IMG/VR virus record: IMGVR_UViG_3300028377_000007 | Location: 23,041 to 87,040 of that record | Direction: 5' to 3' (one strand) | DNA: 64,000 nt | Source: a virus | Shown here: positions 1-64,000 of the stretch, one piece after another | How positions within the stretch are numbered: the first letter of the stretch is position 1 | How the letters are laid out: each line of letters opens with the position of its first letter | Notes under the pieces: generated by a model | What the model saw: the letters and a program-made list of their open reading frames with translations, nothing else | Told to the model about the DNA's origin: nothing | The model's database searches: none | Made by a program: the position numbers and the translations under genes

Positions 1-23
1 AAAGTCTTTTCAGGATAATAAGG

Positions 24-242
24 TTATTTTTTAGATTTTTTTCTCCTATTTTTCTTTGAGAACATCTTTGTTTCGATCCCGTTCTCTAGCTCTTCGATCA
101 CTACTCCTCCGAATGAATTAGCGTTTTGCTTTGCGTAATTGAAAGCAGAACCTCTTCCAAAGATCAAATCTAGATCTTTTGAATAACTGGCAACCAATTC
201 TTCGTGTTCGTTGTATACTTTGTATCTTAGTTTCTTGTTCAT
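24..242 (-). CDS. hypothetical protein
   Basis: 72-aa ORF co-oriented with neighbours. Confidence 0.6.
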   Translation of the reverse strand: MNKKLRYKVYNEHEELVASYSKDLDLIFGRGSAFNYAKQNANSFGGVVIEELENGIETKMFSKKNRRKKSKK

Positions 243-322
243 ATTTGTTTTTTAAAGTTCTTTGTATGATTCGTGTAATTTTAATGCTTTATAGGTTCTA
301 TGAATCTCTATAAATACTTTTT

Positions 323-1123
323 TCAAAACTTAAACTTAATAGGTTTGTCCAACAAGACCATGCCATTCGGCACTTTTACTTTTGGCGGTTCATTAAAATA
401 ACGACTGCTAACATGAGTGAGGATTGTATTTTTTGCGTCGATTTCATTGGCTTTATTAATAGCTTCACTTAAAGTATTATGGGTATTTCTTTCTTTGTCA
501 TCTGGATTAAGAAAATTAGCATCCTGAATGAACCAGTTACAACCATTAATTTCTTCAGAGAAGCCGCAATTATCCAAGGCATAAACAAAATCTGCAAATT
601 CATATTGTTCAGATATTTTTTCGCCAGAAGCCACGAGTCTTTTTATTTCGTGCTGATTACGATTTTTGTATTCTCTTTTTAATCTTGTACGCTTTTCATA
701 AATAATATACCCGAGGCTTTCTTTTGAGTGTCTTGTTTTAAAAGCTGTGATATAGTGTTTATTTGTTATATCTTGCTTGAAGTCTGGAAGGATTCCAACC
801 CATTTTACATGTTTGTTGAACTTGGTGAGCGTTTTAATTGCATCGATCTTTTCTTGCCCGTAAACACTAATCGGATAATAAATAGTTAGTTCTTTTTCTT
901 TGTCTCCACGAGCGGAAGTGCGAGAATTTAAAAATTGTGGAATTCCGCTTAAATGATCAGAATGTACATGGCTAAGGTAAAGACTATCCACCCCAAAGAT
1001 TTTATTTCTAAAATGAGTAGCAAAACCTTCTCCGCAATCAAACAAGGCTCGAAATGGTTTGTAATAGCACCAAGACGAATACCCGCCGATTGAGAAGATT
1101 TCTATGTTGTTGTTTTTGTTCAT
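323..1123 (-). CDS. rnz: RNase Z / metallo-beta-lactamase fold tRNA 3' endonuclease
   Basis: FDCGEG, SHVHSDH (HxHxDH), later H residues and ILTHVSSRY. Confidence 0.85.
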   Translation of the reverse strand: MNKNNNIEIFSIGGYSSWCYYKPFRALFDCGEGFATHFRNKIFGVDSLYLSHVHSDHLSGIPQFLNSRTSARGDKEKELTIYYPISVYGQEKIDAIKTLTKFNKHVKWVGILPDFKQDITNKHYITAFKTRHSKESLGYIIYEKRTRLKREYKNRNQHEIKRLVASGEKISEQYEFADFVYALDNCGFSEEINGCNWFIQDANFLNPDDKERNTHNTLSEAINKANEIDAKNTILTHVSSRYFNEPPKVKVPNGMVLLDKPIKFKF

Positions 1124-1291
1124 TTATCAATTTTTTCTATAGATTCTGTTGTATATATCGGAATGATAAATAACCACCAAGTTTTTACTTTAAACGTGAT
1201 AACAATTGATACCATCTAATTAACTGTTTTTTTTGCCTAGCGAATTATAATATTTTTTTATTATTTTTTCTGTTTTTTTTAATAATCATTT

Positions 1292-1531
1292 TTATATTTC
1301 TTCGTATAAAGATTTAATATAATCTTTGCGCTGTTTATTTAAAATATTTAAGGAAAAAAGCCCCAGTAAAATACCAGGGAGAAAAAAAGCTAGACCCAAA
1401 TAAGTTCCCTCCATAGATGCTGATATTACTATAAATAAAAAAAATAAAGTTATAAAAGAAGCTAAAAATGTATTCAATCTCCAATCTTCATAATCGAACT
1501 CAATTGCTATTTCTATTTTATTTGGATTCAT
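1292..1531 (-). CDS. small membrane protein
   Basis: two hydrophobic segments. Confidence 0.6.
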   Translation of the reverse strand: MNPNKIEIAIEFDYEDWRLNTFLASFITLFFLFIVISASMEGTYLGLAFFLPGILLGLFSLNILNKQRKDYIKSLYEEI

Positions 1532-2249
1532 TTGTTGGTTTTAGCCAGAGGCTTTTTACTTTGTCTTTGAAAAGGGAGTCTCTTAAATTTTTATATTCCT
1601 CAAGTTGGCACAATGTAGCGTGAGTGTCGAACAAAAAGCAACGAAAAAGTTCTTCTCTCACTCTTTCTTGGGAAACATTTTTTTCTAAAGCACCGCAATA
1701 ATATTTATCGCTCATACATTCTTTGATTTCGTTGGAAAGAAAAAAGCTTTTTGTGATAGCAAACCTGAAATATCTTAACAATCTAAGGTTATCCTCTTTG
1801 ATTCTTACTTTAGCAGAACCCACAGCATTAATTAAACTGTTTTTAATATCCTCTACCCCGTTAAAAGGATCAATGATTTCGCCATTCGATAAATCTACAG
1901 CAACAGCATTCATTGTCGCATCTCTACGCTTCAAATCCTCTTCAATCCTAGACGCCACCTTTACACTGTCTGGCCTTCTTGCATCGGTATAAGCTCCGTC
2001 CTTGCGAGCCATAGCAATATCTACAGATCCTAACTTTGGCAACTTGCAACGAACAGTTAGATATTCTGGTTTAGAAATAAAAACTTTGCCGCCGACTCTT
2101 TCAATTTCAGATTCTACTTCTGCGATTGAATCGCAAACCATACACAAATCAATATCCTTTGGCTTAGAATTTTCATTCATAATTTTATCCCTGACATAAC
2201 CGCCGACTATGTAAGTTGGATAATTAAAGCTTATATTTGGAATCTTCAT
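1518..2249 (-). CDS. cca: tRNA nucleotidyltransferase (CCA-adding / poly(A) polymerase family)
   Basis: VGGYVRD, KDIDL, DLKRRDATMNA, EDNLRLLR, VSQERVREE. Confidence 0.9.
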   Translation of the reverse strand: MKIPNISFNYPTYIVGGYVRDKIMNENSKPKDIDLCMVCDSIAEVESEIERVGGKVFISKPEYLTVRCKLPKLGSVDIAMARKDGAYTDARRPDSVKVASRIEEDLKRRDATMNAVAVDLSNGEIIDPFNGVEDIKNSLINAVGSAKVRIKEDNLRLLRYFRFAITKSFFLSNEIKECMSDKYYCGALEKNVSQERVREELFRCFLFDTHATLCQLEEYKNLRDSLFKDKVKSLWLKPTNESK

Positions 2250-2479
2250 TATAGTTTTTTTATCAATACAGACATATGATTAAAAATATAGTCTGATAAT
2301 TGTTCTTTTGTTACTAATAGGTATTTGTCCATTTCTGGATAATTTCTAAGCTCGACAGTGGTTGAACAGGTAAGCTTTGTCAAGTCTAAATCGTCTTTTC
2401 TACCAATAAAAAATACAAAGTTCTTTTTGTTTGTTGAATATTTGTGGAAGAATACTATTTCATCTTTTTCGAACAGCAA
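2249..2479 (-). CDS. hypothetical protein
   Basis: ORF translationally coupled to cca. Confidence 0.5.
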   Translation of the reverse strand: MLFEKDEIVFFHKYSTNKKNFVFFIGRKDDLDLTKLTCSTTVELRNYPEMDKYLLVTKEQLSDYIFNHMSVLIKKL

Positions 2480-2943
2480 ACCAGATTCTTCTTTCGTTTT
2501 TCGAATCGCCGCATCTTTCTCTGTTTCACCTTGTTCTATTTTTCCTTTTGTGAAACCCCCAAACTTCTCTTCCTTTGTTATCCTTAGAGAATGTAGAACG
2601 AGCTATTAGAAATTTATCTCCGCTTTTAACGATTATGCCGCATGATGTTTGTTTCGCCATTATTTTAAATTTTATTAAGCAAAAGGCATTGTGGGGCCAA
2701 TATAGGGCTCTTTATCAGTTTCTATCCTTTCTGGGTTATTTTTTTTGTCAATATATTCTTCGATTGTTTCGCAAAGTTTTTCATCATCTAAAATTTCCTC
2801 CATTTTTGATGTCATAAACTTCATGTAATCAGATAAAGATATTTTTAGGTTCTTTTTTTTCTCTTCTTATTGCTTGTGTGTGGGAAATTATGTTTTTATC
2901 AAAATTATCCCCCAGACTTAATCCTATTTTTTCTTTTCTCATA

Positions 2944-3441
2944 TTACTTCCTCTTGTATACTTTTGTGGGTTTTCCTCTCCCGCCCTTAATTTCTCTTGA
3001 TATAACCCAATCATCGCGCTTCATAAGTTGATTATAAATATAGGAATTACTTTTACCGTATTCTTTTGCTAGGTCTTTGATGGTAAATTCTTTGTCTGGT
3101 AATTCCATAATGAATTGATTTGTTACTCCAGAGATTTTTTTATTGTCCTCGAACTTTTTCTTTTTCAACTCTTCATATTTAATTTTTGCGCTTTCTATAT
3201 TCGGGTAAGTAAAACCATACGTTCCCCACAATTCATTGCTTGGATACATTTCTGCTGGTTCAACCTTGTTTCCTGCAATTTCATATCCATCATGTTTACT
3301 AATTTTGATTACTTCGAAGGCAATAAATTCATCGTTATCTTTCTTTCTTTGTTCATAGATTGCGACATCCCCCTCTCTTTTTACTTGTGTAAAAGTGAAT
3401 TGCCATTTTGTGATTTTTTTCTCTAGTATTTTGTAGTTCAT
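2944..3441 (-). CDS. hypothetical protein with C-terminal HTH-like region
   Basis: FTIKDLAKEYGKS...RGKPTKVY. Confidence 0.6.
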   Translation of the reverse strand: MNYKILEKKITKWQFTFTQVKREGDVAIYEQRKKDNDEFIAFEVIKISKHDGYEIAGNKVEPAEMYPSNELWGTYGFTYPNIESAKIKYEELKKKKFEDNKKISGVTNQFIMELPDKEFTIKDLAKEYGKSNSYIYNQLMKRDDWVISREIKGGRGKPTKVYKRK

Positions 3442-3448
3442 CGTTTTG

Positions 3449-4447
3449 TTATTTTACAATAAGAACTTTAGACGGTGTATTATTATCGCCGCGAGTTTTA
3501 TAATTGTTCTCATTCACAATTCCAAGGATTTGTTCTGAAACAAAAGGTGTCTTGAAATTCTTTTTGATTGTTTTGATCATGATTGAGCCAGCTTCTTTTA
3601 GCTTTCTATCGATATAGACGATCAATTTTTCTTGGCTATTTTCAACCTTCTTTTCTTTTGCCACAGGAGACTTGTTTTCTGGTTTTTCTTTGTTCAATTC
3701 TTTAATAATTTCATAACGGCAAACTCTGCACTTATGAAAAGTGGAATTATTTGGAACACTAACGGCGTCTGCTGGATTGAATCTTACAAGAATAAATTTA
3801 GTCCCCCATCCTTTCGCAAAGGAATAAGATCCAACATGTAGCCCCTCCGCGCAACTTGCGTCTGGATTATCAACGCAAGATAGTCTGCTGATTTCAATTG
3901 TGGAACCCACCTTATTGAGAATTTGGCCCTTTTCATTTGTTTCTCCTTGTAGTACAATAGTGTTTGGATTTCCCATAACACTATAATCGTTTTCTTTAAT
4001 CCCCTTGAATGCTACAACAAAACCATCTTCATCAATAACTAAATTATGATGTTCTAAAAATCCGTATAGTTGGTCAACACTATTCTTTGACGGATTCTTG
4101 ATCAAATGATTAACAAATTTCAAAAGATGTTTAATGTTTTTATTTCCGCTGTTATACTCAGCTACAATATAATTTGTAACATATGTATTCAACAAAATCC
4201 ATTTGTTGTTGATAAAGATTTCAAGACCACTTGCGGTAACTCTTGTGTTTTCGTATTCAAAAACCCCGCTTTCATCCTCTTTTTCGAAAATGGTGCCTTT
4301 TAATAGACTCGGAATAACATCATACTTTGCCTTTCTCAAAGCCATTAAAATGTTATCAAAGTTTTTATGAGATTTGTTGATAATGGTTTGCTCCCCATCA
4401 ATAAAAAGCGTGATTTGATTAGTGGTAATTGTGTGTAGTATTTTCAT
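3449..4447 (-). CDS. rIIB: rIIB-like protein
   Basis: NPSKNSVDQLYGFLEH, AFKG, CAEGLHVGS, VSVP...KCRVCRY; adjacent to rIIA. Confidence 0.85.
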   Translation of the reverse strand: MKILHTITTNQITLFIDGEQTIINKSHKNFDNILMALRKAKYDVIPSLLKGTIFEKEDESGVFEYENTRVTASGLEIFINNKWILLNTYVTNYIVAEYNSGNKNIKHLLKFVNHLIKNPSKNSVDQLYGFLEHHNLVIDEDGFVVAFKGIKENDYSVMGNPNTIVLQGETNEKGQILNKVGSTIEISRLSCVDNPDASCAEGLHVGSYSFAKGWGTKFILVRFNPADAVSVPNNSTFHKCRVCRYEIIKELNKEKPENKSPVAKEKKVENSQEKLIVYIDRKLKEAGSIMIKTIKKNFKTPFVSEQILGIVNENNYKTRGDNNTPSKVLIVK

Positions 4448-4493
4448 TGTTCGTGTATATTGAATTATTTCTCTTGGATTGTCAAATTTTTTC

Positions 4494-6663
4494 TTAGATA
4501 TTTAGGATTTTTTCTTTGTTTTTTCTTAGGTATTCGATGCTCCCAGATTTTTCAAAATCTATATACTTTAAAATCTCATATTTTTTAGATATGGATTCTG
4601 ATTGTTCTTTTAGGGCATCGTGCACGGATATTAAAGCTTTATGTATTTTATTCCCATTGATTTTTGGATACTCAAAAAACTTTTCTGTTGATATTTTTGA
4701 ATGCTTTAAATATGAATGATAACAATTTTCGCAATCATAAGAAAAGCTATAGTCCACACTTCTTTCGGATATTTCAATTTTTAATGGAGACTTGTCCTTT
4801 TTGATAATTGATTTATACAAAGAAAGACCAAACATTGAGCTATTTTCGTGGGAATAAATTCTAAAAGATGGGTGAGCATTAATAATAGATTTCCTGATAT
4901 CATACTTTTTGTGCTTAATTTCAGATTTGATCTTTTCATCTAGGTTAACCCAAGAAGATTCTAAGTCTTTGATGTCATTTTCTCTAATAATATAAATGTT
5001 TTTGATTTCAAAAGTAATTCTAGCGGTTTCGTATTCAAAAAACTCTAATCTAGCAGAGCTATTCTTTACAGAAAAATGCTTCGTTGGAATATAATACTTT
5101 TCCTCTAGTTCATCTAGTTCATCAATTTCATCTTCTGTTAATGGCTTTGAACATCTTCTATCTGAAACATCTGAGTACTTAAATTTAAAAAACTTAACCC
5201 CTGACTTTTTTTCCACCTTACTCAAGTTGCTAGCTTTTGCTCCTGTTCTTGTTTTTACTTCAAAACTCCAATTTGAAATATCTACAATCTCAATACCCAA
5301 TTTATCTTTCCCGCCAACAAGATTGATTAGGTTTTCCAACTCTTTTGGTTCTTTGATTTCAATATTGTCCTCTCTTGAATCAGATTCGATATTATCTTTG
5401 AATTTAGCTGCACTTCTTTTCCCTTCTATATTAATATATAGTTTCTCTATTTGGTCGAAGTGAATGCGGTCGGTGTTATCTGACTTTAAAACCCTTCCAT
5501 ACCCTCTGACTTTAGACCTAAAATAATAATTCTTTCCAGAAATCTTAAATGGGTGAAAAATATTCAAAAACACACCATTAAAAGAAAGTTCGTCATATAC
5601 TTTTCTATAGAATGGAAAAACTTTCTTAGATAATGCTAAAGCCTCTTTAAGCGTCTTTGTTGCGCTGATCTTTTTCGAATAATCCTCTACTAAATTATCA
5701 TATATTTTTAGAAAATAATTGCCAAGGTTAATTACAGTTTTCTTATCCAGCGTTAGGTTTTCTCTACTAGGAGGAAAAGAAACTTCTTTTGGTAAAACAT
5801 ACAAATGAATAGAAAAAGAGTTTAAAAGATCATCAATATTGTTATAATCTTTTTCGCTAAAAGAACTTTCTATTTTTCTGAGAAGTTCATGCTTATCAAA
5901 GTTATAGGCAATATTGGCCATGATAACTTTTTTCTGACCATCATTTTTTCTACGAATCTTATATTTAACTCCATCGCTCAAATCTTTTTCAAAATCAAAT
6001 TCAGGAATATGATCGTCAAAACTAAAAGAGGGATCATTTGTAATCACTGGCAACACAGAAAAGAAACTAAAACACTCTTTTGCTGTCCTATTAAAATAAT
6101 TTACTTCGCAATCACCGATTGAAAAAGAAATCTCTAATCCATTAGGTTGATCTGTATCGAATGTGCCGATGTTATAAACAGTATTATTGTTTTTATCATT
6201 AATTCTTACTTCATAGACGCCAAGCTTTCCATTTTGAAAAGTCTTAACAATAAAAGAGTCATTACCTTCGATTGCTAATGGGGCGAACCTACCAATCCCA
6301 AAACAACCAGCTTGATTTTCGCTTTGAAAATTATCCTCTCTTTTTGTACTTTTACCAAAGAGATTATATGCGGTATCCATTCTTTCAAACGAAATTCCGT
6401 TGCCAAAGTCTCTGATGGAACAAGTCTTATCTTCTAGAGTAGGAAGTTTAACATGAATTGGTTTATCTTGAATCCCAGAATCGAAGTGGGAATCCATAGC
6501 GTTTGTTGTGGTTTCTCTGATCGCCGCCAATTCTTTGTTGGAATAGATAAAATCCCTCAAAAGAGACGCCATATAACCGCTGTCCTCTGTATCAAAAGAA
6601 CAGTCCTTAGAACTGATTCCTTCGCTTGAGATAACTTTTTGCTTTGTGGTGATTACGTTCATT
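4494..6663 (-). CDS. rIIA: rIIA-like protein (GHKL ATPase N-terminus); start probably MNVITT
   Basis: IYSNKELAAIRETTTNAMDSH, IRDFGNG, STKR, GCFGIG, PSRENL. Confidence 0.85.
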
Positions 6664-6751
6664 TTTTGTTGATTAGTTGGTTTCCGATTTGATGCTGTCC
6701 ACAATGACAGGGAATCGGGGGTTGTCAAGCGTTTTTTCAACATTTATAATA

Positions 6752-7003
6752 TCAAGAATCTGGATCTGGATAACTGGGACAATCAATTGTAGGTATTTCA
6801 ACAGCCACGCAACCGCTAGACTCTTTGACGGGTTCGACATAGATTCCCGCTAACTTTTCAATATCACTTCTATAATAGCGTCTATGTCCGTCTTCTGTAT
6901 GGAATGGGGTTAATTTACCCACACGTTCCCAATTTCTAAGAGTTTTATCGGAGACTCCAAGGATGGATACGGCATCGCTGATTGATAGAATTTTCTTATC
7001 CAT
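6752..7003 (-). pseudogene. tnpA: truncated IS607 TnpA (MerR-type HTH only)
   Basis: near-identical to the TnpA N-terminus at 16940-17133 up to VEPVKESSG, then diverges. Confidence 0.8.
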
Positions 7004-7925
7004 TTTTGAATTCTTGGGGTAAAAAAGAAAATATATGGGCTATTACATCTACTGTCCAACCGTTACCTAGAGCGGCTTTAGCTTTGTTAATTTGAATCGG
7101 TGATGTATAATTATCTGGAATGGTTTGTAATCTTTCGTGCTCGATTCTGGTAGTCTTCCTAACCCCATTTTTTGTTAAAATTTTTGCTCCATGTGGAGCG
7201 GAATGCGAAAGGCATCCCATTTTACCATCGAGAAAATACGCCCTATAGTTTTGAGAATTATATCCCTTGTTTGTGCCGTCATATTGCCACGATATACCTC
7301 TCTTTTCGCCGTTTTGGTAAATATCTTGGTGGACAAACTCAAAATCCCCGCTCGTCTCAATAATATCCTTAATAGTAATTTTTTTGTCTATTAGAGGCAA
7401 AATATTACCTTCGATATTTGTCCAATAGAGACGTTTTCTTTTTTGAGCAGAAACTAAAGAAGAGTCTATTTCTATAGGAGTTGTATTTAAGTTGTCTGAG
7501 ATTATTTTTTGAAATTCTTTTTTCATCTTTACGTTCTCAAGCAAGAATTTAATATCTGGATTTTTTACTTTTAATTCATTGAGTAATCTAACAAATTCAA
7601 AAAATAATTTACTTCTAGGGTCCAGAAAATTTAATTGTTTGCCAGCAAAACTAAACCCCTGACAAGGCGACCCTGCAATTATTAAATCTATTTTAGGTAA
7701 ATTCTTAACATTAACATCAACAACCGAGCCTAATTGAATCGCATCTGGCCAGTTATGCTGAGTTACTTTAATTGCATGTTTGCCAATTTCGCTTGCAAAA
7801 TATTGATTGACTTTAATTCCTGCCCGATGTAGCGCAATTTGCCCACAGGAAATACCGTCAAACAAACTCAATACATTAATTCCTTTGTTATAATTTGGTT
7901 CAATTGGTTTGCTCATAATATTCAA
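6996..7925 (-). CDS. C5 cytosine DNA methyltransferase
   Basis: LSLFDGISCG, GSPCQGFS, LLENV, QKRKRLYW, LGNGW. Confidence 0.92.
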   Translation of the reverse strand: MNIMSKPIEPNYNKGINVLSLFDGISCGQIALHRAGIKVNQYFASEIGKHAIKVTQHNWPDAIQLGSVVDVNVKNLPKIDLIIAGSPCQGFSFAGKQLNFLDPRSKLFFEFVRLLNELKVKNPDIKFLLENVKMKKEFQKIISDNLNTTPIEIDSSLVSAQKRKRLYWTNIEGNILPLIDKKITIKDIIETSGDFEFVHQDIYQNGEKRGISWQYDGTNKGYNSQNYRAYFLDGKMGCLSHSAPHGAKILTKNGVRKTTRIEHERLQTIPDNYTSPIQINKAKAALGNGWTVDVIAHIFSFLPQEFKNG

Positions 7926-7937
7926 GAGATTTTTTTA

Positions 7938-8270
7938 TTATTTTCCGAAGATTTTTAATGTTCTTCCATCATCTTGCACAGAAAAATCAAAATTGTCAAG
8001 GTATTTTACCAATTCTCTGCTATTTTCTCCAATAAATTCTACGCGGGTGATTTTTTGTGGATCGAATTCAATGGTTTTGTCTGCTTCGATTTCATATTCC
8101 TCTGTTTTAGTGAAATAATTATATCCCTCTGTTCTAAGGGTTTGTATATAATCGTTTATTTCGCCGATATTAATATATCCCTTTGAGCATATTAAACTAG
8201 ATAACATCTTTTTTTCAATAATATCATAAAATCCGTAACTAAACTTGTATCTTTTTTCCTTCTTACTCAT
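7938..8270 (-). CDS. hypothetical phage protein (start probably MSKKEK)
   Basis: C-terminal SVQDDGRTLKIF. Confidence 0.55.
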   Translation of the reverse strand: MSKKEKRYKFSYGFYDIIEKKMLSSLICSKGYINIGEINDYIQTLRTEGYNYFTKTEEYEIEADKTIEFDPQKITRVEFIGENSRELVKYLDNFDFSVQDDGRTLKIFGK

Positions 8271-8421
8271 AATTCTTTTAAAATATAAATGTATTAAATA
8301 AAACCGCCAAACACAAGAAATGAAGCATCTGGTCAAATCCGACTATAACGAACCCCATATGATAAATAGTGCGCTGATAAAACCATATAAACATTTATAA
8401 AGAAAAAATATAAGTCTAAAT

Positions 8422-8973
8422 TCATACGTACAAATATTCATAAATTGATATTGCTTTTATTAACATTTCTTTTTCTTGCTTTTCTTTGTTTGATTCTATC
8501 TCTTTGAGTTCTTTGTTCAGTTTCCTTTCCAATTCTTTGTCTGGAATTTCACGCAACATTTCTAATCCGCCGTTTTTACATGCTTCAGTTTCCACAAAAG
8601 AAGTTTTAAATGTTTCACTCCAATCTTTTAAAGCTTTTTCACACTTTATTTCATTGTTGTTTCTACCGTTTTTTGCGTACTCATAAACTTCGTTTAGGAT
8701 ATTGCCATATAAATCCATATCTACCAAAACCCGATCAAAGATTTTATCCTGTTCTACTATTTGGATAATTGACCCGAAAACAAAGTCTGGAATTAATCCG
8801 CTCGTGTCGCAATAAGTATTATAGCGGATATATTTCTTTATCCATCTTTGCCTTGGAAAAATAAAATACTTTGCAGCGTAATAAATTTCCCTTGGATATA
8901 GAAAATAAAATCTTATTGCTCTAAAAAAATTAGAGGGTCTATTTGGTATATGGTGTTTCCAGTGTGTTTTCAT
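8422..8973 (-). CDS. hypothetical protein, paralog of 37253-37738
   Basis: shared PRQxWIKK...CD...I.DF.FG motif. Confidence 0.65.
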   Translation of the reverse strand: MKTHWKHHIPNRPSNFFRAIRFYFLYPREIYYAAKYFIFPRQRWIKKYIRYNTYCDTSGLIPDFVFGSIIQIVEQDKIFDRVLVDMDLYGNILNEVYEYAKNGRNNNEIKCEKALKDWSETFKTSFVETEACKNGGLEMLREIPDKELERKLNKELKEIESNKEKQEKEMLIKAISIYEYLYV

Positions 8974-9875
8974 TTATTTAATATTTTTAAAATTGCTTTG
9001 TCTTTTGCTTTAACCTCGCACTCCCATATAATTTGTGGGTTGTCAAGGATAATTTGTGGAATATTTGAAAAATAATCTACATGGGAACGAATTTTTCCAT
9101 TAGCACCACCCTCAGACCAATGAAAAATTGGTGTAAAATCTCTCCATGTTTTTAAAAAATAACCAAATAAGTCTGATGGTTTATTGCACTCGTTATGAAG
9201 ATTATCGAACGTCAAAGGCAAATCTTGGTTTGTTGTATGATTATAGTATTGCCAAAACTCAAACAACTTTTCCATATTCCAATAAGCCTTATCACAATTT
9301 TCAAGAACCAATCTTTTTTTAGCGCTATCAGATAGTTTATTTAAGTTGTTGACAAAAATATCAAACGCATCTTGAACACTTTCGAATGTTCCTGTTGGGT
9401 GAATATTGATAGGATTAGAATAATCTTGCGGCAAATCCAAGCAATCATGAATCCATCCATGCAATTCTAAATCAATAATAGAATTATTTATAATCTTATC
9501 ATCTTTATTAAACATTACTATGTATTGCGATGGGTGAGTGGACACAGTTATGTTATTTTGTTTTAAAAGTTTACCACATTTTGACAATAAATCTTTATAT
9601 AAAGAATAACTTTTTACTTCCTCCCATGAATCAAAGCATTGTTGATCTGTATAAGCGGGAAACAAAGAACTAGAAAGCCTATAGTGTTTTATGTTATTTT
9701 GTGCGCAATGTTTTATTATTCTTGATGTTACTTGTAGATTGTTTATTGTTCGATCATGCACAACTTTTTTAGCTTCTTCTCTCGGCAAAGATAAAAACCG
9801 TTTGCGGGTAATGGTTTGGAAAGAAAACCCTTTGTCTTTAAGAATTTCCGATATGCAACATAATCCTAATTTCAT
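8970..9875 (-). CDS. uvsE: UV damage endonuclease
   Basis: MKLGLCC, YRLSSSLFP, STHPSQY, LVLENCD, FDNLH, HWSE, EVKAKD. Confidence 0.92.
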   Translation of the reverse strand: MKLGLCCISEILKDKGFSFQTITRKRFLSLPREEAKKVVHDRTINNLQVTSRIIKHCAQNNIKHYRLSSSLFPAYTDQQCFDSWEEVKSYSLYKDLLSKCGKLLKQNNITVSTHPSQYIVMFNKDDKIINNSIIDLELHGWIHDCLDLPQDYSNPINIHPTGTFESVQDAFDIFVNNLNKLSDSAKKRLVLENCDKAYWNMEKLFEFWQYYNHTTNQDLPLTFDNLHNECNKPSDLFGYFLKTWRDFTPIFHWSEGGANGKIRSHVDYFSNIPQIILDNPQIIWECEVKAKDKAILKILNK

Positions 9876-9921
9876 GATAATTCTTTTATTTTTTCTGTGT
9901 TCATTTTATTATTTTTATTTA

Positions 9922-11007
9922 TTATTTTTTCAAAACTTGATATAGTAATTTTTTGTAATTTTCTTTTGTCAGCTCTTTTCCCTGCCTCAAACTAAAAACA
10001 AAGCCAGACCGATTTGTATCTCCCCATTTTTGAAATGTTTTTGCGGCAAAGGTTTTTTGATCTATTTCCTTATGATCCTGCACGAATTTTTTCATAAAGT
10101 CAACAATTTTTTTGACTTCTTTCCAACCGTCACAGATTCTAGAAATGCTTCCCTTCGTTTGTTCAGCAATTTCATAGTCTAAAGTATCAACAATTATTTG
10201 ATAAGCTTTATTATATTCTGGCATATCATGAGAAATCCAAAAATCAATAACCCTTTCAAAAGAACCGAGTTCTGATTTCATTCTATGTAAAGATAAATAG
10301 TGCTCGGCTTTTAGTTTTCTAATATCCTGGCCTTTATTACAATAAATACAAACTCCTTCCTTCCCTTCCCAAGAAGGTACGTCAGATAAAACATCTTTTA
10401 TGCTATTATAACTGTATGTTTTTGGGCGCTTAACTAGAATGTTATTTGCTTCTTCATCAATAATAAATTGTGATGCCATAGTATAATTCTCATGTTCTAT
10501 TATGCCAATTAAATAAAGTTCTGGCTCTTCTCCGTAGTCAAGTACAATCTTATTATTTGGAGTCACCCACTCATAAAGATAGGAGAGTTCAGAATTGATT
10601 TCAAAAGCTTTTGGATGCTTTTCTTTTAGATAATTTATTTCAAAACCGTTATCTAATTTTGTAGCATCAATTGTTCCTCTAGTTCTAACAATCAATTCAT
10701 TTTTATACTGCGAGACTATCAACGTAGAACCATCTATCTTTTCAATAATTTGGACCCCGCCGTTTGCAGTAGTAGAAAACGGAGTATAAGTTAATTCTGG
10801 TTGCTCTGAAAAGTTAAAGAATTTTTTAAATCCAGCGGAAATCAATTCACCATCAACATTCCAAATAGAAGATCTAAAAATTAGATTGTCTTTGGTCCAC
10901 TTTACACCTATATGTTTTGGGAAAATCAAAAAGCATTTATCGCCGCCAATTATTCCTTCTTTAAGAATAAAATCTGATAAATCATAGTCTGCTAAGTTTA
11001 TTTTCAT
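9922..11007 (-). CDS. RNA ligase, T4 Rnl1-like
   Basis: KKFFNFSE, EKIDGS, TRG, YEW, EGV. Confidence 0.85.
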   Translation of the reverse strand: MKINLADYDLSDFILKEGIIGGDKCFLIFPKHIGVKWTKDNLIFRSSIWNVDGELISAGFKKFFNFSEQPELTYTPFSTTANGGVQIIEKIDGSTLIVSQYKNELIVRTRGTIDATKLDNGFEINYLKEKHPKAFEINSELSYLYEWVTPNNKIVLDYGEEPELYLIGIIEHENYTMASQFIIDEEANNILVKRPKTYSYNSIKDVLSDVPSWEGKEGVCIYCNKGQDIRKLKAEHYLSLHRMKSELGSFERVIDFWISHDMPEYNKAYQIIVDTLDYEIAEQTKGSISRICDGWKEVKKIVDFMKKFVQDHKEIDQKTFAAKTFQKWGDTNRSGFVFSLRQGKELTKENYKKLLYQVLKK

Positions 11008-11023
11008 TTTGTGGTATTTTGAG

Positions 11024-11105
11024 TTATTTTAATCTTTCAACGCAAATATCATAATATTCTTTCTCTTTTTCAATCCCTATAAATTGTCTATTGAGATTAT
11101 TTCTT
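11024..11105 (-). pseudogene. C-terminal stub of an N4/N6 DNA methyltransferase
   Basis: translates as NLNRQFIGIEKEKEYYDICVERLK* with no start. Confidence 0.6.
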
Positions 11106-11108
11106 TTT

Positions 11109-11420
11109 TCATTTCTGTAATATTTCTAAATGGTATATACTATTAAATGTTTCAAAGATATATTCTTTATCTGATATTTTTTCTACATTTATAACGCATG
11201 AAGTACGAAAAATTCCGTCAACTTTTATGCCGTTTCTTTCTATTCTCTTGAGACAACAATGCTCATCTTTTTTGGGAATGCCAAGCGCATAACAAATAAC
11301 TTCGTAGCCAGACCAAATAGATTTTTCTGGATCGCTAAAGTCTTTATTTACATCCTTATCTGTTGAAGTCTCTACTGCGGGATTTTTTGACGCTGATTTT
11401 TTCTTAATTTTTACTATCAT
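11109..11420 (-). CDS. hypothetical protein
   Basis: ORF track. Confidence 0.6.
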   Translation of the reverse strand: MIVKIKKKSASKNPAVETSTDKDVNKDFSDPEKSIWSGYEVICYALGIPKKDEHCCLKRIERNGIKVDGIFRTSCVINVEKISDKEYIFETFNSIYHLEILQK

Positions 11421-11421
11421 T

Positions 11422-11673
11422 TTATTTACCCTCTTCTAACATACCCTTTTCAAAAAGCCACTCATCAAAATAAGTTGGTTTATCTCCCCCGTTAAAACAA
11501 TAATCAAAAAGCCATTCTTCTGTATTTTCTGTCAAGCCCTGAGATTTTAATTTTTCGACCATTTCATCATACTCTCGTTGTATGATTCTATTTAGGTTTA
11601 TCAAAAGCTCTTGCTTTGCCCAAATTTCGTCTAGCCACTCTGTTTTTAGCTCTGATTCTTTTACTTTGCTCAT
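11422..11673 (-). CDS. hypothetical protein
   Basis: ORF track. Confidence 0.6.
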   Translation of the reverse strand: MSKVKESELKTEWLDEIWAKQELLINLNRIIQREYDEMVEKLKSQGLTENTEEWLFDYCFNGGDKPTYFDEWLFEKGMLEEGK

Positions 11674-11870
11674 ATTTTATTTTTAAGATTTTCCTTAGTT
11701 TCTCCCGTCGTCCAAGTATTTAATTCTCCGCAACAATCGCAGATATATTTTCCTTCGATATGTCTAATTTCCCTATAAATCGTAGTTCGATAAGCTTTTA
11801 TTCTTTTTTTGCTCATTTTATTTAAAACTTTATCTTCTATATATTTCATTTTTTTATTCCCCTTCTATTT

Positions 11871-12866
11871 TTAAAAGTTTCTATCAATAATATTTAAGAA
11901 ATTCTCTCTAATCAATGTTGACGAGGATTGATTAAGGCTTTTGAATAAAAGTTTTTGCTCTGACTTTTCAAGTTCATTATATTTCTGCGAGTTTTCGCGC
12001 ATATAATCTTCTAAAACATCTGAGTTTAATTCCTTCATAATCTTGCCGAAATCTTTATCAGTGACATCTCCAATTTTAGACAATGCACTTCTTAATCTAT
12101 TTTCATTAACAAAGCTTTCGAGTTCTTCAATTTCTTTGGATAGTTCGGGCGAATATTCGATTTTTTGTTTTTTCTTTTTTGTTTTTTCTTTCTCTGAGAA
12201 TTTGGGGTTCTTATTTTTAAGTATAACCCTAGAACCGCACCCAAAAAACTTTGGAATAAAAGATTTGATAACGATCCCCTCTGACATATTTCCTTCTACT
12301 TTTTCCAATCCAAAATCTTTGTAAATCGGGTCTTCAAAAATAGGACTAAATTCTAAACATTCGTCAAAAGTTCCAGTAAATAAAATTGGCGAATAAGGTA
12401 TATCCGAATTCTTAAAAACATCAATTTTATAATCAAAGTCTAAATAAAAAGTATCTACTTTAATATCAACAGCATAAAACTCTATTTCTGGGGAATATTT
12501 TACCCTGTTTTGAATTGCTTTGACATTTGATTTAATATTTGGGTATGAACCGCCAAATAATTCTCCGTAAATAGATAGACATTCAAATGTGACATATTTG
12601 CTTTTTAAATATGCCCAAGCTTTTTTTATGTAAGACTCTAATTTTTCTTCAATAGAGCGAAAATTATAAAAGTCTTCATTTCCGCCGATAAAACCAGACC
12701 TTTTAGCATATCTTATTTCTTTCCCATCATAATGAACGGAAAAGTTTGCTCCATCAATTTTATTTGATACTTCCCATAGACCATCTTCAAGGCCATCGAA
12801 CCTAATTTGTTCGATTGTTTTTTCTCTATAGGTGTTTTCGATTGAGTTATATTTTGTGAACTTCAT
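11871..12866 (-). CDS. RNA ligase 2 (Rnl2 family); start probably MKFTKY
   Basis: KYNSIEN, KIDGANFS, YGELFGG, EGIVIK, KNKNPKFSE. Confidence 0.9.
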   Translation of the reverse strand: MKFTKYNSIENTYREKTIEQIRFDGLEDGLWEVSNKIDGANFSVHYDGKEIRYAKRSGFIGGNEDFYNFRSIEEKLESYIKKAWAYLKSKYVTFECLSIYGELFGGSYPNIKSNVKAIQNRVKYSPEIEFYAVDIKVDTFYLDFDYKIDVFKNSDIPYSPILFTGTFDECLEFSPIFEDPIYKDFGLEKVEGNMSEGIVIKSFIPKFFGCGSRVILKNKNPKFSEKEKTKKKKQKIEYSPELSKEIEELESFVNENRLRSALSKIGDVTDKDFGKIMKELNSDVLEDYMRENSQKYNELEKSEQKLLFKSLNQSSSTLIRENFLNIIDRNF

Positions 12867-13140
12867 GATTATTTTCTCTGTTTCTTGCAAACAACTTTGC
12901 TTGATATTTGAATCTGATTTTTTGTAAAGCTTCTAAATTATTGATAAGTAATGCTATATTTAATCCATCATCAAATATTTTATCTATTTGATTAAAAATA
13001 TCTTCCATATATTCGATTTGGGTTGCAATTTTAATTTCTGAAGATTTTGTAATTTTATCTGAAAATTCACATATGGTATGCGGATAATCCCCATCAGAAG
13101 TAGAAATCGGCGCAACTATTTTATTTTTGTGGTATTTCAT
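12847..13140 (-). CDS. hypothetical protein
   Basis: ORF track. Confidence 0.55.
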   Translation of the reverse strand: MKYHKNKIVAPISTSDGDYPHTICEFSDKITKSSEIKIATQIEYMEDIFNQIDKIFDDGLNIALLINNLEALQKIRFKYQAKLFARNRENNHEVHKI

Positions 13141-13489
13141 TTTGTATATTTTTTCCTAGTTGCAAAGCTGTTCTTGCATTTTCCAATGCTTTTTCTAAAT
13201 AATTAACCTGTCTTAATTTTCTAATTAAAAATGAATTTAAAGCCTCTTCTTTGGTGGGGTAAGCATATCTCTTTCGAGAGACTTTCGAAACCCATTTTTC
13301 TGTACACTTAAATATATAAAAATCTCCTTTATAAATTTCTTTTATCCAATAGCCCTTTGGGGTTTCTTTTGTTACATCAAACTCAATTAGTTTTACCTCT
13401 ATATTATCATAACTACATCTTACAAAATTATCAAATGGGTCTATTCCTCCTGTTGAGTGTATATCTTCTTGATATCTATAGTGTTTCAT
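13121..13489 (-). CDS. hypothetical phage protein (uninterrupted copy; carries the empty G|AT site)
   Basis: ETPKGYW...RYAYPTKEEALNSF. Confidence 0.7.
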   Translation of the reverse strand: MKHYRYQEDIHSTGGIDPFDNFVRCSYDNIEVKLIEFDVTKETPKGYWIKEIYKGDFYIFKCTEKWVSKVSRKRYAYPTKEEALNSFLIRKLRQVNYLEKALENARTALQLGKNIQNEIPQK

Positions 13490-13526
13490 TAAATTTTTAA
13501 AAAGTAAGTATAATCAGATTCATTTA
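13446..13526. repeat. direct duplication: matches 13718-13743 plus 14023-14078
   Basis: cctcctgttg(a/g)gtgtatatcttcttg and atatctatagtgtttcattaaatttttaaaaagtaagtataatcagattcattta each occur twice. Confidence 0.9.
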
Positions 13527-13743
13527 GGGATTCTATTTGTTAAGAATTATTGTGGCGTCTTTTTTTTTAAAGTCAATACTTTTTTGAAAAATTTATTTTT
13601 TAAGTTTCTCGTGGGGCTTGGATATCGTCTTTTTCGCTTACATCGAACTCGTGGTTTTATTCGCTTATTCTGCCGTGAGAATATTCGCTTATTGCGCAGA
13701 AAAATAAAATAGATTCTCCTCCTGTTGGGTGTATATCTTCTTG

Positions 13744-13968
13744 TTATAATTCACTGGAGAAGAAAAAATGGTCAGTATCGGCGGCAGCGTATTGCCCTAG
13801 TTTTTGGCTCACCCCATCCTTAGCTAAATGATAGCACAACCATCCCTTGTATTCATCGAGGTACCTGTTCGTGTAGGAAATGGAATGAGGGCGCTTGCCG
13901 TATTTTTCGATATACTTGTCCCAAGCCTTGCGGTCCTTACCTCTAGTCGGTCTCGATTCGTAATACAT
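13744..13968 (-). CDS. cassette-borne hypothetical protein (MYYESRP..., 74 aa)
   Basis: internal ATG next to the attC; the ORF-track version is a fusion with the interrupted host gene start MKHYRY. Confidence 0.65.
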   Translation of the reverse strand: MYYESRPTRGKDRKAWDKYIEKYGKRPHSISYTNRYLDEYKGWLCYHLAKDGVSQKLGQYAAADTDHFFFSSEL

Positions 13969-14022
13969 AATTATAACCAGCCAGATCAGGACAACTCGCT
14001 TCGCTAGCGCCTGTCTTCGAAA
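13744..14022 (+). mobile_element. integron-type gene cassette with attC-like site 13971-14022, carrying a minus-strand ORF
   Basis: starts G|TTATAATT, complementary to AATTATAAC at 13969-13977; L'' AGATCAG / L' CTGTCT; higher GC than flanks; absent from the duplicated empty copy. Confidence 0.8.
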
Positions 14023-14039
14023 ATATCTATAGTGTTTCA

Positions 14040-14828
14040 TTAAATTTTTAAAAAGTAAGTATAATCAGATTCATTTAAGGACTCAAACATCAAGCTTTTA
14101 CTCTTTACCACCATATAGGATTTTTGTAAATTGTCGAGGCAAAAATTCGTTTTTTCTTTTTCCCTCAACTCCGAAGTCCTTTTTGTTGTATGCCCGACTA
14201 TTTGGCGAATATTATCAACTGGAACAAATTCTTCCCAATCAACCCAAATCGGCGAAGAATAATGATCCGAGCCGCCCCTGTATGAACTCACATTCCAAAT
14301 CCAATGGAAAGGTTTGTGATGAAAAGAAAGCTTATCTTTCTCCCACTCATCGTAAAGATATTGTATATTATCTTCCTCGCTTAAATATGGCTTAAATTGA
14401 GCATATTGAAACCCAGCATGTACACAATAATATTCCCCGACTTTACAACACAACTTTAATTTTTTAAAAAACTTTGGGTCTATGTATTTGTTGAAATCAG
14501 TAGCTTTACTTCTTGTCCAACCAGAACAACAATAGAAAGTATTTTTTGACGGAATTATTTTTGGCGTATAAGATGCTAAATATGCTAAATCATGGTTTCC
14601 AAGTAAAAAATTAAACCTTTCATCGTCTAGTTTATCGTTTATCCACTTACAAACATTTTTAATAGAGAAATGCGTAGCATTGTTTATGTTATCGAATGTA
14701 TCAAAGAAATCCCCTAAAAATACAACATTATCAAAGTCCTTTTCTTTTTCAAGAATTGCGTCAGCGAAACCTAAATTTTGATGGATATCGGGGATTATGA
14801 TTGTTTTACCTTTGTTTATTTTTTTCAT
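14040..14828 (-). CDS. calcineurin-like metallophosphoesterase
   Basis: DIH, GDFFD, GNHD, HAG, GHT. Confidence 0.88.
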   Translation of the reverse strand: MKKINKGKTIIIPDIHQNLGFADAILEKEKDFDNVVFLGDFFDTFDNINNATHFSIKNVCKWINDKLDDERFNFLLGNHDLAYLASYTPKIIPSKNTFYCCSGWTRSKATDFNKYIDPKFFKKLKLCCKVGEYYCVHAGFQYAQFKPYLSEEDNIQYLYDEWEKDKLSFHHKPFHWIWNVSSYRGGSDHYSSPIWVDWEEFVPVDNIRQIVGHTTKRTSELREKEKTNFCLDNLQKSYMVVKSKSLMFESLNESDYTYFLKI

Positions 14829-14908
14829 CTTCTTTTGTTGCTTTTTCTTCCGCTATATCCATTTACTGGTACAGGTTTCCGTTCTTTTAAACTTACAAAA
14901 ATCTAAAG

Positions 14909-16126
14909 TCATATTTTTAAGATATAAACTCTTGATTTTTTGTTAAATTCCTGCTTCACAGAACAGCTAACCAAACTTTCGTTTGATGAACTCTGTTCTC
15001 CACAGGCCGACACGGTAGAGCTTACCGCCAAATTCTTTAAATTGATAGAGGCATTAAAATCCCTATCCATTTTATTGTCACACACCTTACACTCAAATAC
15101 TCTATCCGTCAAGGTCAGACTTTCGTTTTTCCATCCGCAGCATGAACACAATTTAGAGCTAGCGAAGAAAGTATCGGCAAAGATAACTTTTCTATTGCTC
15201 CATTTTGCTTTATATTCGACCTGACGACGAAATTCGAATAGTCCAACATCACTGATAGCTTGCGCCAAACAATGATTCTTCATCATATTGCTTACTTTCA
15301 AATCTTCTAAAACTATTGTTTTATTTTCACGAACAATTTTAGTGGTTATTTTATGCAAGCAATCTTTACGAATATTTGATATGTGATTGTGTAGTTTTGC
15401 TAATTTTTGTTTTGCTTTTCCATAGTTTTTACTTCCTTTTTTCTTTCTTGATAATTGACGTTGTTTGAGCTTTAATTTATTGAGATTCTTCTTTAATGCT
15501 TTGGGATTTTCGTAAGTCGTCCCGTCTGAGCAAGTAGCCAGAGTCTTAATGCCTAAATCAACTCCAATTACATCATTAATGGCGTTTGTAGGCTCTCTAT
15601 CGGGCGTTTCTACTTGAACCGACACAAACCATCTGCCAGCTTTCTTGGACACTGTAGCAGATAAGATTTTACAATCGGTTGGAATATAATCTTTTTCGGC
15701 TAATTTCAGCTTACCGATTCGCGGCAATTTAATACATCCAGATTCAACCGAAATTGCTCCATCCAATCTAAAAGATTGTTTGTCATTCTTTTTGGATTTG
15801 AATTTCGGGAACCCTTTCTTGCCTTTAACTTTTTTCTTGCAACGAGTGAAGAAATTTTGAAATGCTTTATCACAATCTCTTAATGCGTTTTGTGGCGAAC
15901 TTTTGCTTGAATTATACATCCAAGGAATATCGGTTTTCTTTAGTTTGTTTAATTCTCTATGAAGTTCAATAGCATTAGGGGTTTTCTCTTTCTTATCAAA
16001 TGCCTCTTTCTTGATATTTAAAGCCCAATTATAAGCAAAACGCGCCGCGCCCAAAGATTTCATCAGGTCGGTTTTTTGTGCATTGTTGGTCACTACAATC
16101 TCGGTTTTATATGCTCGTAAAATCAT
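14909..16126 (-). CDS. tnpB: TnpB RNA-guided endonuclease
   Basis: RAYKTE, RFAYNWAL, GVDLG, VLEDL, CSCC..CKVC, DRDFNAS. Confidence 0.95.
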   Translation of the reverse strand: MILRAYKTEIVVTNNAQKTDLMKSLGAARFAYNWALNIKKEAFDKKEKTPNAIELHRELNKLKKTDIPWMYNSSKSSPQNALRDCDKAFQNFFTRCKKKVKGKKGFPKFKSKKNDKQSFRLDGAISVESGCIKLPRIGKLKLAEKDYIPTDCKILSATVSKKAGRWFVSVQVETPDREPTNAINDVIGVDLGIKTLATCSDGTTYENPKALKKNLNKLKLKQRQLSRKKKGSKNYGKAKQKLAKLHNHISNIRKDCLHKITTKIVRENKTIVLEDLKVSNMMKNHCLAQAISDVGLFEFRRQVEYKAKWSNRKVIFADTFFASSKLCSCCGWKNESLTLTDRVFECKVCDNKMDRDFNASINLKNLAVSSTVSACGEQSSSNESLVSCSVKQEFNKKSRVYILKI

Positions 16127-16632
16127 ATCTTAAAAACCCTACCGAAATTAGAAAATATATGCTCAAATTCTGAAAATTTATTTCCCTTATAACATAAACA
16201 ACAAGCCATTGGAGCACCTTTTTTATCCTCTATTCCGTTGTTAAAAAAACGAAGTCTAGTGTCTGATAAAAAACAAATAGCGGTATATTTTTTAAAAACT
16301 ATTTCCTTAAAGTGTTTGGTGTTAGTAGCGACAGGAACTAAGAAAATTAATTCACCCTCTGTCTCAAGGGATTTTTTAAACCAGTCATATAGAGACTTCC
16401 CTTTACTTCTGCCGTAAGGAGGATTTACAAAGATGGTTTTAGCGTCCCATTTTTCAATTAATCCGTCCTTATTTGGGTATATTAGATTATTTCTCGCAGA
16501 AACCAGAGAATTCTGATTGGAACATGGGTCTAATTCGATTTCTCCACCAAAAAATGCTGTTATTGGAATTATGTATTTCGGAGGGGTATTCCAATCCTTT
16601 TTATCAGAATTATTTTTGCGACCAGCACTCAT
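16123..16632 (-). CDS. phage Dam-type N6-adenine DNA methyltransferase
   Basis: WNTP, LDPCS, FVNPPYG. Confidence 0.85.
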   Translation of the reverse strand: MSAGRKNNSDKKDWNTPPKYIIPITAFFGGEIELDPCSNQNSLVSARNNLIYPNKDGLIEKWDAKTIFVNPPYGRSKGKSLYDWFKKSLETEGELIFLVPVATNTKHFKEIVFKKYTAICFLSDTRLRFFNNGIEDKKGAPMACCLCYKGNKFSEFEHIFSNFGRVFKI

Positions 16633-17133
16633 ACCAATTCCTCCATTTCTTTCTTAATTCATTTTCAAAGCCCTTAGACATCACTTCTTCAACTTTTTCA
16701 ATCCTAACTTTATATGAATTAAAATATGAAACCAAATAATTAAAGCAAAATCTCGACAATCTATCTTTATGCTCAATCAAAACCACATCAATTTCTTTCG
16801 CTTCCACCAATTCAAATAATTACAGCAATAATACTGTAACCGCGTTTAAGAGCTTCTGTAGTCATTCTACCAACCTGCCTCCCTAAGTCGCCTTTAGTCT
16901 TTTGTTCGTGCGGGCTAACGCGACAATAGATAGCTGCACGCTTACCGCTAGATTCTTTAATGGGTTCAACATAAATTCCCGCCAACTTCTCAATATCGCT
17001 GCGATAATAGCGTCTATGTCTGCCTTCGGTATGAAACGGCGTTAATTTGCCTGCACGTTCCCAATTCCTTAATGTTTCGTCGGAAACACCAAGAATAGAT
17101 GCGGCATCGCTGATAGATAGAATCTTTTTATCC
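16610..17133 (-). pseudogene. tnpA: IS607 TnpA serine recombinase, broken by an internal deletion/frameshift and C-terminal truncation
   Basis: MerR HTH, AIYCRVS (frame 1); IEHKDRLSRF (frame 2). Confidence 0.85.
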
Positions 17134-17303
17134 ATTTTATCTATCAATCCTTTCTGTTGAAATAATCTAAACCATCCATCGTAGATTTTCTGAAATTCCT
17201 CAATTGTAGGAACCTCATCCAATTCAAACGGAATATCATGGATAACTCCATCATCGGTTTCAAATTCTGTTTTGGTAACTCTTGTAATCATTTTTGGTTT
17301 CAT
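17134..17303 (-). CDS. small passenger ORF read in-frame into tnpA
   Basis: 56 aa precede MDKKILS in the same frame. Confidence 0.55.
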
Positions 17304-17372
17304 ATATATTTACACTAAAAGTTTAGATTTTTCAAGAAAAAAGTTAAATTATTTTAATTTTATTTAGATATT

Positions 17373-17609
17373 TTAGATTATCGGGTAGCAGTTGTCAACC
17401 CCGTCATTTGCTAATTTTAATATTCTTCTTAGAATTTTTAACTCTGTTTTTGTAAAATTTATTTTATGCCATAGATCTATAATATCGTCGACTAAATATA
17501 AATTCTCACATTCTATATTTTTTAAAAAATTAAAAAGCTTTTCTGAATTGTTATATTTGCAACCCATATGGGAATCAGATATAAAAATATGCTTTGATTT
17601 TATCATCAC
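17373..17609 (-). pseudogene. truncated LpxH-like metallophosphoesterase
   Basis: FISDSHMG, LYLVDDIIDLW; ends at the IS607 left end. Confidence 0.65.
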
Positions 17610-17917
17610 CCAATTTTATTAAAGAATTCTATTATTTTATCTTGGAAATCTTTTTCTTCATAAATTTCTGAATGAACTACCCTTGCGGAGCCTTGCCCTA
17701 AAATACAAAACTTATATTTCCATGTTTTTTCATGGCATATCTCGTCAATAATAAAAAGAAATATTTCGCCGAAGCTTTGTTTGATTCTATGACCGCCGAA
17801 ATTAATTTCTCTGCTTCCTTGGTGTTGCCTTGTGAATCTATTAACTTTGCCGATTTTCTCTAACTCAAAGTTGTTTTCCAAGATTTTTTTGCGGAAGTCT
17901 GTTTTTTTTATTTTCAT
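17606..17917 (-). CDS. hypothetical protein
   Basis: ORF track. Confidence 0.55.
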   Translation of the reverse strand: MKIKKTDFRKKILENNFELEKIGKVNRFTRQHQGSREINFGGHRIKQSFGEIFLFIIDEICHEKTWKYKFCILGQGSARVVHSEIYEEKDFQDKIIEFFNKIG

Positions 17918-17926
17918 TTTAATAAT

Positions 17927-18136
17927 TTATAATTTATTTTTTAAAAGTTTTACAATAAAATCTACGGAGTCTTTTCCCTGAATTGCTATAACCGAATTAG
18001 CTCTTTTCATTTGTTTTGAAATTCTTGATGAATAAAAATTTTTAATCTCTAAATAAACATCGTATTCTGGTAAATAAAAATCTAAATGTAAAGATCCCTC
18101 TTGCTCATGAAGATATTTTATACCAGCTTGATCCAA
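17927..18136 (-). pseudogene. PD-(D/E)XK endonuclease-like fragment
   Basis: LDFYLPEYDVYLEIK; weak start. Confidence 0.5.
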
Positions 18137-18246
18137 GGATTCTGCTATTTTTTTTCAAGTGGGCATGTTATTCTATCATTCATTTTATAAAAAAGGGGGC
18201 TGTAGATTTTACAAACCCCTTTGTATTTTGTTATTCAGAAAAGTTG

Positions 18247-18564
18247 TTAAGCGTTAACTCTTTTCAATTCAGCCAATTCTTTTTTCAAATCGGCAAGCTC
18301 TCTTTCAGCGTAACGCACTTCAATAATGTACTTGACCAAATCAAGTTTCAAATTAAGAGTTGTGCTGCCTCTTTTTTCGGTCGCAGAATCTGGAATAAAG
18401 CTTTCTTGCTTTGTTTCTTTCAACTCTGCGTTGATACTTTGAGCCAAACGATCCAAATCTCTTAAAGACAAATCCCACAATTCTTCAATTATCAAATTGC
18501 CTTTTCCAGACATGAAACGTAGCTTGTTTCTTGTTGCTTTTTCGAACATTTGTTGTGTTTCCAT
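18247..18564 (-). CDS. conserved phage hypothetical protein
   Basis: MFEKATRNKLRF...EELWDL. Confidence 0.7.
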   Translation of the reverse strand: METQQMFEKATRNKLRFMSGKGNLIIEELWDLSLRDLDRLAQSINAELKETKQESFIPDSATEKRGSTTLNLKLDLVKYIIEVRYAERELADLKKELAELKRVNA

Positions 18565-18774
18565 TTTTTTGTTTTTTATTGTTATTGTTATTGTTTAATA
18601 AAATTACACTTTTACTTTGAGTGTTCTTTTAAATTTGCCTTCTACTTTTACGATGAAGTCGTTTCTTATTGTGTCAGAAAATCCGATTCCCGATAAAATT
18701 GTTTATTTGATATTTCTTTATTATATCCTTAAATCTTTTCTTTGCGTATATTATCTGTGCTAATTTTTTATTCA

Positions 18775-20484
18775 TTACATTATACTTTTAATACTTGTTT
18801 TATATTTTTTTGCGATTGGGATATTTCGGCCAAAACCAAAACTTCTTTTATTAACTCTTAAAATTGGCGGCATGATTCTCCTTTTGTACTCATTTTTCTC
18901 CACCATATTAATTATTTTTTCGATTTTGTCAATGGAAATTTCCTTAATTGCAGAAAAACACTGTTCTTTTTCTTTGAAACTAAGTAAATCCCCCTCTAAA
19001 TATAATTTTAAAACATTATCTAAAATATGATAAGGCGGTAGACTATCAGTGTCAACTTGCCCCCCCCATAATTCCGCGCTCGGTTCTTTATCAATAACAG
19101 ATTTTGGGACAACTTCACAACCATAATAATTATTCATCCATTTTGCGAGAGTATATACCTCTGTTTTGTAAAGATCCCCTATAACAGAAATTCCCCCAAC
19201 AGTATCCCCTAAAATTGAAAAATACCCCATAGAAGACTCTGATTTATTACTCGTATTTAATACTAAAGCCCCAAAATCATTGGAATATTCCATTAATTTT
19301 CTTGCGCGAATTCTTGGTTGAATATTCTCAATTGTTAATCTCTTGGGCTGTTGAAATGTTTCTGTGTAATTTTTAATTGCCAACTCTACTTCTTCGCCGA
19401 TTGGCATTGTATATAAATTAATACCCAACTCATCACATTGCTTTTTGCTATCTGTGATACTTCCTTCGCTAGAAAATTTTGATGGCATTGTAATACACTC
19501 AATATTATCTTCGCCTAATATTTTAGCTGCTAAAGCAATTACTAAAGCCGAATCAATTCCCCCACTCGCTCCGACAACAGCTTTTGTGAAGCCATTTTTC
19601 CGAAAATAATCTTTAAGTCCGATTTCTAAAGAATTAAAAATATAAGTATATTTGTCGGAAGTAACCGTACTAATTTGTGTATTAGGAGATTTTGTACTTA
19701 CAACTTGGGGAGATTTTGTACTTACAACTTGATTTGCTTCTCTAATTTCTTCTCTAAATCCGCACATAGTAATAACATCATCCCCATCAACATAAAAAGA
19801 ATGCCCATCAAAAATTAATTCGTCATTTCCGCCGACTTGATTAACATAAACAAACGGAACCTTATAAATTTTAGAAAGCTTTCGATACATATCATAACGG
19901 TCATTATGTTTAAGAATATTACTAGGAGAAGCGTTTAGGGTTATAATGGCTTCGATATTTTCGCTAGAATTTTTATACGGGGAAAGGGGCTCTGCATTGT
20001 ATATTTTTCTACTAACAAAATTAGAATCATCAAAACAATCTTCGCATATTAAGATTCCAACATCTCCATATTTACTATTGAAAACAACGCCGCTTTCTTT
20101 CCCAACTTCAAAGTATCTGCTTTCATCAAAGATATTATAAGTTGGTAACAATTGTTTGTTGTATGTTTTGGAAATTTTTCCGTCTTTAATATGAACTGCC
20201 GAATTAAAAAGAGGTTTGCCTATTTTATTGTTTTCTGTGATGCATCCCACGATTATTTCTGCGGGATTATTAAACGTTAATTCTACAAGTTTTTCAAGAT
20301 AACAGTTTTGTTCTTCAATAAAATCTTTACGAAGCAACAAATCATTCGGTGGATACCCTGTTAAAGCTAATTCGCTATATACATGAACCCCTTGGAAATT
20401 TGGACTGTAATTTTGCTTTATTTTTAGAAAATTATTTTCTATATCTCCAACTGTGAAGTTTAATTGGTGTATTTTGAGGTTCAT
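18775..20484 (-). CDS. nadE: glutamine-dependent NAD+ synthetase; start probably MNLKIH
   Basis: nitrilase E/K/C (SELALTGY, KQLLP, ICED), SGGIDS, ENIQPR, NKSE, PSAEL. Confidence 0.93.
   Translation of the reverse strand: MNLKIHQLNFTVGDIENNFLKIKQNYSPNFQGVHVYSELALTGYPPNDLLLRKDFIEEQNCYLEKLVELTFNNPAEIIVGCITENNKIGKPLFNSAVHIKDGKISKTYNKQLLPTYNIFDESRYFEVGKESGVVFNSKYGDVGILICEDCFDDSNFVSRKIYNAEPLSPYKNSSENIEAIITLNASPSNILKHNDRYDMYRKLSKIYKVPFVYVNQVGGNDELIFDGHSFYVDGDDVITMCGFREEIREANQVVSTKSPQVVSTKSPNTQISTVTSDKYTYIFNSLEIGLKDYFRKNGFTKAVVGASGGIDSALVIALAAKILGEDNIECITMPSKFSSEGSITDSKKQCDELGINLYTMPIGEEVELAIKNYTETFQQPKRLTIENIQPRIRARKLMEYSNDFGALVLNTSNKSESSMGYFSILGDTVGGISVIGDLYKTEVYTLAKWMNNYYGCEVVPKSVIDKEPSAELWGGQVDTDSLPPYHILDNVLKLYLEGDLLSFKEKEQCFSAIKEISIDKIEKIINMVEKNEYKRRIMPPILRVNKRSFGFGRNIPIAKKYKTSIKSIM
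19685..19731. repeat. 24-bp-period tandem duplication in the NadE linker
   Basis: ggagattttgtacttacaacttg x2 (QVVSTKSP x2). Confidence 0.9.
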
Positions 20485-20485
20485 A

Positions 20486-20923
20486 TTATTGTAATTTTTC
20501 TTTAACCATAGAGGAAATTTTCTTAATGTCAACACTAATCCCGAATTTTTCCTTGATTTTCCCAATCACCTTGCCCATATCTCTCATAGACTCTGCCCCA
20601 ACCTCTTTAATATATTGGTCTATCATATCTGGGTATTCAGATTCTAAAACTTTTTCTGGCAACAAATCGTCTAATACTTCTGATTTTTCAAAAAATAACA
20701 AAGACTCCGATGGTTTTTTATCTTTGAATAACTCATAAGAATCTAAGAATGCTTTCTTCTCTTTTTCGATAACAGAATAAATTTCGTCCTCTGAAAGCGT
20801 TTTGTTTTCTCTATTTTCCCTTTCTTGAATCGCGGATAAAACAGATTGGTATGCCAACATTTTTGTTGGTTCTTTATTTTTGCGCGAAGCAAAGATATAG
20901 TCTTGGATTGTTTTTTTGTTCAT
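20486..20923 (-). CDS. yqeY: GatB/YqeY domain protein
   Basis: EVGAESMRDMGKVIG...VKEKL. Confidence 0.85.
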   Translation of the reverse strand: MNKKTIQDYIFASRKNKEPTKMLAYQSVLSAIQERENRENKTLSEDEIYSVIEKEKKAFLDSYELFKDKKPSESLLFFEKSEVLDDLLPEKVLESEYPDMIDQYIKEVGAESMRDMGKVIGKIKEKFGISVDIKKISSMVKEKLQ

Positions 20924-21017
20924 TTTTTTATTTTCCTTTCTTTATTAATTGTTTCTGCAACCATAGAATGTATTTTAGATTCTTTCGACTAATACAAGCC
21001 TAACTGTTTCTAGCACT

Positions 21018-22139
21018 TCACTCATAATTTCTAATTATTAAATTTGTATAAGGAATCAAAGGCACCCCATATTCTGAATACTCTTGAAAATCAACTGTAA
21101 TCACTTCGCCAATATATTTTTCTTTGTTTTCTAAAACCTCTCTTAAAAATTCCATTGTTCCACGAACATTAGACTCGAAAGTTTCTCCGTTGTCAAGCTC
21201 ACAAACAATCTTTTTTGCACAACCGCCCCAGTTTCCTTTTCCCCCTAGAATATCAACAATTTTAAACTCAGCGTCAATAAAGTTCTTTACTTTTAAAAGA
21301 TCATGGGTTCTTTTGTGTTGATAAGGCATATCCTTGATTCTAAGAATTGCACCTTCATGGCCTTCGTTGATAATTTTTTCGGCAAATTCTTTTACTTCTA
21401 TTTCATCGTTTGCGTATTCCCAAATAACTTCTTTGCAGTATTTTGATTCTTTGGCTATTTCTGTTATTTGCTGAAATCTTTTTTCATAAGGAACGCCTTC
21501 TTTCCCTTTAAAGTATCCGTCATAAACATAAAAACGAACTATTTCCTCTGATTCTTTTATTAAATCATCTGTTAGATCTTTTTCTTTTCTTGTTACGGCT
21601 ACTAATTTAATCAATCTATTTAAATTGTTGCGCAAGTCTTCGTTAAAAAGTTCCCCATCCAAAACTAAATCTGGATACTTTTCAAAAATAGGTTTTAAGG
21701 ATTCTTTTATGTGTTTTATATTAAAAAATTCCTCCCCCTTTCTTGAGTTTGCGGAATCTTTACTTATTACGCATCTTACCCCGTTATATTTTATGTTCAT
21801 TATAACGGGCCAAATGATTTCTTTTTTTCGATTTTTAAATGGTTTTGCTAAAACAGGTTGAATCCAAGACTCTTTATCTATGTCTTCAATGTTTTCGTAA
21901 TGCTTTTGTTTCTTTTTCTTTTTGAATTTTGCCTCTGCTTCTATAAATGCTTGTTCTTCTGGAGTTGTTTCGTTCTTTTTACCGATATTTTTTACCTCGC
22001 AGAAAGTCGGTTTATCAATAACAATAGATCCACCTTGAATTCCATGTTCTGACCAGAATTTATTATCTTCGACTACAATAGTCCATTCTTGGATTGAGCC
22101 GCTTGTATTGCGCTTGTAAAGTGTTGGAAATTTTTTCAT
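21018..22139 (-). CDS. ATP-dependent DNA ligase
   Basis: KYNGVRC, SRKG, DGELF, EGAILR, LLKVK. Confidence 0.9.
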   Translation of the reverse strand: MKKFPTLYKRNTSGSIQEWTIVVEDNKFWSEHGIQGGSIVIDKPTFCEVKNIGKKNETTPEEQAFIEAEAKFKKKKKQKHYENIEDIDKESWIQPVLAKPFKNRKKEIIWPVIMNIKYNGVRCVISKDSANSRKGEEFFNIKHIKESLKPIFEKYPDLVLDGELFNEDLRNNLNRLIKLVAVTRKEKDLTDDLIKESEEIVRFYVYDGYFKGKEGVPYEKRFQQITEIAKESKYCKEVIWEYANDEIEVKEFAEKIINEGHEGAILRIKDMPYQHKRTHDLLKVKNFIDAEFKIVDILGGKGNWGGCAKKIVCELDNGETFESNVRGTMEFLREVLENKEKYIGEVITVDFQEYSEYGVPLIPYTNLIIRNYE

Positions 22140-22214
22140 TATTTTAGTTCCTTGATTATCTTTTCTAATCTATCGAAAGATTTTCCTGTTATATTTGTAA
22201 GGCTGTAATTATTA

Positions 22215-23384
22215 TTAATAGTTTTCTATGGCGTGAATTAAATATTTAAGGTATAAAGGATCTTCACAACTAGCCTTCCCAGAGTCAGCCGATAACTTTG
22301 CCACTGGTTGATCATTGTTCTTCGTAACCTTCATTACAATAGACGGAACTTTAATTCCAACATCATTAGTTAAATCTGTTCCTATTCCAAAAATTGGCTC
22401 TATTTTCCCGCGACAATATTTTTCTATTTCAATTGCTTTTGGAATATTTAAGCCATCTGAGAATACAATTTTTTTAAACATAGGATCAATATTAAAATCT
22501 CTATACATTTTAACAATCATATCTGTATATTCAAAAGGACAACCACTGTCATGCCTTACTCCATCATACCCTTTTGCTAAGTCAAAGGAAAAATCCTTCA
22601 AAAACTTTTCATCCCCAAAGGTATCTGTCAAACAAATAGCTAATTTTCCCTTATATTGATTTAACCATTGTTCAAAGATTTCTTTTTGGGAATTTTGAAT
22701 TGGATATAAACTCTGAACGCCCATAAAAATTTCATGTCCCATTGTACCAATCGGAGTAGAGTCATATTTTCGCGCCAGATTAACATTTGAAGTCCCAGAA
22801 ATAAGATTGTTTGAATTAAGCATAGAAAAGATATATTCTTGCCATTCCGCGCTGAATCTTCTTCTTGTTCCAAATTCTATTAAATTAATTTGGCTTTCTT
22901 TAAGGTACTTGATTTTTTCAATTATTTTTTCTGTACCATAATGTATTTCGAATGGAGTCCCATATTTAAAACTTTTCTCGCCATAAATTTCATTCACTAT
23001 GCTCAAAACGATTGTCTCAAATAATATAACAGACAACCAACTACCTTTTGCTCGTAATTTCCAAGGCTCTGATTCATCATCGTTCTTTTCGAAAACCAAT
23101 TGCGATGGATTAAATCTAAAATCTTGCAACCACCTTATAAAGCTATCGCTAAAATAACCCAAAGATTGCAAATATTTTTTTTCTTCATTAGTAAGTTTTA
23201 GGATTTTTAGTTTATTAAATTCTTCCAAAAGATCTGATGGCCTGATAATATTATAAAAATCAGTGGCTTCCGCATTACGGCATTTAAACGTGTATTCAAT
23301 TTCTACATTACTGAACCTATCATAAACCATTTGCGCAACGGTTAATTTATAAAGATCTAAATCTAGTATGCTTTTTATAATCAT
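22215..23384 (-). CDS. pncB: nicotinate phosphoribosyltransferase
   Basis: LDLDLYKLT, EFGTRRR, GTMGHE, LTDT, RHDSG, FSDGL, FGIGT. Confidence 0.93.
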   Translation of the reverse strand: MIIKSILDLDLYKLTVAQMVYDRFSNVEIEYTFKCRNAEATDFYNIIRPSDLLEEFNKLKILKLTNEEKKYLQSLGYFSDSFIRWLQDFRFNPSQLVFEKNDDESEPWKLRAKGSWLSVILFETIVLSIVNEIYGEKSFKYGTPFEIHYGTEKIIEKIKYLKESQINLIEFGTRRRFSAEWQEYIFSMLNSNNLISGTSNVNLARKYDSTPIGTMGHEIFMGVQSLYPIQNSQKEIFEQWLNQYKGKLAICLTDTFGDEKFLKDFSFDLAKGYDGVRHDSGCPFEYTDMIVKMYRDFNIDPMFKKIVFSDGLNIPKAIEIEKYCRGKIEPIFGIGTDLTNDVGIKVPSIVMKVTKNNDQPVAKLSADSGKASCEDPLYLKYLIHAIENY

Positions 23385-23385
23385 A

Positions 23386-23937
23386 TTAGTGGTGGGTCAT
23401 TGTTTTTTTGTTTTTTGCTAAGTTAATTATAGTATCTAAATTCACTGGAGTATAATCCCAAAGATTTACTCCCATGTCAAACACTTTATGTTGATAATAG
23501 TCTTTTTGCTTGCCGATGAGGTTTCCATGAACATGACCGTGAAGATGAATTGCGTCCCTATGGCATTTGTTCCACTCCAAAATCGGGAAATGAAACATAC
23601 AAAACATCTGTCCTTTATATTTCAACTCATAATAGTCTTTTACCCAAACAAGTCTATCTCTAAAATCTTTATTATTTAAAGCTTTAAAATCGTGGTTGCC
23701 TTTAATAAAATGAATATTACCATTAAGTCTTTCAATTATTTTAATAGCTTTTTGTGCAGAAAAACAAAAATCCCCAAGATAATAAACATCTTCATTTGGT
23801 TCGACTACTTTATTCCAATTGGCGATATTAATTTCATCATGTTCTTGAATATCTTTGAACGGCCTATTATCATATTTCATGATATTGACATGAGAAAAGT
23901 GTATGTCGGAGATTGCGAATTTATTGTTTTCTTGCAT
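23386..23937 (-). CDS. metallophosphoesterase
   Basis: SDIHFSH, LGDF, GNHD, HGHVH. Confidence 0.88.
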   Translation of the reverse strand: MQENNKFAISDIHFSHVNIMKYDNRPFKDIQEHDEINIANWNKVVEPNEDVYYLGDFCFSAQKAIKIIERLNGNIHFIKGNHDFKALNNKDFRDRLVWVKDYYELKYKGQMFCMFHFPILEWNKCHRDAIHLHGHVHGNLIGKQKDYYQHKVFDMGVNLWDYTPVNLDTIINLAKNKKTMTHH

Positions 23938-24163
23938 TTTATAGAGTTGTTTTAAATACTAAATTTCATTGTAAATCTTTCTGGCCTCTTTTATTTCACG
24001 AAGTCGTTTATATTTCTCTCGGATTGGTCTCCGTATTAATGAATAAGGGGTCCCGCTTCAACTGGAAAATGGAGTGTTTCCGTATTCCAAGTTTTTGCGC
24101 CATTTAATACTCTTCTAATGTAGGGGATTATTTTGGATTTTTCTTCTTTTGTTAAAATCTTTT

Positions 24164-24694
24164 TCATACTAGTTTCTCCTGATTAGAAAGTCTACAAATT
24201 ACAACATCAATACCATAATCCGCCGCTAATACTTCGATCATTTTCAAAATAATAGGAAATCTAGCCCCAGCCAAATTACTTGCAATTCCGTAGGGCACTA
24301 AAATCTTATATTCTTTATCTTTGATACACGAAAACAAGCCTTTCACGCAATCGTGAAAAGCATCATAACTTGTGTCTCTATCCCCTAAACTATCTCTTGT
24401 AAATTTATATTGACTATAAAAATTGACTATAATCTTGTTTTCTGCAACTTTGGCGAAAGAATAAGTTCCCAATTTGTTGCTATCGCCTTTTCTTGTTGAA
24501 CAATCTGCTTGGTATGCTTCTGGGTATTTTTCGCGAATTAAGCGAGCAACACCACTCCCCATTGTATGAAAACAATTTGCTTGATGAATTATTACAGCTT
24601 TTTCTGACTCCTCAAAAACCTCAAAAATATCTGCTTCTATAATTTTGCAAGTTCCTGATTCATAAAGTGTATGGTATTTACTTAATTCTTTCAT
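24164..24694 (-). CDS. macrodomain protein (ADP-ribose processing)
   Basis: HQANCFHTMGSGVA, PYGIASNLAG. Confidence 0.85.
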   Translation of the reverse strand: MKELSKYHTLYESGTCKIIEADIFEVFEESEKAVIIHQANCFHTMGSGVARLIREKYPEAYQADCSTRKGDSNKLGTYSFAKVAENKIIVNFYSQYKFTRDSLGDRDTSYDAFHDCVKGLFSCIKDKEYKILVPYGIASNLAGARFPIILKMIEVLAADYGIDVVICRLSNQEKLV

Positions 24695-24695
24695 T

Positions 24696-24998
24696 TCATT
24701 TATTAGTGAGTATTTCTTTGCCTCTTTTTGTTATTGCTATCCATCTTCCCCATCCAGTAATAAATCCATCGCTTTCTAATTTTGGCAATAGTATTTTATA
24801 AAAAAAATTTTCATTCAACCAATAATCATTCTTTTTAATGGTATTAAATGTTTTCTTTTTTGTGGTAAATGGAAATCTTTTTTTTGATAATTCTTCAAGA
24901 ATAAGGACGTTCAATGTTCTCATTGTATATTCTAGGTAATAACCAGAATGGCTACTATAGAAATTATCTTTTTCTGGTTTTTTTCTTTTGCTTTTCAT
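24696..24998 (-). CDS. hypothetical protein
   Basis: ORF track. Confidence 0.55.
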   Translation of the reverse strand: MKSKRKKPEKDNFYSSHSGYYLEYTMRTLNVLILEELSKKRFPFTTKKKTFNTIKKNDYWLNENFFYKILLPKLESDGFITGWGRWIAITKRGKEILTNK

Positions 24999-25220
24999 TG
25001 ATTCTCAGGATATTTCCACTTATGGGTTACTTTATATTTTTCGTATGGAGTAATTAACTCATATTTATCATTCTCTGTCAAGCGTAAAATCCAAACTTTT
25101 CCATTCGATGGGTTCTTTATTTCCTCAAACTGCTCAACGGTCAAATGCAAAAACTTCATAAACTTTTATCAACATTTCCCTCTGATTGTCCGTGTCTGAT
25201 TATGTATATGTATTTTGGCT

Positions 25221-26912
25221 TCATTTGCTATTCAATTTATATAATTTATTCGCACAAGCTACTAACGTTTGATTTTTGTCGGAAAAAAGTAGATCCTCCG
25301 AATTCAATGGCGAGTCTAACACTTTTATGCGCGAATTGTCAACAAAAATCTCTATATTTTGGCCGTTTTTCGCAACAGAAACCCCTTTTTCTAAAACTGT
25401 AAAATCAAAATCGTCCAAATCAACTTTCTCACTTCTATATGTATATGTTCCATCTTTATTGAAACAAAAAACACATCTAAAATAATAACCACTTTTTTCT
25501 ATAGTAAAGACAGCAACATTATTTAAGTATTTTACTTCAAGAATTTTTAATCCATTCAACTCTTTTAAATAGGTCTTTTTCGCTGTATTGTTTTTCGGCG
25601 TAATAATATTAACCTTATTAAAAATCTTATTTCCATCGTCAAAAGGCCAATATTCGACAACACAGCCATCAAATAATTCATAGTTCCAAAAAAGATTTGC
25701 CACTGGTTTATTTGAAGCCAGCAACTTTTTCATTTTGCTTATTTTAACTTCATAAAGGCTGTCTGCTTTTTCAATATAAATATTATTTTCATAAACAAAG
25801 AAATTTTTCGCCGCTATACTGCATTTATCTTGTTTTGTGATATTAAAAACTTCTATTGTTGACTTAGCTTTATCTAATTCTACAATATATGGTTCATTAT
25901 TTAAAAATAAGAAGTCCCTTTTTATATTAGAATTTGCGTTTAATGATAGATTGAACTTGTTGCCATTTTTATAAAAACTATTTTTCGTTAATACATATTG
26001 AATCCCGAAATCATATTTTACAGATGCGATTATAGAATCAAAATCTTTTATTAATTCTAAAGAAAAACTTCCATTACTAGAAATTATTTTTGGCGTTACT
26101 TTTCCAATTTTGATTTCTTCGTCGTCTGACTTTGGCGGCTTTATTCTTTCCCCATGCTCGAAAACCTTTTGAAACCATTTTAAATGACTTTTCGGAATGA
26201 CATCCCAATCTTGTGAGGCTGGCGGCAATTTGCTTTTATTATTAAAAACAGAAATTCCATCCTCCAATCTTTTCAACCAATCTTTTATTCCGTAGTCTGG
26301 GTGTCTGCCTTTGTATGGATGCGAACCCATATACAATTCAAACATAACTATTCCCCAAGAAAACCAATCGCTTTCTTCTGTAAATTTTTTATTTTTAACA
26401 AGCGGGTCGCGGATACTATCCATGATTGCAGTTGCTGGGTAGTTCTTTGTTTGATAGCTATCTACGTCTATATGATAAGGTGTTTTATAATCTCTGCTTA
26501 CAAGAAAATTAAATGGATTGTAATCTACCACCAAAGTTTCATTTTTATGTACAAACTCTAATACTTCTCTAAAGCCATCTACCAATGCTTTAATATTTTC
26601 TGGCGATACGTTGTTTTTATTTCTGTATCCTTTGTTAAAAAGTTTTACTAAATATTCGTTGTTTTTTATATAGGGCATCGAAAAACCTATATTTTCGCCC
26701 TTTGTATTTTGGATGGGAAATTTCGGGCATAGAATTTCTTTTCTATTTAACTTGGCAAGTTCGCCGATTTTTCCAGAAGAGATACATTTATTTTTTTCAT
26801 GGTAAATCTTATAAGCAAATCCATCTTTCGTATAAATAGAAGCTTCTCCGCCTTGAGAAAGATAATTATTTTTTGATAAAAATATCTCTCTATTGTTTTC
26901 TATTATTTTCAC
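25221..26912 (-). CDS. Ser/Thr protein kinase-like protein (YegI/TerY-associated type)
   Basis: QGGEA, AYKIY, VDYNPFNFLV, IDVDSYQ, DWFS, HPYKG. Confidence 0.8.
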   Translation of the reverse strand: MKIIENNREIFLSKNNYLSQGGEASIYTKDGFAYKIYHEKNKCISSGKIGELAKLNRKEILCPKFPIQNTKGENIGFSMPYIKNNEYLVKLFNKGYRNKNNVSPENIKALVDGFREVLEFVHKNETLVVDYNPFNFLVSRDYKTPYHIDVDSYQTKNYPATAIMDSIRDPLVKNKKFTEESDWFSWGIVMFELYMGSHPYKGRHPDYGIKDWLKRLEDGISVFNNKSKLPPASQDWDVIPKSHLKWFQKVFEHGERIKPPKSDDEEIKIGKVTPKIISSNGSFSLELIKDFDSIIASVKYDFGIQYVLTKNSFYKNGNKFNLSLNANSNIKRDFLFLNNEPYIVELDKAKSTIEVFNITKQDKCSIAAKNFFVYENNIYIEKADSLYEVKISKMKKLLASNKPVANLFWNYELFDGCVVEYWPFDDGNKIFNKVNIITPKNNTAKKTYLKELNGLKILEVKYLNNVAVFTIEKSGYYFRCVFCFNKDGTYTYRSEKVDLDDFDFTVLEKGVSVAKNGQNIEIFVDNSRIKVLDSPLNSEDLLFSDKNQTLVACANKLYKLNSK

Positions 26913-27080
26913 TTTTAATATCCAAATTTAGTATATAAATTTTTTTTATCGCCGACTTCTTTTTCCCCATCAATGAATTTTTTTATATCTGCCATGACAC
27001 TTTCGTTTTCCAAAATTTCTTTAGCTGTTAAACCAGAGATTTTTAATGTTAGTTTTTTCTGTGGCTGTAATGGTTTTAAT

Positions 27081-27437
27081 TTAGAGTTCATCGTATAAAT
27101 CTCTTAGTTTTAACTTTTCTTTCAGGTCTTCTAAACTTGAAAATTCAATCTCGAATTCTTGATTGCTATCTTCTTTTATTGTGCTCATATTTTTTATTAA
27201 TATTTTTTCTTGCGATTCTATTGTGGATTCTATAAGTTTTTTGGGATAATAAAATCCAGACATAAGTCGGTAGCTGTAAAAACCACTATTTCCATAATTT
27301 TGAGACGGTTTATTCTTCGGGACTTGGCTGGCTATTATTTTGGCGAAATCTTCATTCTTATCATATTTTTTAGCAAAAAGATTAATAAATCCATCACTAA
27401 TTGCTTTTTCTGCTTCAACATACAAATCTTTTATCAT
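27081..27437 (-). CDS. hypothetical protein (start probably MIKDLY)
   Basis: ORF track; coupled to the vWA stop codon. Confidence 0.55.
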   Translation of the reverse strand: MIKDLYVEAEKAISDGFINLFAKKYDKNEDFAKIIASQVPKNKPSQNYGNSGFYSYRLMSGFYYPKKLIESTIESQEKILIKNMSTIKEDSNQEFEIEFSSLEDLKEKLKLRDLYDEL

Positions 27438-28576
27438 ATATAAATATTCCTTCCAAATGGGGCTGGACCGACATTCTCTGTCAACAAAGTAATTTGTTTT
27501 GCGCGGGTTCTTTTCACATTCCAATCTGTATAACCATCTGTAATTGTTAATATAACATTCGGCTTTAATTTGTCAACATCCTCAATCGCTTTTCTCATCG
27601 AAGTTCCGCCGCCACCTAAAGCACAAATACTTTCGATGCTTTTAACTTGCTGTATGTTGTGTATTTCACAATCGGCGGAAATTATTTTTACATCATCGAA
27701 TCTTTTTAATATAGCATTGACCTCCGACAAAACTTTGTTTCCTTCTGAATTCATTGACCCAGAAGTGTCTAGAATTACTGCGATAGATGGTTGCCTAGAA
27801 TATGGAGAAGGAAAAATTAAATCGCCGCAATTTCTTCTATGATTAATTTTTGAATAAGTGACATCATCATAGCCTCTTTTGATTATGCTTGCTATTCTAC
27901 TTTTTAATTCTTTTCTATAATCGACTTTTGGCGGGGCCAATTGAAAATCTGCCCATATTTTCATTCCAATTGGAACATTCCCCTTTTCTTTAGAATGAGA
28001 CTTTATGGCTTTTGCGGTTTCTTTTATAATACAATCAGCCATATACCCATCTATCCCTTCATATTCCTCTGGTGTTCCTCCGTCTTTTGCCTCATTATAT
28101 TCCCATTCCCTTTTTATACCATCCGAACAAGATCCTCCAAAAGTTGATTCCCCGCTTTCTTTCTCGCTCTTTCCTTTCTTTTTTTCTTCTCTATAATACT
28201 CTTCAGCGGTTAATCCATCCTCCATCGAAATTTGGTGGGGAAGACAAAAATCGAAAGGAAAAGGGAGGTCTTTTATGTCATCGTTTATTTCTCTATCTGT
28301 GGCATGATTCCAAGCCATAGCTTCTCTATTTGAAATTCTTTCGTGGTGTTTTCTTAGTAAGTGGGATAGCTCATGAATTAAAACTGTGGCAGTTACTTTT
28401 TCCCCCCATTTTTCAATTGTTTCTTCGGAATAATAACATCTCCAGAATTTATCTACACCCATTGTTTCCAAGCCGTCAACTTTGATCATTTTCATAGAAA
28501 ACAATCCAGTAGAGTAATAGGGGAACTTATGGGCCGCATAATATCGGGCCATTCTTATTTTTTCACTTTTATCCAT
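27434..28576 (-). CDS. HExxH metallopeptidase-like + vWA domain protein
   Basis: HELSH, DTSGSM, GGGTS, TDGY. Confidence 0.85.
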   Translation of the reverse strand: MDKSEKIRMARYYAAHKFPYYSTGLFSMKMIKVDGLETMGVDKFWRCYYSEETIEKWGEKVTATVLIHELSHLLRKHHERISNREAMAWNHATDREINDDIKDLPFPFDFCLPHQISMEDGLTAEEYYREEKKKGKSEKESGESTFGGSCSDGIKREWEYNEAKDGGTPEEYEGIDGYMADCIIKETAKAIKSHSKEKGNVPIGMKIWADFQLAPPKVDYRKELKSRIASIIKRGYDDVTYSKINHRRNCGDLIFPSPYSRQPSIAVILDTSGSMNSEGNKVLSEVNAILKRFDDVKIISADCEIHNIQQVKSIESICALGGGGTSMRKAIEDVDKLKPNVILTITDGYTDWNVKRTRAKQITLLTENVGPAPFGRNIYI

Positions 28577-28577
28577 T

Positions 28578-29648
28578 TTAAGAACCCTCTAGGGACTTTC
28601 TTACTTCAACGAATTTTCTTATAAGACTTTTTTCAAAAATCTTGGGAATACCATAGTTTTTATTGATATTTTTTAGATTTTTAGAAGACATAACGGCGAT
28701 ATCAGACTTCTTATTTTGGCAAAGATGTTCTAATACTTCCCATCCTTTGTTCCATCTTTCCTCACTATTATTATCTCTAATTCTATTAATCACGCTATTA
28801 ATAGTTAACATAGAAATATCATCTCTTTTTGAAATTTTCCAGCTTCTTGGCTTTCTTAGAATTTCTTCTGGATCTGGCAAATCCAATGTTTTTTTCCAAT
28901 TTACAAATTCAATTGCTGCTGATTCTCCAACGCAACCAGCAATAAAAGGGAAGGGATCTTCATTTAAAGATTCTGAAGCCGCAATAACAGTCGCCACGTT
29001 TGTCCAAGAGCGATACGAAGGCCAAGCCTCCCCTTGATTATCTCTGTCTTCTGGCATTTTGTTTGCTAGATCAGAATTTAAATTCAAGAAAGACGCCACA
29101 TAATTTCTTGCGTCTTGAATCCCGTCTTTCCAATTTTTCGGCAAATCAAAATAATCCTCTGATTCAAAATTAGAAAGTAGTTTATTTGTCCACGTATTTA
29201 GATCCATTTTCCAATCCAAGTGACAAAACCTATTCGCCATAGGCGGTTCCAAATCGCTTCCATCTGCCGCTTCTTCTGGTGGATTTGACGCCGCTATAAT
29301 AATAGTAGAATCTGGAAGAGAAAAAGAGTGAATTTTGCGACTTTGAATTAATGTCAAAGCTGGAGCTTGAACGCTTGGCCTTGCAGTCGTCAATTCATCA
29401 AAAAACAAAATACTTTTCTCTGCTTTCTCTAGCCTTTCCAACCAATCTGGCGGAGCAAAAACTGTTCTTCCGTTTTTAATAAAAGGAATGCCACCGACAT
29501 CTGATGGGTCTCTTTGGCTTAGAACCAATGTTTCACAATGATAGCCGAGTTTTCTAGCTATGCTTTCTATCGCCGATGATTTTCCTTGACCGGGACTTGA
29601 CCAATAAATTGTAGGTATACCCGCAAATGCTGGAATTAGTTGTTTCAT
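28578..29648 (-). CDS. MoxR-like AAA+ ATPase; start probably MKQLIP
   Basis: PGQGKS, LFFDE, ASNP, ANRF. Confidence 0.88.
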   Translation of the reverse strand: MKQLIPAFAGIPTIYWSSPGQGKSSAIESIARKLGYHCETLVLSQRDPSDVGGIPFIKNGRTVFAPPDWLERLEKAEKSILFFDELTTARPSVQAPALTLIQSRKIHSFSLPDSTIIIAASNPPEEAADGSDLEPPMANRFCHLDWKMDLNTWTNKLLSNFESEDYFDLPKNWKDGIQDARNYVASFLNLNSDLANKMPEDRDNQGEAWPSYRSWTNVATVIAASESLNEDPFPFIAGCVGESAAIEFVNWKKTLDLPDPEEILRKPRSWKISKRDDISMLTINSVINRIRDNNSEERWNKGWEVLEHLCQNKKSDIAVMSSKNLKNINKNYGIPKIFEKSLIRKFVEVRKSLEGS

Positions 29649-29664
29649 ATTCTTATGTTTTAGT

Positions 29665-30471
29665 TTATTGTTTGTTATTGAATACCACAAGACTCAAATC
29701 ATCGAAATGGCTCAGGTTTTCTTTTTTTTGAGTTTTTTCGAATTTTTCTAATCTTCTTTCAACGAATTTGCCAGAAAAGTTCTTAAAGTCAAGCATTTTT
29801 TGTATGGAAATTATAGATTTTTCATCTGAAAAGGATTCTATCCCGTCACTCGTTAGAGCTATCCATTCGTAATCAAGGCAACCTGAATAAAAATGCGTTT
29901 GGTTTTTGTCCGAGAAATTTAAATCTTGTTCTGGAACGCTTTCGCATTTAAGGTTACTAAAAAAACTTTCTTGCTTTCTTTTATATTCCCCACTTAAAAA
30001 TTCACCCCTATTATTTTTAAAAAAAGAATAAAACGGATAAAAAGGAGCAGAATTTTCAAACTCGATTGTTGTTCTTTCTATATGACCACTTTTGTATTTA
30101 ACAACAATATTTCCGTCTCCAAATATGCCATATTGTGTGATATTTTTTTTCTTGTGGTGCAAGACACATAAAAGAGTAGAAGAAAGGTTTTCTTCTAATT
30201 CTGAAACAATAAATTGACTATTCTCTAATCTAGTAAAAATGTTTATCAAAAACATATCCCAGAAGTTTTTCGTTTCAAAGATTTTTTCTAAACTATCTAA
30301 ATTATTTTTTGCGGCATGAGCAACCAATCTTGCGCCGAAATCTGTATTTTTAGCTCCACTACAACCGTCACAAAGAAAACCATAAACAAAATGTTCTGTT
30401 TCTCCATGAAGCGCATAATCTTGACAAATTTTATGTTTATCACCGATAATATAATGCGAATCTATATTCAT
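29665..30471 (-). CDS. PP2C-like protein phosphatase
   Basis: CQDY, CDGCS, GDG, SDG, DDLS. Confidence 0.82.
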   Translation of the reverse strand: MNIDSHYIIGDKHKICQDYALHGETEHFVYGFLCDGCSGAKNTDFGARLVAHAAKNNLDSLEKIFETKNFWDMFLINIFTRLENSQFIVSELEENLSSTLLCVLHHKKKNITQYGIFGDGNIVVKYKSGHIERTTIEFENSAPFYPFYSFFKNNRGEFLSGEYKRKQESFFSNLKCESVPEQDLNFSDKNQTHFYSGCLDYEWIALTSDGIESFSDEKSIISIQKMLDFKNFSGKFVERRLEKFEKTQKKENLSHFDDLSLVVFNNKQ

Positions 30472-30551
30472 TTTTACTCAGATAAAATATCTTTTTTGTT
30501 CTGCAAACTTTTCTCTTTTTATTTTTGCAATTACTTTGTCGCCTATTTTCA

Positions 30552-31475
30552 TTATATTATCCCATTCCACAAAAGCCTTTCAATAATCGGATTATGCAAT
30601 TTCTCTATTTCTGGCAATTTTTTTGTTTTAAACCACTTTAATTTTTGTATGTCGTCTTGGGCTTTAAACTTAGTGCCTTCTTTTATGGAAACTTGAAAAA
30701 CGGAAGTTCTAATCTTGTTTTTTGTTTTATTGTATCTTGGATCATCAATGTTTATATTTCCTAGATAACGAAGGTCTTCTTCTTTTACTGTAATATTTGT
30801 TTCCTCGAATAATTCCCTTATCGCGTCTTCTTCATAATCTTCGCTATTTGGATCGGCAAAACCGCCAACGATGCGCCAAGAAGTTTGATTTGTTTTTTGT
30901 GCCAAAAGAACCTTTGTTTGCTCCAAATTAGTTATTACAATATCAACCGTTGGAATAACCGTTGGAAATTGATTATTTAAACAATAAACTATTCCTTTTT
31001 GGAAATCCTCATTAAGAATCTCTTTGTTTATTGATTCTCTGACCTCTGTTGCGGAAATGTTTTCCTCTGCTTGAATGTCTTTTTTCTCGAAAGAACCGTT
31101 ATAAGGAAAGGAATCTCTGCTTCCATAAAGGGTAATTTTGTCGTAGCCTTTTATTTTCTTGATTTGGGAATCTAAATTTTTAGACCAAATATCTAAATTG
31201 TATACATCTTTAATTTCTAGAAAATGTAGTTTTGGACTTTTCTTTAATAACAGTATGCTTTTTATGTATAGCAAACACCTTTTTATGATGCATTTTCTGT
31301 AATTAAATGATAAAGGATTTCTATTGGTTTTGCCATCTAATTTCGATGAGCCAATAAAAACTGCTATGCCATCGACCTTATTTTTTAAAATAACTTCTCT
31401 AAATAAATTTTCGTGCCCTTCTGTTAAAAATGGGGACTGAAATCTACCGACTATTACTGCTAGTTTTTTTGACAT
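30552..31475 (-). CDS. nadM: bifunctional NMN/NaMN adenylyltransferase - Nudix hydrolase
   Basis: GRFQ...GH, NPL, SATEVR, Nudix box GG...AIRELFEET. Confidence 0.88.
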   Translation of the reverse strand: MSKKLAVIVGRFQSPFLTEGHENLFREVILKNKVDGIAVFIGSSKLDGKTNRNPLSFNYRKCIIKRCLLYIKSILLLKKSPKLHFLEIKDVYNLDIWSKNLDSQIKKIKGYDKITLYGSRDSFPYNGSFEKKDIQAEENISATEVRESINKEILNEDFQKGIVYCLNNQFPTVIPTVDIVITNLEQTKVLLAQKTNQTSWRIVGGFADPNSEDYEEDAIRELFEETNITVKEEDLRYLGNINIDDPRYNKTKNKIRTSVFQVSIKEGTKFKAQDDIQKLKWFKTKKLPEIEKLHNPIIERLLWNGII

Positions 31476-31800
31476 TTTTTTATGTATTTATTATATTTAC
31501 GGATTCCACTCGGGAATTTTTTCATATTCTTCTTTAGACATAGAAACTTCTTGTATTTCGACAATTGATTCTTTCCCTATTAAATCGAAAAGCTCTTTAA
31601 TTGTCGAGTTTTTTGGGAGTATCAAATCTTGAATTCCTCCGTCGAATATGATTTTGTAATACATAATATTAGTCGAAATGTATCTTGATTTTTTTTACTT
31701 CTGAGATCGGGAAAATAATAATATCTTTTTCATCCCAAAAAGAAACAACTTCATTATTATCGCCAAAAGGAGTAGTTTGTCTTATCATTTTTCTATTATT

Positions 31801-31943
31801 TAAATACTAAGATTTGTGCTAGGACCACCAGTTCCAAGGCTTTGGCTCGAACTAGAAATAGACCTAGAAACGAAATCTGCTAATTTAGCCAAGCTTTTTG
31901 CGGTAACTCCGTTGATGAAAATGAATTGAGTTCTTGCATTTTT
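31801..31943 (-). pseudogene. C-terminal stub of a vWA (TerY-like) protein
   Basis: translates as AKSLAKLADFVSRSISSSSQSLGTGGPSTNLSI* with stops upstream. Confidence 0.55.
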
Positions 31944-32229
31944 TTATCAGATTCTGAATCTATTTTTATAATACCGCTATTTGGTATATCTATAAACTTA
32001 ATTAAATTATTAAATTGTTTAAAAGCGTTCGGATTTTTTTCTGTGTCATAACACTTTTTAAAACAAAACATCGTTGTCGGGACATTATTCTCTGATAGAG
32101 TCTTCATACATTCTTGAATAATGTCTTCCTTTTCTTTTTCTTCTGGAAATTTTTCAAGAAACTCTCTGTTCTTTTTATCCGCTTCTGCCTGTTCTGCCTC
32201 GAATTGCTCTATATTTATATTTTTTCATT

Positions 32230-32556
32230 TTATTTTTCTTCTACTGAGATAATATTTCTGTATTTTGAAAAGATAGGGAGTCTAAAGCCGTATACGGATG
32301 CTTCGTATTCTTCATTTTTTTGAATATTTCCGTAAATATCTGAACTATCGAATTTAAAATACATAATAGAATCGGTATTCTCAAACGTTTCTTCTTTCGT
32401 GTAGATTAAATATTTTGAATCACCGCTTTTAACAATTCTTTCTTTATCTGTAACTACTATATTTAGAGTTTCCTTTGTTATATATGGATAGCTAATAAAA
32501 GCTGCCACAACAAATAAAATAATAGCTACTACAATATATACTTCTTTGTTTTTCAT
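32230..32556 (-). CDS. membrane-anchored hypothetical protein
   Basis: N-terminal TM segment; VTDKER...FENTDS. Confidence 0.7.
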   Translation of the reverse strand: MKNKEVYIVVAIILFVVAAFISYPYITKETLNIVVTDKERIVKSGDSKYLIYTKEETFENTDSIMYFKFDSSDIYGNIQKNEEYEASVYGFRLPIFSKYRNIISVEEK

Positions 32557-33344
32557 GAAAAGAATTTGTCGGAAGTTGTAATTTGGATTCCCTTGCTTTT
32601 TGCCCAATTCATAAAATCATCATGAAAAGACTCAAAACCAGTTACTGGACTCATACAATCTTCGAGAAGGACTAATTTTTTGGCTTGTTCTTCTCCGAAT
32701 TGATCAACACAATCTTCTATTGTTGTTTTAACACAGTGGGAGCTTGCTTGACCCGACACAAGGATTCTGTCTGCTTCTTGTAACCTTTGAATAAAAGATG
32801 TATTAATATCTGTGCTTGGGTCTTCTGGGTCAAGAACATCAGCTTGAATAGCGGAATAATGTTCTGTAAATGGATTTGAACCCTTCGTTACCCAATCTAC
32901 CAAAGCAAATTCTTTTTGCCATTCAATCAACGCATCAGAAAAAGAAGGAAAAACAGCATAACCTTTTGTGCCGATCAAACAATGTTCTGGCCAAATAAAC
33001 AAACTATACCTGCCGTTTTCTTCTAGCTTTCTAACATAGGATTCTGCCCTTGATTGAAAAGAGGGATTATAAGTCTTATATTTACCGTTTTTAACATCTT
33101 CTAGACTGATTGGGGTAAATGGCGAAGGATGGTTCCCATTACTATCAACCCAAAAAATAGGGTGAGCAACATGAACCACTTGATGACTATCCAATGTTAC
33201 TCGAACATCATCAATTTTTTCTTTATGCTTGATTAGCATCGAAGCCAATCTATCCATATCTTTTTCCGCCCCATTGACATAAAGCGAACCGTTTGGATCG
33301 CAGAAATCATTTTGCGGATCAATTGTTAATAGTGTGATTTTCAT
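32553..33344 (-). CDS. pncA: nicotinamidase (isochorismatase family)
   Basis: IDPQNDF, LDSH, WPEHC, KG, SHCV. Confidence 0.85.
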   Translation of the reverse strand: MKITLLTIDPQNDFCDPNGSLYVNGAEKDMDRLASMLIKHKEKIDDVRVTLDSHQVVHVAHPIFWVDSNGNHPSPFTPISLEDVKNGKYKTYNPSFQSRAESYVRKLEENGRYSLFIWPEHCLIGTKGYAVFPSFSDALIEWQKEFALVDWVTKGSNPFTEHYSAIQADVLDPEDPSTDINTSFIQRLQEADRILVSGQASSHCVKTTIEDCVDQFGEEQAKKLVLLEDCMSPVTGFESFHDDFMNWAKSKGIQITTSDKFFS

Positions 33345-33358
33345 ATTTTTATTAGTGA

Positions 33359-33547
33359 TTAGTTATTAGTTTTTGATGTATAAATTTTAAAAATTACTAT
33401 ATCTTTTTCTTTGTCTACAAAGTAATCATATTTATAAACTTCAACGTTCTTTTCTTTGGCGGAAAATTCATCCCCGAAATTTGTAATTATATCGCTTAGT
33501 TTTATTTCTTGGTATTGAATGTAAAGATTTTGTTTTTCTTTTGGCAT
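33359..33547 (-). CDS. hypothetical protein
   Basis: ORF track. Confidence 0.55.
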   Translation of the reverse strand: MPKEKQNLYIQYQEIKLSDIITNFGDEFSAKEKNVEVYKYDYFVDKEKDIVIFKIYTSKTNN

Positions 33548-33548
33548 T

Positions 33549-33809
33549 TTATTCCTCTTCGTTTTTTTCTTTGTTTTTTTCTTTGTTTTTTTCTTTGTTT
33601 TTTTCTTCGTTTTTAATGTGTTCTTCTAGTAATCCAGTAATAAAATCAGAAACCTCCTGATCTGTCAAATCTTTTTTTTCTTTGCCCAATTTTTCTGCAA
33701 CCATTTGGTCAAATTCGTCAGTAGTTTCTACTTCAGCATTAACGCTTCCGTCTTTATTCTCTCGAACGTTTAGAAACTTGATAAGTTTTTTATTTTTGCT
33801 ATCTTTCAT
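33549..33809 (-). CDS. hypothetical protein with EKNK repeats
   Basis: 12-bp tandem repeats at the 3' end; promoter directly upstream. Confidence 0.65.
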   Translation of the reverse strand: MKDSKNKKLIKFLNVRENKDGSVNAEVETTDEFDQMVAEKLGKEKKDLTDQEVSDFITGLLEEHIKNEEKNKEKNKEKNKEKNEEE

Positions 33810-33955
33810 GGTTTTTATTATGAATTTTTTTTCGGTTTAGTCAAGGGTTTTTTGCGGGGTTTCTTATTTTTTTTGAAAATATTGTCGTAGTTGTCTCTGA
33901 ATTTAGAAAAATTAGTTACTCTGTTTTTATCGCCTTTGCCGTTCATATCTGGTTG

Positions 33956-34098
33956 CCGTTCTTTTAAACCTACAAAAATCTAAAGCCATCTTTTTAAGAT
34001 ATAAACTCTCGATTTTTTGTTAAATTCCTGCTTCGCGTTTCATCAGAAACTCCTAGAATAGATGCGGCATCACTAATTGATAGAATTTTTTTATTCAT
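33956..34098 (-). mobile_element. internally deleted IS607 remnant (tnpA start joined to the tnpB right end)
   Basis: 33956-34034 matches 14879-14957; 34038-34098 encodes MNKKILSISDAASILGVSDET. Confidence 0.85.
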
Positions 34099-34190
34099 CC
34101 ACCCCCTCCATATTTGCAAAAAAACTTATCGTATTTTTAAATTTTTCATTTGACGGCATCCCTTCTGGTACAAATATTTGCACCCCAAAG

Positions 34191-34454
34191 TCAAGAAGAT
34201 TTTTGGGATTTTTTTATTAAATCAATTATTTCCTGCTTGTCAGATTCTTTGAAGATTATTTCGTCAAAATTTCCGTATTTAGATTTATAACCAAAAATAT
34301 ACTTGACTCCAAGAAAAACCCTTTTTAAAAATCTTTTTTCTAACAAATGAAAGGTAAGATAAAAATCTTCTCCATCCCAAGTAAAAATCACTTGATGCTC
34401 TGGGGAAAAACAAGAACAAATAAATAATTTCTGTTCCATATTAAAAGTTCCCAA
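34191..34454 (-). CDS. hypothetical phage protein
   Basis: ICSCFSPEH...YIFGYKSKYG. Confidence 0.65.
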   Translation of the reverse strand: MGTFNMEQKLFICSCFSPEHQVIFTWDGEDFYLTFHLLEKRFLKRVFLGVKYIFGYKSKYGNFDEIIFKESDKQEIIDLIKKSQKSS

Positions 34455-35331
34455 AGTTTACTTGAAAACATGGTACCCCCAATCTATTGCGAACCATTTC
34501 AACAACTTGGTCCCTGTCATCGAACCACAACAATACGTTTTCTTTGTCTGTAATATTTTTCATAAACATCTCATATTTAACAAGAGAATCTTTTCTATGA
34601 TCCTTTGTATCTCTGAGTATCAAGTGAGGGTTTTCGATCCCGCATTTTACCTCTAAAAATCTGATTGTTTCATCGCGGCAAATACCAACATCTTCTCTTG
34701 CTGAGAAAAAGATAATTTTATATTGCGGCGAATCCATTTTGCCCAACACAACTAATAAGGCTTGGTTTGCTTCGTCTTCAAAAACCCTGTCTCCATCGTA
34801 AGGACTTCTATCTGTAACTCTGTTTGCAATAGTACCATCCAAATCACAGATAATAAACTTTTCATATGAACCCAAAGAAACCTTATTTGTTTCTCCATGC
34901 CAAACTACTTTATTACCTTCTGGCAAAGTCAAGCCCAACCATTGTCTTTTAATAATATCTTCTGGGGCTTTCCTTTCCCTGTTTGAATTTCTTTCGCAAG
35001 CCTCATTCAAGGAAACGGGAAAATAGTGCCATTCAATCAAAGCATCATTTTGTTTTGCAACACTTTCTAAACCAATTCTGTTTTTTGGATTGTAATGTGT
35101 CGCATCTACAATTGGAGTTTTATCTAATTGCAAAGACTTGACCACGCGAGAATAAAGGGTATCGAAAACAAGTTTCCCGTTTGACTGGTTATTTTCGTCG
35201 CCAAAAAGTTCCTTCCTGATCGAATCACTAGAAATATAATCGGTGAATCCACTGATATTATTATTTTCGTTGGACGCCCAAGTACTTTTGCCAGAACACG
35301 AACATCCGATTGTTGCTACGATTGTTTTCAT
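34441..35331 (-). CDS. pseT: polynucleotide kinase/3'-phosphatase; start probably MKTIVA
   Basis: GCSCSGKST P-loop; HAD CDLDGT, FDDR. Confidence 0.9.
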   Translation of the reverse strand: MKTIVATIGCSCSGKSTWASNENNNISGFTDYISSDSIRKELFGDENNQSNGKLVFDTLYSRVVKSLQLDKTPIVDATHYNPKNRIGLESVAKQNDALIEWHYFPVSLNEACERNSNRERKAPEDIIKRQWLGLTLPEGNKVVWHGETNKVSLGSYEKFIICDLDGTIANRVTDRSPYDGDRVFEDEANQALLVVLGKMDSPQYKIIFFSAREDVGICRDETIRFLEVKCGIENPHLILRDTKDHRKDSLVKYEMFMKNITDKENVLLWFDDRDQVVEMVRNRLGVPCFQVNFGNF

Positions 35332-35410
35332 TATTGGATAGAATGCTGATTTTTTCGCAGAAGTCAAGAACAAAAAAATCATTACCTGTCAAGAAAAATT
35401 ATTTTTCAAC

Positions 35411-35800
35411 TTATTGTTTTAATTTTTTCTGTTTTTTTGTTTCTGCGTTTATAAGATAGTAGTTTTTTTGTTTCTTTAACTCTTTTTTTGATTTATAGTT
35501 ATCGAAAGAATCTAGTGCGGCTTTTTCACTTTGGTATTTTGAGCCGTTAATAAAATCGTAAAGATATATGGAATCTTCTTTTCTGTTGTTTAGTTCTTTG
35601 CCAGTTTTTGTTTTTACTATTTCCTCTGTAAATTTACCATTTTTGAAAATTACGCTTTTAAAAGTAATAATCGCGTCATCTTTCCACTCAGAAATAATAA
35701 TCCAAGGTTTTTTCTTGGATTTTTTTAACTTTTTGCCGAATTTCTTTTCTTCGGCGGGAAGTTGTTTTTTCTTTTTGAACTCTGCTTTTTCTAAAGACAT
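35411..35800 (-). CDS. hypothetical basic protein
   Basis: ORF track. Confidence 0.55.
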   Translation of the reverse strand: MSLEKAEFKKKKQLPAEEKKFGKKLKKSKKKPWIIISEWKDDAIITFKSVIFKNGKFTEEIVKTKTGKELNNRKEDSIYLYDFINGSKYQSEKAALDSFDNYKSKKELKKQKNYYLINAETKKQKKLKQ

Positions 35801-36591
35801 GCTATTTTTGTTACCTCTTCTATAATTGCTTTTTTATTACATGCATATGTACCACAAGTAGAAAAAGCGTTAAATTCTAACAAATAAAACTCTTCGTCTT
35901 GACCTTGGCAAATATCCACTGAGAATACTTTATCTGGCATATTACCACGCTTTAAGATCTTGTCAACTAAATTTGTTGCTTTTATTGGTGCGGAAGGAAT
36001 TTTAGTATCCAATCCGTGAAATTTATAAGAGCTAACAGCAATAATCTTTTCTTCGGAGCAAATAAATCTCCATTCTCCAATAATATTTTTGGGAGTAGAA
36101 ATAATAACTAATTCGTCACTTTTCATTCCATACTGTAGATTCTGTTCAAAAACGCTATCGAAGTCTTTTAAATCAATTACCTGACCCGCGAAAGATTTTA
36201 ATCCATTATCTGGTCGAACAAAAATACAAGCTTCTTTTCCATATTTAGAATAAACATCCCATTTTTGGCGCATAAGCTCTGATGCGGGAAGAATTATATA
36301 TTTATCATTAAACAATAAATCTCCAAATCTTGGATAATATTTTGAACATAAATAATTTTCTTCTGTTAGCCAAACTATGGGCCAGCATGTTTTTAATTCT
36401 TCTTTTAGTTTTAACCCAAGTTGTATGCTTCCGTTGAAAATAATGCATCTGTTTTCTGGTTTATATTTTAATTCATAAGCGCACCAGCTATTTAAAACAA
36501 CACATTCTAAATTTTGATTTTTTACTTCCGCGATAAGTTCTTTATAATTATTATCGTTAGTAAAATCTTCTATTATCCAAAGTGGCTTCAT
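35791..36591 (-). CDS. ATP-grasp domain protein
   Basis: FVRPDNGLKSFAG, EWRF, VDIC, LEFN. Confidence 0.8.
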   Translation of the reverse strand: MKPLWIIEDFTNDNNYKELIAEVKNQNLECVVLNSWCAYELKYKPENRCIIFNGSIQLGLKLKEELKTCWPIVWLTEENYLCSKYYPRFGDLLFNDKYIILPASELMRQKWDVYSKYGKEACIFVRPDNGLKSFAGQVIDLKDFDSVFEQNLQYGMKSDELVIISTPKNIIGEWRFICSEEKIIAVSSYKFHGLDTKIPSAPIKATNLVDKILKRGNMPDKVFSVDICQGQDEEFYLLEFNAFSTCGTYACNKKAIIEEVTKIACL

Positions 36592-36935
36592 CTTCTAACC
36601 AATTTTCCTGTTTTTTCAAAAAGTTCTACATTAAAATAAAATGCCCCATGATCTTCTATATTTGAATATATTGAATAAGTTTCATTGGTATACGAATTGA
36701 ATTTCCTATAAACAGGATACACTACGTACCTCTCTTTGTTACTCCATATATATGAATGCGAAAATTGTGTTGTTCCGATTTCCTCTATCTTTGACGGCGG
36801 TTTGTGAAAAATTCTCTTGTACCAAGGTTGTTTTTTGAATTTCATTTCGCCATTTTTATCAATATAACCATCTTTTCTTTCTCCAGTTATAGAATCTACC
36901 GAAACGAATCTTAAACCATTATTTTCTTTACTCAT
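36588..36935 (-). CDS. hypothetical protein
   Basis: ORF track. Confidence 0.55.
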   Translation of the reverse strand: MSKENNGLRFVSVDSITGERKDGYIDKNGEMKFKKQPWYKRIFHKPPSKIEEIGTTQFSHSYIWSNKERYVVYPVYRKFNSYTNETYSIYSNIEDHGAFYFNVELFEKTGKLVRR

Positions 36936-36936
36936 A

Positions 36937-37251
36937 TTAATATCCCCGACACATTCTACAAAGAATTTCGCTTATTCTAGGAATGTCTTTTTTATCTATA
37001 TCTGTTTGACTTATGTTAAAAAGTGGCGAGTAAATACTATAAAGCTCTCCCGCCATTTGATATTTATATTTTGATTCTGAATTTAAAAAGTTATCTAGAA
37101 ATTTTTTGTCCTCTTCTTTTATTTTGTATTTAGAAAAAAGGTCTTTTATTAGATCTTTAGAGTCTTCTGTCAAAGAAATTAAAGAACGCTTGCTATTCTT
37201 TTTTTCTATTCTTTCGGGCGTAACAAATACTGTTGTTTCTACTATTGACAT
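36937..37251 (-). CDS. hypothetical protein
   Basis: ORF track. Confidence 0.55.
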   Translation of the reverse strand: MSIVETTVFVTPERIEKKNSKRSLISLTEDSKDLIKDLFSKYKIKEEDKKFLDNFLNSESKYKYQMAGELYSIYSPLFNISQTDIDKKDIPRISEILCRMCRGY

Positions 37252-37252
37252 A

Positions 37253-37738
37253 TTAGGTCCACATTTGTTCTTTATATTTAACGATTTTTGTTAAATATTT
37301 CATGTCTTTTTCCTCTAGCTCTTTTTGAAATTCCTTCCATTCTCCGTAATTGACACTAAAAGAATTTTCTATTTTCTCCTCTAGAGCGGGTCTATCAACT
37401 TTGATATAATTGTAACATTCTTTTATAAAATCACCGAATTCTTTCCAAGGGGGTTCATCCATAACCGTCATTTCAAAAGTTTTTTCTTCCTCAATAAAAT
37501 GAACCACACACCCAAAAAGAAAATCTGTTATTAATTCTGGCTTATCGCACCATTCGTTGTAAGAAATATGTTTTTTGATCCATTTTTGGCGCGGATTAAA
37601 AAAGAATCTAATCTTCCATGCCCAATTTGTAAAATGTGTTGGAAAAATAAGTTCCCAACACCAAAAAATAAACATCAATGGTTTTTCTATAATAAAGGGA
37701 TACTCTCCGCAGATCAGTTTTAATTTTATGTTATACAT
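37253..37738 (-). CDS. hypothetical protein, paralog of 8422-8973
   Basis: PRQKWIKKHISYNEWCD...DFLFG. Confidence 0.65.
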   Translation of the reverse strand: MYNIKLKLICGEYPFIIEKPLMFIFWCWELIFPTHFTNWAWKIRFFFNPRQKWIKKHISYNEWCDKPELITDFLFGCVVHFIEEEKTFEMTVMDEPPWKEFGDFIKECYNYIKVDRPALEEKIENSFSVNYGEWKEFQKELEEKDMKYLTKIVKYKEQMWT

Positions 37739-37979
37739 TTTCTTGTTTTATTATTTTGTCGTCGAACCATTCCCAGTTTTTTGAGAAAATTGGTATTTCC
37801 TTGTCCAATTCATCTTTGTAAATTGCCGATCCGCGTTTAATATGGGTTGCTAGATCGTTCCAGTTTTTGCCACTTTTTTGAAAAATCAATTCCTGTAATT
37901 CATCTGTGTTTTTATTATTGCATTCTTTGTGGCGTAATTTATCTGCCCAATTTTGCATTTTTTCTTTACTCGCTCTCAT
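37731..37979 (-). pseudogene. chimeric ORF ending in a Thg1 (tRNA-His guanylyltransferase)-like C-terminus
   Basis: HKECNNKNTDELQELIFQKSGKNWNDLATHIKRG...DKEIPIF. Confidence 0.6.
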
Positions 37980-37981
37980 TT

Positions 37982-38272
37982 CTAATACGCTATCGATTTT
38001 TTAACCTTTGTCAATGCTTTTCCCAAAAGATTTTGCCCATCCCAATTTTTGGAATCACAGTGAATTTCAGAAATATAATCCAATCCAATCCCTATCCCCC
38101 AAATTTTATCAATCGGCGATGCCTCTACAAATTCATCCCCCGAATTTATGAGAATTTTTCTTAGATGAGGATTCTGCGTGAACTTCAATAAATTCCCATA
38201 AAAAACAATCTTTTCTTTATGATTATCCCATGTTGATTGTTTGTAATCAAAAATTTGCCGCCCTATTCTCCA
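37982..38272 (-). pseudogene. N-terminally truncated NADAR (YbiA-like) protein
   Basis: GRQI...W...KFTQN, EASPIDKIWGIG, GQNLLGKAL; in-frame stop upstream. Confidence 0.8.
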
Positions 38273-38365
38273 TTATGCGACCTTGCCTCAATTACATCAA
38301 TTTTGTTTTGATTTGTTGAACAACCTATGACCGCAAATAATAATGTTAGTATAATATATTTCATT

Positions 38366-39736
38366 TTAAGTATATAGTTTGTAATAATAGTTTTCTTTTC
38401 CGCAAATTGATACTTTTATTTTTTTCTTTTTTATTCCGCCATACATTGATGATTTTTTTTCAATCATTGGCGCATACCCAACAACTCCGATTCCCGACGA
38501 TGATTTAGAGGATTTTATATTTTTAGAAATTAAGAATTCCTGTAAATCGCTTGTGTTATTGCCATAAAATCTAGAGTTAAAAATATATTCTCCGTTGTCC
38601 AACAAATACACAATAGCTCTATTTTTTAATATGTGTCTATTTAATCTGCCGAACCTTCTTGTTTTTTCTGATACTTCGCCGCATATATAAACTCCTTTAA
38701 TAAAAGAAAGAAATATCGGCGCATTAGAATTGCAACCACTACTTGAATAACAGCTCGTCCAACCATCGCCAAGATTCGACATATTTATCTTGTATAAAAC
38801 ATCATTCGTTATGATATACTTTTTATCATTAAATTTATAAAACTTTTGATCTAATTCAAAGTCTTCTAATTCATAAGTTTTTAGAATATATTTTATATTA
38901 TTCTTTTTTCTGGATAAATATTGTTTTAGAATGTCTATCTGTTTTTTTTGTTGTATTATTTTCTTTGAGCTTGTCGGGATTTTTAATTTTGAAAATTCTA
39001 GTAGCCCATTTAAAGAATCTTCATTTTTTTGAAATCTTGCTGCTCGTATTTTTCTTTTTGTTTTTCTTCCAACATGAATTTCTGAATCAACTTTTATGCC
39101 AGTGATATTTCGCCTTCCGTATTTTGAGCTTTGGAAGTGTATTTTCTTTTTATTGGATTTAAAGCCCACTTTAGAAATTATATTTGGAATATTATTTTTT
39201 AAAAATTCAAAAATTGTTTTTTCAGAATGATCTACTAAGAATTTTTCATTTTCACTTTCTTTGTATGAAAAAGATAAATCATCTGCGTATCTTGTATAAA
39301 CAATATCTAATTTATGTTTTTTAATAAACCGCAAAATAGCCCGATCTAATTTCAAGGCTGCTATATTTGCCACAAGTGGGCTTGTCGGCAATCCCTGCCT
39401 CGGCGCTAAGTCTATAAAACATTTATTTATTAAATCGTCGCTTATTAATTGTTTAACCATATTTGGTTTTACCGAATCAAAAAAATCTGTCAAATCAAAA
39501 TTAACAGTGTAATCATATCCTTTGTGGCAAATAGAATTTGTTATAATTGATCTTTTTGGGATAAAGCCGTGAACTATAATGTTCTTTGTTGCCCCTAAAA
39601 TAATCTTTTCTTGCGCGAAAAAACATTCTTCTAGTTCTGAGAGATATTCTTGGTATTTGTAAGATTCAGAACCAGACAATGAATATATCGTTCTATATTC
39701 TCCCTTTGTTTTTTTTGGTATTTTTATTATTTTCAT
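38366..39736 (-). CDS. retron-type reverse transcriptase with ~200-aa C-terminal extension
   Basis: HGF..RSIITNSICH (NAxxH-like), DLTDFF, QGLPTSP, YTRYADD, NITG (VTG-like). Confidence 0.9.
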   Translation of the reverse strand: MKIIKIPKKTKGEYRTIYSLSGSESYKYQEYLSELEECFFAQEKIILGATKNIIVHGFIPKRSIITNSICHKGYDYTVNFDLTDFFDSVKPNMVKQLISDDLINKCFIDLAPRQGLPTSPLVANIAALKLDRAILRFIKKHKLDIVYTRYADDLSFSYKESENEKFLVDHSEKTIFEFLKNNIPNIISKVGFKSNKKKIHFQSSKYGRRNITGIKVDSEIHVGRKTKRKIRAARFQKNEDSLNGLLEFSKLKIPTSSKKIIQQKKQIDILKQYLSRKKNNIKYILKTYELEDFELDQKFYKFNDKKYIITNDVLYKINMSNLGDGWTSCYSSSGCNSNAPIFLSFIKGVYICGEVSEKTRRFGRLNRHILKNRAIVYLLDNGEYIFNSRFYGNNTSDLQEFLISKNIKSSKSSSGIGVVGYAPMIEKKSSMYGGIKKKKIKVSICGKENYYYKLYT

Positions 39737-39758
39737 TCGCTATTCGCGAATAGCGAAT
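39735..39758. repeat. perfect 24-bp palindrome overlapping the RT start codon
   Basis: ATTCGCTATTCGCGAATAGCGAAT. Confidence 0.95.
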
Positions 39759-39766
39759 TAAGAATT

Positions 39767-39937
39767 TTTATATGCTATAATAACTATATTAAATATATAA
39801 TTAGGCGGAGCGATTAATAGTGTAGAATAATTATATATTTAATATAGTTATTATAACAAAATACATCGTAAAACTTTAATAAGCCGAGCTAGACGATAAC
39901 ATCTAAGGCAATAAAGTCTCCTTTTATTCCATATAAA
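39767..39937 (-). ncRNA. retron msr-msd RNA
   Basis: 8-bp a1/a2 repeats (39767-39774 / 39930-39937), G at 39929, two short stem-loops (39910-39928, 39883-39909), perfect 28-bp hairpin 39776-39855. Confidence 0.8.
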
Positions 39938-39938
39938 T

Positions 39939-40118
39939 TTATTCCTTGTTGATTATTTTTAACATCTTGTCCTTTTCTGAAAAAGAAAGCTTACAGTTAG
40001 AATTAATAAATTGCGTATACTGCCAATCTTCCATAAAAACTGGTATTTTTTTAGATAGATCTTTTCTGCCTAGTGACGACAAGAAGATCTTTAATTTTTT
40101 TTGTTTATTTGCTGACAT
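39939..40118 (-). CDS. 59-aa ORF directly upstream of msr-msd (not in the ORF track)
   Basis: MSANKQKKLKIFLSSLGRK...IINKE*; promoter 7 nt upstream. Confidence 0.6.
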   Translation of the reverse strand: MSANKQKKLKIFLSSLGRKDLSKKIPVFMEDWQYTQFINSNCKLSFSEKDKMLKIINKE

Positions 40119-40125
40119 GGTTTGT

Positions 40126-40153
40126 ATATTGCTGTTTTTTTTGAAGGAGTCAA
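40126..40153 (-). promoter_or_regulatory. sigma70-like promoter for the retron unit
   Basis: TTGACT-16-CAATAT. Confidence 0.65.
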
Positions 40154-40160
40154 GAGAGAA

Positions 40161-40700
40161 TTAACGATATTCTTCTTTAAAAAGTCTCCATTTTTTTGAG
40201 TCGATTTCTTTTTCGCCGCTGTCGATTTTTCTAATTACCTCAATAGCATCTACCACAGAAGAGTAAATATAATTATGTTGAAGCATCCAAAAAATCCAAA
40301 AAGGGCATTCCTTCTTTCCTTCTCCCCAAACAAAGAATATAGGTTTTTGGCATCTGTTAGCCCAAGATAATTCTTCTATTGTACCAATGGTAAAAGTTTT
40401 TTTCTCGAATACGCAAAGAACAAAATCACAGCGATCAATTAATGCTAAATCCTGTCGGCGAATATCTTTATAATCTGCAATTTTTTCATACTGCTCATTT
40501 TCACGGTATTGTTTTAGTAGATCATGTGTTTCGCTACTTTCTTCAATAAATCCTTCGTATGGTCTATTATAATGGTCCCATACAACAATATTCATTTTTG
40601 ATAATTCTTTTTTTATCTCTTGTCTTAATTGTTTGCCCCTTTCATTATCAGACTCCATTGGCCCAATGACTACTGTTTTTGTATTTTTTAATTTGTTCAT
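40161..40700 (-). CDS. nucleoside 2-deoxyribosyltransferase-like (NDT) protein
   Basis: GPME, DLALIDRCD, GTIEELSWA..QKP. Confidence 0.75.
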   Translation of the reverse strand: MNKLKNTKTVVIGPMESDNERGKQLRQEIKKELSKMNIVVWDHYNRPYEGFIEESSETHDLLKQYRENEQYEKIADYKDIRRQDLALIDRCDFVLCVFEKKTFTIGTIEELSWANRCQKPIFFVWGEGKKECPFWIFWMLQHNYIYSSVVDAIEVIRKIDSGEKEIDSKKWRLFKEEYR

Positions 40701-41278
40701 TTGTTAAAAGTAAAACCTCTCCATTCTTCTCTAATATTTTTTTCTTCAATAAAAAGAAAATTTGCAGGAATTTTTGTTCCACTCAAAACTCTACCATCTT
40801 TATCATAATAAGGCGTAGTAGAACCTTTCCTTGAGTTACATCTTTTGCAAGTCAAAGTTAAATTGTTAGAAATATTTGTACCATGATTTGATTTTGGATC
40901 AACGTGTTCAATAGTCAATTTGCTTCTAGGAAACTTTCCCCAACAAAGCTGGCAAGTATTTTTGTAATAAATGCATAATTCATGAAAATTATATTCCTTC
41001 TTTCTTGGCTTGCGAAAAAACCTATCAGTAACAGCCGCAACTGTTGGTAACATCCAAACATCTTTCGCGCTTCTGATACATGGCTGATCTTTATGAAAAT
41101 CAACGCCGTTTCCCTCATTCCAAGATTCAAATTCAAAAGGTAATAAATTTTTATCCAAGCCCCTTATTCTATTTCTTAAAAAATGATGAAAGCAAGCTCT
41201 AGCGGTGATCGCGCTTATTGGTAAATAAGCAAAATCAAGCAATAAACACACTCGGTCCTCTGGTTTAACTATTTTCAT
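40697..41278 (-). CDS. HNH endonuclease
   Basis: CQLC, TIEHVDPKS, NLTLTCKRCNSRKG. Confidence 0.88.
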   Translation of the reverse strand: MKIVKPEDRVCLLLDFAYLPISAITARACFHHFLRNRIRGLDKNLLPFEFESWNEGNGVDFHKDQPCIRSAKDVWMLPTVAAVTDRFFRKPRKKEYNFHELCIYYKNTCQLCWGKFPRSKLTIEHVDPKSNHGTNISNNLTLTCKRCNSRKGSTTPYYDKDGRVLSGTKIPANFLFIEEKNIREEWRGFTFNK

Positions 41279-41510
41279 TGTTTAGTAATGATGTGGATTT
41301 TTTTTGGTTTGTCAATGCTAAGAAAATTAAAGTTCCTCAAAAAGAAAGAAACTTTTTGAAATTTCTTCTATTTTACGATTAAAATTTGCAAAACTTGTTG
41401 ATTCTTTATAAGCTTTTACTAAATCTTTTTCTTTGTATTTTTTTATTATTTTAATATCTTTGTTGTTTATTAGATTAAAGAAAAATATCATTAGATCTGA
41501 ATCTCTAGAT

Positions 41511-42447
41511 GTGAACTACCCACCCACGCCAGAGGCGATGGGATGGGCTTCGGGTTTCATAGAGTGTGCGTTATTACTAACGTCTAATTTCCTCTCCACC
41601 TTTGTATAGTAGATAGTTCCTACCTACTCAATCTATTTTCATAGATTAATTTTATATATTTCAGAAAATCTTCTTCTAAATGATTTTTCTTCATTAGGTT
41701 TATGTCTATGTGAACCCATTGAAGATTCTCTATTCTATTATGTTGTTCTGCATCTACAGATAGTGGTATTTTATGGTCAATACTCGCATTCAAACCTATT
41801 GTTAATATCAATCCAGTGTAAGCACATTTATATTCTTGTTTTTCAAGAAGTTCTTTTAATTCTCCACTTCTTTTCATTGTACCTAAATGGTGTTTAGATG
41901 CATATCCAAACCAATGCCTCTCACATAACCCATTGCTATTTTTTAATCTTTTTGTATTGCAATTTCTACAAAGTCCATTTTTTAACCTATTTAATGTTAA
42001 TTCTTTAGCTCTTGTTATATTATTAACTCTGTATTTATCACCTCTTTTTTCTCTATAATCTTTACTTATTAAATTTACACAAGATTTACATCTACCGTCA
42101 AAACCGTCTGCGGATTTTTTACTATGTGCAAAGTTATCGTTGTTTAACAACAGTTTCTTTCTGCACTTATAACATACTTTATTCTCCATATTCCGTGTAT
42201 TAGATTACATATACTGTTATACAAAAATCATACCAAATCATCTATTCCTGACGATATTCAAATTGATATGTCCGAAATATTGTTTTCACTCTATTATTAA
42301 ATAGTCTAGTATTTTGTAAAGATACACATTTTTATACGAATTGTCAAGTATTTTGTAAATATATTTTAAGTCAATGGTAATTTAACTACATTTGTCGCTT
42401 ACATCCCATCCACGCAAAAGCGATGAATGGGTTTTACGCTCCGTTTT
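41511..42447 (-). mobile_element. non-autonomous IS200/IS605-family element with HNH cargo
   Basis: related subterminal hairpins at both ends; TTTAT before the left end; right end ...TAGTTCAC; tnpB start remnant VKTIFRTYQFE at 42242-42289. Confidence 0.8.
41620..42189 (-). CDS. Zn-finger HNH endonuclease
   Basis: three CxxC pairs plus CxxH; CAYTG, SIDHKIP, NLQWV, INLMK. Confidence 0.85.
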   Translation of the reverse strand: MENKVCYKCRKKLLLNNDNFAHSKKSADGFDGRCKSCVNLISKDYREKRGDKYRVNNITRAKELTLNRLKNGLCRNCNTKRLKNSNGLCERHWFGYASKHHLGTMKRSGELKELLEKQEYKCAYTGLILTIGLNASIDHKIPLSVDAEQHNRIENLQWVHIDINLMKKNHLEEDFLKYIKLIYENRLSR

Positions 42448-42618
42448 ATAAAAAGTTCCATTGTTACATTTTGTACAATGCCATTCATGATAAATTGGTT
42501 TCTCTTTTTGAAGTTTATCCCATTTTTTTTCTAATTTTTCTCTTCTAAAAAGGCGACTTTCAAATCCTCCCTCAGTTTGTTCGACGATTACTGGAAATTC
42601 TTTTTTTATCATTTTCAT
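42382..42618 (-). CDS. hypothetical protein, 3' end altered by the IS insertion
   Basis: reads into the IS left end after GTFY. Confidence 0.55.
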   Translation of the reverse strand: MKMIKKEFPVIVEQTEGGFESRLFRREKLEKKWDKLQKEKPIYHEWHCTKCNNGTFYKTERKTHSSLLRGWDVSDKCS

Positions 42619-42644
42619 TATTCAATGTATACTACATCTTCATT

Positions 42645-42688
42645 AAAAAAGCCCCCATCATAAAAATACTTTAATTATGAAAGGGGCT
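42645..42688 (-). terminator. probable intrinsic terminator
   Basis: AGCCCC/GGGGCT stem followed by a U-run on the minus strand. Confidence 0.5.
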
Positions 42689-42842
42689 AATCGACTAGTA
42701 ACTACTCAGACTTATTAGACTCTTTTCTATCTTCTGCACTATAACTCGCATTATAACCAGATCTTGCGCTTGTGATATAAGTAGACAATGATTTTGAAGT
42801 TCCATCAATAGAGCTAGAATTTGTTCCAAACGTCATACTCTT

Positions 42843-43175
42843 TCAGTTGTCAACCCTTGAATAGAAGGCTAGCTTTTCAAGCTGACTCCCCACCTTTCTC
42901 TCTAGCCAGTCGTCGTGGGGTCGTTGGCCTTTAGCGTTAGCGGGGATTACTTTGAATCGCGCTCCTGCGGCTTTGTCTTCATCGCCGCCGAAAGTGAATT
43001 GAAGGCCGCTCGATCTGGATAGGTCGTCCACTTCGCAGATTCCCCAAGTCCAGCGGTCGGCATTATCAGGTTCATTGAGAGTCATCATCTCGCATTCCGC
43101 CTTCATCAGTTCGATGAGCGCGGCTTTGAATCGTGGCGTGATTTTGATTTCTTCGGTGTCGTATTGTGCTTTCAT
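42843..43175 (-). CDS. GC-rich hypothetical protein, probably cassette-derived
   Basis: GC clearly above flanks; 3' end runs through a degenerate attC-like hairpin. Confidence 0.65.
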   Translation of the reverse strand: MKAQYDTEEIKITPRFKAALIELMKAECEMMTLNEPDNADRWTWGICEVDDLSRSSGLQFTFGGDEDKAAGARFKVIPANAKGQRPHDDWLERKVGSQLEKLAFYSRVDN

Positions 43176-43284
43176 AATTTTTCAGTTTGTTCGGGACTAA
43201 CTGCGCGTCCCAGCAAGAGTACCGGTGTTATTTTTTCTATCTCAGTTTTATTTTTTTCATATTATTTTTTAGGTTAAAATTTAT

Positions 43285-43357
43285 TGGAGTCCCGTAACGG
43301 AATCTAACCGTGTATCAAGGGTTGCAACCTTGCGCATAAACATTCTGCCAACGAGAC
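43285..43357 (-). tRNA. tRNA-Cys(GCA)
   Basis: cloverleaf, U73, CCA. Confidence 0.85.
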
Positions 43358-43364
43358 TTAAAAA

Positions 43365-44175
43365 CTAGCTTGAGATTAAAGCTTTATAAGTAAGATCTTT
43401 AAAAAGATTATTGTTTCCTTTCTTATCCACGGATTTTAGCCCGTATCCTTACACGACTGCCTTTTTAAACTTGTGGCGTTTCAAGCATATCTAAGACTAT
43501 TCTACCGTTTTTATTCTCCGTTAAAGCCGCTAAACCCTAACGAATTTTACTCCACGATAAAACTAAGATTCCTTGTGAGAATACTTAGCACCAAATTCCC
43601 TTTCGAGTGTGGCATTAAGCCGCTTTCATCTTAGATTGGACGAGATTTTTACATAATAATTGGGATTGAACCAATATACTATTCCTTTAGATGGAATTGC
43701 TATACCATTTAGCTATATTATTTTTTCCCTACTGAATGGTACTCGTCCAATCGCTTTCTTCCCTTTTGGAGAAAACTATACGATACCGCCCATTATCCTC
43801 TTCTTGCCGAAGTTTAGACCATACTTCACGAAAATTTCTTTCCATTTGTATTACCAAGAACCATTTACCTGCAAAGTTTACAGAACTTGATTACCGTTAA
43901 TTGATGCTATCTACTTATTTTGCATCCCTTAGAAATTTGCGGTTTCGCGACTCTCACCGTTGGCCTGAGTCTTAGGATAAATAAATAACTACTTCTATTT
44001 CCATAAAAGTTTAGCTTTTCAGCTTCACAATCTTGGCTTGCGTAAATAACCTTTGGTTTATGACTTCCAAGGCGATAAAGTGTAGGCTTTATCTTTCCGA
44101 TACTCTCATACCGCCATTTTCCTCCACAACTTTGTTTGTTGCTTCAATGGTGGATCTCACGCGACCCGTTTAAAA
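43365..44175 (-). ncRNA. large structured ncRNA, GOLLD-like
   Basis: ~800 nt without a credible ORF, many helices, in a tRNA cluster, own promoter; 3' part AAAAGGCAG...GGAUAAGAAAGGAAACAAUAA...GCUUUAAUCUCAAGC resembles my recollection of GOLLD 3' motifs. Confidence 0.7.
43652..43722 (-). ncRNA. tRNA-like element with CUA anticodon inside the large RNA
   Basis: D arm GCU/AGC, AUUCC-AUCUAAA-GGAAU, AUUGG-UUCAAUC-CCAAU, 6-bp AU acceptor stem, no CCA. Confidence 0.7.
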
Positions 44176-44275
44176 CTGTTAAAGAACAAAATCCTCTTTT
44201 GAAGATTATGATAATGACTATGACGTTTTTTTTTGCAAAGTCAATGCTTTTTTTGAAAAATTTGTTTTTTTAAAA

Positions 44276-44350
44276 TGGGGCGACTAACGGGGATTGAACC
44301 CGTACTCCAATCGTCACAGGATTGTACTCTACCTTTGAGTTATAGCCGCC
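44276..44350 (-). tRNA. tRNA-His(GUG)
   Basis: cloverleaf, encoded G-1, C73. Confidence 0.92.
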
Positions 44351-44355
44351 ATAAA

Positions 44356-44431
44356 TGGTAGTCCCAACAGAACTTGAATCTGTATCTTCCGATTATCGGT
44401 CGGATGCTCTAACCATTTGAGCTATAGGACT
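44356..44431 (-). tRNA. tRNA-Ile(GAU)
   Basis: cloverleaf, CCA. Confidence 0.9.
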
Positions 44432-44568
44432 ATATTAAAACCATTGCTATAATCGGCCAAATGTCAATAAAAAAACCCTTTTTGGCCACTTATAAAAAAA
44501 TAACGGGAAAGATATCTCGTCTTTCTCAAAGTTTGTCCTTTTAACAAACACTTGTGTCCGCTATATAA

Positions 44569-44645
44569 TGGTAGGCGATGTAGGATTCAAACCTACGGCT
44601 TCTTCCGTGTAAAGGAAACACTCTAATCAACTGAGTTAATCGCCC
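44569..44645 (-). tRNA. tRNA-Val(UAC)
   Basis: cloverleaf, CCA. Confidence 0.92.
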
Positions 44646-44657
44646 ATAAATATTGAT

Positions 44658-44749
44658 TGGCGGATAGTGCGGGATTCGAACTCGCGGGGGCTTTTAAACC
44701 CCATTTCTTTAGCAAAGAAACGCCTTAAACCTAACTCAGCCAACTATCC
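44658..44749 (-). tRNA. tRNA-Ser(GCU)
   Basis: long variable arm, CCA. Confidence 0.92.
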
Positions 44750-44757
44750 ATTTATAT

Positions 44758-44831
44758 TGGTGCAACTAGAGAGAATCGAACTCTCATACTAGACTTGGCA
44801 AGCCCATATCATGCCTTTAGATCATAGTTGC
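44758..44831 (-). tRNA. tRNA-Gly(GCC)
   Basis: cloverleaf, CCA. Confidence 0.88.
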
Positions 44832-44837
44832 AAATTT

Positions 44838-44922
44838 TGGTGCGGATAAAGAGATTTGAACTCTTACGCCTTTCGACAATAGCTTTTGAAACTATCATGG
44901 CTACCAATTACATCATATCCGC
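44838..44922 (-). tRNA. tRNA-Leu(CAA)
   Basis: long variable arm, CCA. Confidence 0.9.
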
Positions 44923-44926
44923 AAAA

Positions 44927-45004
44927 TGGAGCAAGATAGGGATTAGGAACCCCTAACGCTCACTTGGAAGGCGAGAACTTTTAACCTATTTAAGCTAATC
45001 TTGC
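44927..45004 (-). tRNA. tRNA-Gly(UCC), atypical T loop
   Basis: cloverleaf, CCA. Confidence 0.78.
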
Positions 45005-45011
45005 ATAAAAA

Positions 45012-45103
45012 TGGCGGAGAGTGTAGGATTCGAACCCACGGAGGCTTTTACACCCCTTTTGTTTTCAAGACAAACGCAATAACCCAGACTCTGCCAACTC
45101 TCC
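45012..45103 (-). tRNA. tRNA-Ser(UGA)
   Basis: long variable arm, CCA. Confidence 0.93.
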
Positions 45104-45251
45104 AGATATACCCATATAAACCGCCGTTTACTAAACCCAAGGGTTGTGAGCTTGGATTACTTCTTTCAATAGTGCAATTACCCATACCCGAACGCATATC
45201 CTTGATTCGGAACCGAAATTTTTATTAAATTAATTATTTATATTTTTTTTC

Positions 45252-45338
45252 TGGTCGATGCGGCGAGAATCCAACTCGCACTCTTTTTACGGAACCAGAG
45301 CCTAAATCTGGCGGGTCTAGCAATTCCCCCACGCACCG
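45252..45338 (-). tRNA. tRNA-Leu(UAG)
   Basis: long variable arm, CCA. Confidence 0.88.
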
Positions 45339-45435
45339 CTTTCTATTTTAAATCAAAGCCTTTTTCTTCGTTTAATTTAATCCACAAAAAATAGTCTGTT
45401 TCGCTAATAGCAAGCTTTAAAGTTTGTTTTTTTGT

Positions 45436-45511
45436 TGGTGCTTGCTATGGGATTCGAACCCATAAACCTCGCATTTTAAGTGCGATCCATAAACCGTTCT
45501 GGTAAGCAAGC
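45436..45511 (-). tRNA. tRNA-Leu(UAA) with short variable loop
   Basis: cloverleaf, CCA. Confidence 0.88.
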
Positions 45512-45518
45512 TTATATA

Positions 45519-45595
45519 TGGTGTATTAGCCGAGAATCGAACTCGGAACATTTTGCTTGGAAGGCAAACACTCTACCTAATTGAGTTACTAATAC
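45519..45595 (-). tRNA. tRNA-Gly(UCC), second copy
   Basis: cloverleaf, CCA. Confidence 0.9.
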
Positions 45596-45623
45596 ATTGT
45601 TTTGTATTTATTATTACAAATTA

Positions 45624-45698
45624 TGGCGTTACAACGGAAATTCGAATTCCGATCCTATAGGTGAAAGCCATAGTGTCCTACCATTAGACGATTGTAAC
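45624..45698 (-). tRNA. tRNA-Glu(UUC)
   Basis: cloverleaf, CCA. Confidence 0.88.
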
Positions 45699-45752
45699 AT
45701 ATTTATTAATTTTTAAAACTTGCTATACTTTTTATAACTTGTCAAGTTTTTT

Positions 45753-45828
45753 TGGCGGGATAGATTGGATTTGAACCAATAACGCCGAATTCTTCAGACT
45801 CGCGCTCTACCGTTGGAGCTACTATCCC
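45753..45828 (-). tRNA. tRNA-Phe(GAA)
   Basis: cloverleaf, CCA. Confidence 0.92.
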
Positions 45829-45838
45829 ATTTTTTAAA

Positions 45839-45913
45839 TGGCTCTGGAGCAGGGAATCGAACCCCGTTCAATTGGTTAACAGCCAATCCGCTCAACCGTG
45901 TGCGTTCACCAGA
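45839..45913 (-). tRNA. tRNA-Asn(GUU)
   Basis: cloverleaf, CCA. Confidence 0.88.
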
Positions 45914-45920
45914 ACAAAAA

Positions 45921-45996
45921 TGGCGGGTATGAGGGGACTGGAACCCCAATTGGAAAAGTAGACAGCCTTCCGCATTACCATATATGCTGCATGCCC
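45921..45996 (-). tRNA. tRNA-Asp(GUC)
   Basis: cloverleaf, CCA. Confidence 0.82.
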
Positions 45997-46180
45997 AAAA
46001 TTTTAAAATAATTAAACAAGAACAATAAACCTTTTTTCTATATACATTTCAATAAGAGAGTTTTGGTTTATTGTTTTAAATTTTTTTTTAAAAATTAATA
46101 ACACAAAGAAGAGTCATGTTATCTAGGATTACAAATCCCGTGCTTAGACCTTTAATATTTTTAAATACTTCTTGTGTTAA

Positions 46181-46256
46181 TGGTGGGGGTAGACGGATTC
46201 GAACCGACTGCCAATTGGTTAAAAGCCAACTGCTCGACCACATGAGCTTTACCCCC
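46181..46256 (-). tRNA. tRNA-Lys(UUU)
   Basis: cloverleaf, CCA. Confidence 0.93.
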
Positions 46257-46367
46257 TTTTATAATTAATCTGGCTGGAGAACCGAGATGAAAACTCCGTA
46301 ACATTTGTTTCGCCGCCCTTAAAACGGTCCCAGTTCTGCTTCTGGTTTGATTGTCGGTTTTTTTCGG

Positions 46368-46444
46368 TGGAGCCGCATGGGTAGATTTGAACTCCCGACC
46401 TTCTCTTTACAAGAGAGATGCTCTACCATCTGAGCTAATGCGGC
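46368..46444 (-). tRNA. tRNA-Thr(UGU)
   Basis: cloverleaf, CCA. Confidence 0.92.
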
Positions 46445-46452
46445 ATAATATT

Positions 46453-46528
46453 TGGTACTCCTATCGAGACTCTAACTCGAAACGCATTGTTCGTAGCAAT
46501 ACATGATATACAATTTCAACATAGGAGC
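46453..46528 (-). tRNA. tRNA-Arg(ACG)
   Basis: cloverleaf, CCA. Confidence 0.85.
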
Positions 46529-46529
46529 T

Positions 46530-46606
46530 TGGTACGAACGGTGGGACTCGAACCCACATATATACAGCTTAGAAGGCTGTTGCCTCTCCAATTAGACTAC
46601 GCTCGC
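46530..46606 (-). tRNA. tRNA-Arg(UCU)
   Basis: cloverleaf, CCA. Confidence 0.92.
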
Positions 46607-46725
46607 ATAAAATAAAAAGCTCTCATAACTCTTGTACGCGCAATACCAAAAGGATATTAACGGAGCAAACATATCCGAGATTATAATTTGTTAAAAGTTT
46701 GTTGATTTCATACTCGATGAGCTTT

Positions 46726-46801
46726 TGGCTGGTTAGACACGACTTGAACGCGCAACAAGAGGGTTTGGAAGCCTCTGCTCTACCAATTGAGCTACTAACC
46801 A
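46726..46801 (-). tRNA. tRNA-Trp(CCA)
   Basis: cloverleaf, CCA. Confidence 0.88.
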
Positions 46802-46810
46802 ATATAATAA

Positions 46811-46884
46811 TGGCAGATCTACCCCGATTTGAACGAGGACAAAATGGACCAAAACCATTTGTGCTACCATTACACTATAGATCT
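46811..46884 (-). tRNA. tRNA-Gln(UUG)
   Basis: cloverleaf, CCA. Confidence 0.9.
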
Positions 46885-46891
46885 GTGAAAA

Positions 46892-46971
46892 TGGGTGCAG
46901 GAGCGGGATTCGAACACCGCGTCCTTCTGGTTATGAGCCAGATATCCTAGACCAGACTAGACCATCCTGCA
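46892..46971 (-). tRNA. tRNA-Met(CAU), possibly initiator-type
   Basis: cloverleaf, CU-CAU-AA loop. Confidence 0.82.
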
Positions 46972-47046
46972 TGGTAGTAACGGTATGATTCGAACATACA
47001 ACCTACTGTTAATGAGACAGTCGCACTTCCATTGTGCTACGCTACT
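46972..47046 (-). tRNA. tRNA(CAU), elongator Met or Ile2
   Basis: cloverleaf, CCA. Confidence 0.85.
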
Positions 47047-47049
47047 ATA

Positions 47050-47125
47050 TGGTGGAGCCAGACGGATTTGAACCGACGACATCTTGCTTGCAAAGCAAGC
47101 GCTCTTCCTACTGAGCTATGGCCCC
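47050..47125 (-). tRNA. tRNA-Ala(UGC)
   Basis: G3-U70, CCA. Confidence 0.95.
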
Positions 47126-47228
47126 ATATTATCTAAAATACACCCACATCAAAAATATTTTACTATTTCTCGGACTTCGAACCCGATATAGTGTCCCGCT
47201 GAATTTATTTATACACATATTTTAGATA

Positions 47229-47305
47229 TGGTCGCCGTAGTAGGATTTGAACCTACGATCTTTTGCTCCCAAAGCAAACGCGATACCAAGCTACGCCATA
47301 CGACG
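47229..47305 (-). tRNA. tRNA-Pro(UGG)
   Basis: cloverleaf, CCA. Confidence 0.92.
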
Positions 47306-47386
47306 ATAATAATTAACCCAAGTATAAATGCGAATATAACAGAAACGCCAATCTATAAGTCTTTCTGATCACACTGATTAATTAAA

Positions 47387-47772
47387 TGGTGGAGATAAAG
47401 GGAGTCGAACCCTTGTCTTATATCTTTTTAATATATTTATTTCTTACAAGCTTAGTTTATTTTTAATTTTAAAATTCATATTTAAATAAACAAATAAATA
47501 TAAACTCGATTTTCTATTATGATTATAGACGAAAAAACTCTATAAAAATTTTACTATTCTGATTAAGCACCGCAACAATTAATAGTGATCCTTGTTTTTT
47601 GATGAGGTTTTACCCAAAGCTTACTAAGCTGCGATTGCTACTGGAGCAACTTCATCTTGGAAGCTTACGATTTTGTTGTTATCGCCAACTATGCGTGTTT
47701 TGAACTTTAAAGATGTATCTTTCTGCTTGTAAAATATACCTAGAAAATACAATCGAATCCAAGTATATCCCC
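47387..47772 (-). ncRNA. ssrA: tmRNA; tag (A)GDNNKIVSFQDEVAPVAIAA**
   Basis: 5' GGGGAUAUACUUGGAUUCGA, 3' GGGUUCGACUCCC...UCUCCACCA, tag ORF 47627-47686. Confidence 0.93.
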
Positions 47773-47783
47773 AAATAATTTTA

Positions 47784-47870
47784 TGGTGTAGGCAGACGGA
47801 ATTGAACCGCCGAGGGTTTCCCCGACTGTTTTACAGACAGTTGCCACGAACCAACAGTGACCTTGCCCAC
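47784..47870 (-). tRNA. tRNA-Tyr(GUA)
   Basis: variable arm, CCA. Confidence 0.9.
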
Positions 47871-48125
47871 ATAAAATTTTAACCTGTCAAATAACTATAC
47901 GAATGACCCTACCGTTTTTTTTAAGAATGTCAATGGTAAAAACAAAAAAACCCAAGTTTTTTTTCTTGGGCTTATTTTTTCTATATCTATTCCTAAAAAG
48001 ATTAAACAAGCCCATAAAAACTATCGCGAAAATTAGGTCTTCCCGCTTTAGTTTCAATAGATTTATATAACTGATAAAACATCGTGCTAATATTTACACT
48101 ATTTTTTAAAAAAGAGACAAAAAAA

Positions 48126-48545
48126 TTAAATATCTTGCAATTTATAAGCTGGTTGCCATGTTACTGTCAACAAACAATAGTCGCTTTTTGATGCGTGTAA
48201 AGTATTTGCGGGGATTTCTTGGGTGTCACCCTTTTTAAATGTTTTTTCACAAATTGGATCAAAATACTCTCCGTCTAAAACATAAGTTCTTTCTACTCTA
48301 TCGTGGGTATGTGGGGCAATATATCCACCTTTGTTATAAATAACATTAACAACTGCCATATTTTGTTTATCAGACAAAGAACACAATCTTTGGTGTACAT
48401 TTTTTATTTCAGAAGCATATTGGTCAGATGGAACAGAAAGACATATAGATTCTTTATCGCCTTTCCATTTCATGGCAACATTTGCTTTTCTTTTTATACC
48501 ATTTCTTATTTCTAATAACTCTTGTCTATTACATTTAGCTTCCAT
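48126..48545 (-). CDS. cupin-fold protein
   Basis: PHTHDRVE...IPANTLH. Confidence 0.75.
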   Translation of the reverse strand: MEAKCNRQELLEIRNGIKRKANVAMKWKGDKESICLSVPSDQYASEIKNVHQRLCSLSDKQNMAVVNVIYNKGGYIAPHTHDRVERTYVLDGEYFDPICEKTFKKGDTQEIPANTLHASKSDYCLLTVTWQPAYKLQDI

Positions 48546-48843
48546 TTCTATTCCTTATGCTTGCTTCTAAAATTTTAATATTATTTTCCACTTGTTTTCT
48601 TGTGTTATTTGCTTCTGTTGTAACTTTATCGACTATTTCTTCTTTATTTCTATCTATTTTAGAAAAGAAACCATCAAGCAAATTTTTAAGGTCTTTAAGA
48701 GTTTCTAAGTTATCCTTTTCCCTCTCGCGGTTGTTATTTCTTTCTTCTTTAAGTTCTTTGTACATAAAAAAGATAACAATACCCATTATACCAATAACTG
48801 GTGCTACTTCCCACAAAAAATTAAACATGCTACTTTCAAACAT
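48535..48843 (-). CDS. single-TM coiled-coil protein, possibly holin-like
   Basis: N-terminal TM segment followed by a charged coiled coil. Confidence 0.5.
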   Translation of the reverse strand: MFESSMFNFLWEVAPVIGIMGIVIFFMYKELKEERNNNREREKDNLETLKDLKNLLDGFFSKIDRNKEEIVDKVTTEANNTRKQVENNIKILEASIRNRNGS

Positions 48844-48911
48844 AATTATATCCCCTCCTCTTTATAAATAAATTTAATATCAAACATTACGCAGAATGTT
48901 TTACACTGATA

Positions 48912-51341
48912 CTATTTAGTATAGAAATATATCTGGTCGTTTTTGATTTTTGAATGTAGTTTATTTTTATTGGATTTTTCTTCTAATAAGTGGTTGGACA
49001 ATGGATTAAAAAATTCTTTTTGAGTTGTCTTTTTAATATTTCTACCACCATATTTTTTAAAGTCGCTTTTTTCTATAATAAAGTCCACAACTTCTTTGCT
49101 ATAAGATATATCTTTAGATTGTAAATCCGCATAATTTAAGAATTTTATTATTTCTTTGTCAACTATTTCTTCGGCTTCTTTAAGCTCCAATTTGTTGAAA
49201 ATTAATATTTCATCTAATCTATTAAGAAATTCTGGCCTGAAATTCTTTTTTATTTCTGAGAGAACCTTTTCCTCTTTGTCCTCTGATTTGGATACAAAGC
49301 CCACCGAATGATTGTCTTTATCAAAGAAATTTGAGCCAATATTACTCGTCAAAATAATCAAAAAGTTTGAAAAATTAACAATTGTTCCATCTCCCAAAGC
49401 TAGTTGCCCCTCTTCAAATATTTGTAGAAAGATATTAAATACTTTTTCGTGAGCTTTTTCTATTTCGTCAAATAATATAACGCCGTCTTTATGCTTTTCA
49501 AGAAAGTCTAATAATATATTAGAATCATCATATCCAATATAACCCGGATTTGCGCCAATTAATCTAGATATAGAGTGTCTTTCATTATATTCACTCATAT
49601 TTATCTGCAAAAAAGAATCTTCTGAAAAATAATTCTTTGCCAATTCTTTTGATAAAAATGTTTTTCCTACTCCCGTTGGACCAACAAACATATAAACACC
49701 CAATGGTTGATGCGGATCTTTAAAACCAAATAACGATCTATTAAGGTTTTTACAAACAGTTTTTATTTGATTGTCTTGGCCAAAAATTGTTTCCCTTATG
49801 GTTTCATGTTTATCTGATATTTTTTTATTTTTTTCTTCTTGTGAACTTACGAATCTATTAACTTGATTGGATGAAACTCCAGAATAAGAACAAAAATCAG
49901 ATATAATGTCTTTTTTGGTAATAGTCCTTTTTCTGTCTGATATATTTTTTACATAAGAAAGAAAGTCTGTATTATATTTCTTTTGTAAATCAGAAAGGTT
50001 TTTTTGTATTTCAACAAAATCAGAGTCAATGTTTATTTCACTAATTATCTTTTCGGTTACTTTTTTGTACTCATCCTTATCTTTGCTTGGAAGATTAAAA
50101 ATGCTTATTTTCTTGGAAGATGATATAAAATCAAGAAACTTAAAAGCCTTTCTCGGAAAATTATCTTTCACCAAAAATTTATCGCACAAATCAACCAACA
50201 AATCTATATTGTTTTTTGAAATTTTAATTCCGTGAAAGCTATTGTATTCTTGTGAACATTTACTGATTATATCTTTGCAAAGCTTTTTACTCGGCTCTTC
50301 TAAATCTATCAACGAAAATCTATTAGAAAAAGCGGCATCTCTTCTTATACTAGAAAAGTATTCTTTATCGGTGGTTGTGCCTATTATTTTAATAGACCCA
50401 TTAGATATATAGGGTTTTAAAATATTCTGAAAATTCAATAAAGATTCGCCGCTAGTACCCATATTAAATATTGTATGAATTTCATCTATAAAAACAATAC
50501 AATTACCAATGCTTTTTATTGCCTCTAAAACGCTTATTAATCTTTTCTCAAACTCGCCTCTTAATGAAGCTCCAGATATTAATAAGGGTGGGTCAATTTG
50601 TATAACAGAAGACTCGTTAAAAATACAATATCTTTTATCTAGGATTTCTTTTACAAAACCTTCTACTAAATTAGTTTTACCTATCCCCGCTTTTCCTAAA
50701 ACTAAAACATTAGAATTTTCTTTTTGACCAATTATTTTAAAAATATTATCTATGTCAGATGATCTATGATAACATTTTTTATCGAGAAAATCTGGGCTAT
50801 TAAGTATTTTGCAGTATTTTTGTATTGTGCTAATATGCGATTCATTTTTGCTTTCAAAATATTTTCTAAAATCTTCGGAACTTTCTCTTCTATTTTCTTT
50901 TGTTTTCTTAGAAAGATCGACTTTTTTAGGGTTTTTTGGTTTATTTATTTGAAAAAGAATTTTTTCTTTTATCTCTGTATGGGGAATACTTAAATCTTCG
51001 CAAATACTTTGTATCTTTTTATACTCTAAAAGCCCCAATAAAAGATTGTTAGCGTTAATGTAGGAAAGATTATTTTCTTCCGCCTGTTTCTTTACTTTTT
51101 TTAATAGACTTGAGACGATAGAAGAATAATTATACTCTTTATTTTCTGGTATTTTAATTGATTTCTTTTTCTTATTATTTTTTTTGTATTGTTTTAAGAT
51201 GCTGCTGTTTTCAATCTCAAAAAAAGAATTAAATATATGTTCTATAGATATTAGACCATTATTTTCATTTATCGCTATTAGAATAGAATTCCTTAGAATG
51301 TTTTTAACTTCTGGATTATAAATAATTTCTTTCACTCTCAT
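48912..51341 (-). CDS. ClpA/ClpB-family AAA+ chaperone
   Basis: GKAGIGKT, FIDEIH, GPTGVGKT, LFDEIEKAH, RPEFLNRLD. Confidence 0.92.
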   Translation of the reverse strand: MRVKEIIYNPEVKNILRNSILIAINENNGLISIEHIFNSFFEIENSSILKQYKKNNKKKKSIKIPENKEYNYSSIVSSLLKKVKKQAEENNLSYINANNLLLGLLEYKKIQSICEDLSIPHTEIKEKILFQINKPKNPKKVDLSKKTKENRRESSEDFRKYFESKNESHISTIQKYCKILNSPDFLDKKCYHRSSDIDNIFKIIGQKENSNVLVLGKAGIGKTNLVEGFVKEILDKRYCIFNESSVIQIDPPLLISGASLRGEFEKRLISVLEAIKSIGNCIVFIDEIHTIFNMGTSGESLLNFQNILKPYISNGSIKIIGTTTDKEYFSSIRRDAAFSNRFSLIDLEEPSKKLCKDIISKCSQEYNSFHGIKISKNNIDLLVDLCDKFLVKDNFPRKAFKFLDFISSSKKISIFNLPSKDKDEYKKVTEKIISEINIDSDFVEIQKNLSDLQKKYNTDFLSYVKNISDRKRTITKKDIISDFCSYSGVSSNQVNRFVSSQEEKNKKISDKHETIRETIFGQDNQIKTVCKNLNRSLFGFKDPHQPLGVYMFVGPTGVGKTFLSKELAKNYFSEDSFLQINMSEYNERHSISRLIGANPGYIGYDDSNILLDFLEKHKDGVILFDEIEKAHEKVFNIFLQIFEEGQLALGDGTIVNFSNFLIILTSNIGSNFFDKDNHSVGFVSKSEDKEEKVLSEIKKNFRPEFLNRLDEILIFNKLELKEAEEIVDKEIIKFLNYADLQSKDISYSKEVVDFIIEKSDFKKYGGRNIKKTTQKEFFNPLSNHLLEEKSNKNKLHSKIKNDQIYFYTK

Positions 51342-51344
51342 ATT

Positions 51345-53960
51345 TTACACTTCCAAGTCTCTCAAAGACATAAAAATTTTTGTTTCAAGCACAGAAAGCT
51401 CATTAACGAATAAAGCTGTACCTGAATCTGCTACTGTTGCAGTTATTACGGCTATGTCATCTTTCTTGGGTTTTTTGCTAAATTCTAAAAAATTAGTCAA
51501 CTTTTTTTCTCTTTTATTGTCCATTAAAATTGCCAAATTATTGCCAGTTTCGTCTGAAATATATAGTTGTAACATTTTTGAGCCAGTATTCTTGCTGTTT
51601 TTTTGTTTTACCGATGTAATTCTCGAAACAATTTTAACCTCTTGATTTTTTTTATTTTTTAAATCGTTTAAGTCTGTAAATATTTCTGGCTTGCTAAAGC
51701 ACTCTTTTAATTTATATTTATAACTGTAACCAAGTAATTCATTTTCAAAAAACCAATTGGCAAATTTTTCTTTTTTCTTGTTTTGCTCATATATTAGCTT
51801 GAATTGGTCGTATTTTTTCTTGAATGTAGAAAATCTTTTATCTGGCATGAACAATTTATTGTCAGACATATTCTTTTTTTCTTTTCTCAAAACGCTTATA
51901 ATTTTCAAAACATCATAATCATAATCTTTAGAAAATTGTAGTATGAATTTCTTTTCTCTATCAGTTAAAATATTAAAAGTTTGGCACTCAAGAACCAACC
52001 TGCATCTGCTATCTTGATAGTCATTCAGAGTCCCAGCTTGTATCAAAGAAGAAAGCGCCCCAATATTTAGACCCGACTCTTTTGCAATAAGAAATAATTC
52101 CACCTTATTCTCGGAATCCCTTTTTCTAAACTTATTAAGGTTTTCCATAGACTTATCGCTTATTTTCTTAATATGCAACAATCCATATCTAACCCCCTCA
52201 TTTTCCACCGAGAAATCCATTTCTGATTTTAATAGGTTTGGCGGAAAAAGTTTAAATCCAGAGTTTTTCATTTCTTGGGCAATGTAAGAAATGGCTTCCT
52301 GTGGTTTTTGCTTGTGCCTTGTCATTTTCAAAAGAGAACAATAAAATTCTTTTGGATAATTAATCTTTAGGTAAGTTGTTAAAGCTGAAAGATTTGCATA
52401 GCTACATGAATGGCTCAAATTAAAAGAATAAGATGCACTTTCATTCGCAACTTTCCACAATACCTTCGCGATATTTTCTCCATCTTCTAGATCTTTGCAT
52501 TTTTCAAAAATCTTTTCTTCCCAAGCTTCCATCTCTTTGATTTTTTTCTTGCCGACACAACGCCTAATTTGTTCAGAATCATCAAGAGAAAACCCGACTT
52601 TATTAATCATCGCCATTAATTGTTCTTGATATAATGGAAGTCCACCTGTGGTATTTAAAATGCTATCAAAGAATGGGTGAACAGATTGTGGTTCTCCAGT
52701 CTCTGAAAATTTAGAATATTCATCTAAGTATGATAAAGCTCCCGGTCTAGCGATTGCTATTACGGCTGATAATTTATCAAAGCTTTTTGGTTTTACTTTT
52801 TGTGTTACCCTGTAATTTGTATCTGCTTCAATTTGAAAAATACCCAACCTATTAAAGTCTTCATTTTGAAAAAAACGATATATTTCTGGGTCATTAACAT
52901 CAATTTTAGAAATGTCTACCCCAGTCTGTCTAATTATATCGTCGATAACACCCAAGGTTTGAAGCCCCAATGCATCAAATTTAAGACTTATCTCTGAAAC
53001 AGTCCTCATATCATAACCACTGATCAAATCTCCTTCTTTGGTTTTTTGAATCGGCATTATTTCATCTACTGGATAATAACTAATCACAACGCCAGAAGCG
53101 TGTACAGAATAATTTTTATTTAATTCGATAAGCTTTAATGCTACATCGAAAATTTCTTTGTTTGTGTCTGCCCATTGCCTGAACTTTTCGTTTGATTGGT
53201 ATATACCCTTTTTGTTTTCATCTTCTGATTCTTTGAACAAAGGTCTTACAACCCCATGAATTTTATCAACATAATCTGAAATTTTATTGGCTTCCTCTTC
53301 TGAATATCCGCCAACAATTTTACATGATTCTTTTAAACAAGCTTTGGTCGCTAAAGTTGAAATATTTAAAATTTTGCAAGTTTTTCCTTTATATTTTTCA
53401 TTTATATACTCAATTATTTTTTGCCTTTTATCGTAAGAAAAGTCTGTATCGACATCTGGCATCAAGCCACCATCAAAAAATGTAATGCCATCTATTTTAC
53501 CTTTTGGCTTTGCTCTTTGTTTGGAAATAAATCTTTCAAAAAACAAATTATGTTCTATTGGATCAATCCCAGTAACATCAATTAAATATAGAATTAAACT
53601 ACCAGCAGCAGAACCACGACCCGCGCCGAAAGGAATTTTAGCTTCCTTGGCATACCTAATAATATCCCAAACAATCAAAAAATAATCAACAAAACCCAAC
53701 TCTTTGATTGTTTCTAGTTCATATTTCGCCCTTTCATAATAATCTTTTTTATTAGCACGATCATTTATTTTCTTGGACTTTATACCAGCGTGACATAATT
53801 TTCTAAGAAATTCATAATTATCTACTTCCTCGCTAATTCCTAATTCTTTGTAAAACCTCTTTTCAATTTTAATCTCTGGCATTCTCACACCAATTGGCAA
53901 GAAGCCATTGTAGGATGAGGTTTTTGTTTTAAAAAAATCTTCTTTGGTTATTTCGCTCAT
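51345..53960 (-). CDS. dnaE: DNA polymerase III alpha, catalytic part lacking the N-terminal PHP domain
   Basis: GRGSAAGS, FERF, PDVDTDF, HASG, KFDALGL, YSFNLSH. Confidence 0.93.
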   Translation of the reverse strand: MSEITKEDFFKTKTSSYNGFLPIGVRMPEIKIEKRFYKELGISEEVDNYEFLRKLCHAGIKSKKINDRANKKDYYERAKYELETIKELGFVDYFLIVWDIIRYAKEAKIPFGAGRGSAAGSLILYLIDVTGIDPIEHNLFFERFISKQRAKPKGKIDGITFFDGGLMPDVDTDFSYDKRQKIIEYINEKYKGKTCKILNISTLATKACLKESCKIVGGYSEEEANKISDYVDKIHGVVRPLFKESEDENKKGIYQSNEKFRQWADTNKEIFDVALKLIELNKNYSVHASGVVISYYPVDEIMPIQKTKEGDLISGYDMRTVSEISLKFDALGLQTLGVIDDIIRQTGVDISKIDVNDPEIYRFFQNEDFNRLGIFQIEADTNYRVTQKVKPKSFDKLSAVIAIARPGALSYLDEYSKFSETGEPQSVHPFFDSILNTTGGLPLYQEQLMAMINKVGFSLDDSEQIRRCVGKKKIKEMEAWEEKIFEKCKDLEDGENIAKVLWKVANESASYSFNLSHSCSYANLSALTTYLKINYPKEFYCSLLKMTRHKQKPQEAISYIAQEMKNSGFKLFPPNLLKSEMDFSVENEGVRYGLLHIKKISDKSMENLNKFRKRDSENKVELFLIAKESGLNIGALSSLIQAGTLNDYQDSRCRLVLECQTFNILTDREKKFILQFSKDYDYDVLKIISVLRKEKKNMSDNKLFMPDKRFSTFKKKYDQFKLIYEQNKKKEKFANWFFENELLGYSYKYKLKECFSKPEIFTDLNDLKNKKNQEVKIVSRITSVKQKNSKNTGSKMLQLYISDETGNNLAILMDNKREKKLTNFLEFSKKPKKDDIAVITATVADSGTALFVNELSVLETKIFMSLRDLEV

Positions 53961-54799
53961 TATCTAAAACAAGCTCCTGCCAAATAATCAGCTTTATCAT
54001 TCCATTTATCACTAGAATGTGCTTTTACTTTTACAAAATTAAATATATGTTCTTTGTTTTCTTCTATGAATTTTCTATACTTCTCAGAATATTCGTTGTT
54101 TCTTTCCCAAGCTTTTGCATCCTCTTTGAAAAAATCTGAAACCCATTTGTATATTCCTTCATAATCGTAGTGGATTGAGACTTTCTGATTATTTTTTTTA
54201 GCCCACTGTACGGCCCTAATGGACGCTGTAAGTTCTCCAACAATCTGTCTGTGCTTACTGGCCCCTTCGCCGTCTACAATACCAGAATAAGATTTTAATT
54301 CGTTTTCTTTGTCTTTATCGGTAATACACAATCCCCAACTTGTTTTATTTAATTCCTCATTAAAAGATCCATCAACATAAGCATGAACATAGTCTTGTGA
54401 TAACTTTGATTCAAAATCATAAATATGATACTTTACTTTCTTTTCCTCACATAAATCAATGGATAATTTTGTTCCTTTACTTTCTCTATCCCAAAATGCA
54501 ATCAAAAAATCTGCCTCTTCTACAATTTGAGCATTTCTTTTCATTCCCGCTCCTTTAAAATATACTCTCTGCCCACCAGCTACTAAAGGATGCCAATTTG
54601 GATAAAAAATCTTAATTGGTTTCCCATATTCTTTGCACCATTCCATAGACATTTCATCTGCCCCTTTTGCTCCGCCAGAAACTATATATTCTATTCTGTG
54701 TTTTTCATTTATTTTATTGAGAATTGAAAACAATCTCTCTTTATCATCAAATTCTCTCGAACCTACTACTGCTAATTTCATTATATATTTAATCTCCAA
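53960..54799 (-). CDS. SLOG (YspA-like) - RNase HI fusion
   Basis: VVGSR, SGGAKGAD, RN, FWD..SKGT; YVDGS, GE, YDYEG, KVKAHS...NDKAD. Confidence 0.85.
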   Translation of the reverse strand: MEIKYIMKLAVVGSREFDDKERLFSILNKINEKHRIEYIVSGGAKGADEMSMEWCKEYGKPIKIFYPNWHPLVAGGQRVYFKGAGMKRNAQIVEEADFLIAFWDRESKGTKLSIDLCEEKKVKYHIYDFESKLSQDYVHAYVDGSFNEELNKTSWGLCITDKDKENELKSYSGIVDGEGASKHRQIVGELTASIRAVQWAKKNNQKVSIHYDYEGIYKWVSDFFKEDAKAWERNNEYSEKYRKFIEENKEHIFNFVKVKAHSSDKWNDKADYLAGACFR

Positions 54800-55413
54800 A
54801 TTTGTTTTTTGAATACCTCGAAATTCTTTCTTATATCGTACTTTGCATCATGGGCCTTTTTATCGTCAAAGTCAATATCAAAATGTTTACAACAAGCCCC
54901 TAGATTTGTTTTTAAGCCCCTTTGAACAATATCTTTTAACTTAAACTGCCATTTCGACAAAGACTTTTCGTTGAACGAGATTTCTTTTAGAATAGCTTTC
55001 TGTAAACAATTAGTGTCAATTATTCTATTTTCGTTAATATAAGAATAATCTGTTTTAAAACCCAAAAGATTTCTATATATCATATGTATATATGTATCGA
55101 AGCCCATAAAATTATGGCCTATAACAATATAATCCTTATTATAACAATAAGAATCTAGTTTCTTTAATACGGGAAGCGGGTCTTCGGCAATTTGTTTATA
55201 TTTTTCCTCATTGAACTTTGTAATCCTTTTTGCTTCTGGGGAAATATTCAAATCATCCCACCAAAGATAATGATCTTTTATTTCAGAAATTTTTCCATTT
55301 TCAACGATCAAATAGGATAGTTGCCAAGGTTTATTATCTTTACTATAAAGATTTAAATTGCATGTTTCAAAATCCGCAATTATATATTTTTGTTTAAAAT
55401 TATTTATTAGCAT
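54781..55413 (-). CDS. DEDDh 3'-5' exonuclease (DnaQ-like)
   Basis: DFET, GHN..FD, HDAKYD. Confidence 0.88.
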   Translation of the reverse strand: MLINNFKQKYIIADFETCNLNLYSKDNKPWQLSYLIVENGKISEIKDHYLWWDDLNISPEAKRITKFNEEKYKQIAEDPLPVLKKLDSYCYNKDYIVIGHNFMGFDTYIHMIYRNLLGFKTDYSYINENRIIDTNCLQKAILKEISFNEKSLSKWQFKLKDIVQRGLKTNLGACCKHFDIDFDDKKAHDAKYDIRKNFEVFKKQIWRLNI

Positions 55414-56143
55414 CTAAATAGCTCTCCCAGCAAAATTCTTTTGAAGAAAAGTCGTTCAAGTTTGGCTTTTCCAAAGTAGTTGAACCAAATTTTCTGTTTG
55501 TTAACAATTTGTAGGCGGTCAATGTATTTATATCAGATCTTTTATTATAATATATGCTTTTCGATTCTAAAACTTTTAAGTCATTCTTTTTGCAAAATTT
55601 AACCACTGATTCTCTCAACAAAAAATCAAATGATAAACAATTATCTTCTAAGAAAAAAACGGGGCCATTCAACTTTGCTAAATCTGGCGGCATACAAAAA
55701 CTAAATTTAAAATTATTATAGTAAATAAAACTATCATAGAAAGGAAAGCATACCGATATTAAATCTTTATCAAATACACTTAGCAAATAATTATTATCTA
55801 TACACCCTTCCTCTCTTTCTCTGGAATATGAGAATATTTTATTTAACAATTTAATACCATCTCTGTTTTTTGCAAATATAATAATCTTGCTGGTAGTATT
55901 CTCTTCAATTTTTTCTAATTCTTTTAGATCATTGCAAATAGAAACTCTTAGCCCAAAAATAACATTAACCCCCAATTCTTCCGCATTTTCTAATAGTCCG
56001 ACAGATTGAGATAAATTATCCTCCACAACACAAATATCTTTTAGTCCAAAGCTAAAAATACTGGTTTTGTTTTCTTCTTCCGCCACAGAGCTTGTCAATA
56101 AAGAATTCCCAATTGATGCGTGTGTTTTAAAAATTGGCAACAT
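55400..56143 (-). CDS. stand-alone PHP-like N-terminal part of the split DnaE
   Basis: FKTHASIGNSLL, IFGLR, IFAKNRDG. Confidence 0.75.
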   Translation of the reverse strand: MLPIFKTHASIGNSLLTSSVAEEENKTSIFSFGLKDICVVEDNLSQSVGLLENAEELGVNVIFGLRVSICNDLKELEKIEENTTSKIIIFAKNRDGIKLLNKIFSYSREREEGCIDNNYLLSVFDKDLISVCFPFYDSFIYYNNFKFSFCMPPDLAKLNGPVFFLEDNCLSFDFLLRESVVKFCKKNDLKVLESKSIYYNKRSDINTLTAYKLLTNRKFGSTTLEKPNLNDFSSKEFCWESYLDANK

Positions 56144-56164
56144 TTAATATACCTTATCTTTTTT

Positions 56165-57259
56165 TTACTCAAAGTCAAGTCTCAAATCTTTATCATTATG
56201 AAAACCTGCTGCTCGATCTGATTCTTTCCAGTAGGGACAACCCTCATAATGAAATAATTTAATTTTTTGGCCTTTTTTGGCTTTTTTCTTTAATTTCTCT
56301 AAATCTTTTGCAAAAACGCTTGTTCCAACAATCATTTTATCATTTTCATCAACCAAAGCATAATAATCAAATGGCAATCTTGCAGAACACATATAAGATT
56401 TAATCTTTTTGCCATTTTCTAATTTAAAATCCCATTGCCCCGTTGTTTTATTTTTTGTTTGTCGATATGGTTTTCCGCACTTTAGAATTCCGCTAAAACC
56501 CTCTTTGGGATATCCTTTTGTTCCTGCAAAATTGGAATGCGCCGCTTCAATATCAAAAGAATCAAGAAATTCAGATATTTCTAATAACTCGTATTTCGCG
56601 CCAAGCAATTCTACATCGCTAATTCTTTCCATCAAAACATATCCCTTTTTATTTAAATCAAACTTAATAAAAAGAAATTCAAAATCAATGTCATTTACCT
56701 CTGGAAACAATTCTTTAACAGCCATTCTATACATTAAATCCTGAATGTTATTATTTAAATCCTCCCCTTTGAATGTTTCTTTGCTTGTTTTAAAGTCCCT
56801 GATAATTGCGGTGTTATTATCTTTCAAAAATAACTTATCAATAAAACCTCTCATTCTGAATTTTTTATCTTCCACGGAAACGACTGTATCAAAATCAATT
56901 TCCGAATAATGTTTTTTTAAACCTTTTATTTTTTCGCCAAAGAAGTCGTACTTTAAAGCTCTGAAAAGCATCTTTTCTATGAGATCCATGTTTTCTTGAT
57001 TTAAGAAATTATTGTCAGACAACCTTTTTTCTGCTTCTTTTAAAAACTCTTTGTCAGAAGATAATTTGTTTACCGCAATCATTTTATCATAACGACCTTT
57101 GTTTTCTGGTTTGGATAATTCTTCACAAATATGGTGAACAATATCTCCTCGACAGGAACCCTCATTATGTGTTCTTGGGATATTTAAAATGTATGTAGCA
57201 TGATATAGCCAGTGGCATTCTTTTAATGTTTTAATTCTACTTGGTGATAAAGGGATCAT
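56165..57259 (-). CDS. PD-(D/E)XK nuclease (AddB/Cas4-like)
   Basis: LSPSRIK..C, GFIDK, DFKTS. Confidence 0.82.
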   Translation of the reverse strand: MIPLSPSRIKTLKECHWLYHATYILNIPRTHNEGSCRGDIVHHICEELSKPENKGRYDKMIAVNKLSSDKEFLKEAEKRLSDNNFLNQENMDLIEKMLFRALKYDFFGEKIKGLKKHYSEIDFDTVVSVEDKKFRMRGFIDKLFLKDNNTAIIRDFKTSKETFKGEDLNNNIQDLMYRMAVKELFPEVNDIDFEFLFIKFDLNKKGYVLMERISDVELLGAKYELLEISEFLDSFDIEAAHSNFAGTKGYPKEGFSGILKCGKPYRQTKNKTTGQWDFKLENGKKIKSYMCSARLPFDYYALVDENDKMIVGTSVFAKDLEKLKKKAKKGQKIKLFHYEGCPYWKESDRAAGFHNDKDLRLDFE

Positions 57260-58322
57260 TGATTTGATATTTGATTTTTGATATTGTTTCTTTTACTTCT
57301 TCTGTTTTTAAATGTGATTGCCTAATAATTTCTTTATCTCTTAATAAAGATAAAATGTATTTTTTATTTTCTATGCCTAAATTATCTGTATTTTTAAAAT
57401 TAAAAAAGTCTTCCCTTCTTTCTTGCATATCCCCGAAGTCTCCATCTGTTGGTAATTGAATGTATATTTTTTCAATTGGGATTATTTCTGACGCTTTTAC
57501 TAAATTAACTATTGATTTTACTAATCCAGAATTTACTTTAGAGTTACAATCATTGTTAAAAGATATAATTATCTTTTCAAGATTTAATGAAGCTAAATAA
57601 CAAAGCAATTTTGAATTTATATAAGTTGTAAAACATACCGCTTGATTAAATATATTATTTTCTGATAAAGCCAAACTATCCCCAATGCTCTCAACTAATC
57701 GAACAGACCTTTTTTCTATTATTGATTTTAGAAATATATCAGATAAAAAGGCTGGATAAATAAAATTAACCACATCTTTTGTGTGCATCCACTTTATAGA
57801 CTTTTTATTATCTTTGTTGTATCTAAGATTTCTACCTGAAAAACCATGTATTTTTCCAAATTGATTATATATTGGAAAAACAAAAAAGTTCTTAAAGTTA
57901 TTCTTCTTTCCAACGCCACCTTTATAAAGTTCTAATGTTTTTTTTGATATGTTTCTTTTTAAATAAAAATCATATTCTTTGTATAAATTATCTAAAATAG
58001 AATCATCGAATATTTTATTTATTTCAATATTCTTTCTATATGAATCCAAAGACAAATCTATACTCGTATCATTTGATTCTAAATTTTCACAATACTTGTC
58101 TATTATATTTTTATCTTTTGTGTTTAATATTTTAGAAACTAAAGCTCTAAATGGTAGATACTGAGTTCCAGAAACAAAATCTTTCCAAACGCCAGAATTT
58201 TTATAAACTCTAATAGCGGTTGGATTATCGCCGCCCCTATATTTGGCTTTTACATGATAATAATCCCCTCTTTCAACTAGATCGCATTCTAGGTTTTTTA
58301 ATATTGTTTTTATTTTATCCAT
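57237..58322 (-). CDS. DnaG-like primase
   Basis: FPIYN...GFSGR, KW, VESIGD, Toprim-like FNND. Confidence 0.82.
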   Translation of the reverse strand: MDKIKTILKNLECDLVERGDYYHVKAKYRGGDNPTAIRVYKNSGVWKDFVSGTQYLPFRALVSKILNTKDKNIIDKYCENLESNDTSIDLSLDSYRKNIEINKIFDDSILDNLYKEYDFYLKRNISKKTLELYKGGVGKKNNFKNFFVFPIYNQFGKIHGFSGRNLRYNKDNKKSIKWMHTKDVVNFIYPAFLSDIFLKSIIEKRSVRLVESIGDSLALSENNIFNQAVCFTTYINSKLLCYLASLNLEKIIISFNNDCNSKVNSGLVKSIVNLVKASEIIPIEKIYIQLPTDGDFGDMQERREDFFNFKNTDNLGIENKKYILSLLRDKEIIRQSHLKTEEVKETISKIKYQINDPFITK

Positions 58323-59827
58323 TAAAAATCTGGTAAATCATTATTGCCCGAGGAAGCTGGTTCATTTTCTTCTTCTATTTTTCTAACTATATCTCTTAAA
58401 TCACCTTTTTCTTGAATATCAAAATTTGAGAAATCTAAATTAATAAAATTCTGCTGCAATGACCCGTCTGGCATTTTTATTGGAACTAAAGCCCCCTCAA
58501 CATCTTGTCCCAAGTGTCTAGGTTTTAAATTGATTAGTTTATGGGTTCCAAATTCTTTGCCTTCTTTTTTTGCAATCTCATCTAATGTCTTTTTACGCAA
58601 AAGAAACATATGAGAACAATATTGTTGGATCATATCAGAAAGTCCAATAATTCCCTCGTCTTCTTGGACATCCTTGGAATGTTTATTTGTGACAATGCCT
58701 GATCTATTAGCTTGAACACTTGTAAAACATGATATCAGCGGCTCAGAACCATCTACAATGTCTTTTTGAATTGTTTGTTTTATTCGATTTACTAATTGGC
58801 CAACTGCAATCCAATGGTCGGATCTACCTTCTGGCAACTTAATGTAATCGAATGAAAAAAAAGCATTTTTTCCTCTACCCACTTTTGAATAATATGTATG
58901 TTTTAAAGTATTGCATATTTCATCAGCACTTTTCCCTGCTACATTAAAATAATAAAATTTTTCCTGTTCTTGAATGACTTTATAAGTTTTTCTGACTCTA
59001 TTAACGATTTCTTCTCCAGACGATGACCACCTACCAGTTCTTATTAAATATATAGGAACCCCAGATAAGGCTGAGAACCTTCTAAACTGCAATTCTTTTT
59101 TACTCATTTCTCCATTATCAAAGTGAATTACTGGAACATTATACTTATTTGCTGTATAAGAACAATATTCTAAAGCCAATGAGGTTTTTCCTACCCCAGA
59201 CCTACTTACAATTACAGTTATATTTCCGGGTAATAATAGTGATCCATAAATTTTGTTTAATGTCGGAAATGGACCCATAAACCCATCTTCCTCAATTGGG
59301 TTCTTGCCTAATTCCTCGATCATATCAATCATTCCATCATAAAGATTTTCTATTCTATCTTCACCTAATTCAAAAGAATTTATGACAGAATTGAATGATT
59401 CATCACAAATAGAAATTATATCTTGATAAGATGCGTCATTTGATATATTTTTTACCTTTGAATGGGTTGTTCTCGCCGCGTTGCAAATTTCTCTTTTTAC
59501 GGTATACTTCTTTAATTCTTGCACCAAAGAATCAATACTTTCCTCCGAAATTTGTCTCAAATATAGGCTGTCTATATAATCAGCTTTATTTGTTTTATTG
59601 GCGAATGATACATCCAAAGAATTAATTCTATCCAATACCAAAGACCGATCAATCTTTCCGCCATTCTCTAATATTTGTTTTATTACATAATATATTTTTC
59701 CATTTACATTATTTTTTGTTGAATCAAAATCGTTTGACGATATGATTGCATTATATTTAAAATAATGATTTGGGTGTTGTAAAAAAGCGGCAAGAACTTG
59801 TTGTTCTATTTCTAAAGAATATAACAT
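58322..59827 (-). CDS. dnaB: replicative helicase
   Basis: EQQVLA, RSGVGKT, DNGEM, FDYIK, QANR. Confidence 0.9.
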   Translation of the reverse strand: MLYSLEIEQQVLAAFLQHPNHYFKYNAIISSNDFDSTKNNVNGKIYYVIKQILENGGKIDRSLVLDRINSLDVSFANKTNKADYIDSLYLRQISEESIDSLVQELKKYTVKREICNAARTTHSKVKNISNDASYQDIISICDESFNSVINSFELGEDRIENLYDGMIDMIEELGKNPIEEDGFMGPFPTLNKIYGSLLLPGNITVIVSRSGVGKTSLALEYCSYTANKYNVPVIHFDNGEMSKKELQFRRFSALSGVPIYLIRTGRWSSSGEEIVNRVRKTYKVIQEQEKFYYFNVAGKSADEICNTLKHTYYSKVGRGKNAFFSFDYIKLPEGRSDHWIAVGQLVNRIKQTIQKDIVDGSEPLISCFTSVQANRSGIVTNKHSKDVQEDEGIIGLSDMIQQYCSHMFLLRKKTLDEIAKKEGKEFGTHKLINLKPRHLGQDVEGALVPIKMPDGSLQQNFINLDFSNFDIQEKGDLRDIVRKIEEENEPASSGNNDLPDF

Positions 59828-59833
59828 TACTAA

Positions 59834-60103
59834 TTATTCTTCTCCGAATTCTGCGTCTGGGTTTTCGCCTATGCTATACAATTTTTCTTTTGTTTCACAA
59901 TATTTGAAAAGATCAAATAAAAATGCCTTTTCAATACAAAGGTGGGAAAACTTTTCCACTATCTTTGTTTCTCCTTTTTCATCTAGGGTTATCATAAAAA
60001 TACCTTTGATATTTCCATCTCCAGAATTATTATAAATTTCCTCTATCATCTCTAGTGGAATTTGAAAATTTGTATTTTCTATATCTTCTATTTCGTCGCT
60101 CAT
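59834..60103 (-). CDS. hypothetical protein
   Basis: ORF track. Confidence 0.65.
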   Translation of the reverse strand: MSDEIEDIENTNFQIPLEMIEEIYNNSGDGNIKGIFMITLDEKGETKIVEKFSHLCIEKAFLFDLFKYCETKEKLYSIGENPDAEFGEE

Positions 60104-60516
60104 AATATTAATCCTTGTTTTTTAAATATTTGTTTATTCAATCCTTTTCTTATTTCGTCTTCTGTTATTTCGAAAAGTTCTATGTCGTTTATTTCGCAAA
60201 ACTTTCTTTTTTCTCTGTCTCTTTTTAATTGCATTAGAAAGTTTGCTTTATTTTTATTATGGAAATGTCCAACATATTCGAAATGTTGTCTCCCTTGGAC
60301 TTCTATTGCTATATTTCTGTTTGCATTAAAAAAATCTAGAGTATATCTTGTTCCTAAAACTGGAAACTCTTCAAATACAACGTGATTTTTCCAGTATTTT
60401 TGCAAATATTTTTTTGTGGTAAATTGAACTTTACTTCTGCTTTTAGCATCCCAGTCTATTAAATATTTATGTATTTTAGCGTTTTTTTCTCTGCCATCTA
60501 TAGTTTTAAAAACCAT
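60100..60516 (-). CDS. PD-(D/E)XK / Vsr-like endonuclease
   Basis: EEFP, LDFF, IEVQGRQH, RDREK. Confidence 0.78.
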   Translation of the reverse strand: MVFKTIDGREKNAKIHKYLIDWDAKSRSKVQFTTKKYLQKYWKNHVVFEEFPVLGTRYTLDFFNANRNIAIEVQGRQHFEYVGHFHNKNKANFLMQLKRDREKRKFCEINDIELFEITEDEIRKGLNKQIFKKQGLIL

Positions 60517-61670
60517 TATTCTACACTAGAAAAAATCTTTCTAAAATATTTATAAAAATGATCCACAAATTTTTTATTTTCTTTTTGCTCTAACCATTTT
60601 ACAACTGATTCCTCTCCTTGAATTTTATCAAATGTTGGAACGTTTTCTTTTTCTAGCTCTTCTTTTAAAGATTTTTCTATGCTAAACCAAGACCCCTTTT
60701 TCTCTAAACAAGCCCAATCCAAACACGTTTCTAATATTTCTCTTTCTAGCCAAATTGATTCTCCGTCCTCTGAATCATATCTAATCGGATATTGAACAAT
60801 TGCGCCAGTTTTTTGATTATCACTTTTTCTAAATTTAACTACACATTTATGACCAAGCATTTTTCTATCGTTATCAAAAGGGTTTGTTTTTTTATCCTTT
60901 TTCTTATCGTAGATAGTAAAATTCTCCCCGAAATATCTTCTAAAATCTAAACTAAAATTAGAATAGTGATCAATCGATTTTCCACCAGCCTGACTTTCTT
61001 TTGGGGGTTTTCCGCCGTGCCCCATATCTATTGTGATTCTTACTTGCGAAATAAGAATTATTCTATGCCCCAATTTATTTGTTGGTAAAGAAAACTTTTT
61101 TAAGAATACGCTATTAGTTAAAGCCCCACCAGCAACTTTTTCTGAATCGGAGAACGGCCTCTTTAAATCCTCTTTCCTAACTAAAGCATCAGAGCTATCG
61201 ATTATAATAAAATACTTATTGTTGTTGGGGTTGTTTTCTATCAAATCTTTGATAAAATCAAAAACAACTTCTGTAACATTGCTGTCTAATATAAAAAATT
61301 TATCTTTAGAAATATCTATTCCCGCCCTTTTCAGCATTGATTTTTTTAATCTACCCTCCGCTTTAACATAAACAACTATATTTTTATCTGATGCTTTTTG
61401 AAAATTTTTAGCAAAAGATAAAGCTTGGCTAGTTTTTCCACTTTCATATGGCCCACCATGTCTATGTATACCAACTGGCAAACCGCCATCCATAGCAATA
61501 TCAAGAAGTAAGCTCCCACTTGGGATTCTACTTTCATCGTCGATAATATTATTATAATGATAATCTTTATTATTTTTGTCGTTTAAGAACTTTTGGGTTT
61601 GTTCGTAAAAAGATACATTGTTATCTTCTTTTGTTTTGGTTTTGGTTTCGGTTTTAGTTTTATTTGTCAT
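60516..61670 (-). CDS. recA: RecA/UvsX-like recombinase
   Basis: SGSLLLDIAMDGG, GPYESGKT, IIDS, ISQVR. Confidence 0.88.
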   Translation of the reverse strand: MTNKTKTETKTKTKEDNNVSFYEQTQKFLNDKNNKDYHYNNIIDDESRIPSGSLLLDIAMDGGLPVGIHRHGGPYESGKTSQALSFAKNFQKASDKNIVVYVKAEGRLKKSMLKRAGIDISKDKFFILDSNVTEVVFDFIKDLIENNPNNNKYFIIIDSSDALVRKEDLKRPFSDSEKVAGGALTNSVFLKKFSLPTNKLGHRIILISQVRITIDMGHGGKPPKESQAGGKSIDHYSNFSLDFRRYFGENFTIYDKKKDKKTNPFDNDRKMLGHKCVVKFRKSDNQKTGAIVQYPIRYDSEDGESIWLEREILETCLDWACLEKKGSWFSIEKSLKEELEKENVPTFDKIQGEESVVKWLEQKENKKFVDHFYKYFRKIFSSVE

Positions 61671-61673
61671 TTG

Positions 61674-62057
61674 TCATTTGTCATTTTTAAAAATTTGTTT
61701 TGTTGTTGTAATTTTTTTATGGGGCATTTCTAGCGGCTTGAAATAAGAAGAATTGTCCTCATCAAAAACTATAGCTTCTTTTCTTTCGAAGTCAAGTCCA
61801 AATTCAAAATATTTGTCTTCTAAATACCTATCTCCGTCTTCCGACCTGAACCAAGCAAGTGAATTTAATTTGAATTTGCATGTTGTTTTAATCCAAAAAT
61901 TCTCATCTGGATATTTTTCTAAAAGATAATTTAATATCTTCATTTCTCTCGGCCAAAAACCCTTTTGTTTTTGATTAGAAGTTTCCGTGAATTTTTTTAC
62001 GATTTCTCTTTTATTGAATTTATTTTCTTTCTTTTTATATGTTCTTTTTTTTGTCAT
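61674..62057 (-). CDS. hypothetical protein
   Basis: ORF track. Confidence 0.65.
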   Translation of the reverse strand: MTKKRTYKKKENKFNKREIVKKFTETSNQKQKGFWPREMKILNYLLEKYPDENFWIKTTCKFKLNSLAWFRSEDGDRYLEDKYFEFGLDFERKEAIVFDEDNSSYFKPLEMPHKKITTTKQIFKNDK

Positions 62058-63010
62058 ATAATTGAGTACTTTATGTTTTTCATTTTAGTTATATCTATTA
62101 TATTGTGATAACTCATACAAGATTGTATTCCTTGTTTTATTTTTTCATAATATTCGGTGTAGGTCAAATTATTACAATCTAATATAATCTCATCAAAACC
62201 CTCTGAATAATCATCCGATCCTTTATTTACACTACTTGCCGAACCAAAATATATTTTTTTATTTGGAAGTCCACCATTTTTATGAGAATATGTTTCTGCT
62301 GGGCTATCAACGCATTTAACAAATTCAGATCCAGACATAACCATTGTGGCTCCAGCAACAAGAGCCTTTGAATAATCTCCTATTTCTCTGATTCCGCCGT
62401 CTGCTATAACTGGTAAAACATTATCTCTAGCGCAAGATAAAACAGCAGAAAACTGCGGAAGTCCGACCCCTGTTTTATTATAAGTTGAACACGCCCCGCC
62501 CTGAGCTATTCCGACTTTCGCAATATCAACGTCCCAATCTTTAAAATCTTTTACGGCAGATGAAGTAATAATATTCCCAGCTATAATTTTTATTTTATCT
62601 CCGAAAGTATTTTTTATAAAACTTACAATATGTTTCATTTTCAAACAATGACCATGTGCAATATCGATAGTTATATAATCTACTCTTAAATTTTTTTCCT
62701 TTATTTTATCTAATAAATTATAGTCTTTTTCATTTGCTCCTATTGATATTGAAATTAAAGATAGGTTTTGATTGTTTTCTATCCACTCTAATATTTGATC
62801 ATACTCATAAAACCTGTGCAAAATATAAAAATAACCAAGCTCTGATAATTCCTTTGCTTTTTCAAAAGAAATAGAACACACCATATTTGCTGGTATTGCT
62901 GGAGAAAGAAATTTTCTACCGCATAATTCTGTTGATACAGACAAACCTCTTCTAGAAGGTATTTTTGAAAAAACTGGATTTGCAAAAAATATATCTTTAT
63001 AATGGTACAT
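62054..63010 (-). CDS. guaC: GMP reductase
   Basis: PANM, LHRF, IDIAHGH, KVGIAQGGAC, IADGGIR. Confidence 0.88.
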   Translation of the reverse strand: MYHYKDIFFANPVFSKIPSRRGLSVSTELCGRKFLSPAIPANMVCSISFEKAKELSELGYFYILHRFYEYDQILEWIENNQNLSLISISIGANEKDYNLLDKIKEKNLRVDYITIDIAHGHCLKMKHIVSFIKNTFGDKIKIIAGNIITSSAVKDFKDWDVDIAKVGIAQGGACSTYNKTGVGLPQFSAVLSCARDNVLPVIADGGIREIGDYSKALVAGATMVMSGSEFVKCVDSPAETYSHKNGGLPNKKIYFGSASSVNKGSDDYSEGFDEIILDCNNLTYTEYYEKIKQGIQSCMSYHNIIDITKMKNIKYSII

Positions 63011-63034
63011 ATGTTATTTATTTTTAAAAGTAAA

Positions 63035-63094
63035 TTCTAACTCTTCGTTACTCACAATCCTCATTCTTCGGATGAGAGAGCAGAACTATTCGAC
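63035..63094 (+). other. attC-like site A
   Basis: TTCTAAC-5-GTTACTC...GAGAGC-6-ATTCGAC (G>A in R'). Confidence 0.7.
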
Positions 63095-63279
63095 AGGAGA
63101 TTATCAAAGTCTTCATTCGTCTTTAGAATCTCAGCAACCACAGGGCAAGGTTCGTCGCTGTTGTGGTATTCCGTTTTACGGTGGGACAGTTCGTGGCAGC
63201 CTGATACGTGCCGATTGAGGCAACGAGAAAGCCTGACAGCCATATCTTTCCACGCTTTAGCTTTTTGTTTATCTGTCAT
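63061..63279 (-). CDS. cassette 1 hypothetical protein (start probably MTDKQK)
   Basis: lies between attC A and B; stop codon inside the attC hairpin. Confidence 0.65.
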   Translation of the reverse strand: MTDKQKAKAWKDMAVRLSRCLNRHVSGCHELSHRKTEYHNSDEPCPVVAEILKTNEDFDNLLSNSSALSSEE

Positions 63280-63288
63280 AATAAAAAT

Positions 63289-63349
63289 GTCGAACAAGTC
63301 GCTGGACATCAACGCTCATTCTTCGCGTGAGTCAGCTTGAGCGTTAGAT
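63289..63349 (+). other. attC-like site B
   Basis: GTCGAAC-5-GCTGGAC...GTCAGC-6-GTTAGAT. Confidence 0.85.
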
Positions 63350-63738
63350 TTAAGAGAATCGAATCTCCAATTTCCAACTCGCCGCACTTTTTCGTAGCCG
63401 TATCGCTCACCAAAAAGAGGCTTACTTTTGGTTATCAAAACATTTCCAAAGCGGAAACTTTCCCTCCTCCATAGGCGGGGAGACCATGCGTAACCGTTTC
63501 CAGTGTCCCAAGTCCCCCCGAACACTTTCGCGTACAGCACAGGTCTACACCACTCGTTTTTACTTCTTGTCCTATGCGGGACGTGGCGAAGATAAAGACG
63601 ACGTAGAAACGAAGTTTTATCCCCACAACCCCTAGAGCATGGTATGTCCTCAAAGGTGTCAGCTTTGCACTTCGGGCAGATTCCAAATGACCTACTCATT
63701 TTTACCCCCCGTTTCATGATAGCAGCCCTCTTCTTCAA
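63316..63738 (-). CDS. cassette 2 hypothetical Zn-finger protein
   Basis: CPKC...CSRGC; GC-rich. Confidence 0.6.
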   Translation of the reverse strand: MKKRAAIMKRGVKMSRSFGICPKCKADTFEDIPCSRGCGDKTSFLRRLYLRHVPHRTRSKNEWCRPVLYAKVFGGTWDTGNGYAWSPRLWRRESFRFGNVLITKSKPLFGERYGYEKVRRVGNWRFDSLKSNAQADSREE

Positions 63739-63889
63739 GCTGTCTGATCACTTCGAGTTCTAGTGTTTCAACACTTTCAAGAGTGCAGAATCTATCACAT
63801 CCCCATTCGGATGATTTGCGAGTATCCCACCCCAATATTTTGTGTTTTTTAATGGCGGCGTGAACCGCCGAGTTTCCTGCTGATGTCAT
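63692..63889 (-). CDS. cassette 2 hypothetical protein
   Basis: ORF track; GC-rich. Confidence 0.55.
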   Translation of the reverse strand: MTSAGNSAVHAAIKKHKILGWDTRKSSEWGCDRFCTLESVETLELEVIRQLEEEGCYHETGGKNE

Positions 63890-63922
63890 ATTTTACCTTT
63901 CATCTTTCATTTTTTGTTAAAA

Positions 63923-63987
63923 ATCTAACCAGTCAGTGCTCACAATTCCGTTCGTGCCTCACTCCATGCGAGACTGTGGTGTTAAAA
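63923..63987 (+). other. attC-like site C
   Basis: ATCTAAC-5-AGTGCTC...GAGACT-5-GTTAAAA. Confidence 0.85.
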
Positions 63988-64000
63988 ATACATATCTTTT

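Follow-up and report, generated by a model that had tools for sequence, protein, structure and literature searches.

Introduction

The insertion of integron cassettes outside of arrays (attG, SALINs) has previously been shown in the laboratory and deduced from bacterial genomes. SALINs are single attC sites without an integron integrase, and they originate from recombination between attC and a genome site at 5'-GWT-3' (Loot et al., bioRxiv 10.1101/2022.09.11.507474). In phages, clusters of attC sites (CALINs) were found in temperate as well as virulent phages, and those of virulent phages are recognised by IntI1; the clusters, of two or more attC sites, were detected by IntegronFinder and tested with IntI1 (Qi, Rajabal, Ghaly, Tetu, Gillings 2023, PMC9892861). 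Both phenomena, attC clusters of phages and cassette insertion outside of arrays, are on record in the literature. A different type of unit, the PeSL cassette of T4-type phages, uses repeated motifs as substrates of homologous recombination (Arbiol et al. 2010, PMC2839356).

Here, we describe a locus of an uncultured lake phage that can be compared with these systems. The analysed DNA (the window) is a stretch of 64,000 nucleotides, positions 23,041 to 87,040 of the IMG/VR record IMGVR_UViG_3300028377_000007, in which 279 bp separate the two parts of a short duplicated segment. We propose that these 279 bp (13744–14022) are probably a solitary, SALIN-like integron-type cassette, which was inserted by recombination between its attC and a secondary site.

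Results

The duplicated segment and the insertion point

The features of the locus are as follows (window coordinates).

13121–13489, minus strand: intact 122-aa phage gene (protein start MKHYRYQEDIHSTGG; from the ORF list; PHROG 13631, E 4e-30)
13445–13471 (L1) and 13472–13533 (R1): copy 1 of the duplicated unit, with an uninterrupted G|AT at 13471|13472 (repeat search and sequence)
13534–13716, minus strand (promoter): spacer S, 183 bp, between both copies (promoter scan; alignment)
13717–13743 (L2): 27-bp copy of codons 7–15 of the 122-aa gene, ending in the target G (13743)
13744–14022, plus strand (attC polarity): proposed cassette, 279 bp (comparison of both copies; run X6, which skips 551 bp)
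13744–13968, minus strand: 74-aa ORF (P0001; translation; no match to known function)
13971–14022, plus strand: body of the attC-type site (scans for site geometry, with Vibrio as positive control; DNA folding of the circularised junction)
14023–14084 (R2): 62-bp right half, original copy, joined without a break to the metallophosphatase gene
14040–14828, minus strand: metallophosphatase gene, 262 aa (Pfam PF00149, E 2.7e-12)

The 89-bp unit at 13445–13533 recurs in two parts, at 13717–13743 and 14023–14084, with the 279 bp between them. When both copies were aligned by repeat search, the left parts (13445–13471 versus 13717–13743) were identical at 26 of 27 positions and the right parts (13472–13533 versus 14023–14084) at 60 of 62, and thus the duplicated gene start claimed in an initial annotation of this DNA is real. 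The duplicated unit is only 89 bp long and consists of the 3' end of the metallophosphatase gene (44 bp) and the start of the 122-aa gene. In copy 1, 13490–13533 is a non-functional copy of the last 14 metallophosphatase codons. R2 contains the ATG of the interrupted gene start (14040–14038), at which the metallophosphatase stop overlaps the ATG of the next gene (TAATG). Of the 122-aa gene, the second copy holds no more than 27 bp beyond the insert. It was partial from the outset, a short duplicate and not a decayed copy of the gene as had been proposed, and the adjacent intact copy, previously taken for a preserved empty allele, is an 89-bp paralogous duplicate. The exact 122-aa protein is present on 9 contigs; the search of viral contigs with this gene gave no relative, and a nucleotide search of 12800–14900 against GenBank phages gave no match.

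The insertion point can be read directly from the two copies. In the intact copy, the sequence is ...CTTCTTG|ATATCTATAG (G at position 13471), and in the second copy the 279 bp lie between the G at 13743 and ATATC at 14023. The insertion exactly at the G, with boundaries 13744–14022, was confirmed by the copy comparison as well as by the allele of run X6 described below, and, as claimed, there is no target duplication beyond the shared G. The target, CTTG|ATATC, is located between codons 6 and 7 of the 122-aa phage gene, and its G|AT fits the off-array consensus 5'-GWT-3' (bioRxiv 10.1101/2022.09.11.507474). The GC content of the insert is 44–48%, versus about 30% around it.

Filled and unfilled alleles

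The same structure is found in an independent JGI contig (L014; 99.6% identity, with substitutions of its own) and in contigs of three further runs, which answers the concern raised with the initial annotation that it is an assembly artefact. The contigs of runs X3–X5 have seven differences from the window across the stretch, equal to the count of L014, and the insert occurs as three protein haplotypes in ENA assemblies. In run X6, from a salt lake, 13471 is joined directly to 14023 on a 16.4-kb contig, without the whole 551 bp, that is, insert, spacer and duplicate together. Alleles with the insert alone or the duplication alone were not seen in the examined run contigs. Because this empty allele lacks all three parts at once, it does not set the order of events, and it could equally be explained as a deletion between the 62-bp repeats. 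Of the suggested before-and-after record, the true empty allele in another lake population stands, whereas the order of events and the use of the adjacent copy as the empty allele do not. As a separate observation, a 555-bp unitig of run X3 has a depth of 6 versus about 13, which might reflect a mixture of alleles, below what unitig depths can resolve.

The attC-type site

The insert is composed of a 54-nt site and the intact 74-aa ORF. Its start, TTATAATT, is the reverse complement of AATTATAA(C) at 13969–13977, which bears out the proposed complementarity to its own R'', and inside it AGATCAGG (13983–13990) faces CCTGTCT (14010–14016). It begins with TTATAA and ends with ...TCGAA followed by an A (14022), which the initial annotation had read in place of an expected final G; L014 indeed has a G at 14022, and a third haplotype (P0002) also implies a G at the cassette end. 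The parts of the site, all on the plus strand, are as follows.

13971–13977: R'' TTATAAC
13978–13982: spacer CAGCC
13983–13990: L'' AGA[T]CAGG, with a bulged T at 13986
13991–14009: loop
14010–14016: L' CCTGTCT
14017–14021: spacer TCGAA
14022: first base of R', the remainder of which (TTATAA, 13744–13749) is at the opposite cassette end

For the scans, a strict template was derived from real attC sites beside the integron integrase in a Vibrio genome (control locus L021): an R'' ending with AAC and a 5-nt gap, then an L'' of 3+1+3 that includes a single bulged base, an L' of 6, a second gap of 5 nt, and an R' starting with GTT. Over 20 kb of the Vibrio control, this template matched 26 times on the array strand, versus 0 times on its complement. 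The L014 insert, when circularised, fits it on the plus strand only, and the G|TT of the circularised site falls exactly on the insert junction; among shuffles of the insert, 2 of 200,000 had both a template match and G|TT on the junction. The R boxes of the L014 form (TTATAAC/GTTATAA) pair at 7 of 7 positions, or 9 of 9 with flanks, with the first base of R' being A in the window. The bulged base sits on the R''–L'' arm, as expected for the strand exchanged according to the boundaries. In the circularised insert, the attC-like hairpin noticed earlier is part of a site with the same template as real Vibrio attC sites.

The circular-junction DNA fold was only modestly unusual (z −2.0 to −2.7), and the linear hairpin alone did not fold unusually (z −0.9); of these folds, the circular junction is the informative one. 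A relaxed geometric attC scan of the record gave as many matches as expected from shuffling (21 versus 20.4; 8 versus 6.9) and was set aside, and only the strict, Vibrio-validated template was used. Both R' and R'' are AT-only and depart from RRRY/RYYY; they also serve in part as coding sequence for the conserved C-terminal Glu-Leu-stop. With up to 3 mismatches allowed, the window has no second copy of the 54-nt site. A group I intron has a G at its 3' end, and group II introns have GUGYG...AY ends. On the gene strand, the insert starts with TTTCG (CTTCG in L014) and ends with TATAA; introns of both groups were rejected, because the insert ends do not fit these rules and Rfam gave no match at E <= 1 on 12500–16500 (no intron, no known RNA).

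The 74-aa cargo gene

The 74-aa ORF is intact in all haplotypes, and its stop TAA is the last three cassette bases on the minus strand. In L014, an in-frame fusion of the ORF to MKHYRY is broken by a stop, and therefore the 74-aa protein is the unit that is kept. It belongs to a real family of small proteins of about 75 aa (Y..RPK.G..RKAWDKF..P..Y..NYD..KGWVC...FY.S.EL) with 15 representative hits and 28 profile hits, and it was found in one of 301 Vibrionaceae genomes. The AlphaFold model has a pLDDT of 82.7. Pfam, PHROGs, PDB sequence search, ESM Atlas, Foldseek PDB and VIA-align gave nothing convincing, with the best structural match (Z 5.0) being to small helix-plus-sheet domains; tblastn of the ORF against phages and of its Vibrio homologue against plasmids gave no match.

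Two homologues are ordinary, tightly packed genes, one after a primase gene in a phage (L008) and one on a plasmid of Vibrio europaeus (L012); Vibrio cholerae also has a homologue (P0034). The expectation of the initial annotation that homologues of the insert carry an attC-like flank was not borne out at these two loci, which were the ones examined. The ORF is antisense to the attC polarity, with the attC upstream of its ATG, whereas an integron cassette typically has one ORF, as a rule promoterless, with the attC downstream. Among 25 cassettes of the Vibrio control, 19 were co-oriented with attC and only 3 were clearly reverse; the 74-aa cassette departs from this usual co-orientation, and reverse cassettes do exist as a minority.

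The spacer and its promoter

The AT-rich half of spacer S (13534–13610) has a phage-type minus-strand promoter (TTGACT at 13576–13571, 16 nt, CACAAT at 13554–13549) directed at the 122-aa gene. This promoter aligns with promoters at 44205–44280 and 37985–38045 of the record, and the spacer has an 83% match elsewhere in the record. The GC-richer half (13602–13716) contains three TTCGCTTA repeats and has no significant fold. Exact-pattern scans with two spacer motifs and the repeat gave no match in a set of viral contigs that may leave out near-identical records. For the origin of the duplication, we considered integrase chemistry, simple tandem duplication and a 5-bp repeat (GATTC) at the ends of the spacer, and none of them fits the sequence. 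The 89-bp duplication and the 183-bp spacer are an event separate from the insertion and outside integrase chemistry, and their effect is an intact, separately promoted copy of the 122-aa gene downstream of the cassette.

Integrase search, second island and resident element

No PF00589 or other tyrosine recombinase was found in the 87-kb record, which is 59% complete according to CheckV. A GC-rich island of the same record (63035–63987) contains sites of the same attC geometry. One of them, site C, and the L014 insert share the 11-mer TAACCAGTCAG at the same structural position, in agreement with the resemblance first noticed between the two hairpins. The homologues of one island gene are alike up to the predicted cassette boundary and different after it, and at least one gene of the island is reverse to its attC, like the solo cassette. 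A TnpB gene with a split serine recombinase is located at 14909–17303; this element is polymorphic between contigs, and its 84-bp 3' end is repeated at 33951–34034.

Discussion

Origin of the insert

We consider that the 279 bp probably entered this phage as an integron cassette. This reading builds on what could be established directly, namely the boundaries, an attC geometry matching real sites, the GWT target, filled and unfilled natural alleles, and an intact cargo gene. The cassette, consisting of a 58-nt attC and one 74-aa gene, would have entered as a circle, and an integron-type tyrosine recombinase, supplied by the host or by the unsequenced part of the phage, would have exchanged the folded attC bottom strand (the minus strand of the window, cut at AATTATAA|C) with the double-stranded G|AT. 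We infer this recombination, for which the route would be attC x attG as described for bacteria. The initial proposal of capture at a secondary G|WT site is upheld by the G|AT target, the G|TT on the junction and the Vibrio attC template; of the overall interpretation given there, integron-type capture at a secondary site stands, whereas the empty-allele neighbour, the decay and the attC-flanked homologues do not. The cassette is a 'backward' one, in which the gene is carried by the exchanged strand and preceded by the attC, and for this reason the 74-aa gene should be expressed only by read-through from the phage minus-strand operon. In the window haplotype, the conserved G of R' is mutated to A, which should immobilise the cassette.

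Alternatively, the insert could be a 'moron' or another foreign fragment that passed between phages through illegitimate or short-homology recombination, with the palindrome being a regulatory or terminator structure; we regard this as rather unlikely. In a variant, the whole 551 bp may be one patchwork, resulting, for example, from Campbell-type entry of a circle via the 62-bp R homology or from filler-DNA break repair. This origin would agree with the sole empty allele seen, which lacks all 551 bp with no intermediates seen, and with a spacer promoter of the phage's own type; the homologues of the gene are ordinary phage or plasmid genes without attC, the 87-kb record has no integrase, and ORF-shuffling promoter/stem-loop cassettes forming mini-circles are known in T4-type phages (PMC2839356). 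However, nothing in this origin would lead one to expect insert ends exactly on the G|TT of a full attC template, as in 2 of the 200,000 shuffles, nor the G of the sister haplotypes, the GWT target, or the 11-mer common to site C and the L014 insert. The 54-nt site, being unique in the window, is also unlike the repeated PeSL motifs, and the absence of a significant fold in the GC-rich half of the spacer speaks against it as well.

The absence of a target duplication and the hairpin near one end are also features of a non-autonomous derivative of a single-strand or rolling-circle transposon (IS200/IS605-type or IS91-type), which we judge very improbable. The IS91-type target is CTTG/GTTC, and the insert follows ...TTCTTG; the polymorphic TnpB element is only 900 bp away. 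Against such a derivative, the insert has a single palindromic region, the outer arm of which pairs with the opposite terminus, which is the signature of an integron cassette, in place of subterminal hairpins at both ends. In repeat searches, the insert did not resemble the termini of the resident TnpB element, its 84-bp 3' end included, and the insert is entirely taken up by its cargo, a small gene that is conserved and unrelated. Finally, a chimeric join or a mis-resolved repeat could have made both duplication and insert, since short-read graphs break at repeats as long as these (27 and 62 bp) and Logan unitigs do break at 13471–13526. We give this almost no credence, considering that the independent JGI contig has the same structure with its own substitutions, that unitigs of three other runs span 13497–14051 with the shared repeat at about double depth, and that three protein haplotypes of the insert exist in ENA assemblies.

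Beyond the single cassette, the locus might belong to a phage-linked integron world in which backward cassettes are the rule and are pasted at GWT sites into phage genes by a phage-borne or host integrase, with the cassette possibly created from a phage gene. We offer this broader picture tentatively and hold it to be doubtful. The cassette could stem from a phage gene because the cargo family otherwise consists of ordinary phage and plasmid genes, and, if true, this would bear on the unsolved question of cassette origin.

Significance and comparison with known systems

The locus provides a natural case, in an uncultured lake phage, of a known route of gene gain by phages, and it favours the view that single genes are brought straight into phage genomes by integron recombination. 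The moving unit, the target and the crossover are all defined to the base at one locus, filled and unfilled alleles co-exist in related populations, and the probable first step of immobilisation is visible in one haplotype (G to A in R'). It also exemplifies a reverse gene/attC layout, which is not described as a phage rule in the cited attC literature.

Compared with the PeSL cassettes, there is likewise a small ORF in a variable phage region, circular intermediates have been proposed for PeSL, and spacer S has a repeated phage promoter motif. In contrast, the palindrome of the insert is unique in the window, and the insert boundaries lie at G|TT inside the palindrome. A PeSL-type cassette was rejected, as it would have a repeated promoter and stem-loop flanks and only the spacer promoter is repeated here.

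The resemblance to cassettes of the Vibrio chromosomal integron (L021) is close in geometry: a 7-nt R'' ending with AAC, a 5-nt spacer, an L'' with one bulge after the third nucleotide, a 6–7-nt L', a 5-nt spacer, an R' beginning with GTT, and a cassette that starts with TT... and ends with ...G. The site differs from that control in length (58 nt versus about 127 nt) and in its AT-only R boxes; moreover, the cassette has its gene on the opposite strand, as do 3 of the 25 control cassettes, and there is no attI, Pc promoter or IntI.

With the phage CALINs, the locus shares attC-type sites and cassettes on a phage without an integrase, including the small cluster at 63035–63987. Unlike them, it consists of a single cassette with filled and unfilled alleles and an insertion point defined to the base, and it is known from sequence alone.

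From the SALIN/attG system, the locus differs in that a phage genome received the insert in place of a bacterial chromosome, the cargo runs antisense to its attC, the target belongs to a duplicated segment of 89 bp accompanied by a promoter-bearing spacer, and the recombination is one that we infer. In common with SALIN/attG, the locus has a lone cassette outside any array, no integrase nearby, no target duplication, a G|WT target (here G|AT), an attC kept at one end, and a crossover G that is common to target and cassette.

Results

Architecture of the duplicated region

The window makes up the final 64 kb of a virus record in IMG/VR that is 87 kb long and rated 59% complete. Between 11400 and 17300, every gene lies on the minus strand, and the region contains the following features.

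Features of the region around the insert
within 11400-17300, minus: Rnl2-type RNA ligase
within 11400-17300, minus: two small ORFs
13121-13489, minus: 122-aa gene (beginning MKHYRY)
13534-13716: spacer S, 183 bp, from R1 to L2
14040-14828, minus: metallophosphatase gene
14909-16126, minus: TnpB gene
16123-16632, minus: Dam methylase gene
16610-17303: split MerR-HTH serine recombinase (IS607-like TnpA), in a ~2.5-kb block with the Dam methylase and TnpB

The initial annotation reported a duplicated gene start with 279 bp inserted in its second copy, and both points were borne out. In a repeat search, R1 (13472-13533) and R2 (14023-14084) were identical at 60 of 62 positions, and L1 (13445-13471) and L2 (13717-13743) at 26 of 27. 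The L1-R1 junction is unbroken (...CTTCTTG/ATATC..., the slash marking the junction), and L2 and R2 are held apart by the 279-bp insert I (13744-14022), which gives the order L-R-S-L-I-R. The disrupted gene copy described there is present as an interrupted start, but of the 122-aa gene it has no more than codons 1-6 and 7-15. The metallophosphatase gene ends inside R, which covers its final 14 codons plus the stop, and its TAA shares bases with the ATG of the following gene (TAATG); R2 is therefore the original copy and R1 a non-coding one.

The GC content of I and part of S is 43-48%, compared with ~30% in the surroundings. The AT-rich half of S carries a predicted promoter of the kind this phage uses elsewhere (TTGACT, 16 nt, CACAAT), which is aimed at the 122-aa gene and is about 83% alike to the promoter at 44213-44270. 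For the GC-rich half, with three TTCGCTTA repeats, no relative was found in viral-contig pattern scans, and no fold. Neither integrase chemistry, simple tandem duplication nor transposon-like target duplication can yield the L-R-S-L-I-R arrangement. We regard the duplication as a separate illegitimate-recombination event, earlier or later than the insertion, and its effect is an intact 122-aa gene with its own predicted promoter downstream of the cassette.

Alleles in other assemblies

The sister contig L014, 40.8 kb long and from a JGI metagenome, matches 10747-14880 at 99.6%, with 11 substitutions in 12700-14880, and contains both duplication and insert. The insert is also present in Logan contigs of three more lake-water runs, where the depth of the shared 56-nt repeat is ~2x that of the flanks, and three protein haplotypes of it are known from other assemblies. 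The initial annotation took the adjacent intact copy for the empty allele. A true unfilled allele occurs in the salt-lake run X6, where a 16.4-kb contig joins 13471 straight to 14023; however, I, L2, S and one R are missing together (551 bp), and this allele could just as well have arisen by secondary deletion between the 62-bp repeats. Among the alleles compared across runs, none with I alone or with the duplication alone was seen.

In X6, 12 nt are also missing at 13425 and 511 bp at 12871-13383; through the larger deletion, the 122-aa gene keeps its first 35 residues and runs on into the final 8 of the gene that follows, for a product of 43 aa (P0042). The small-gene region around 12871-13425 is a variation hot spot, and the 122-aa gene is dispensable in the X6 lineage, which has lost most of it.

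attC test on the circularised insert

The attC-like hairpin noticed at the insert end is unremarkable in linear form (folding z -0.9), but the circular junction shows the attC layout: R'' TTATAAC, 5 nt, L'' AGA[T]CAGG, a 19-nt loop, L' CCTGTCT, 5 nt and R'. DNA folding of this junction, a check proposed with the original observation, gives z -2.0 to -2.7. R' is ATTATAA in the window and GTTATAA, the perfect complement of R'', in L014. The A at 14022, where L014 has G, is the base noted initially in place of the expected final G. G is probably the ancestral base, since L014 has it, the haplotype of protein P0002 implies it, and the window encodes a derived Asp where the entire 74-aa family has Gly or Ala.

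As a positive control, 20 kb was scanned beside the integron integrase (TIGR02249) in Vibrio genomes. The control attC sites fit the template 7 / 5 / 3+1+3 / loop / 6 / 5 / 7 exactly, with 26 strict matches on the array strand and 0 on the opposite strand. On the plus strand, and not on the minus, the circularised L014 insert fits the strict template and its R boxes pair at 7/7 positions. Its G/TT crossover point coincides with the junction set independently by copy comparison and the X6 allele; of 200,000 shuffled versions of the insert, only 2 combined a template match with G/TT at the junction. The boundaries show the minus strand (AATTATAA/C) to be the one cut, and the bulged base sits on the arm that this predicts, which is an independent consistency check. 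The proposed secondary target, G/AT, agrees with the 5'-GWT-3' consensus of off-array cassette insertion (bioRxiv 10.1101/2022.09.11.507474). Across the entire 87-kb record the strict template gave 4 matches against 2.45 expected, and therefore the template alone is no proof elsewhere in the record. An AT-only perfect palindrome at 39778-39853 (TAATAAC...GTTATTA) passes the geometric filter on both strands and is probably no attC but a terminator or another kind of hairpin.

Cargo of the insert

On the gene strand, I consists of a 54-nt leader and a 74-aa ORF whose TAA forms the final three bases of I. This ORF is a genuine gene. Among 1.8 billion representatives, a search gave ~10 full-length relatives (73-84 aa, 35-50% identity), and a profile search gave 28, some of 172-185 aa with a C-terminal extension. 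The longer family forms (P0012, P0017-P0025; 171-236 aa, most 171-185) carry an extra C-terminal domain of ~100 residues. AlphaFold models the protein with confidence (pLDDT 82.7) as a small fold of helix plus sheet, and no convincing match was found in Pfam, PHROGs, PDB or Atlas. The window has the ORF as an in-frame fusion to MKHYRY (98 aa); in L014 the fusion frame stops at codon 20 with the 74-aa ORF intact, and therefore the 74-aa protein is the conserved unit.

A second island

A GC-rich island (63035-63987, 44-50% GC) at the extreme end of the record has attC-like sites of the same geometry as the insert site.

attC-like sites of the island
63289-63349: site B, passes the slightly relaxed template
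63923-63987: site C, passes the strict template

Site B is followed at once by bases (TTAGATTT) complementary to the R'' of site C, and the 11-mer TAACCAGTCAG is common to site C and the L014 insert at a structurally equivalent position. The island minus-strand gene 63319-63717 has four homologues (37-71% identity); three of them (65-71%) are alike through ...SLKSN and divergent beyond, at the predicted cassette boundary AA/C. From these shared features and the boundary divergence, the phage seems to carry several cassettes drawn from one pool. The island genes are antisense to attC polarity, no integrase lies beside the island, and its neighbour, judged by eye, is a GMP-reductase/IMPDH-like gene. 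No tyrosine recombinase was found across the 87-kb record (59% complete). The minus-strand tRNA block at 43285-47870 contains 26 tRNA genes, a tmRNA (tag GDNNKIVSFQDEVAPVAIAA) and a CUA-anticodon tRNA (amber suppressor type).

A probable neighbouring mobile element

The ~2.5-kb block at 14880-17400 looks like a polymorphic IS607/TnpB-type element with a methylase. In L014, 653 bp take its place and complete a second metallophosphoesterase gene of 235 aa, of which the window retains 78 aa (17373-17609), and contigs of the lake-sample runs X3-X5 break at 14874/14880. The start of the HTH-recombinase gene (MNKKILSISDAASILG...) occurs for a third time at 33951-34098 (also 6812-7006 and 16944-17138), immediately beside 84 bp that repeat the TnpB 3' end / right end at 94%, which suggests a MITE-like, internally deleted derivative of this element.

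Discussion

We consider it likely that 13744-14022 is a solitary integron-type cassette that entered by recombination between attC and a secondary site. Several points do not fit. The 74-aa gene is antisense to attC polarity, a layout that at least one gene of the island in this record has too; among the Vibrio control cassettes, 19 are co-oriented with attC and 3 are reversed. The lack of a tyrosine recombinase in the 87 kb and the duplication also speak against a simple cassette insertion. Its family occurs in 1 of 301 Vibrionaceae genomes. The initial annotation would have given up the cassette if homologues of the insert never carried an attC-like flank, and at the loci seen this point went against it, because the two homologues there, one right behind a primase gene in a phage contig (L008) and one carried by a plasmid of Vibrio europaeus (L012), sit tightly packed like any other gene, with no attC flank.

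A recombinational patchwork, in which the palindrome is fortuitous or regulatory, is an unlikely competitor, to be set against the shuffling result and the coincidence of G/TT with the junction. Derivation from a hairpin or rolling-circle transposon is considerably less probable. An assembly artefact is hardly credible, as the 99.6% match of L014, the three more runs and the three protein haplotypes all support the structure as real DNA.

Both single attC sites that lie apart from any integron integrase (SALINs) and arise by recombination at genomic secondary sites (attG) (bioRxiv 10.1101/2022.09.11.507474) and attC clusters borne by phages (PMC9892861) have already been published. The locus, read as a solitary cassette, is a well-resolved case of the published SALIN/attG mechanism; the reverse layout and the duplication fall outside it.

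Follow-up and report, generated by a model that had tools for sequence, protein, structure and literature searches.

Positions 38366-39937 of the window, the stretch of 64,000 nucleotides analysed here, encode on the minus strand a retron-type reverse transcriptase (RT) preceded by a structured RNA. The locus is probably (at about 0.78) a genuine and apparently intact retron made of a single polypeptide, hosted by a T4-like lake phage, in which the domain fused to the RT is the proposed effector. Retrons as a kind are already known; what is new is an RT-fused variant carrying a conserved domain that lies outside family libraries. The identification as a retron, put forward in the initial annotation, is upheld by both the class of the RT and the anatomy of the ncRNA. 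The features of the locus are the following.

38366..39736, minus strand: RT-fusion gene, 456 aa (P0001), with C-terminal 'W-x-S-C' domain (ORF; Pfam RVT_1, 8e-13; full-length homologues)
38369..38851, minus strand: C-terminal alpha/beta domain, aa ~296-456 (family-invariant residues all kept)
38852..39736, minus strand: RT fingers, palm and thumb, aa 1 to ~295 (translation; alignment A1; alignments with solved Ec67 and Ec86)
39732..39761, minus strand: palindrome, 15-nt arms, 93% complementary, 3' arm reaching into the RT start codon
39767..39775, minus strand: a2 repeat CAUAUAAA at 39774-39767, with G39775 before it
39773..39858, minus strand: msd hairpin, arms 39858-39828 / 39803-39773 (31-nt arms, 97% complementary, 24-nt loop)
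39870..39920, minus strand: two-tier msr hairpin (fold; layout matches family msr)
39929..39937, minus strand: a1 repeat UUUAUAUG at 39937-39930, then candidate branching G39929
39939..40118, minus strand: Lys-rich ORF of 59 aa, stop 1 nt ahead of a1
40161..40700, same strand as the RT: upstream NDT-like gene, 179 aa

The reverse transcriptase

The NSICH, YADD and ITG motifs noticed at the outset are all found in the 456-aa ORF, where they read T66-N-S-I-C-H71, Y150-A-D-D153 and I211-T-G213. The protein hence displays the hallmarks of the retron RT class (region X NAxxH, region Y VTG, YADD), region X being N67-S-x-x-H71 and region Y I211-T-G213, and residues H71, Y150, D152, D153 and G213 are invariant in alignment A1. 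Among the PADLOC matches listed (25 of 36) all are retron RT models, with E values from 1e-37 to 3e-23. They cover the RT core only, spanning residues ~51-257, and end at ~234-257 of the query, corresponding to ~263-294 in profiles 475-510 long. NCBIfam models for retron-TIR, Ec67 and St85 match at 1e-33 to 1e-30, versus 1e-8 for group II intron RTs. The matches with solved structures (11 of 11) are either retron RTs (Ec86, Ec67, Ec83, Ec78, St85-family) or entries whose sole designation is retron or RNA-directed DNA polymerase, and the alignment with solved Ec67 pairs residues 6-295 of the query with residues 48-345 of the chain. No type-specific retron threshold is reached by the RT.

The RT falls into a subclade of 13 members, 40-62% identical, with 98% support in a quick tree whose basal branches are poorly resolved; long-term maintenance is therefore indicated. 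Near the C-terminus, members of the subclade carry 'M-Y-G-G' where the family has 'P-Y-x-D'.

The structured RNA

The a1 repeat TTTATATG at 39937-39930, followed by G39929, is present as initially described. The a2 repeat CATATAAA (39774-39767) has G39775 directly at its 5' side, and 39929/39775 make up the opposed G pair. The two repeats, 8 nt each, enclose msr and msd, with a G 3' of a1 and the opposing G 5' of a2, as in canonical retron ncRNAs, where a1/a2 are combined with a branching G that follows a1 and with a G opposing it (PMC7736814). G39775 is the predicted first templated position, and the msd hairpin the predicted msDNA template. The 209-nt leader folds with -58.5 kcal/mol, versus -33.5 +/- 4.0 in 200 shuffles, none of which equals it (z = -6.3).

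The second stem-loop of the initial annotation (GCC..UAGAUG/CGUCUA..GGC) is found inside the two-tier msr hairpin at 39920-39870, which is made up of an outer stem, a 2-nt bulge, a GCC/GGC middle stem, a UAGAUG-UUAU-CGUCUA inner stem-loop and a 3-nt bulge. In contrast, the GAGA-capped stem-loop is not an element of its own in the best fold, where GGAGAC forms the 5' strand of the outer msr stem. The 'perfect 28-bp hairpin' exists, but those 28 bp are the core of a full stem of 31 nt at 97%, which is almost pure A/T, like the phage genome. The TTGACT/CAATAT promoter is not supported either: it does not pass a promoter scan, CAATAT shares just 3 of its 6 positions with TATAAT, and the scan finds promoter-like sites in this AT-rich stretch at chance level (13 observed, 11.9 +/- 4.0 expected). 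The palindrome at the RT start codon may be a candidate translational or transcriptional attenuator; terminator-like hairpins are found at the equivalent relative site in several family loci. An Rfam scan of the stretch returned chance-level snoRNA and miRNA matches only (E 0.1-6.5).

A family of fusions and their ncRNAs

The phage protein is a member of a large family. Full-length homologues were found with E values down to 1e-181, in ~60 clusters at 50% identity, and the full-length fusion resides in 27 of 52 fetched metagenome loci. The initial notion of a phage retron is correct in that the element is phage-borne, but the fusion is no phage invention: the family is widespread, mostly metagenomic, and found in bacterial chromosomes too, as in Pelotomaculum thermopropionicum SI. 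None of the 401 Bacillota_A genomes searched hosts a full-length member. A search by RT-motif pattern gave, among the matches listed, RT-only relatives and no full-length member in genome contigs, and one full-length member (L002), the rest being RT-only, in viral contigs. A pattern search of IMG/VR for the subclade of the window produced 0 matches.

Of the 22 non-redundant family loci, at least 13 carry the a1-G...G-a2 layout with msr and a long msd upstream of the RT, their stem sequences being unrelated (for the a1-G...G-a2 arrangement, at least 12 family loci). The family msr hairpin covaries: paired cells amount to 81%, versus 61% in shuffled alignments, the covariation score is 0.53, versus 0.20 shuffled and 0.12-0.18 slid, and double changes are found in 14 of 18 pairs. 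The covariation check proposed for the msr-msd is positive for the family msr hairpin, but the covariance model derived from the family, R1, leaves the window msr undetected, even with filters off. Because R1 misses it, homology of the window ncRNA to the family ncRNAs is argued from the common layout only. No obvious ncRNA was seen upstream of the RT in at least four loci (L232, L224, L207 and L002), and only weak model matches in L202 and L242 (E 0.37 and 0.01, respectively). At L243, L221 and L213, where ncRNAs are clear, the upstream ncRNAs are unmatched in Rfam.

No partner gene is common to all 22 family loci. A gene for an M28/M20-like peptidase is found in 7 of the 22, which might mean that the effector lies elsewhere in the family; the phage lacks this gene. 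The 59-aa ORF noticed initially is indeed present at 39939-40118, but no homologue resides beside any of the 22 family loci, and nothing therefore ties it to the system; the Pfam, NCBIfam and PADLOC libraries hold no family matching it. The 179-aa protein encoded further upstream scores 28.3 bits on PF05014, the cut-off being 28.8, has no match among PADLOC retron effectors and no homologue beside the 22 family loci. NDT-like genes are common phage genes of nucleotide metabolism. Neither the 59-aa ORF nor the NDT-like gene is a conserved partner of the RT.

The C-terminal domain

The C-terminal ~200 aa had been described as unlike known retron effectors. The dissimilarity to Toprim, TIR and protease stands; the size does not, as the domain is ~160 aa long (~296-456), and residues 250-295 are the RT thumb. 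Residues D312, W326, S328, C329, R373, Y391 and G420, invariant in the family, are all kept in the phage copy, and the invariant positions persist across family sequences just 20-35% identical.

Residues ~296-456 have zero matches in Pfam, NCBIfam, PADLOC, PHROGs and PDB sequences; the same holds for PADLOC and PHROGs searched with 23 family C-termini, and a profile of the family domain finds 0 PDB sequences at E <= 10. For structure searches an alignment-based model of aa 251-456 was used, the single-sequence AF2 model of the whole protein having a pLDDT of 32. The Foldseek comparison suggested in the initial annotation gave, against PDB, zero matches at E <= 0.001, and BFVD only uncharacterised phage proteins (E ~1e-3, TM 0.35-0.40). 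In a wide structural search, acyltransferases of the GNAT type, or proteins sharing their fold, account for 48 of the 50 rows listed, over model residues ~46-162, and for 50 of 50 rows listed in a second look. GNATs have a beta1-alpha1-alpha2-beta2-4-alpha3-beta5-alpha4-beta6 topology with an acetyl-CoA motif A, and bind CoA through the motif R/Q-x-x-G-x-G/A. In the model, the conserved R-x-Y-G, flanked by a beta strand and a helix, may occupy the place of this CoA-binding motif. A divergent GNAT-like fold, binding acyl groups or nucleotides and endowed with a catalytic Cys, is the sole, and weak, lead to the chemistry of the domain.

Leads to PcfJ emerged from an ESM Atlas cluster (PcfJ 0.86) and from two PcfJ-named BFVD rows (probability 0.41 and 0.33). 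Alignment by hhalign of the family profile with 8 PF14284 (PcfJ-like) domains yielded a probability of 0.05%, and Pfam detects no PcfJ (PF14284) match in 27 family members. The domain is found almost only as an RT fusion: single-sequence searches revealed no stand-alone homologues, and profile searches three short proteins, encoded by contigs 1.5-3.7 kb in length. One of these proteins has RVT_1, and all three are probably fragments.

Comparison with known retrons

Retrons are classified by their effectors, and the fusion family fits none of the 13 published types. One of the closest systems is Retron-Eco2 (Ec67), type I-C. It and the window retron are phage-borne, have an upstream msr-msd, and combine RT, thumb and a C-terminal domain in one polypeptide; PADLOC RT-Toprim_I-C models match the RT part of the window protein at 1e-32. 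Yet Ec67 ends in a Toprim domain, whereas the window protein has no Toprim match, profile coverage ceasing at ~residue 300. The Toprim signature (EGxxD ... DxD) was found by Pfam, NCBIfam and PADLOC neither in aa 251-456 nor in 23 family C-termini, which sets the family apart from type I-C, and the score on NF038237 (NCBIfam Ec67) is 111 bits, versus a cut-off of 450. The carriers differ as well: Ec67 resides in a temperate P2-like prophage, the window retron in a large T4-like phage.

The best RT-core scores in PADLOC and NCBIfam (1e-37, and 8.5e-33 for the TIR-type) come from types XI (RT-trypsin-like protease) and XII (RT-TIR), in which, as in the window, the RT has a domain fused at the C-terminus and needs no obligatory partner gene. 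However, scores of 114-128 bits on type XI/XII models are far under membership (NF042941, 114 versus a cut-off of 600), and no protease or TIR match was found on the C-terminus of the window protein, in contrast with these types. The ncRNA is described as none recognisable for type XI and as 'not determined' for type XII (Mestre et al. 2020, PMC7736814), whereas that of the window family is clear.

Retron-Eco1 (Ec86) is the top match among solved structures (4e-13, query 56-233), and shares with the window RNA the canonical ncRNA layout. Its RT has ~320 aa and works with a separate NDT-type effector gene; the RT of the window has 456 aa and a fused domain. The adjacent NDT plus DNA-binding effector and the clade 1/9 RT that mark type II-A were not found here. 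Outside retrons, GNAT toxins of toxin-antitoxin systems belong to the fold group to which the structural search tentatively points for the C-terminal domain.

The phage and its populations

The source is an IMG/VR record of a large, T4-like, lake-derived phage, which encodes rIIA, its own DNA polymerase, a UvsX-like recombinase, a DnaB-like helicase, an RNA ligase, 27 tRNAs and one tmRNA. The retron cassette, 1.6 kb long, compact and AT-rich, resides in an accessory region of this tRNA-rich genome; the GC content of the RT gene is 28%, versus 32% in the window. To our knowledge, the published phage-borne retrons (Ec67, Ec73) reside in temperate elements. With 20 kb as query, megablast found zero matches among 50,697 phage records, and tblastn against the phage collection matches to the RT core only, at 26-31% identity.

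Near-identical contigs (>=99% identity) were found in 4 independent metagenome runs from 4 studies, of lake and salt-lake origin. The RT gene is intact in all four, with neither indels nor stops, and the ncRNA has zero SNPs. Of the population SNPs in the RT, 5 of 7 are non-synonymous, and the residues substituted (A49, V78, N279, S404 and C445) lie outside those columns of alignment A1 that are invariant or nearly so. Contig depth is uninformative on msDNA copy number, and none of the RNA runs checked holds the stretch.

Proposed mechanism and alternative explanations

If the system works as characterised retrons do, the RT would bind the msr hairpin and prime on the 2'-OH of G39929; copying of the msd hairpin from G39775 would then yield a multicopy ssDNA of ~85-95 nt, still joined to RNA. 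The fused domain would act as the effector, as the Toprim of Eco2/Ec67, the protease of type XI and the TIR of type XII do. If single-gene retrons are a guide, it would be kept inactive within the RT-msDNA complex, and freed upon damage to, or modification of, the msDNA, whether by another phage or by a host factor; shutting out co-infecting competitors would be a plausible gain for a virulent phage. The role suggested initially, in inter-phage competition or as a counter-defence decoy, is speculation, and the observations favour neither of these two over the other. A bolder version, which we regard as tentative and on the doubtful side, makes the 'W-x-S-C' domain a new enzymatic effector gated by msDNA, perhaps a GNAT-like transferase of acyl groups or nucleotides that depends on a Cys, and the family a fourteenth retron type, of the single-gene kind. 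One lineage of it would have been domesticated by a virulent T4-like phage as a weapon for superinfection exclusion or anti-defence that acts during lytic growth and not out of a prophage.

The locus could also be a retron whose C-terminal domain is a nucleic acid- or protein-binding accessory to msDNA synthesis or stability, the abundant AT-rich msDNA itself being put to use, for example as a decoy or sponge that diverts DNA-binding defence sensors or nucleases of the host. The near confinement of the domain to this RT clade is what an integral RT accessory predicts, no catalytic family is matched by the C-terminus, the A/T composition of the msd stem resembles that of the phage genome, and an abortive-infection toxin is odd cargo for a virulent phage. 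Yet we know of no decoy retron, and W-x-S-C, R and Y-G, invariant at 20-35% identity, resemble an active or ligand-binding site more than a generic binding surface. The other domains fused to retron RTs (Toprim, TIR, protease) are, moreover, effectors (PMC7736814). This makes an accessory role unlikely.

A tripartite system, with the 59-aa ORF and/or the NDT-like gene (40161-40700) as effector or regulator in the style of type II, has far less in its favour. The two neighbours are tightly spaced on the RT strand, the 179-aa protein is borderline on PF05014, and type II effectors are NDT-like (PMC7736814), but homologues of the two proteins are lacking beside all 22 family RT loci, PADLOC retron-effector models match neither of them, and the RT is outside the type II class, PADLOC II-A models scoring no better on it than others. 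The frequency of NDT-like genes in phage nucleotide metabolism also speaks against such a system, which we deem very improbable. Slightly lower still do we rate the notion of a bacterial cassette decaying in the phage as an inactive passenger. It would be in keeping with the failure of the family msr model on the phage msr, with the swap of 'P-Y-x-D' for 'M-Y-G-G' in the subclade, and with the 5 non-synonymous SNPs among 7 in the RT. However, these 5 SNPs spare the conserved columns of A1, the frame is intact, the catalytic and family-invariant residues are all kept, the ncRNA has a near-perfect structure that does not vary among runs, composition is fully ameliorated, and the well-supported subclade speaks for long-term maintenance.

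Implications

A retron kept by a T4-like phage in lake populations raises the question of its use to a virus in lytic infection, the candidates being exclusion of competitors, counter-defence, or other uses. A conserved, widespread RT-fused domain lying outside family libraries would add a further effector chemistry to retrons. One gene and one RNA represent the simplest retron format, which is also the one favoured for retron-based genome editing.

Organization of the locus

The locus combines a retron-class reverse transcriptase (RT), fused to a conserved domain, with a retron-type RNA. The elements listed in the initial annotation were all found on the minus strand of the window:

39939-40118, minus: 59-aa ORF
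39937-39930, minus: a1 repeat UUUAUAUG, followed by G39929, the candidate branching G (sequence reading)
39920-39870, minus: msr, a two-tier hairpin
39858-39828 and 39803-39773, minus: msd, a long hairpin with 31-nt arms (97% complementary) and a 24-nt loop
39774-39767, minus: a2 repeat CAUAUAAA, directly after G39775
39732-39761, minus: palindrome with 15-nt arms, reaching into and overlapping the RT start codon
38366-39736, minus: 456-aa ORF, RT plus fused domain

The 209-nt leader folds at -58.5 kcal/mol, against -33.5 +/- 4.0 kcal/mol in shuffled sequences (z = -6.3; none of 200 shuffles equal). The TTGACT/CAATAT promoter proposed earlier is not supported: its -10 box agrees at half of its positions (3 of 6), and sites resembling promoters are no commoner here than by chance. 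Terminator-like hairpins with a U-run lie between a2 and the RT start at three loci of the family (L243, L240 and L213); together with the start-codon palindrome, they suggest that RT expression is attenuated relative to the ncRNA.

The reverse transcriptase is of the retron class

Pfam recognizes only RVT_1 in the 456-aa protein. The best 25 of 36 PADLOC matches are all to retron RT models, all limited to the RT core, and include RT-protease XI (1e-37), XIII, RT-TIR XII, III-A, X and RT-Toprim I-C. In NCBIfam the retron-TIR, Ec67 and St85 models score 1e-33 to 1e-30, all far under their cut-offs, and the group II intron RT model reaches 1e-8 only. All 11 matches among solved structures are retron RTs (Ec86, Ec67, Ec83, Ec78 and St85-family) or entries titled just "Retron" or "RNA-directed DNA polymerase". 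The alignment to Ec67 spans residues 6-295, and the end of the RT and its thumb are therefore placed there. The motifs read in the initial annotation are present and invariant in homologues: N67-S-x-x-H71 and I211-T-G213 stand for NAxxH and VTG, defined as retron-specific in PMC7736814, and are accompanied by YADD.

A conserved ncRNA architecture

The order a1-G, msr, msd, G-a2 upstream of the RT recurs at no fewer than 13 non-redundant loci, 14 with the window. The a1 repeat measures 6-26 nt and is followed by a G (mostly GCU or GAA), the msr hairpin 47-59 nt; the msd hairpin is long and variable, and a2, preceded by a G, ends 12-72 nt ahead of the start codon. Stem sequences are unrelated from locus to locus. 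The msr is built, in the 5' half, of an outer stem, 1-2 nt, a middle stem and an inner stem whose loop region, G-UGCG-UUU-CGC-C, is conserved; in the 3' half follow a 3-4-nt bulge, the middle stem, 3-5 nt and the outer stem. On a MAFFT alignment RNAalifold recovers the inner helix, and 4 of its 7 pairs show compensatory changes. For the msr a covariance model (R1) was built with the window left out; of the 24 loci scanned with R1, 17 gave a match to the hairpin. In the R1-derived alignment, which is fitted to the model, 81% of cells are paired (61% after shuffling), covariation scores 0.53 (0.20 shuffled, 0.12-0.18 slid), and double changes occur in 14 of the 18 pairs. The msr hairpin of the family covaries in this alignment. 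R1 does not detect the msr of the window, even with filters off. Kinship of the latter with the family RNA therefore lies in architecture and position, not in sequence; its dot-bracket layout equals that of the family msr.

R1 also marks extra msr-type hairpins, located just 3' of the RT stop in L243 (3370-3419, minus) and upstream of the first copy in L213 (3982-4031, minus), L222 (4419-4467, minus) and L237 (2723-2769, minus).

The fused domain

Seven residues are invariant in the extra domain (D312, W326, S328, C329, R373, Y391 and G420) and two nearly so (R367 and G392); the phage copy retains all of them. The initial annotation had judged this region unlike known retron-fused effectors, and indeed no match was found in Pfam, NCBIfam, PADLOC or PHROGs for the domain of the window or of 23-27 family members. 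A profile search of PDB sequences gave no match either. An alignment-based AF2 model of residues 251-456 is confident (pLDDT 89.5, pTM 0.87), and features two helices, corresponding to thumb end and linker, followed by an alpha/beta domain with two long beta hairpins. Foldseek, the comparison proposed at the outset, found nothing in the PDB with the domain model; matches in BFVD are uncharacterised phage proteins (E ~1e-3). The conserved R-x-Y-G sits between a strand and a helix, by analogy the place where GNATs bind the CoA pyrophosphate. The domain is probably enzymatic or ligand-binding, outside assigned families. A PcfJ lead found no backing in profile-profile comparison.

A single-sequence search found no stand-alone form of the domain. 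A profile search returned three short proteins, encoded on contigs of 1.5-3.7 kb; one has RVT_1, and all three are probably fragments. Among the sequences searched, the domain occurs essentially only as a fusion to this RT.

Distribution of the family

Full-length relatives of 420-460 aa are many in large protein databases, the closest being P0004 and P0005 (62% and 61% identity). The 90%-identity cluster database yields 389 matches, the 50%-identity one 208 representatives at 1e-30 or below; among the best 150 of these, about 60 reach through the C-terminal domain. One member is chromosomal, in Pelotomaculum thermopropionicum SI, annotated merely as "retron-type reverse transcriptase". The I-T-x-D...G-M-S...W-x-S-C stretch was turned into a degenerate DNA pattern, which retrieved 52 loci from metagenome contigs, 27 carrying the full-length fusion; these and one IMG/VR contig provided 22 non-redundant loci. 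A separate scan of IMG/VR, with a pattern made for the subclade of the window, gave no match. A quick ML tree, whose basal branches lack resolution, joins the window to P0004 and P0005 (support 100) within a 13-member subclade (support 98) separate from the main 44-member clade. The nearest RT-only relatives (P0105, P0116, P0121, P0081 and P0156, all outside the window) have other long C-terminal fusions: some are of ~525 aa, one of 761 aa, and one of 1183 aa with a UvrD/GajB-like helicase. These relatives fit no single PADLOC retron type, and the whole RT neighbourhood therefore falls outside typed models.

At one locus (L230:3057-6237, metagenome contig Ga0080004_1131639) a group II intron (Rfam RF01999, 115.9 bits; RF00029, 51.3 bits) with its own RT-like ORF of 490 aa interrupts the family gene at profile position 146.

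Neighbouring genes

Directly upstream of the 59-aa ORF lies an NDT-like gene (40161-40700, minus), whose 179-aa product is borderline for PF05014, nucleoside 2-deoxyribosyltransferase (28.3 bits, cut-off 28.8). Homologues of neither gene flank the RT at the 22 non-redundant loci, and neither protein matches retron effector models. The sole recurrent neighbour, at 7 of the 22 loci, is an M28/M20-like metallopeptidase-like gene with HxD, GADD and EExGG motifs and a weak match to Pfam Peptidase_M28. The window lacks this gene, which may serve as an accessory component. Its locations are:

L002, 5899-6756, plus
L243, 2468-3202, minus
L207, 2495-3388, plus
L197, 3894-4925, plus
also present at L213, L222 and L236

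The phage and its populations

The source record is an 87-kb IMG/VR virus (CheckV completeness estimate 59%). Large ORFs of the window are all on one strand, and PHROGs include rIIA, a family-B-like DNA polymerase, UvsX-like recombinase, DnaB-like helicase, RnlA-like RNA ligase, ATP-dependent protease, NAD synthetase and a TnpB-type transposase. In its replication and recombination genes, this large phage is T4-like. It has 27 tRNAs and a tmRNA at 43285-47870; further coordinates for phage genes (rIIA, UvsX-like, RNA ligase, NAD synthetase, TnpB-type) are 4494-6743 and 60516-61670. The tag of the tmRNA is GDNNKIVSFQDEVAPVAIAA.

The surroundings of the retron form an accessory stretch, hosting HNH endonucleases, the NDT-like gene and a NADAR fragment. 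The latter, a 68-aa ORF (37982-38188, minus), matches only the last third of NADAR (profile 99-162 of 163, E 3e-18), and is probably a truncated or split gene. The 1.9-kb retron stretch occurs in at least 24 metagenome runs from lakes and salt lakes. Contigs from four runs of four studies are at least 99% identical across the retron, with no indels or stops and no SNPs in the ncRNA. Seven SNPs fall in the RT; five are non-synonymous, and all five lie outside the invariant and nearly invariant columns of the family alignment. Directly downstream of the RT gene, 168 nt (38097-38264) are swapped for 28 other nt in two of the four runs (X3 and X18), and the flank at ~37784-37918 also varies among strains. 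The retron adjoins a hypervariable spot. The RT gene has a GC content of 28%, not far from the 32% of the window, and is therefore not a recent import.

Possible role of the element

Retrons such as Ec67 and Ec73 reside in prophages or satellites. The presence of retrons in myoviruses has been remarked in a survey (bioRxiv 10.1101/2024.10.26.620412), and phage-borne retrons as such are already on record. A literature search found no paper on this RT-domain fusion, nor relevant "type XIV" or PcfJ-retron work, and the table of 13 retron types in PMC7736814 has no entry for such a fusion. What is new here is an unclassified RT-fused retron family, one member of which resides in a large lytic-type phage.

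By analogy with the retrons described in PMC7736814 and in abstracts of the retron literature, synthesis would be primed at G39929, and the msd hairpin copied into msDNA. The RT-msDNA complex would hold the fused domain in check, and perturbation of the msDNA by another phage or a host factor may free it. How the phage would benefit is a matter of speculation: the element may serve competitor exclusion or counter-defence.

Follow-up and report, generated by a model that had tools for sequence, protein, structure and literature searches.

We read the array at the end of an uncultured salt-lake phage contig (87 kb; 87,040 b) as an integrase-less cluster of genuine integron-type cassettes (CALIN) in a large virulent-type phage, and assign this reading a probability of about 0.68, with the enzyme that moves the cassettes being presumably of the IntI type. 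Integrons are regarded as bacterial devices, and to our knowledge the only attC clusters on record from phages are rare passengers whose layout is normal. The sequence-only reading of the window (the whole stretch of 64,000 nucleotides that was analysed) had proposed that the phage acquires or shuffles accessory genes through attC recombination, and contigs from other metagenomes with alternative junctions at the predicted positions support this.

The contig, with an estimated completeness of 59%, derives from a large virulent (lytic)-type phage of saline lakes with a GC content of about 32%, which encodes RIIA, a DnaE-type polymerase, DnaB, UvsX, 27 tRNAs and a tmRNA. All 23 ORFs of at least 300 aa lie on the minus strand, and the GC skew is negative throughout. 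When the phage genes next to the array were compared by blastn with cultured phages, nothing matched, and the polymerase is at most 32% identical to any cultured counterpart, so that the host could not be inferred. The window ends where the contig ends, and the array is thus broken off 19 nt past the crossover of site C, its last site. The phage-side border of the array, constant in all samples, is formed by a gene that lies directly downstream of it in the sense of transcription:

62054..63010, minus strand: IMPDH/GMP-reductase-like phage gene (Pfam PF00478, 1e-41; phrog_9582)

Between this gene and the contig end, three sites with features of attC were located:

63035..63094, plus strand: site A, degenerate attC-like site adjoining the IMPDH-like gene, in the attI position of the array (from the sequence)
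63289..63349, plus strand: site B, attC of cassette 1, crossover 63343|63344 (from sequence, composition and template scan)
63923..63987, plus strand: site C, attC of cassette 2, crossover 63981|63982 (from sequence, composition and template scan)

Site B comprises R'' GTCGAAC (63289-95), the spacer AAGTC, L'' GCTGGAC (63301-07) with a bulged G, L' GTCAGC (63331-36), the spacer TTGAGC and R' GTTAGAT (63343-49). Site C is built in the same order from R'' ATCTAAC (63923-29), CAGTC, L'' AGTGCTC (63935-41; bulged G), L' GAGACT (63970-75), GTGGT and R' GTTAAAA (63981-87), and only 19 nt at 15% GC follow its crossover before the contig ends. Site A consists of R'' TTCTAAC (63035-41), a 5-nt spacer, L'' GTTACTC (63047-53), L' GAGAGC (63076-81), a 6-nt spacer and R' ATTCGAC (63088-94). 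Its L-box forms 5 of 6 pairs plus one bulged base, its core reads A|TTCGAC (crossover 63088|63089) with A|TT instead of G|TT, and it shows 78% and 74% similarity to stretches of sites B and C, respectively. Three attC palindromes had been claimed from the letters of the window; B and C indeed possess the full anatomy, as does a further site D described below, while site A proved degenerate with one L-box mismatch, and some coordinates had to be shifted by 1 nt. In B and C the bulged base is a G on the plus strand, corresponding to a C on the bottom strand; the best-studied attCs carry an extrahelical G on the bottom strand.

The predicted complementarity of cores across each cassette was reproduced. 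The sequence GTTAGATTT (63343-51) at site B is the exact reverse complement of AAATCTAAC (63921-29) at site C (9/9), and the TTCGAC in the R' of site A, which is contributed by cassette 1, complements the R'' of site B exactly (6/6). The R' of site A departs from the canonical core in its first base alone, an A for G that is part of site A itself. Sites B and C retain the conserved G of G|TT, whereas sites A (63088) and D (14022) have an A in its place. These exchanges could be inactivating mutations or a tolerated variant, yet the site A junction is the one that was found with two different cassettes. Taken together, anatomy, cross-cassette core complementarity and crossover points confirmed in nature support the assignment of the sites as integron-type attC.

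The attC calls rest on a hand-written anatomical template, shuffled sequences and a positive control, for which we used the Vibrio chromosomal integron fragment on phage Va_90-11-286_p16 (MK672802). In its strict form, the template demanded AAC, followed after 5 nt by a 7-nt L'' that, apart from one bulged base, forms perfect pairs with a 6-nt L', and then GTT after another 5-6 nt. It gave seven matches in 174 kb (the whole contig, both strands), B and C among them, and retrieved 16 attCs of the genuine Vibrio integron array; when the last 957 nt were dinucleotide-shuffled 2000 times, two or more matches occurred in 12 cases. A looser scan (one L-box mismatch, variable spacer, ATT permitted) returned more than 600 matches per strand and was uninformative. 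Unconstrained DNA folding of the sites yielded no significant z-scores, being no better than for shuffles, and the hairpins are therefore weak structures. No Rfam family matches positions 62900-64000.

The sites delimit two cassettes with three genes:

63089..63343, plus strand: cassette 1, 255 bp, GC 0.465, starting with TTCGAC and running through site B as far as the G of G|TT
63344..63981, plus strand: cassette 2, 638 bp, GC 0.458, two genes, running through site C as far as the G of G|TT
63061..63279, minus strand: ORF1, 72 aa, Cys/His-rich, no known family, starting 9 nt from the R'' of site B
63316..63699, minus strand: ORF2, 127 aa, with a zinc-ribbon-like CxxC...CxxxC N-terminal part and a conserved PHxT...GGTWDTGNGYAW domain
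63692..63889, minus strand: ORF3, 65 aa, first gene of cassette 2, starting 31 nt from the R'' of site C

With about 46% GC against 32% in the phage (0.317 for the rest of the window; 0.15 for the last 20 nt), the cassettes are foreign by composition; that their DNA is GC-richer than the phage had been noticed beforehand. Other GC-rich islands (42843-43175 of the window; 601-1650 and 8301-8750 of the contig) were inspected and discarded, having neither attC anatomy nor common flanks. Neither ORF1 nor ORF2 has a stop codon of its own; both terminate inside the adjoining attC. ORF1 spans the 63088|63089 junction within an Asn codon and ORF2 crosses 63343|63344 (...SLKSN); their stop codons are located in the loops of site A (63061-63) and site B (63316-18), respectively. 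The stop of ORF3 and the start of ORF2 overlap by 8 nt (ATGAGTAG). Searches of Pfam, PHROGs, NCBIfam and PADLOC assigned no family to any cassette protein, all scores in a protein atlas comparison stayed below 0.8, and the AlphaFold model of ORF2 was of low confidence (mean pLDDT 57). The cargo consists of small Cys/His-rich proteins without assigned function, and any role ascribed to them would be conjectural. For ORF3, the database held the exact protein only, on two contigs, one of 114,044 b, and no relatives. Scans of viral contigs for ORF1, ORF2, an ORF3 DNA word and the IMPDH-like and UvsX-like genes returned no relatives, and a blastn comparison of the array with plasmids gave just a 23-nt chance match.

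Natural variants of the array were found in metagenomic runs. A 7.4-kb contig from an independent run (X2) is identical over 60000-63704 and reproduces the junction between phage and array, and contigs from runs X2, X4 and X7 link the IMPDH-like gene to site A. In run X4, one contig (record 17) carries cassette 1 from 63089 on behind a different attC ending in ...TTTGACG|TTCGAC, and in another (record 16) the IMPDH-like gene and site A lead into a different cassette after A|TTC. Alternative junctions in X4 contigs were mapped to 63088|63089 and to 63091 or earlier. On the other side of cassette 1, contigs of X4 and X7 continue from ORF1 through the site B hairpin, a 6-nt spacer and GTT into other cassettes, and these two runs showed zero coverage over 63350-63885. 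In these contigs, the neighbours change at the predicted positions, 63088|63089 and the G|TT after site B. Protein comparisons revealed the same break points: relatives of ORF1 (77-100% identity) agree up to ...LLSN and then have seven different tails, and relatives of ORF2 have four different tails after ...SLKSN, so that both diverge right after the Asn codon spanning the G|TT cut. Two ORF1 relatives (P0015 and P0019) retain an N-terminal extension encoded by the 5' half of site B, so that the site B hairpin travels with ORF1. The alternative junctions support the conclusion that the phage gains or swaps accessory genes via attC recombination.

A third, solitary cassette was found far from the array:

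13744..14022, plus strand: site D cassette, single, 279 bp, starting with TTATAATT, last base A
13968->13744, minus strand: ORF of cassette D, 74 aa, antisense, with a TAA stop that is the complement of the core TTA

Its attC has R'' AATTATAAC (13969-77), L'' AGATCAG and L' CTGTCT, and the left junction of the cassette complements this R'' over 9 of 9 positions. The target was a phage G|AT (CTTCTTG|ATATCT) with no resemblance to an att site and no similarity to the cassette. An uninterrupted copy of the target, i.e. the empty site, is preserved at 13447-13529, where the flanks abut exactly, without target duplication. Since the empty site survives and the insert has TT at its start and the hairpin at its end, cassette D fixes the polarity independently of the array, and the genes are truly antisense to attC polarity. 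IntI-mediated insertion into secondary (attG) sites follows the consensus G|WT (Loot and co-workers, bioRxiv 10.1101/2022.09.11.507474), with which the G|AT of this target is consistent. Like such insertions, cassette D has exact ends, no duplication and a target unlike an att site; in contrast, it entered a phage genome and ends in A where a G would be expected, and the event was deduced from the preserved empty copy. Cassette and target share no common 6-8-bp overlap region, which would favour single-strand exchange over the classical two-strand reaction of tyrosine recombinases.

All four cassette ORFs (ORF1 to ORF3 and the gene of cassette D) are encoded on the minus strand, i.e. antisense to attC polarity and co-oriented with the phage genes, with the hairpin upstream of the gene. 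For the array, this orientation had been recognised beforehand, together with the ending of its ORFs inside attC hairpins. In the Vibrio control array, 15 of 18 annotated genes are sense (top strand) and 3 of 18 antisense. The usual layout, a promoterless top-strand gene followed by attC, is a typical but not a defining feature of cassettes and is absent here. We found no paper describing cassettes with the mirrored layout, and such uniformity might mean that the cassette pool or the enzyme differs from those of classical integrons. An orientation that places the attC bottom strand on the lagging-strand template is reported to favour attC folding and cassette excision (PMC13108822). In the phage, the bottom strands of the attCs would be in this position provided that replication proceeds in the direction of transcription.

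As the sequence-only reading had noted for the window, an integrase is missing: neither PF00589 nor TIGR02249, the models for tyrosine recombinases and IntI, matched anywhere on the 87,040-b contig, which is 59% complete. No complete integron (intI, attI and Pc beside the array) was found either, the array lying at the broken end of the contig. The term CALIN covers two or more attCs that share a strand, are separated by less than 4 kb and have no integron integrase in their vicinity (IntegronFinder, PMC4889954). By this definition the array is a CALIN: sites A, B and C lie on the plus strand within 953 nt, and the 63 kb on the sequenced side contain no integrase. The units are integron cassettes in that the crossover falls between G and TT and the TTRRRY of each R' is part of the following cassette, whose own R'' it complements. 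With IS200/IS605 elements they share single-stranded imperfect hairpins as the recognised structure and the lack of target duplication, and a TnpB gene is encoded elsewhere in the same phage. Those elements, however, have hairpins at both ends and a Y1 HUH transposase, whereas here each unit has a single hairpin with R''/R' boxes and no PF01797 match (Y1 HUH transposase) occurs on the contig, which places the cassettes outside this group.

Compared with classical integron arrays, represented by the control MK672802, the phage array has the same R''/L''/L'/R' boxes with one bulge and 5-nt and 5-6-nt spacers, the same G|TT crossover, an R' that complements the next R'' and one hairpin per cassette. 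It differs in having no intI, attI or Pc on the contig, in its antisense genes, in the length of its attCs (60-65 nt vs about 127 nt in the control) and in its first site, which is attC-like with A|TT. CALINs in virulent phages have already been described (Qi et al. 2023, PMC9892861); the cassettes of phages TJE1 and PH101 are described there as having the typical layout, and published phage attCs recombine with IntI1. Both those clusters and the present one have at least two attCs, small genes without assigned function and no phage integrase, and for both a reliance on bacterial IntI is proposed. In contrast to the published examples, the genes here lie on the opposite strand, two of them cross the cassette junction, and cassette turnover was seen directly in natural populations; the published sites were assayed with IntI1 (PMC9892861).

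These features can be combined into a tentative mechanism. Read on the plus strand, each cassette consists of TT, a body and one attC hairpin ending in G, which is the canonical linear form, and an IntI-type tyrosine recombinase may move it as a unit. The enzyme would cut the folded bottom strand, which is the phage coding strand, at AA|C, equivalent to G|TT on the plus strand. Most likely it is provided in trans by a host integron during infection; alternatively, it may be encoded in the unsampled 41% of the phage. Cassettes could enter by two routes, namely at the attC-type sites before the IMPDH-like gene or at G|WT secondary sites, as exemplified by the cassette at 13744. The mirrored layout puts the gene on the bottom strand with the hairpin upstream, where it would be read by the leftward transcription of the phage, probably by read-through. 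The 3' end of the gene abuts or crosses the junction, and ORF1 and ORF2 accordingly take their last eight codons and the stop from whatever attC adjoins them.

The source of the enzyme is where an alternative competes. A dedicated recombinase, rather than a classical integron of the host, might move the cassettes, either an integrase whose gene lies in the unsampled 41% of the phage or an Xer-like, non-IntI tyrosine recombinase from a host of the Bacteroidota type, and the mirrored cassettes would then be a phage-adapted pool. Such a system is suggested by the antisense placement of all three cassettes (four genes), as opposed to 3 of 18 genes in the bacterial-type array, and the contig, 59% complete with the array at its broken end, leaves room for the gene. 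The distribution of the cargo points in the same direction. GTDB motif scans of 185,579 species genomes for the ORF2 domain and ORF1 revealed no cargo relative, so that no bacterial integron source is known. Metagenome scans returned only a distant homologue of the central ORF2 domain on a 181-kb, 59% GC phage-like contig (L002), which has no attC-like sites; there the domain is located directly beside primase and DnaB genes, and the cargo thus looks phage-associated. Nevertheless, we consider a dedicated enzyme unlikely: no tyrosine recombinase is encoded on the 87 kb, the crossover position, the G|WT target and the absent overlap region match published IntI chemistry, and the phage CALINs tested to date are IntI1 substrates (PMC9892861).

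Far less plausible is an explanation without any site-specific enzyme, in which the sites are regulatory stem-loops and genes are swapped by homologous or illegitimate recombination between repeats. The sites do lie between co-oriented genes on the transcribed strand, the 74-78% similar stretches among A, B and C could support recombination, and the phage encodes a UvsX-like recombinase. The model would be the promoter-stem-loop (PeSL) mobile regulatory cassettes of T4-type phages, whose exchange is attributed to homologous recombination of the repeats. They resemble the present case in their small accessory genes, large virulent phage carriers, repeated stem-loops and variation between relatives, but differ from it in that we observed single-base junctions in the attC core and insertion into unrelated sequence. 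The junctions are confined to a single position at the hairpin's 3' end, outside the shared stretches, and the cassette at 13744 entered a dissimilar site. Recombination between repeats also gives no role to the R''/R' complementarity of circularised cassettes, and no terminator-like or strong promoter-like signal was found; a reading of the hairpins as terminators was ruled out for lack of any terminator-like site. Finally, an assembly chimera at the join of phage and cassettes, suggested by the abrupt change in composition within the last kilobase of a metagenomic contig, is hardly credible given the independent 7.4-kb contig identical across the join, the two further runs bridging the phage gene to site A, the occurrence of exact copies of the ORF1 and ORF3 proteins on contigs of 27,192 b and 114,044 b and the presence of another such cassette 49 kb inside the contig.

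On the reading as an integrase-less cluster of integron-type cassettes, a lytic-type phage carries cassettes that are exchanged in nature at the exact integrase cut point, and a second cassette has been caught at a secondary site with the empty allele preserved. Their consistent reversal would put the cassette genes under phage transcription, and neighbouring sites supply the stop codons. A more far-reaching and, in our view, doubtful idea is that phages maintain a mirror-image cassette pool of their own, hairpin-first because the recombinogenic bottom strand is also the coding one, and expressed by read-through, with many stop-less genes completed by any attC next to which they land and a phage-encoded or otherwise dedicated recombinase, by which unrelated lytic phages exchange small accessory proteins. 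If this were true, each move would rewrite a protein C-terminus, and the pool would amount to a rapid exchange of small accessory, possibly counter-defence, proteins. Should the reversal prove to be the rule, these cassettes would represent a phage-side branch of the integron cassette pool and offer a tractable source of small mobile phage accessory genes as well as a means of linking phages to integron hosts.

The source record (87,040 b, an IMG/VR virus classed as linear and 59% complete) is a phage; the window covers its bases 23041-87040. Its genes include a RIIA homologue, a DnaE-type DNA polymerase, a DnaB-like helicase, a UvsX-like recombinase, a Lon-like protease and a NAD synthetase. 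The minus strand carries 23/23 of the phage ORFs of ≥300 aa, GC content is ~0.32 and GC skew is negative throughout. No close relative was found among cultured phages or IMG/VR contigs. The final kilobase of the contig, where the window also ends, is a cassette array, and a separate cassette lies 49 kb further inside the contig:

62054-63010, minus strand, IMPDH-like phage gene bordering the array
63035-63094, plus strand, attC-like site A
63089-63343, cassette 1 with ORF1 (63061-63279, minus)
63289-63349, plus strand, attC-like site B
63344-63981, cassette 2 with ORF2 (63316-63699) and ORF3 (63692-63889), both minus
63923-63987, plus strand, attC-like site C
13744-14022, plus strand (attC polarity), cassette D, a single 279-bp integron-type insert in a phage G|AT target

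The sequence-only reading had described three palindromes of attC anatomy. The complete plan was recovered in sites B and C, namely a 7-nt box ending in AAC, a 5-nt spacer, a 7-nt L'', a 6-nt L', a 5- or 6-nt spacer and a box starting with GTT, with perfect L''/L' pairing after one G is bulged out; site A proved to be a weaker copy with one L-box mismatch and A replacing the core G. The proposed complementarity of cores across each cassette was exact: GTTAGATTT (63343-51) pairs with AAATCTAAC (63921-29) across cassette 2, and TTCGAC of site A with GTCGAA(C) of site B across cassette 1, the non-canonical base 63088 being part of site A and not of cassette 1. As had also been noted, the enclosed DNA (46% GC) is richer in GC than the phage; the 19 nt past the site C crossover have 15%. 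A strict attC template matched seven times in total on the two strands of the whole contig, B and C included. When the terminal 957 nt were dinucleotide-shuffled 2000 times, only 12 of the shuffled sequences had at least two matches. In the positive control, Vibrio phage Va_90-11-286_p16, which has a real integron with intI, the template recovered 16 attCs of the array, all on the strand expected and with every R' complementary to the R'' that follows, and it matched 3 times within 28 kb of ordinary phage DNA. Unconstrained DNA folds of sites A-C were no better than those of shuffles, and the sites are thermodynamically weak. No terminator-like site is present.

Since an attC is nearly symmetric, complementarity alone cannot fix its top strand; junctions can. 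The phage sequence around cassette D is duplicated, and in the uninterrupted copy (13447-13529) the flanks abut exactly at CTTCTTG|ATATCT, without duplication at the insertion; ~190 nt (13530-13716) separate the two copies. Cassette D starts with TTATAATT, complementary to its own R'' AATTATAAC, ends in a hairpin whose last base is A, not G, and has the canonical cassette form on the plus strand. Its G|AT target fits the G|WT consensus of IntI-mediated insertion at secondary genomic sites (bioRxiv 10.1101/2022.09.11.507474). Its 74-aa ORF lies on the minus strand, with a start adjoining R'' and a stop, TAA, that is the complement of the core TTA. With polarity fixed by cassette D and the junctions, the genes indeed face opposite to the usual cassette orientation: 4/4 genes in three cassettes run against attC polarity and in the same direction as the phage genes, whereas 15/18 annotated genes of the control array are sense.

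The decisive evidence came from natural populations, as Logan contigs from four lake and salt-lake metagenomes aligned to 60000-64000. A 7.4-kb contig of run X2 showed identity across 60000-63704 (phage gene, site A, cassette 1, site B, ORF2). In run X4, one contig (record 16) carried the IMPDH-like gene and site A to 63091, followed by unrelated sequence, so that A|TTC of site A was joined to another cassette; a contig of run X7 with the same phage gene stopped at 63090. Conversely, X4 record 17 had an unrelated attC-like sequence ending in ...TTTGACG and then cassette 1 from exactly 63089, a junction that restored a perfect G|TTCGAC. In X4 and X7, contigs with an ORF1-like cassette kept the hairpin of site B as far as L' and then had differing 6-nt spacers, GTT and other cassettes (GTTCGCG..., GTTCGCC...), and one X4 contig shared only the centre of site C, followed by a 5-nt spacer and GTTCGCA. 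These alternative junctions at the crossover in other samples support the earlier proposal that the phage acquires or shuffles genes by attC recombination. Contigs of X4 and X7 also lacked 38 nt (61640-61677, the UvsX-like gene start and upstream spacer), which looks like an indel that is polymorphic among these phages.

The encoded proteins change at the same positions. ORF1 relatives were 77-100% identical as far as ...LLSN and then carried seven different tails: SSALSSEE (this phage and the database protein P0021), GELNHE, A, D, AEVSRGHPL..., AKGDSRSPDQ and NQPKETK. The Asn codon, AA|T or AA|C, straddles the cut 63088|63089. ORF2 relatives (60-72% identity) were conserved through ...SLKSN before four different tails, with TCT AA|C straddling 63343|63344. 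Cassettes 1 and 2 contain no stop codon for ORF1 or ORF2; both genes end in the adjacent attC, where loop sequence common to both sites, A and B, provides an in-frame ...EE-stop. Two ORF1 relatives, P0015 and P0019, keep an N-terminal extension whose codons lie in site B, in its 5' half. The site B hairpin therefore travels with ORF1, as cassette 1's own attC should.

ORF3 and ORF2 overlap (ATGAGTAG), with GGGGG 5 nt ahead of the ORF2 start. The zinc-ribbon-like N-terminus of ORF2 recurs alone on the database protein P0013, and its PHxT...GNGYxW domain occurs in small proteins of 65-124 aa. One of these, a 108-aa protein with this central domain of ORF2, lies directly after primase-like and DnaB-like genes on a phage-like metagenome contig (Ga0078972_1000388, 181 kb, 59% GC; L002:6244-9284), in which the strict scan detected no attC-like sites. 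ORF1 is rich in Cys/His. Family, defence and counter-defence models gave no match to the cassette proteins, and the predicted ORF2 structure was of low confidence.

Other features of the contig stood out by composition or content:

43285-47870, minus strand, 27 tRNA genes and a tmRNA (tag GDNNKIVSFQDEVAPVAIAA)
14909-16126 and 16691-16937, TnpB gene (OrfB_IS605, Cas12f1-like TNB and HTH domains) and upstream serine-recombinase fragments

The tRNA array, in which one gene has a CTA anticodon (Pyl per ARAGORN), accounts for the GC rise at 43-48 kb. The serine-recombinase (Resolvase) domain consists of two weak 14-bit fragments in separate open frames, and its sequence together with TnpB probably represents a decayed IS607-type element. 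An isolated, GC-rich (up to 55%) minus-strand gene of 110 aa at 42843-43175 matched no family and lacked attC anatomy at either end; its appearance is that of a foreign gene acquired by a route other than cassettes. Upstream of the window, further islands of up to 52-55% GC (G000:C1 601-1650, 1901-2200 and 8301-8750, whole-contig numbering) gave no strict-template match at their edges.

The features match published integron cassette recombination: one hairpin per unit, a single-base crossover at the hairpin 3' end, the R''/R' complementarity of the circular form, and entry into unrelated G|WT sequence with neither duplication nor overlap region. We consider the array a CALIN, a cluster of attC sites lacking integrase, and take an IntI-type enzyme acting in trans to move its cassettes (probability roughly two in three). 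The reported absence of an integrase extends to the whole contig, on which profile searches found no tyrosine recombinase, IntI or Y1 transposase, the contig being 59% complete. That a dedicated or phage-encoded recombinase moves the cassettes is a less probable though serious alternative. Features that fit the trans-supplied reading poorly keep it under consideration. Sites A and D have A for the conserved core G, although the site A junction was seen with two different cassettes, and the base bulged out in sites B and C would be C rather than G on the bottom strand. Site C is flanked by a direct repeat that the integron model does not predict, one copy of the 9-mer GTTAAAAAT lying immediately ahead of its R'' (63916-24) and the other forming its R' core (63981-89). 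The uniform reversal of the cassette genes and the failure of genome scans to find a bacterial cassette source belong with these points. Gene swapping by homologous recombination between regulatory stem-loops is improbable, as it conflicts with junctions confined to a single base and with the cassette inserted at 13744. An assembly chimera at the array join is least credible of all, given the metagenome contigs aligned to 60000-64000 and the reproduction of the join in X2.

Clusters of attC sites in phages are not new: Qi et al. 2023 (PMC9892861) reported 17 phage CALINs, showed that five attCs of virulent phages recombine with IntI1, and mentioned divergent attCs only in passing. The TJE1 and PH101 cassettes are described there as having the typical layout, whereas the layout here is reversed. 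Among the papers searched, none described a layout mirrored throughout, genes that the adjacent attC completes, or cassettes observed to turn over within phage populations. In the CALIN reading, the recombinogenic bottom strand of the mirrored layout would be the phage coding strand. The uniform GC skew suggests that replication and transcription run in the same direction; if so, the attC bottom strands would lie on the lagging-strand template, a placement reported to favour folding and excision (PMC13108822), and this may explain the mirrored build of cassettes that are read leftward.
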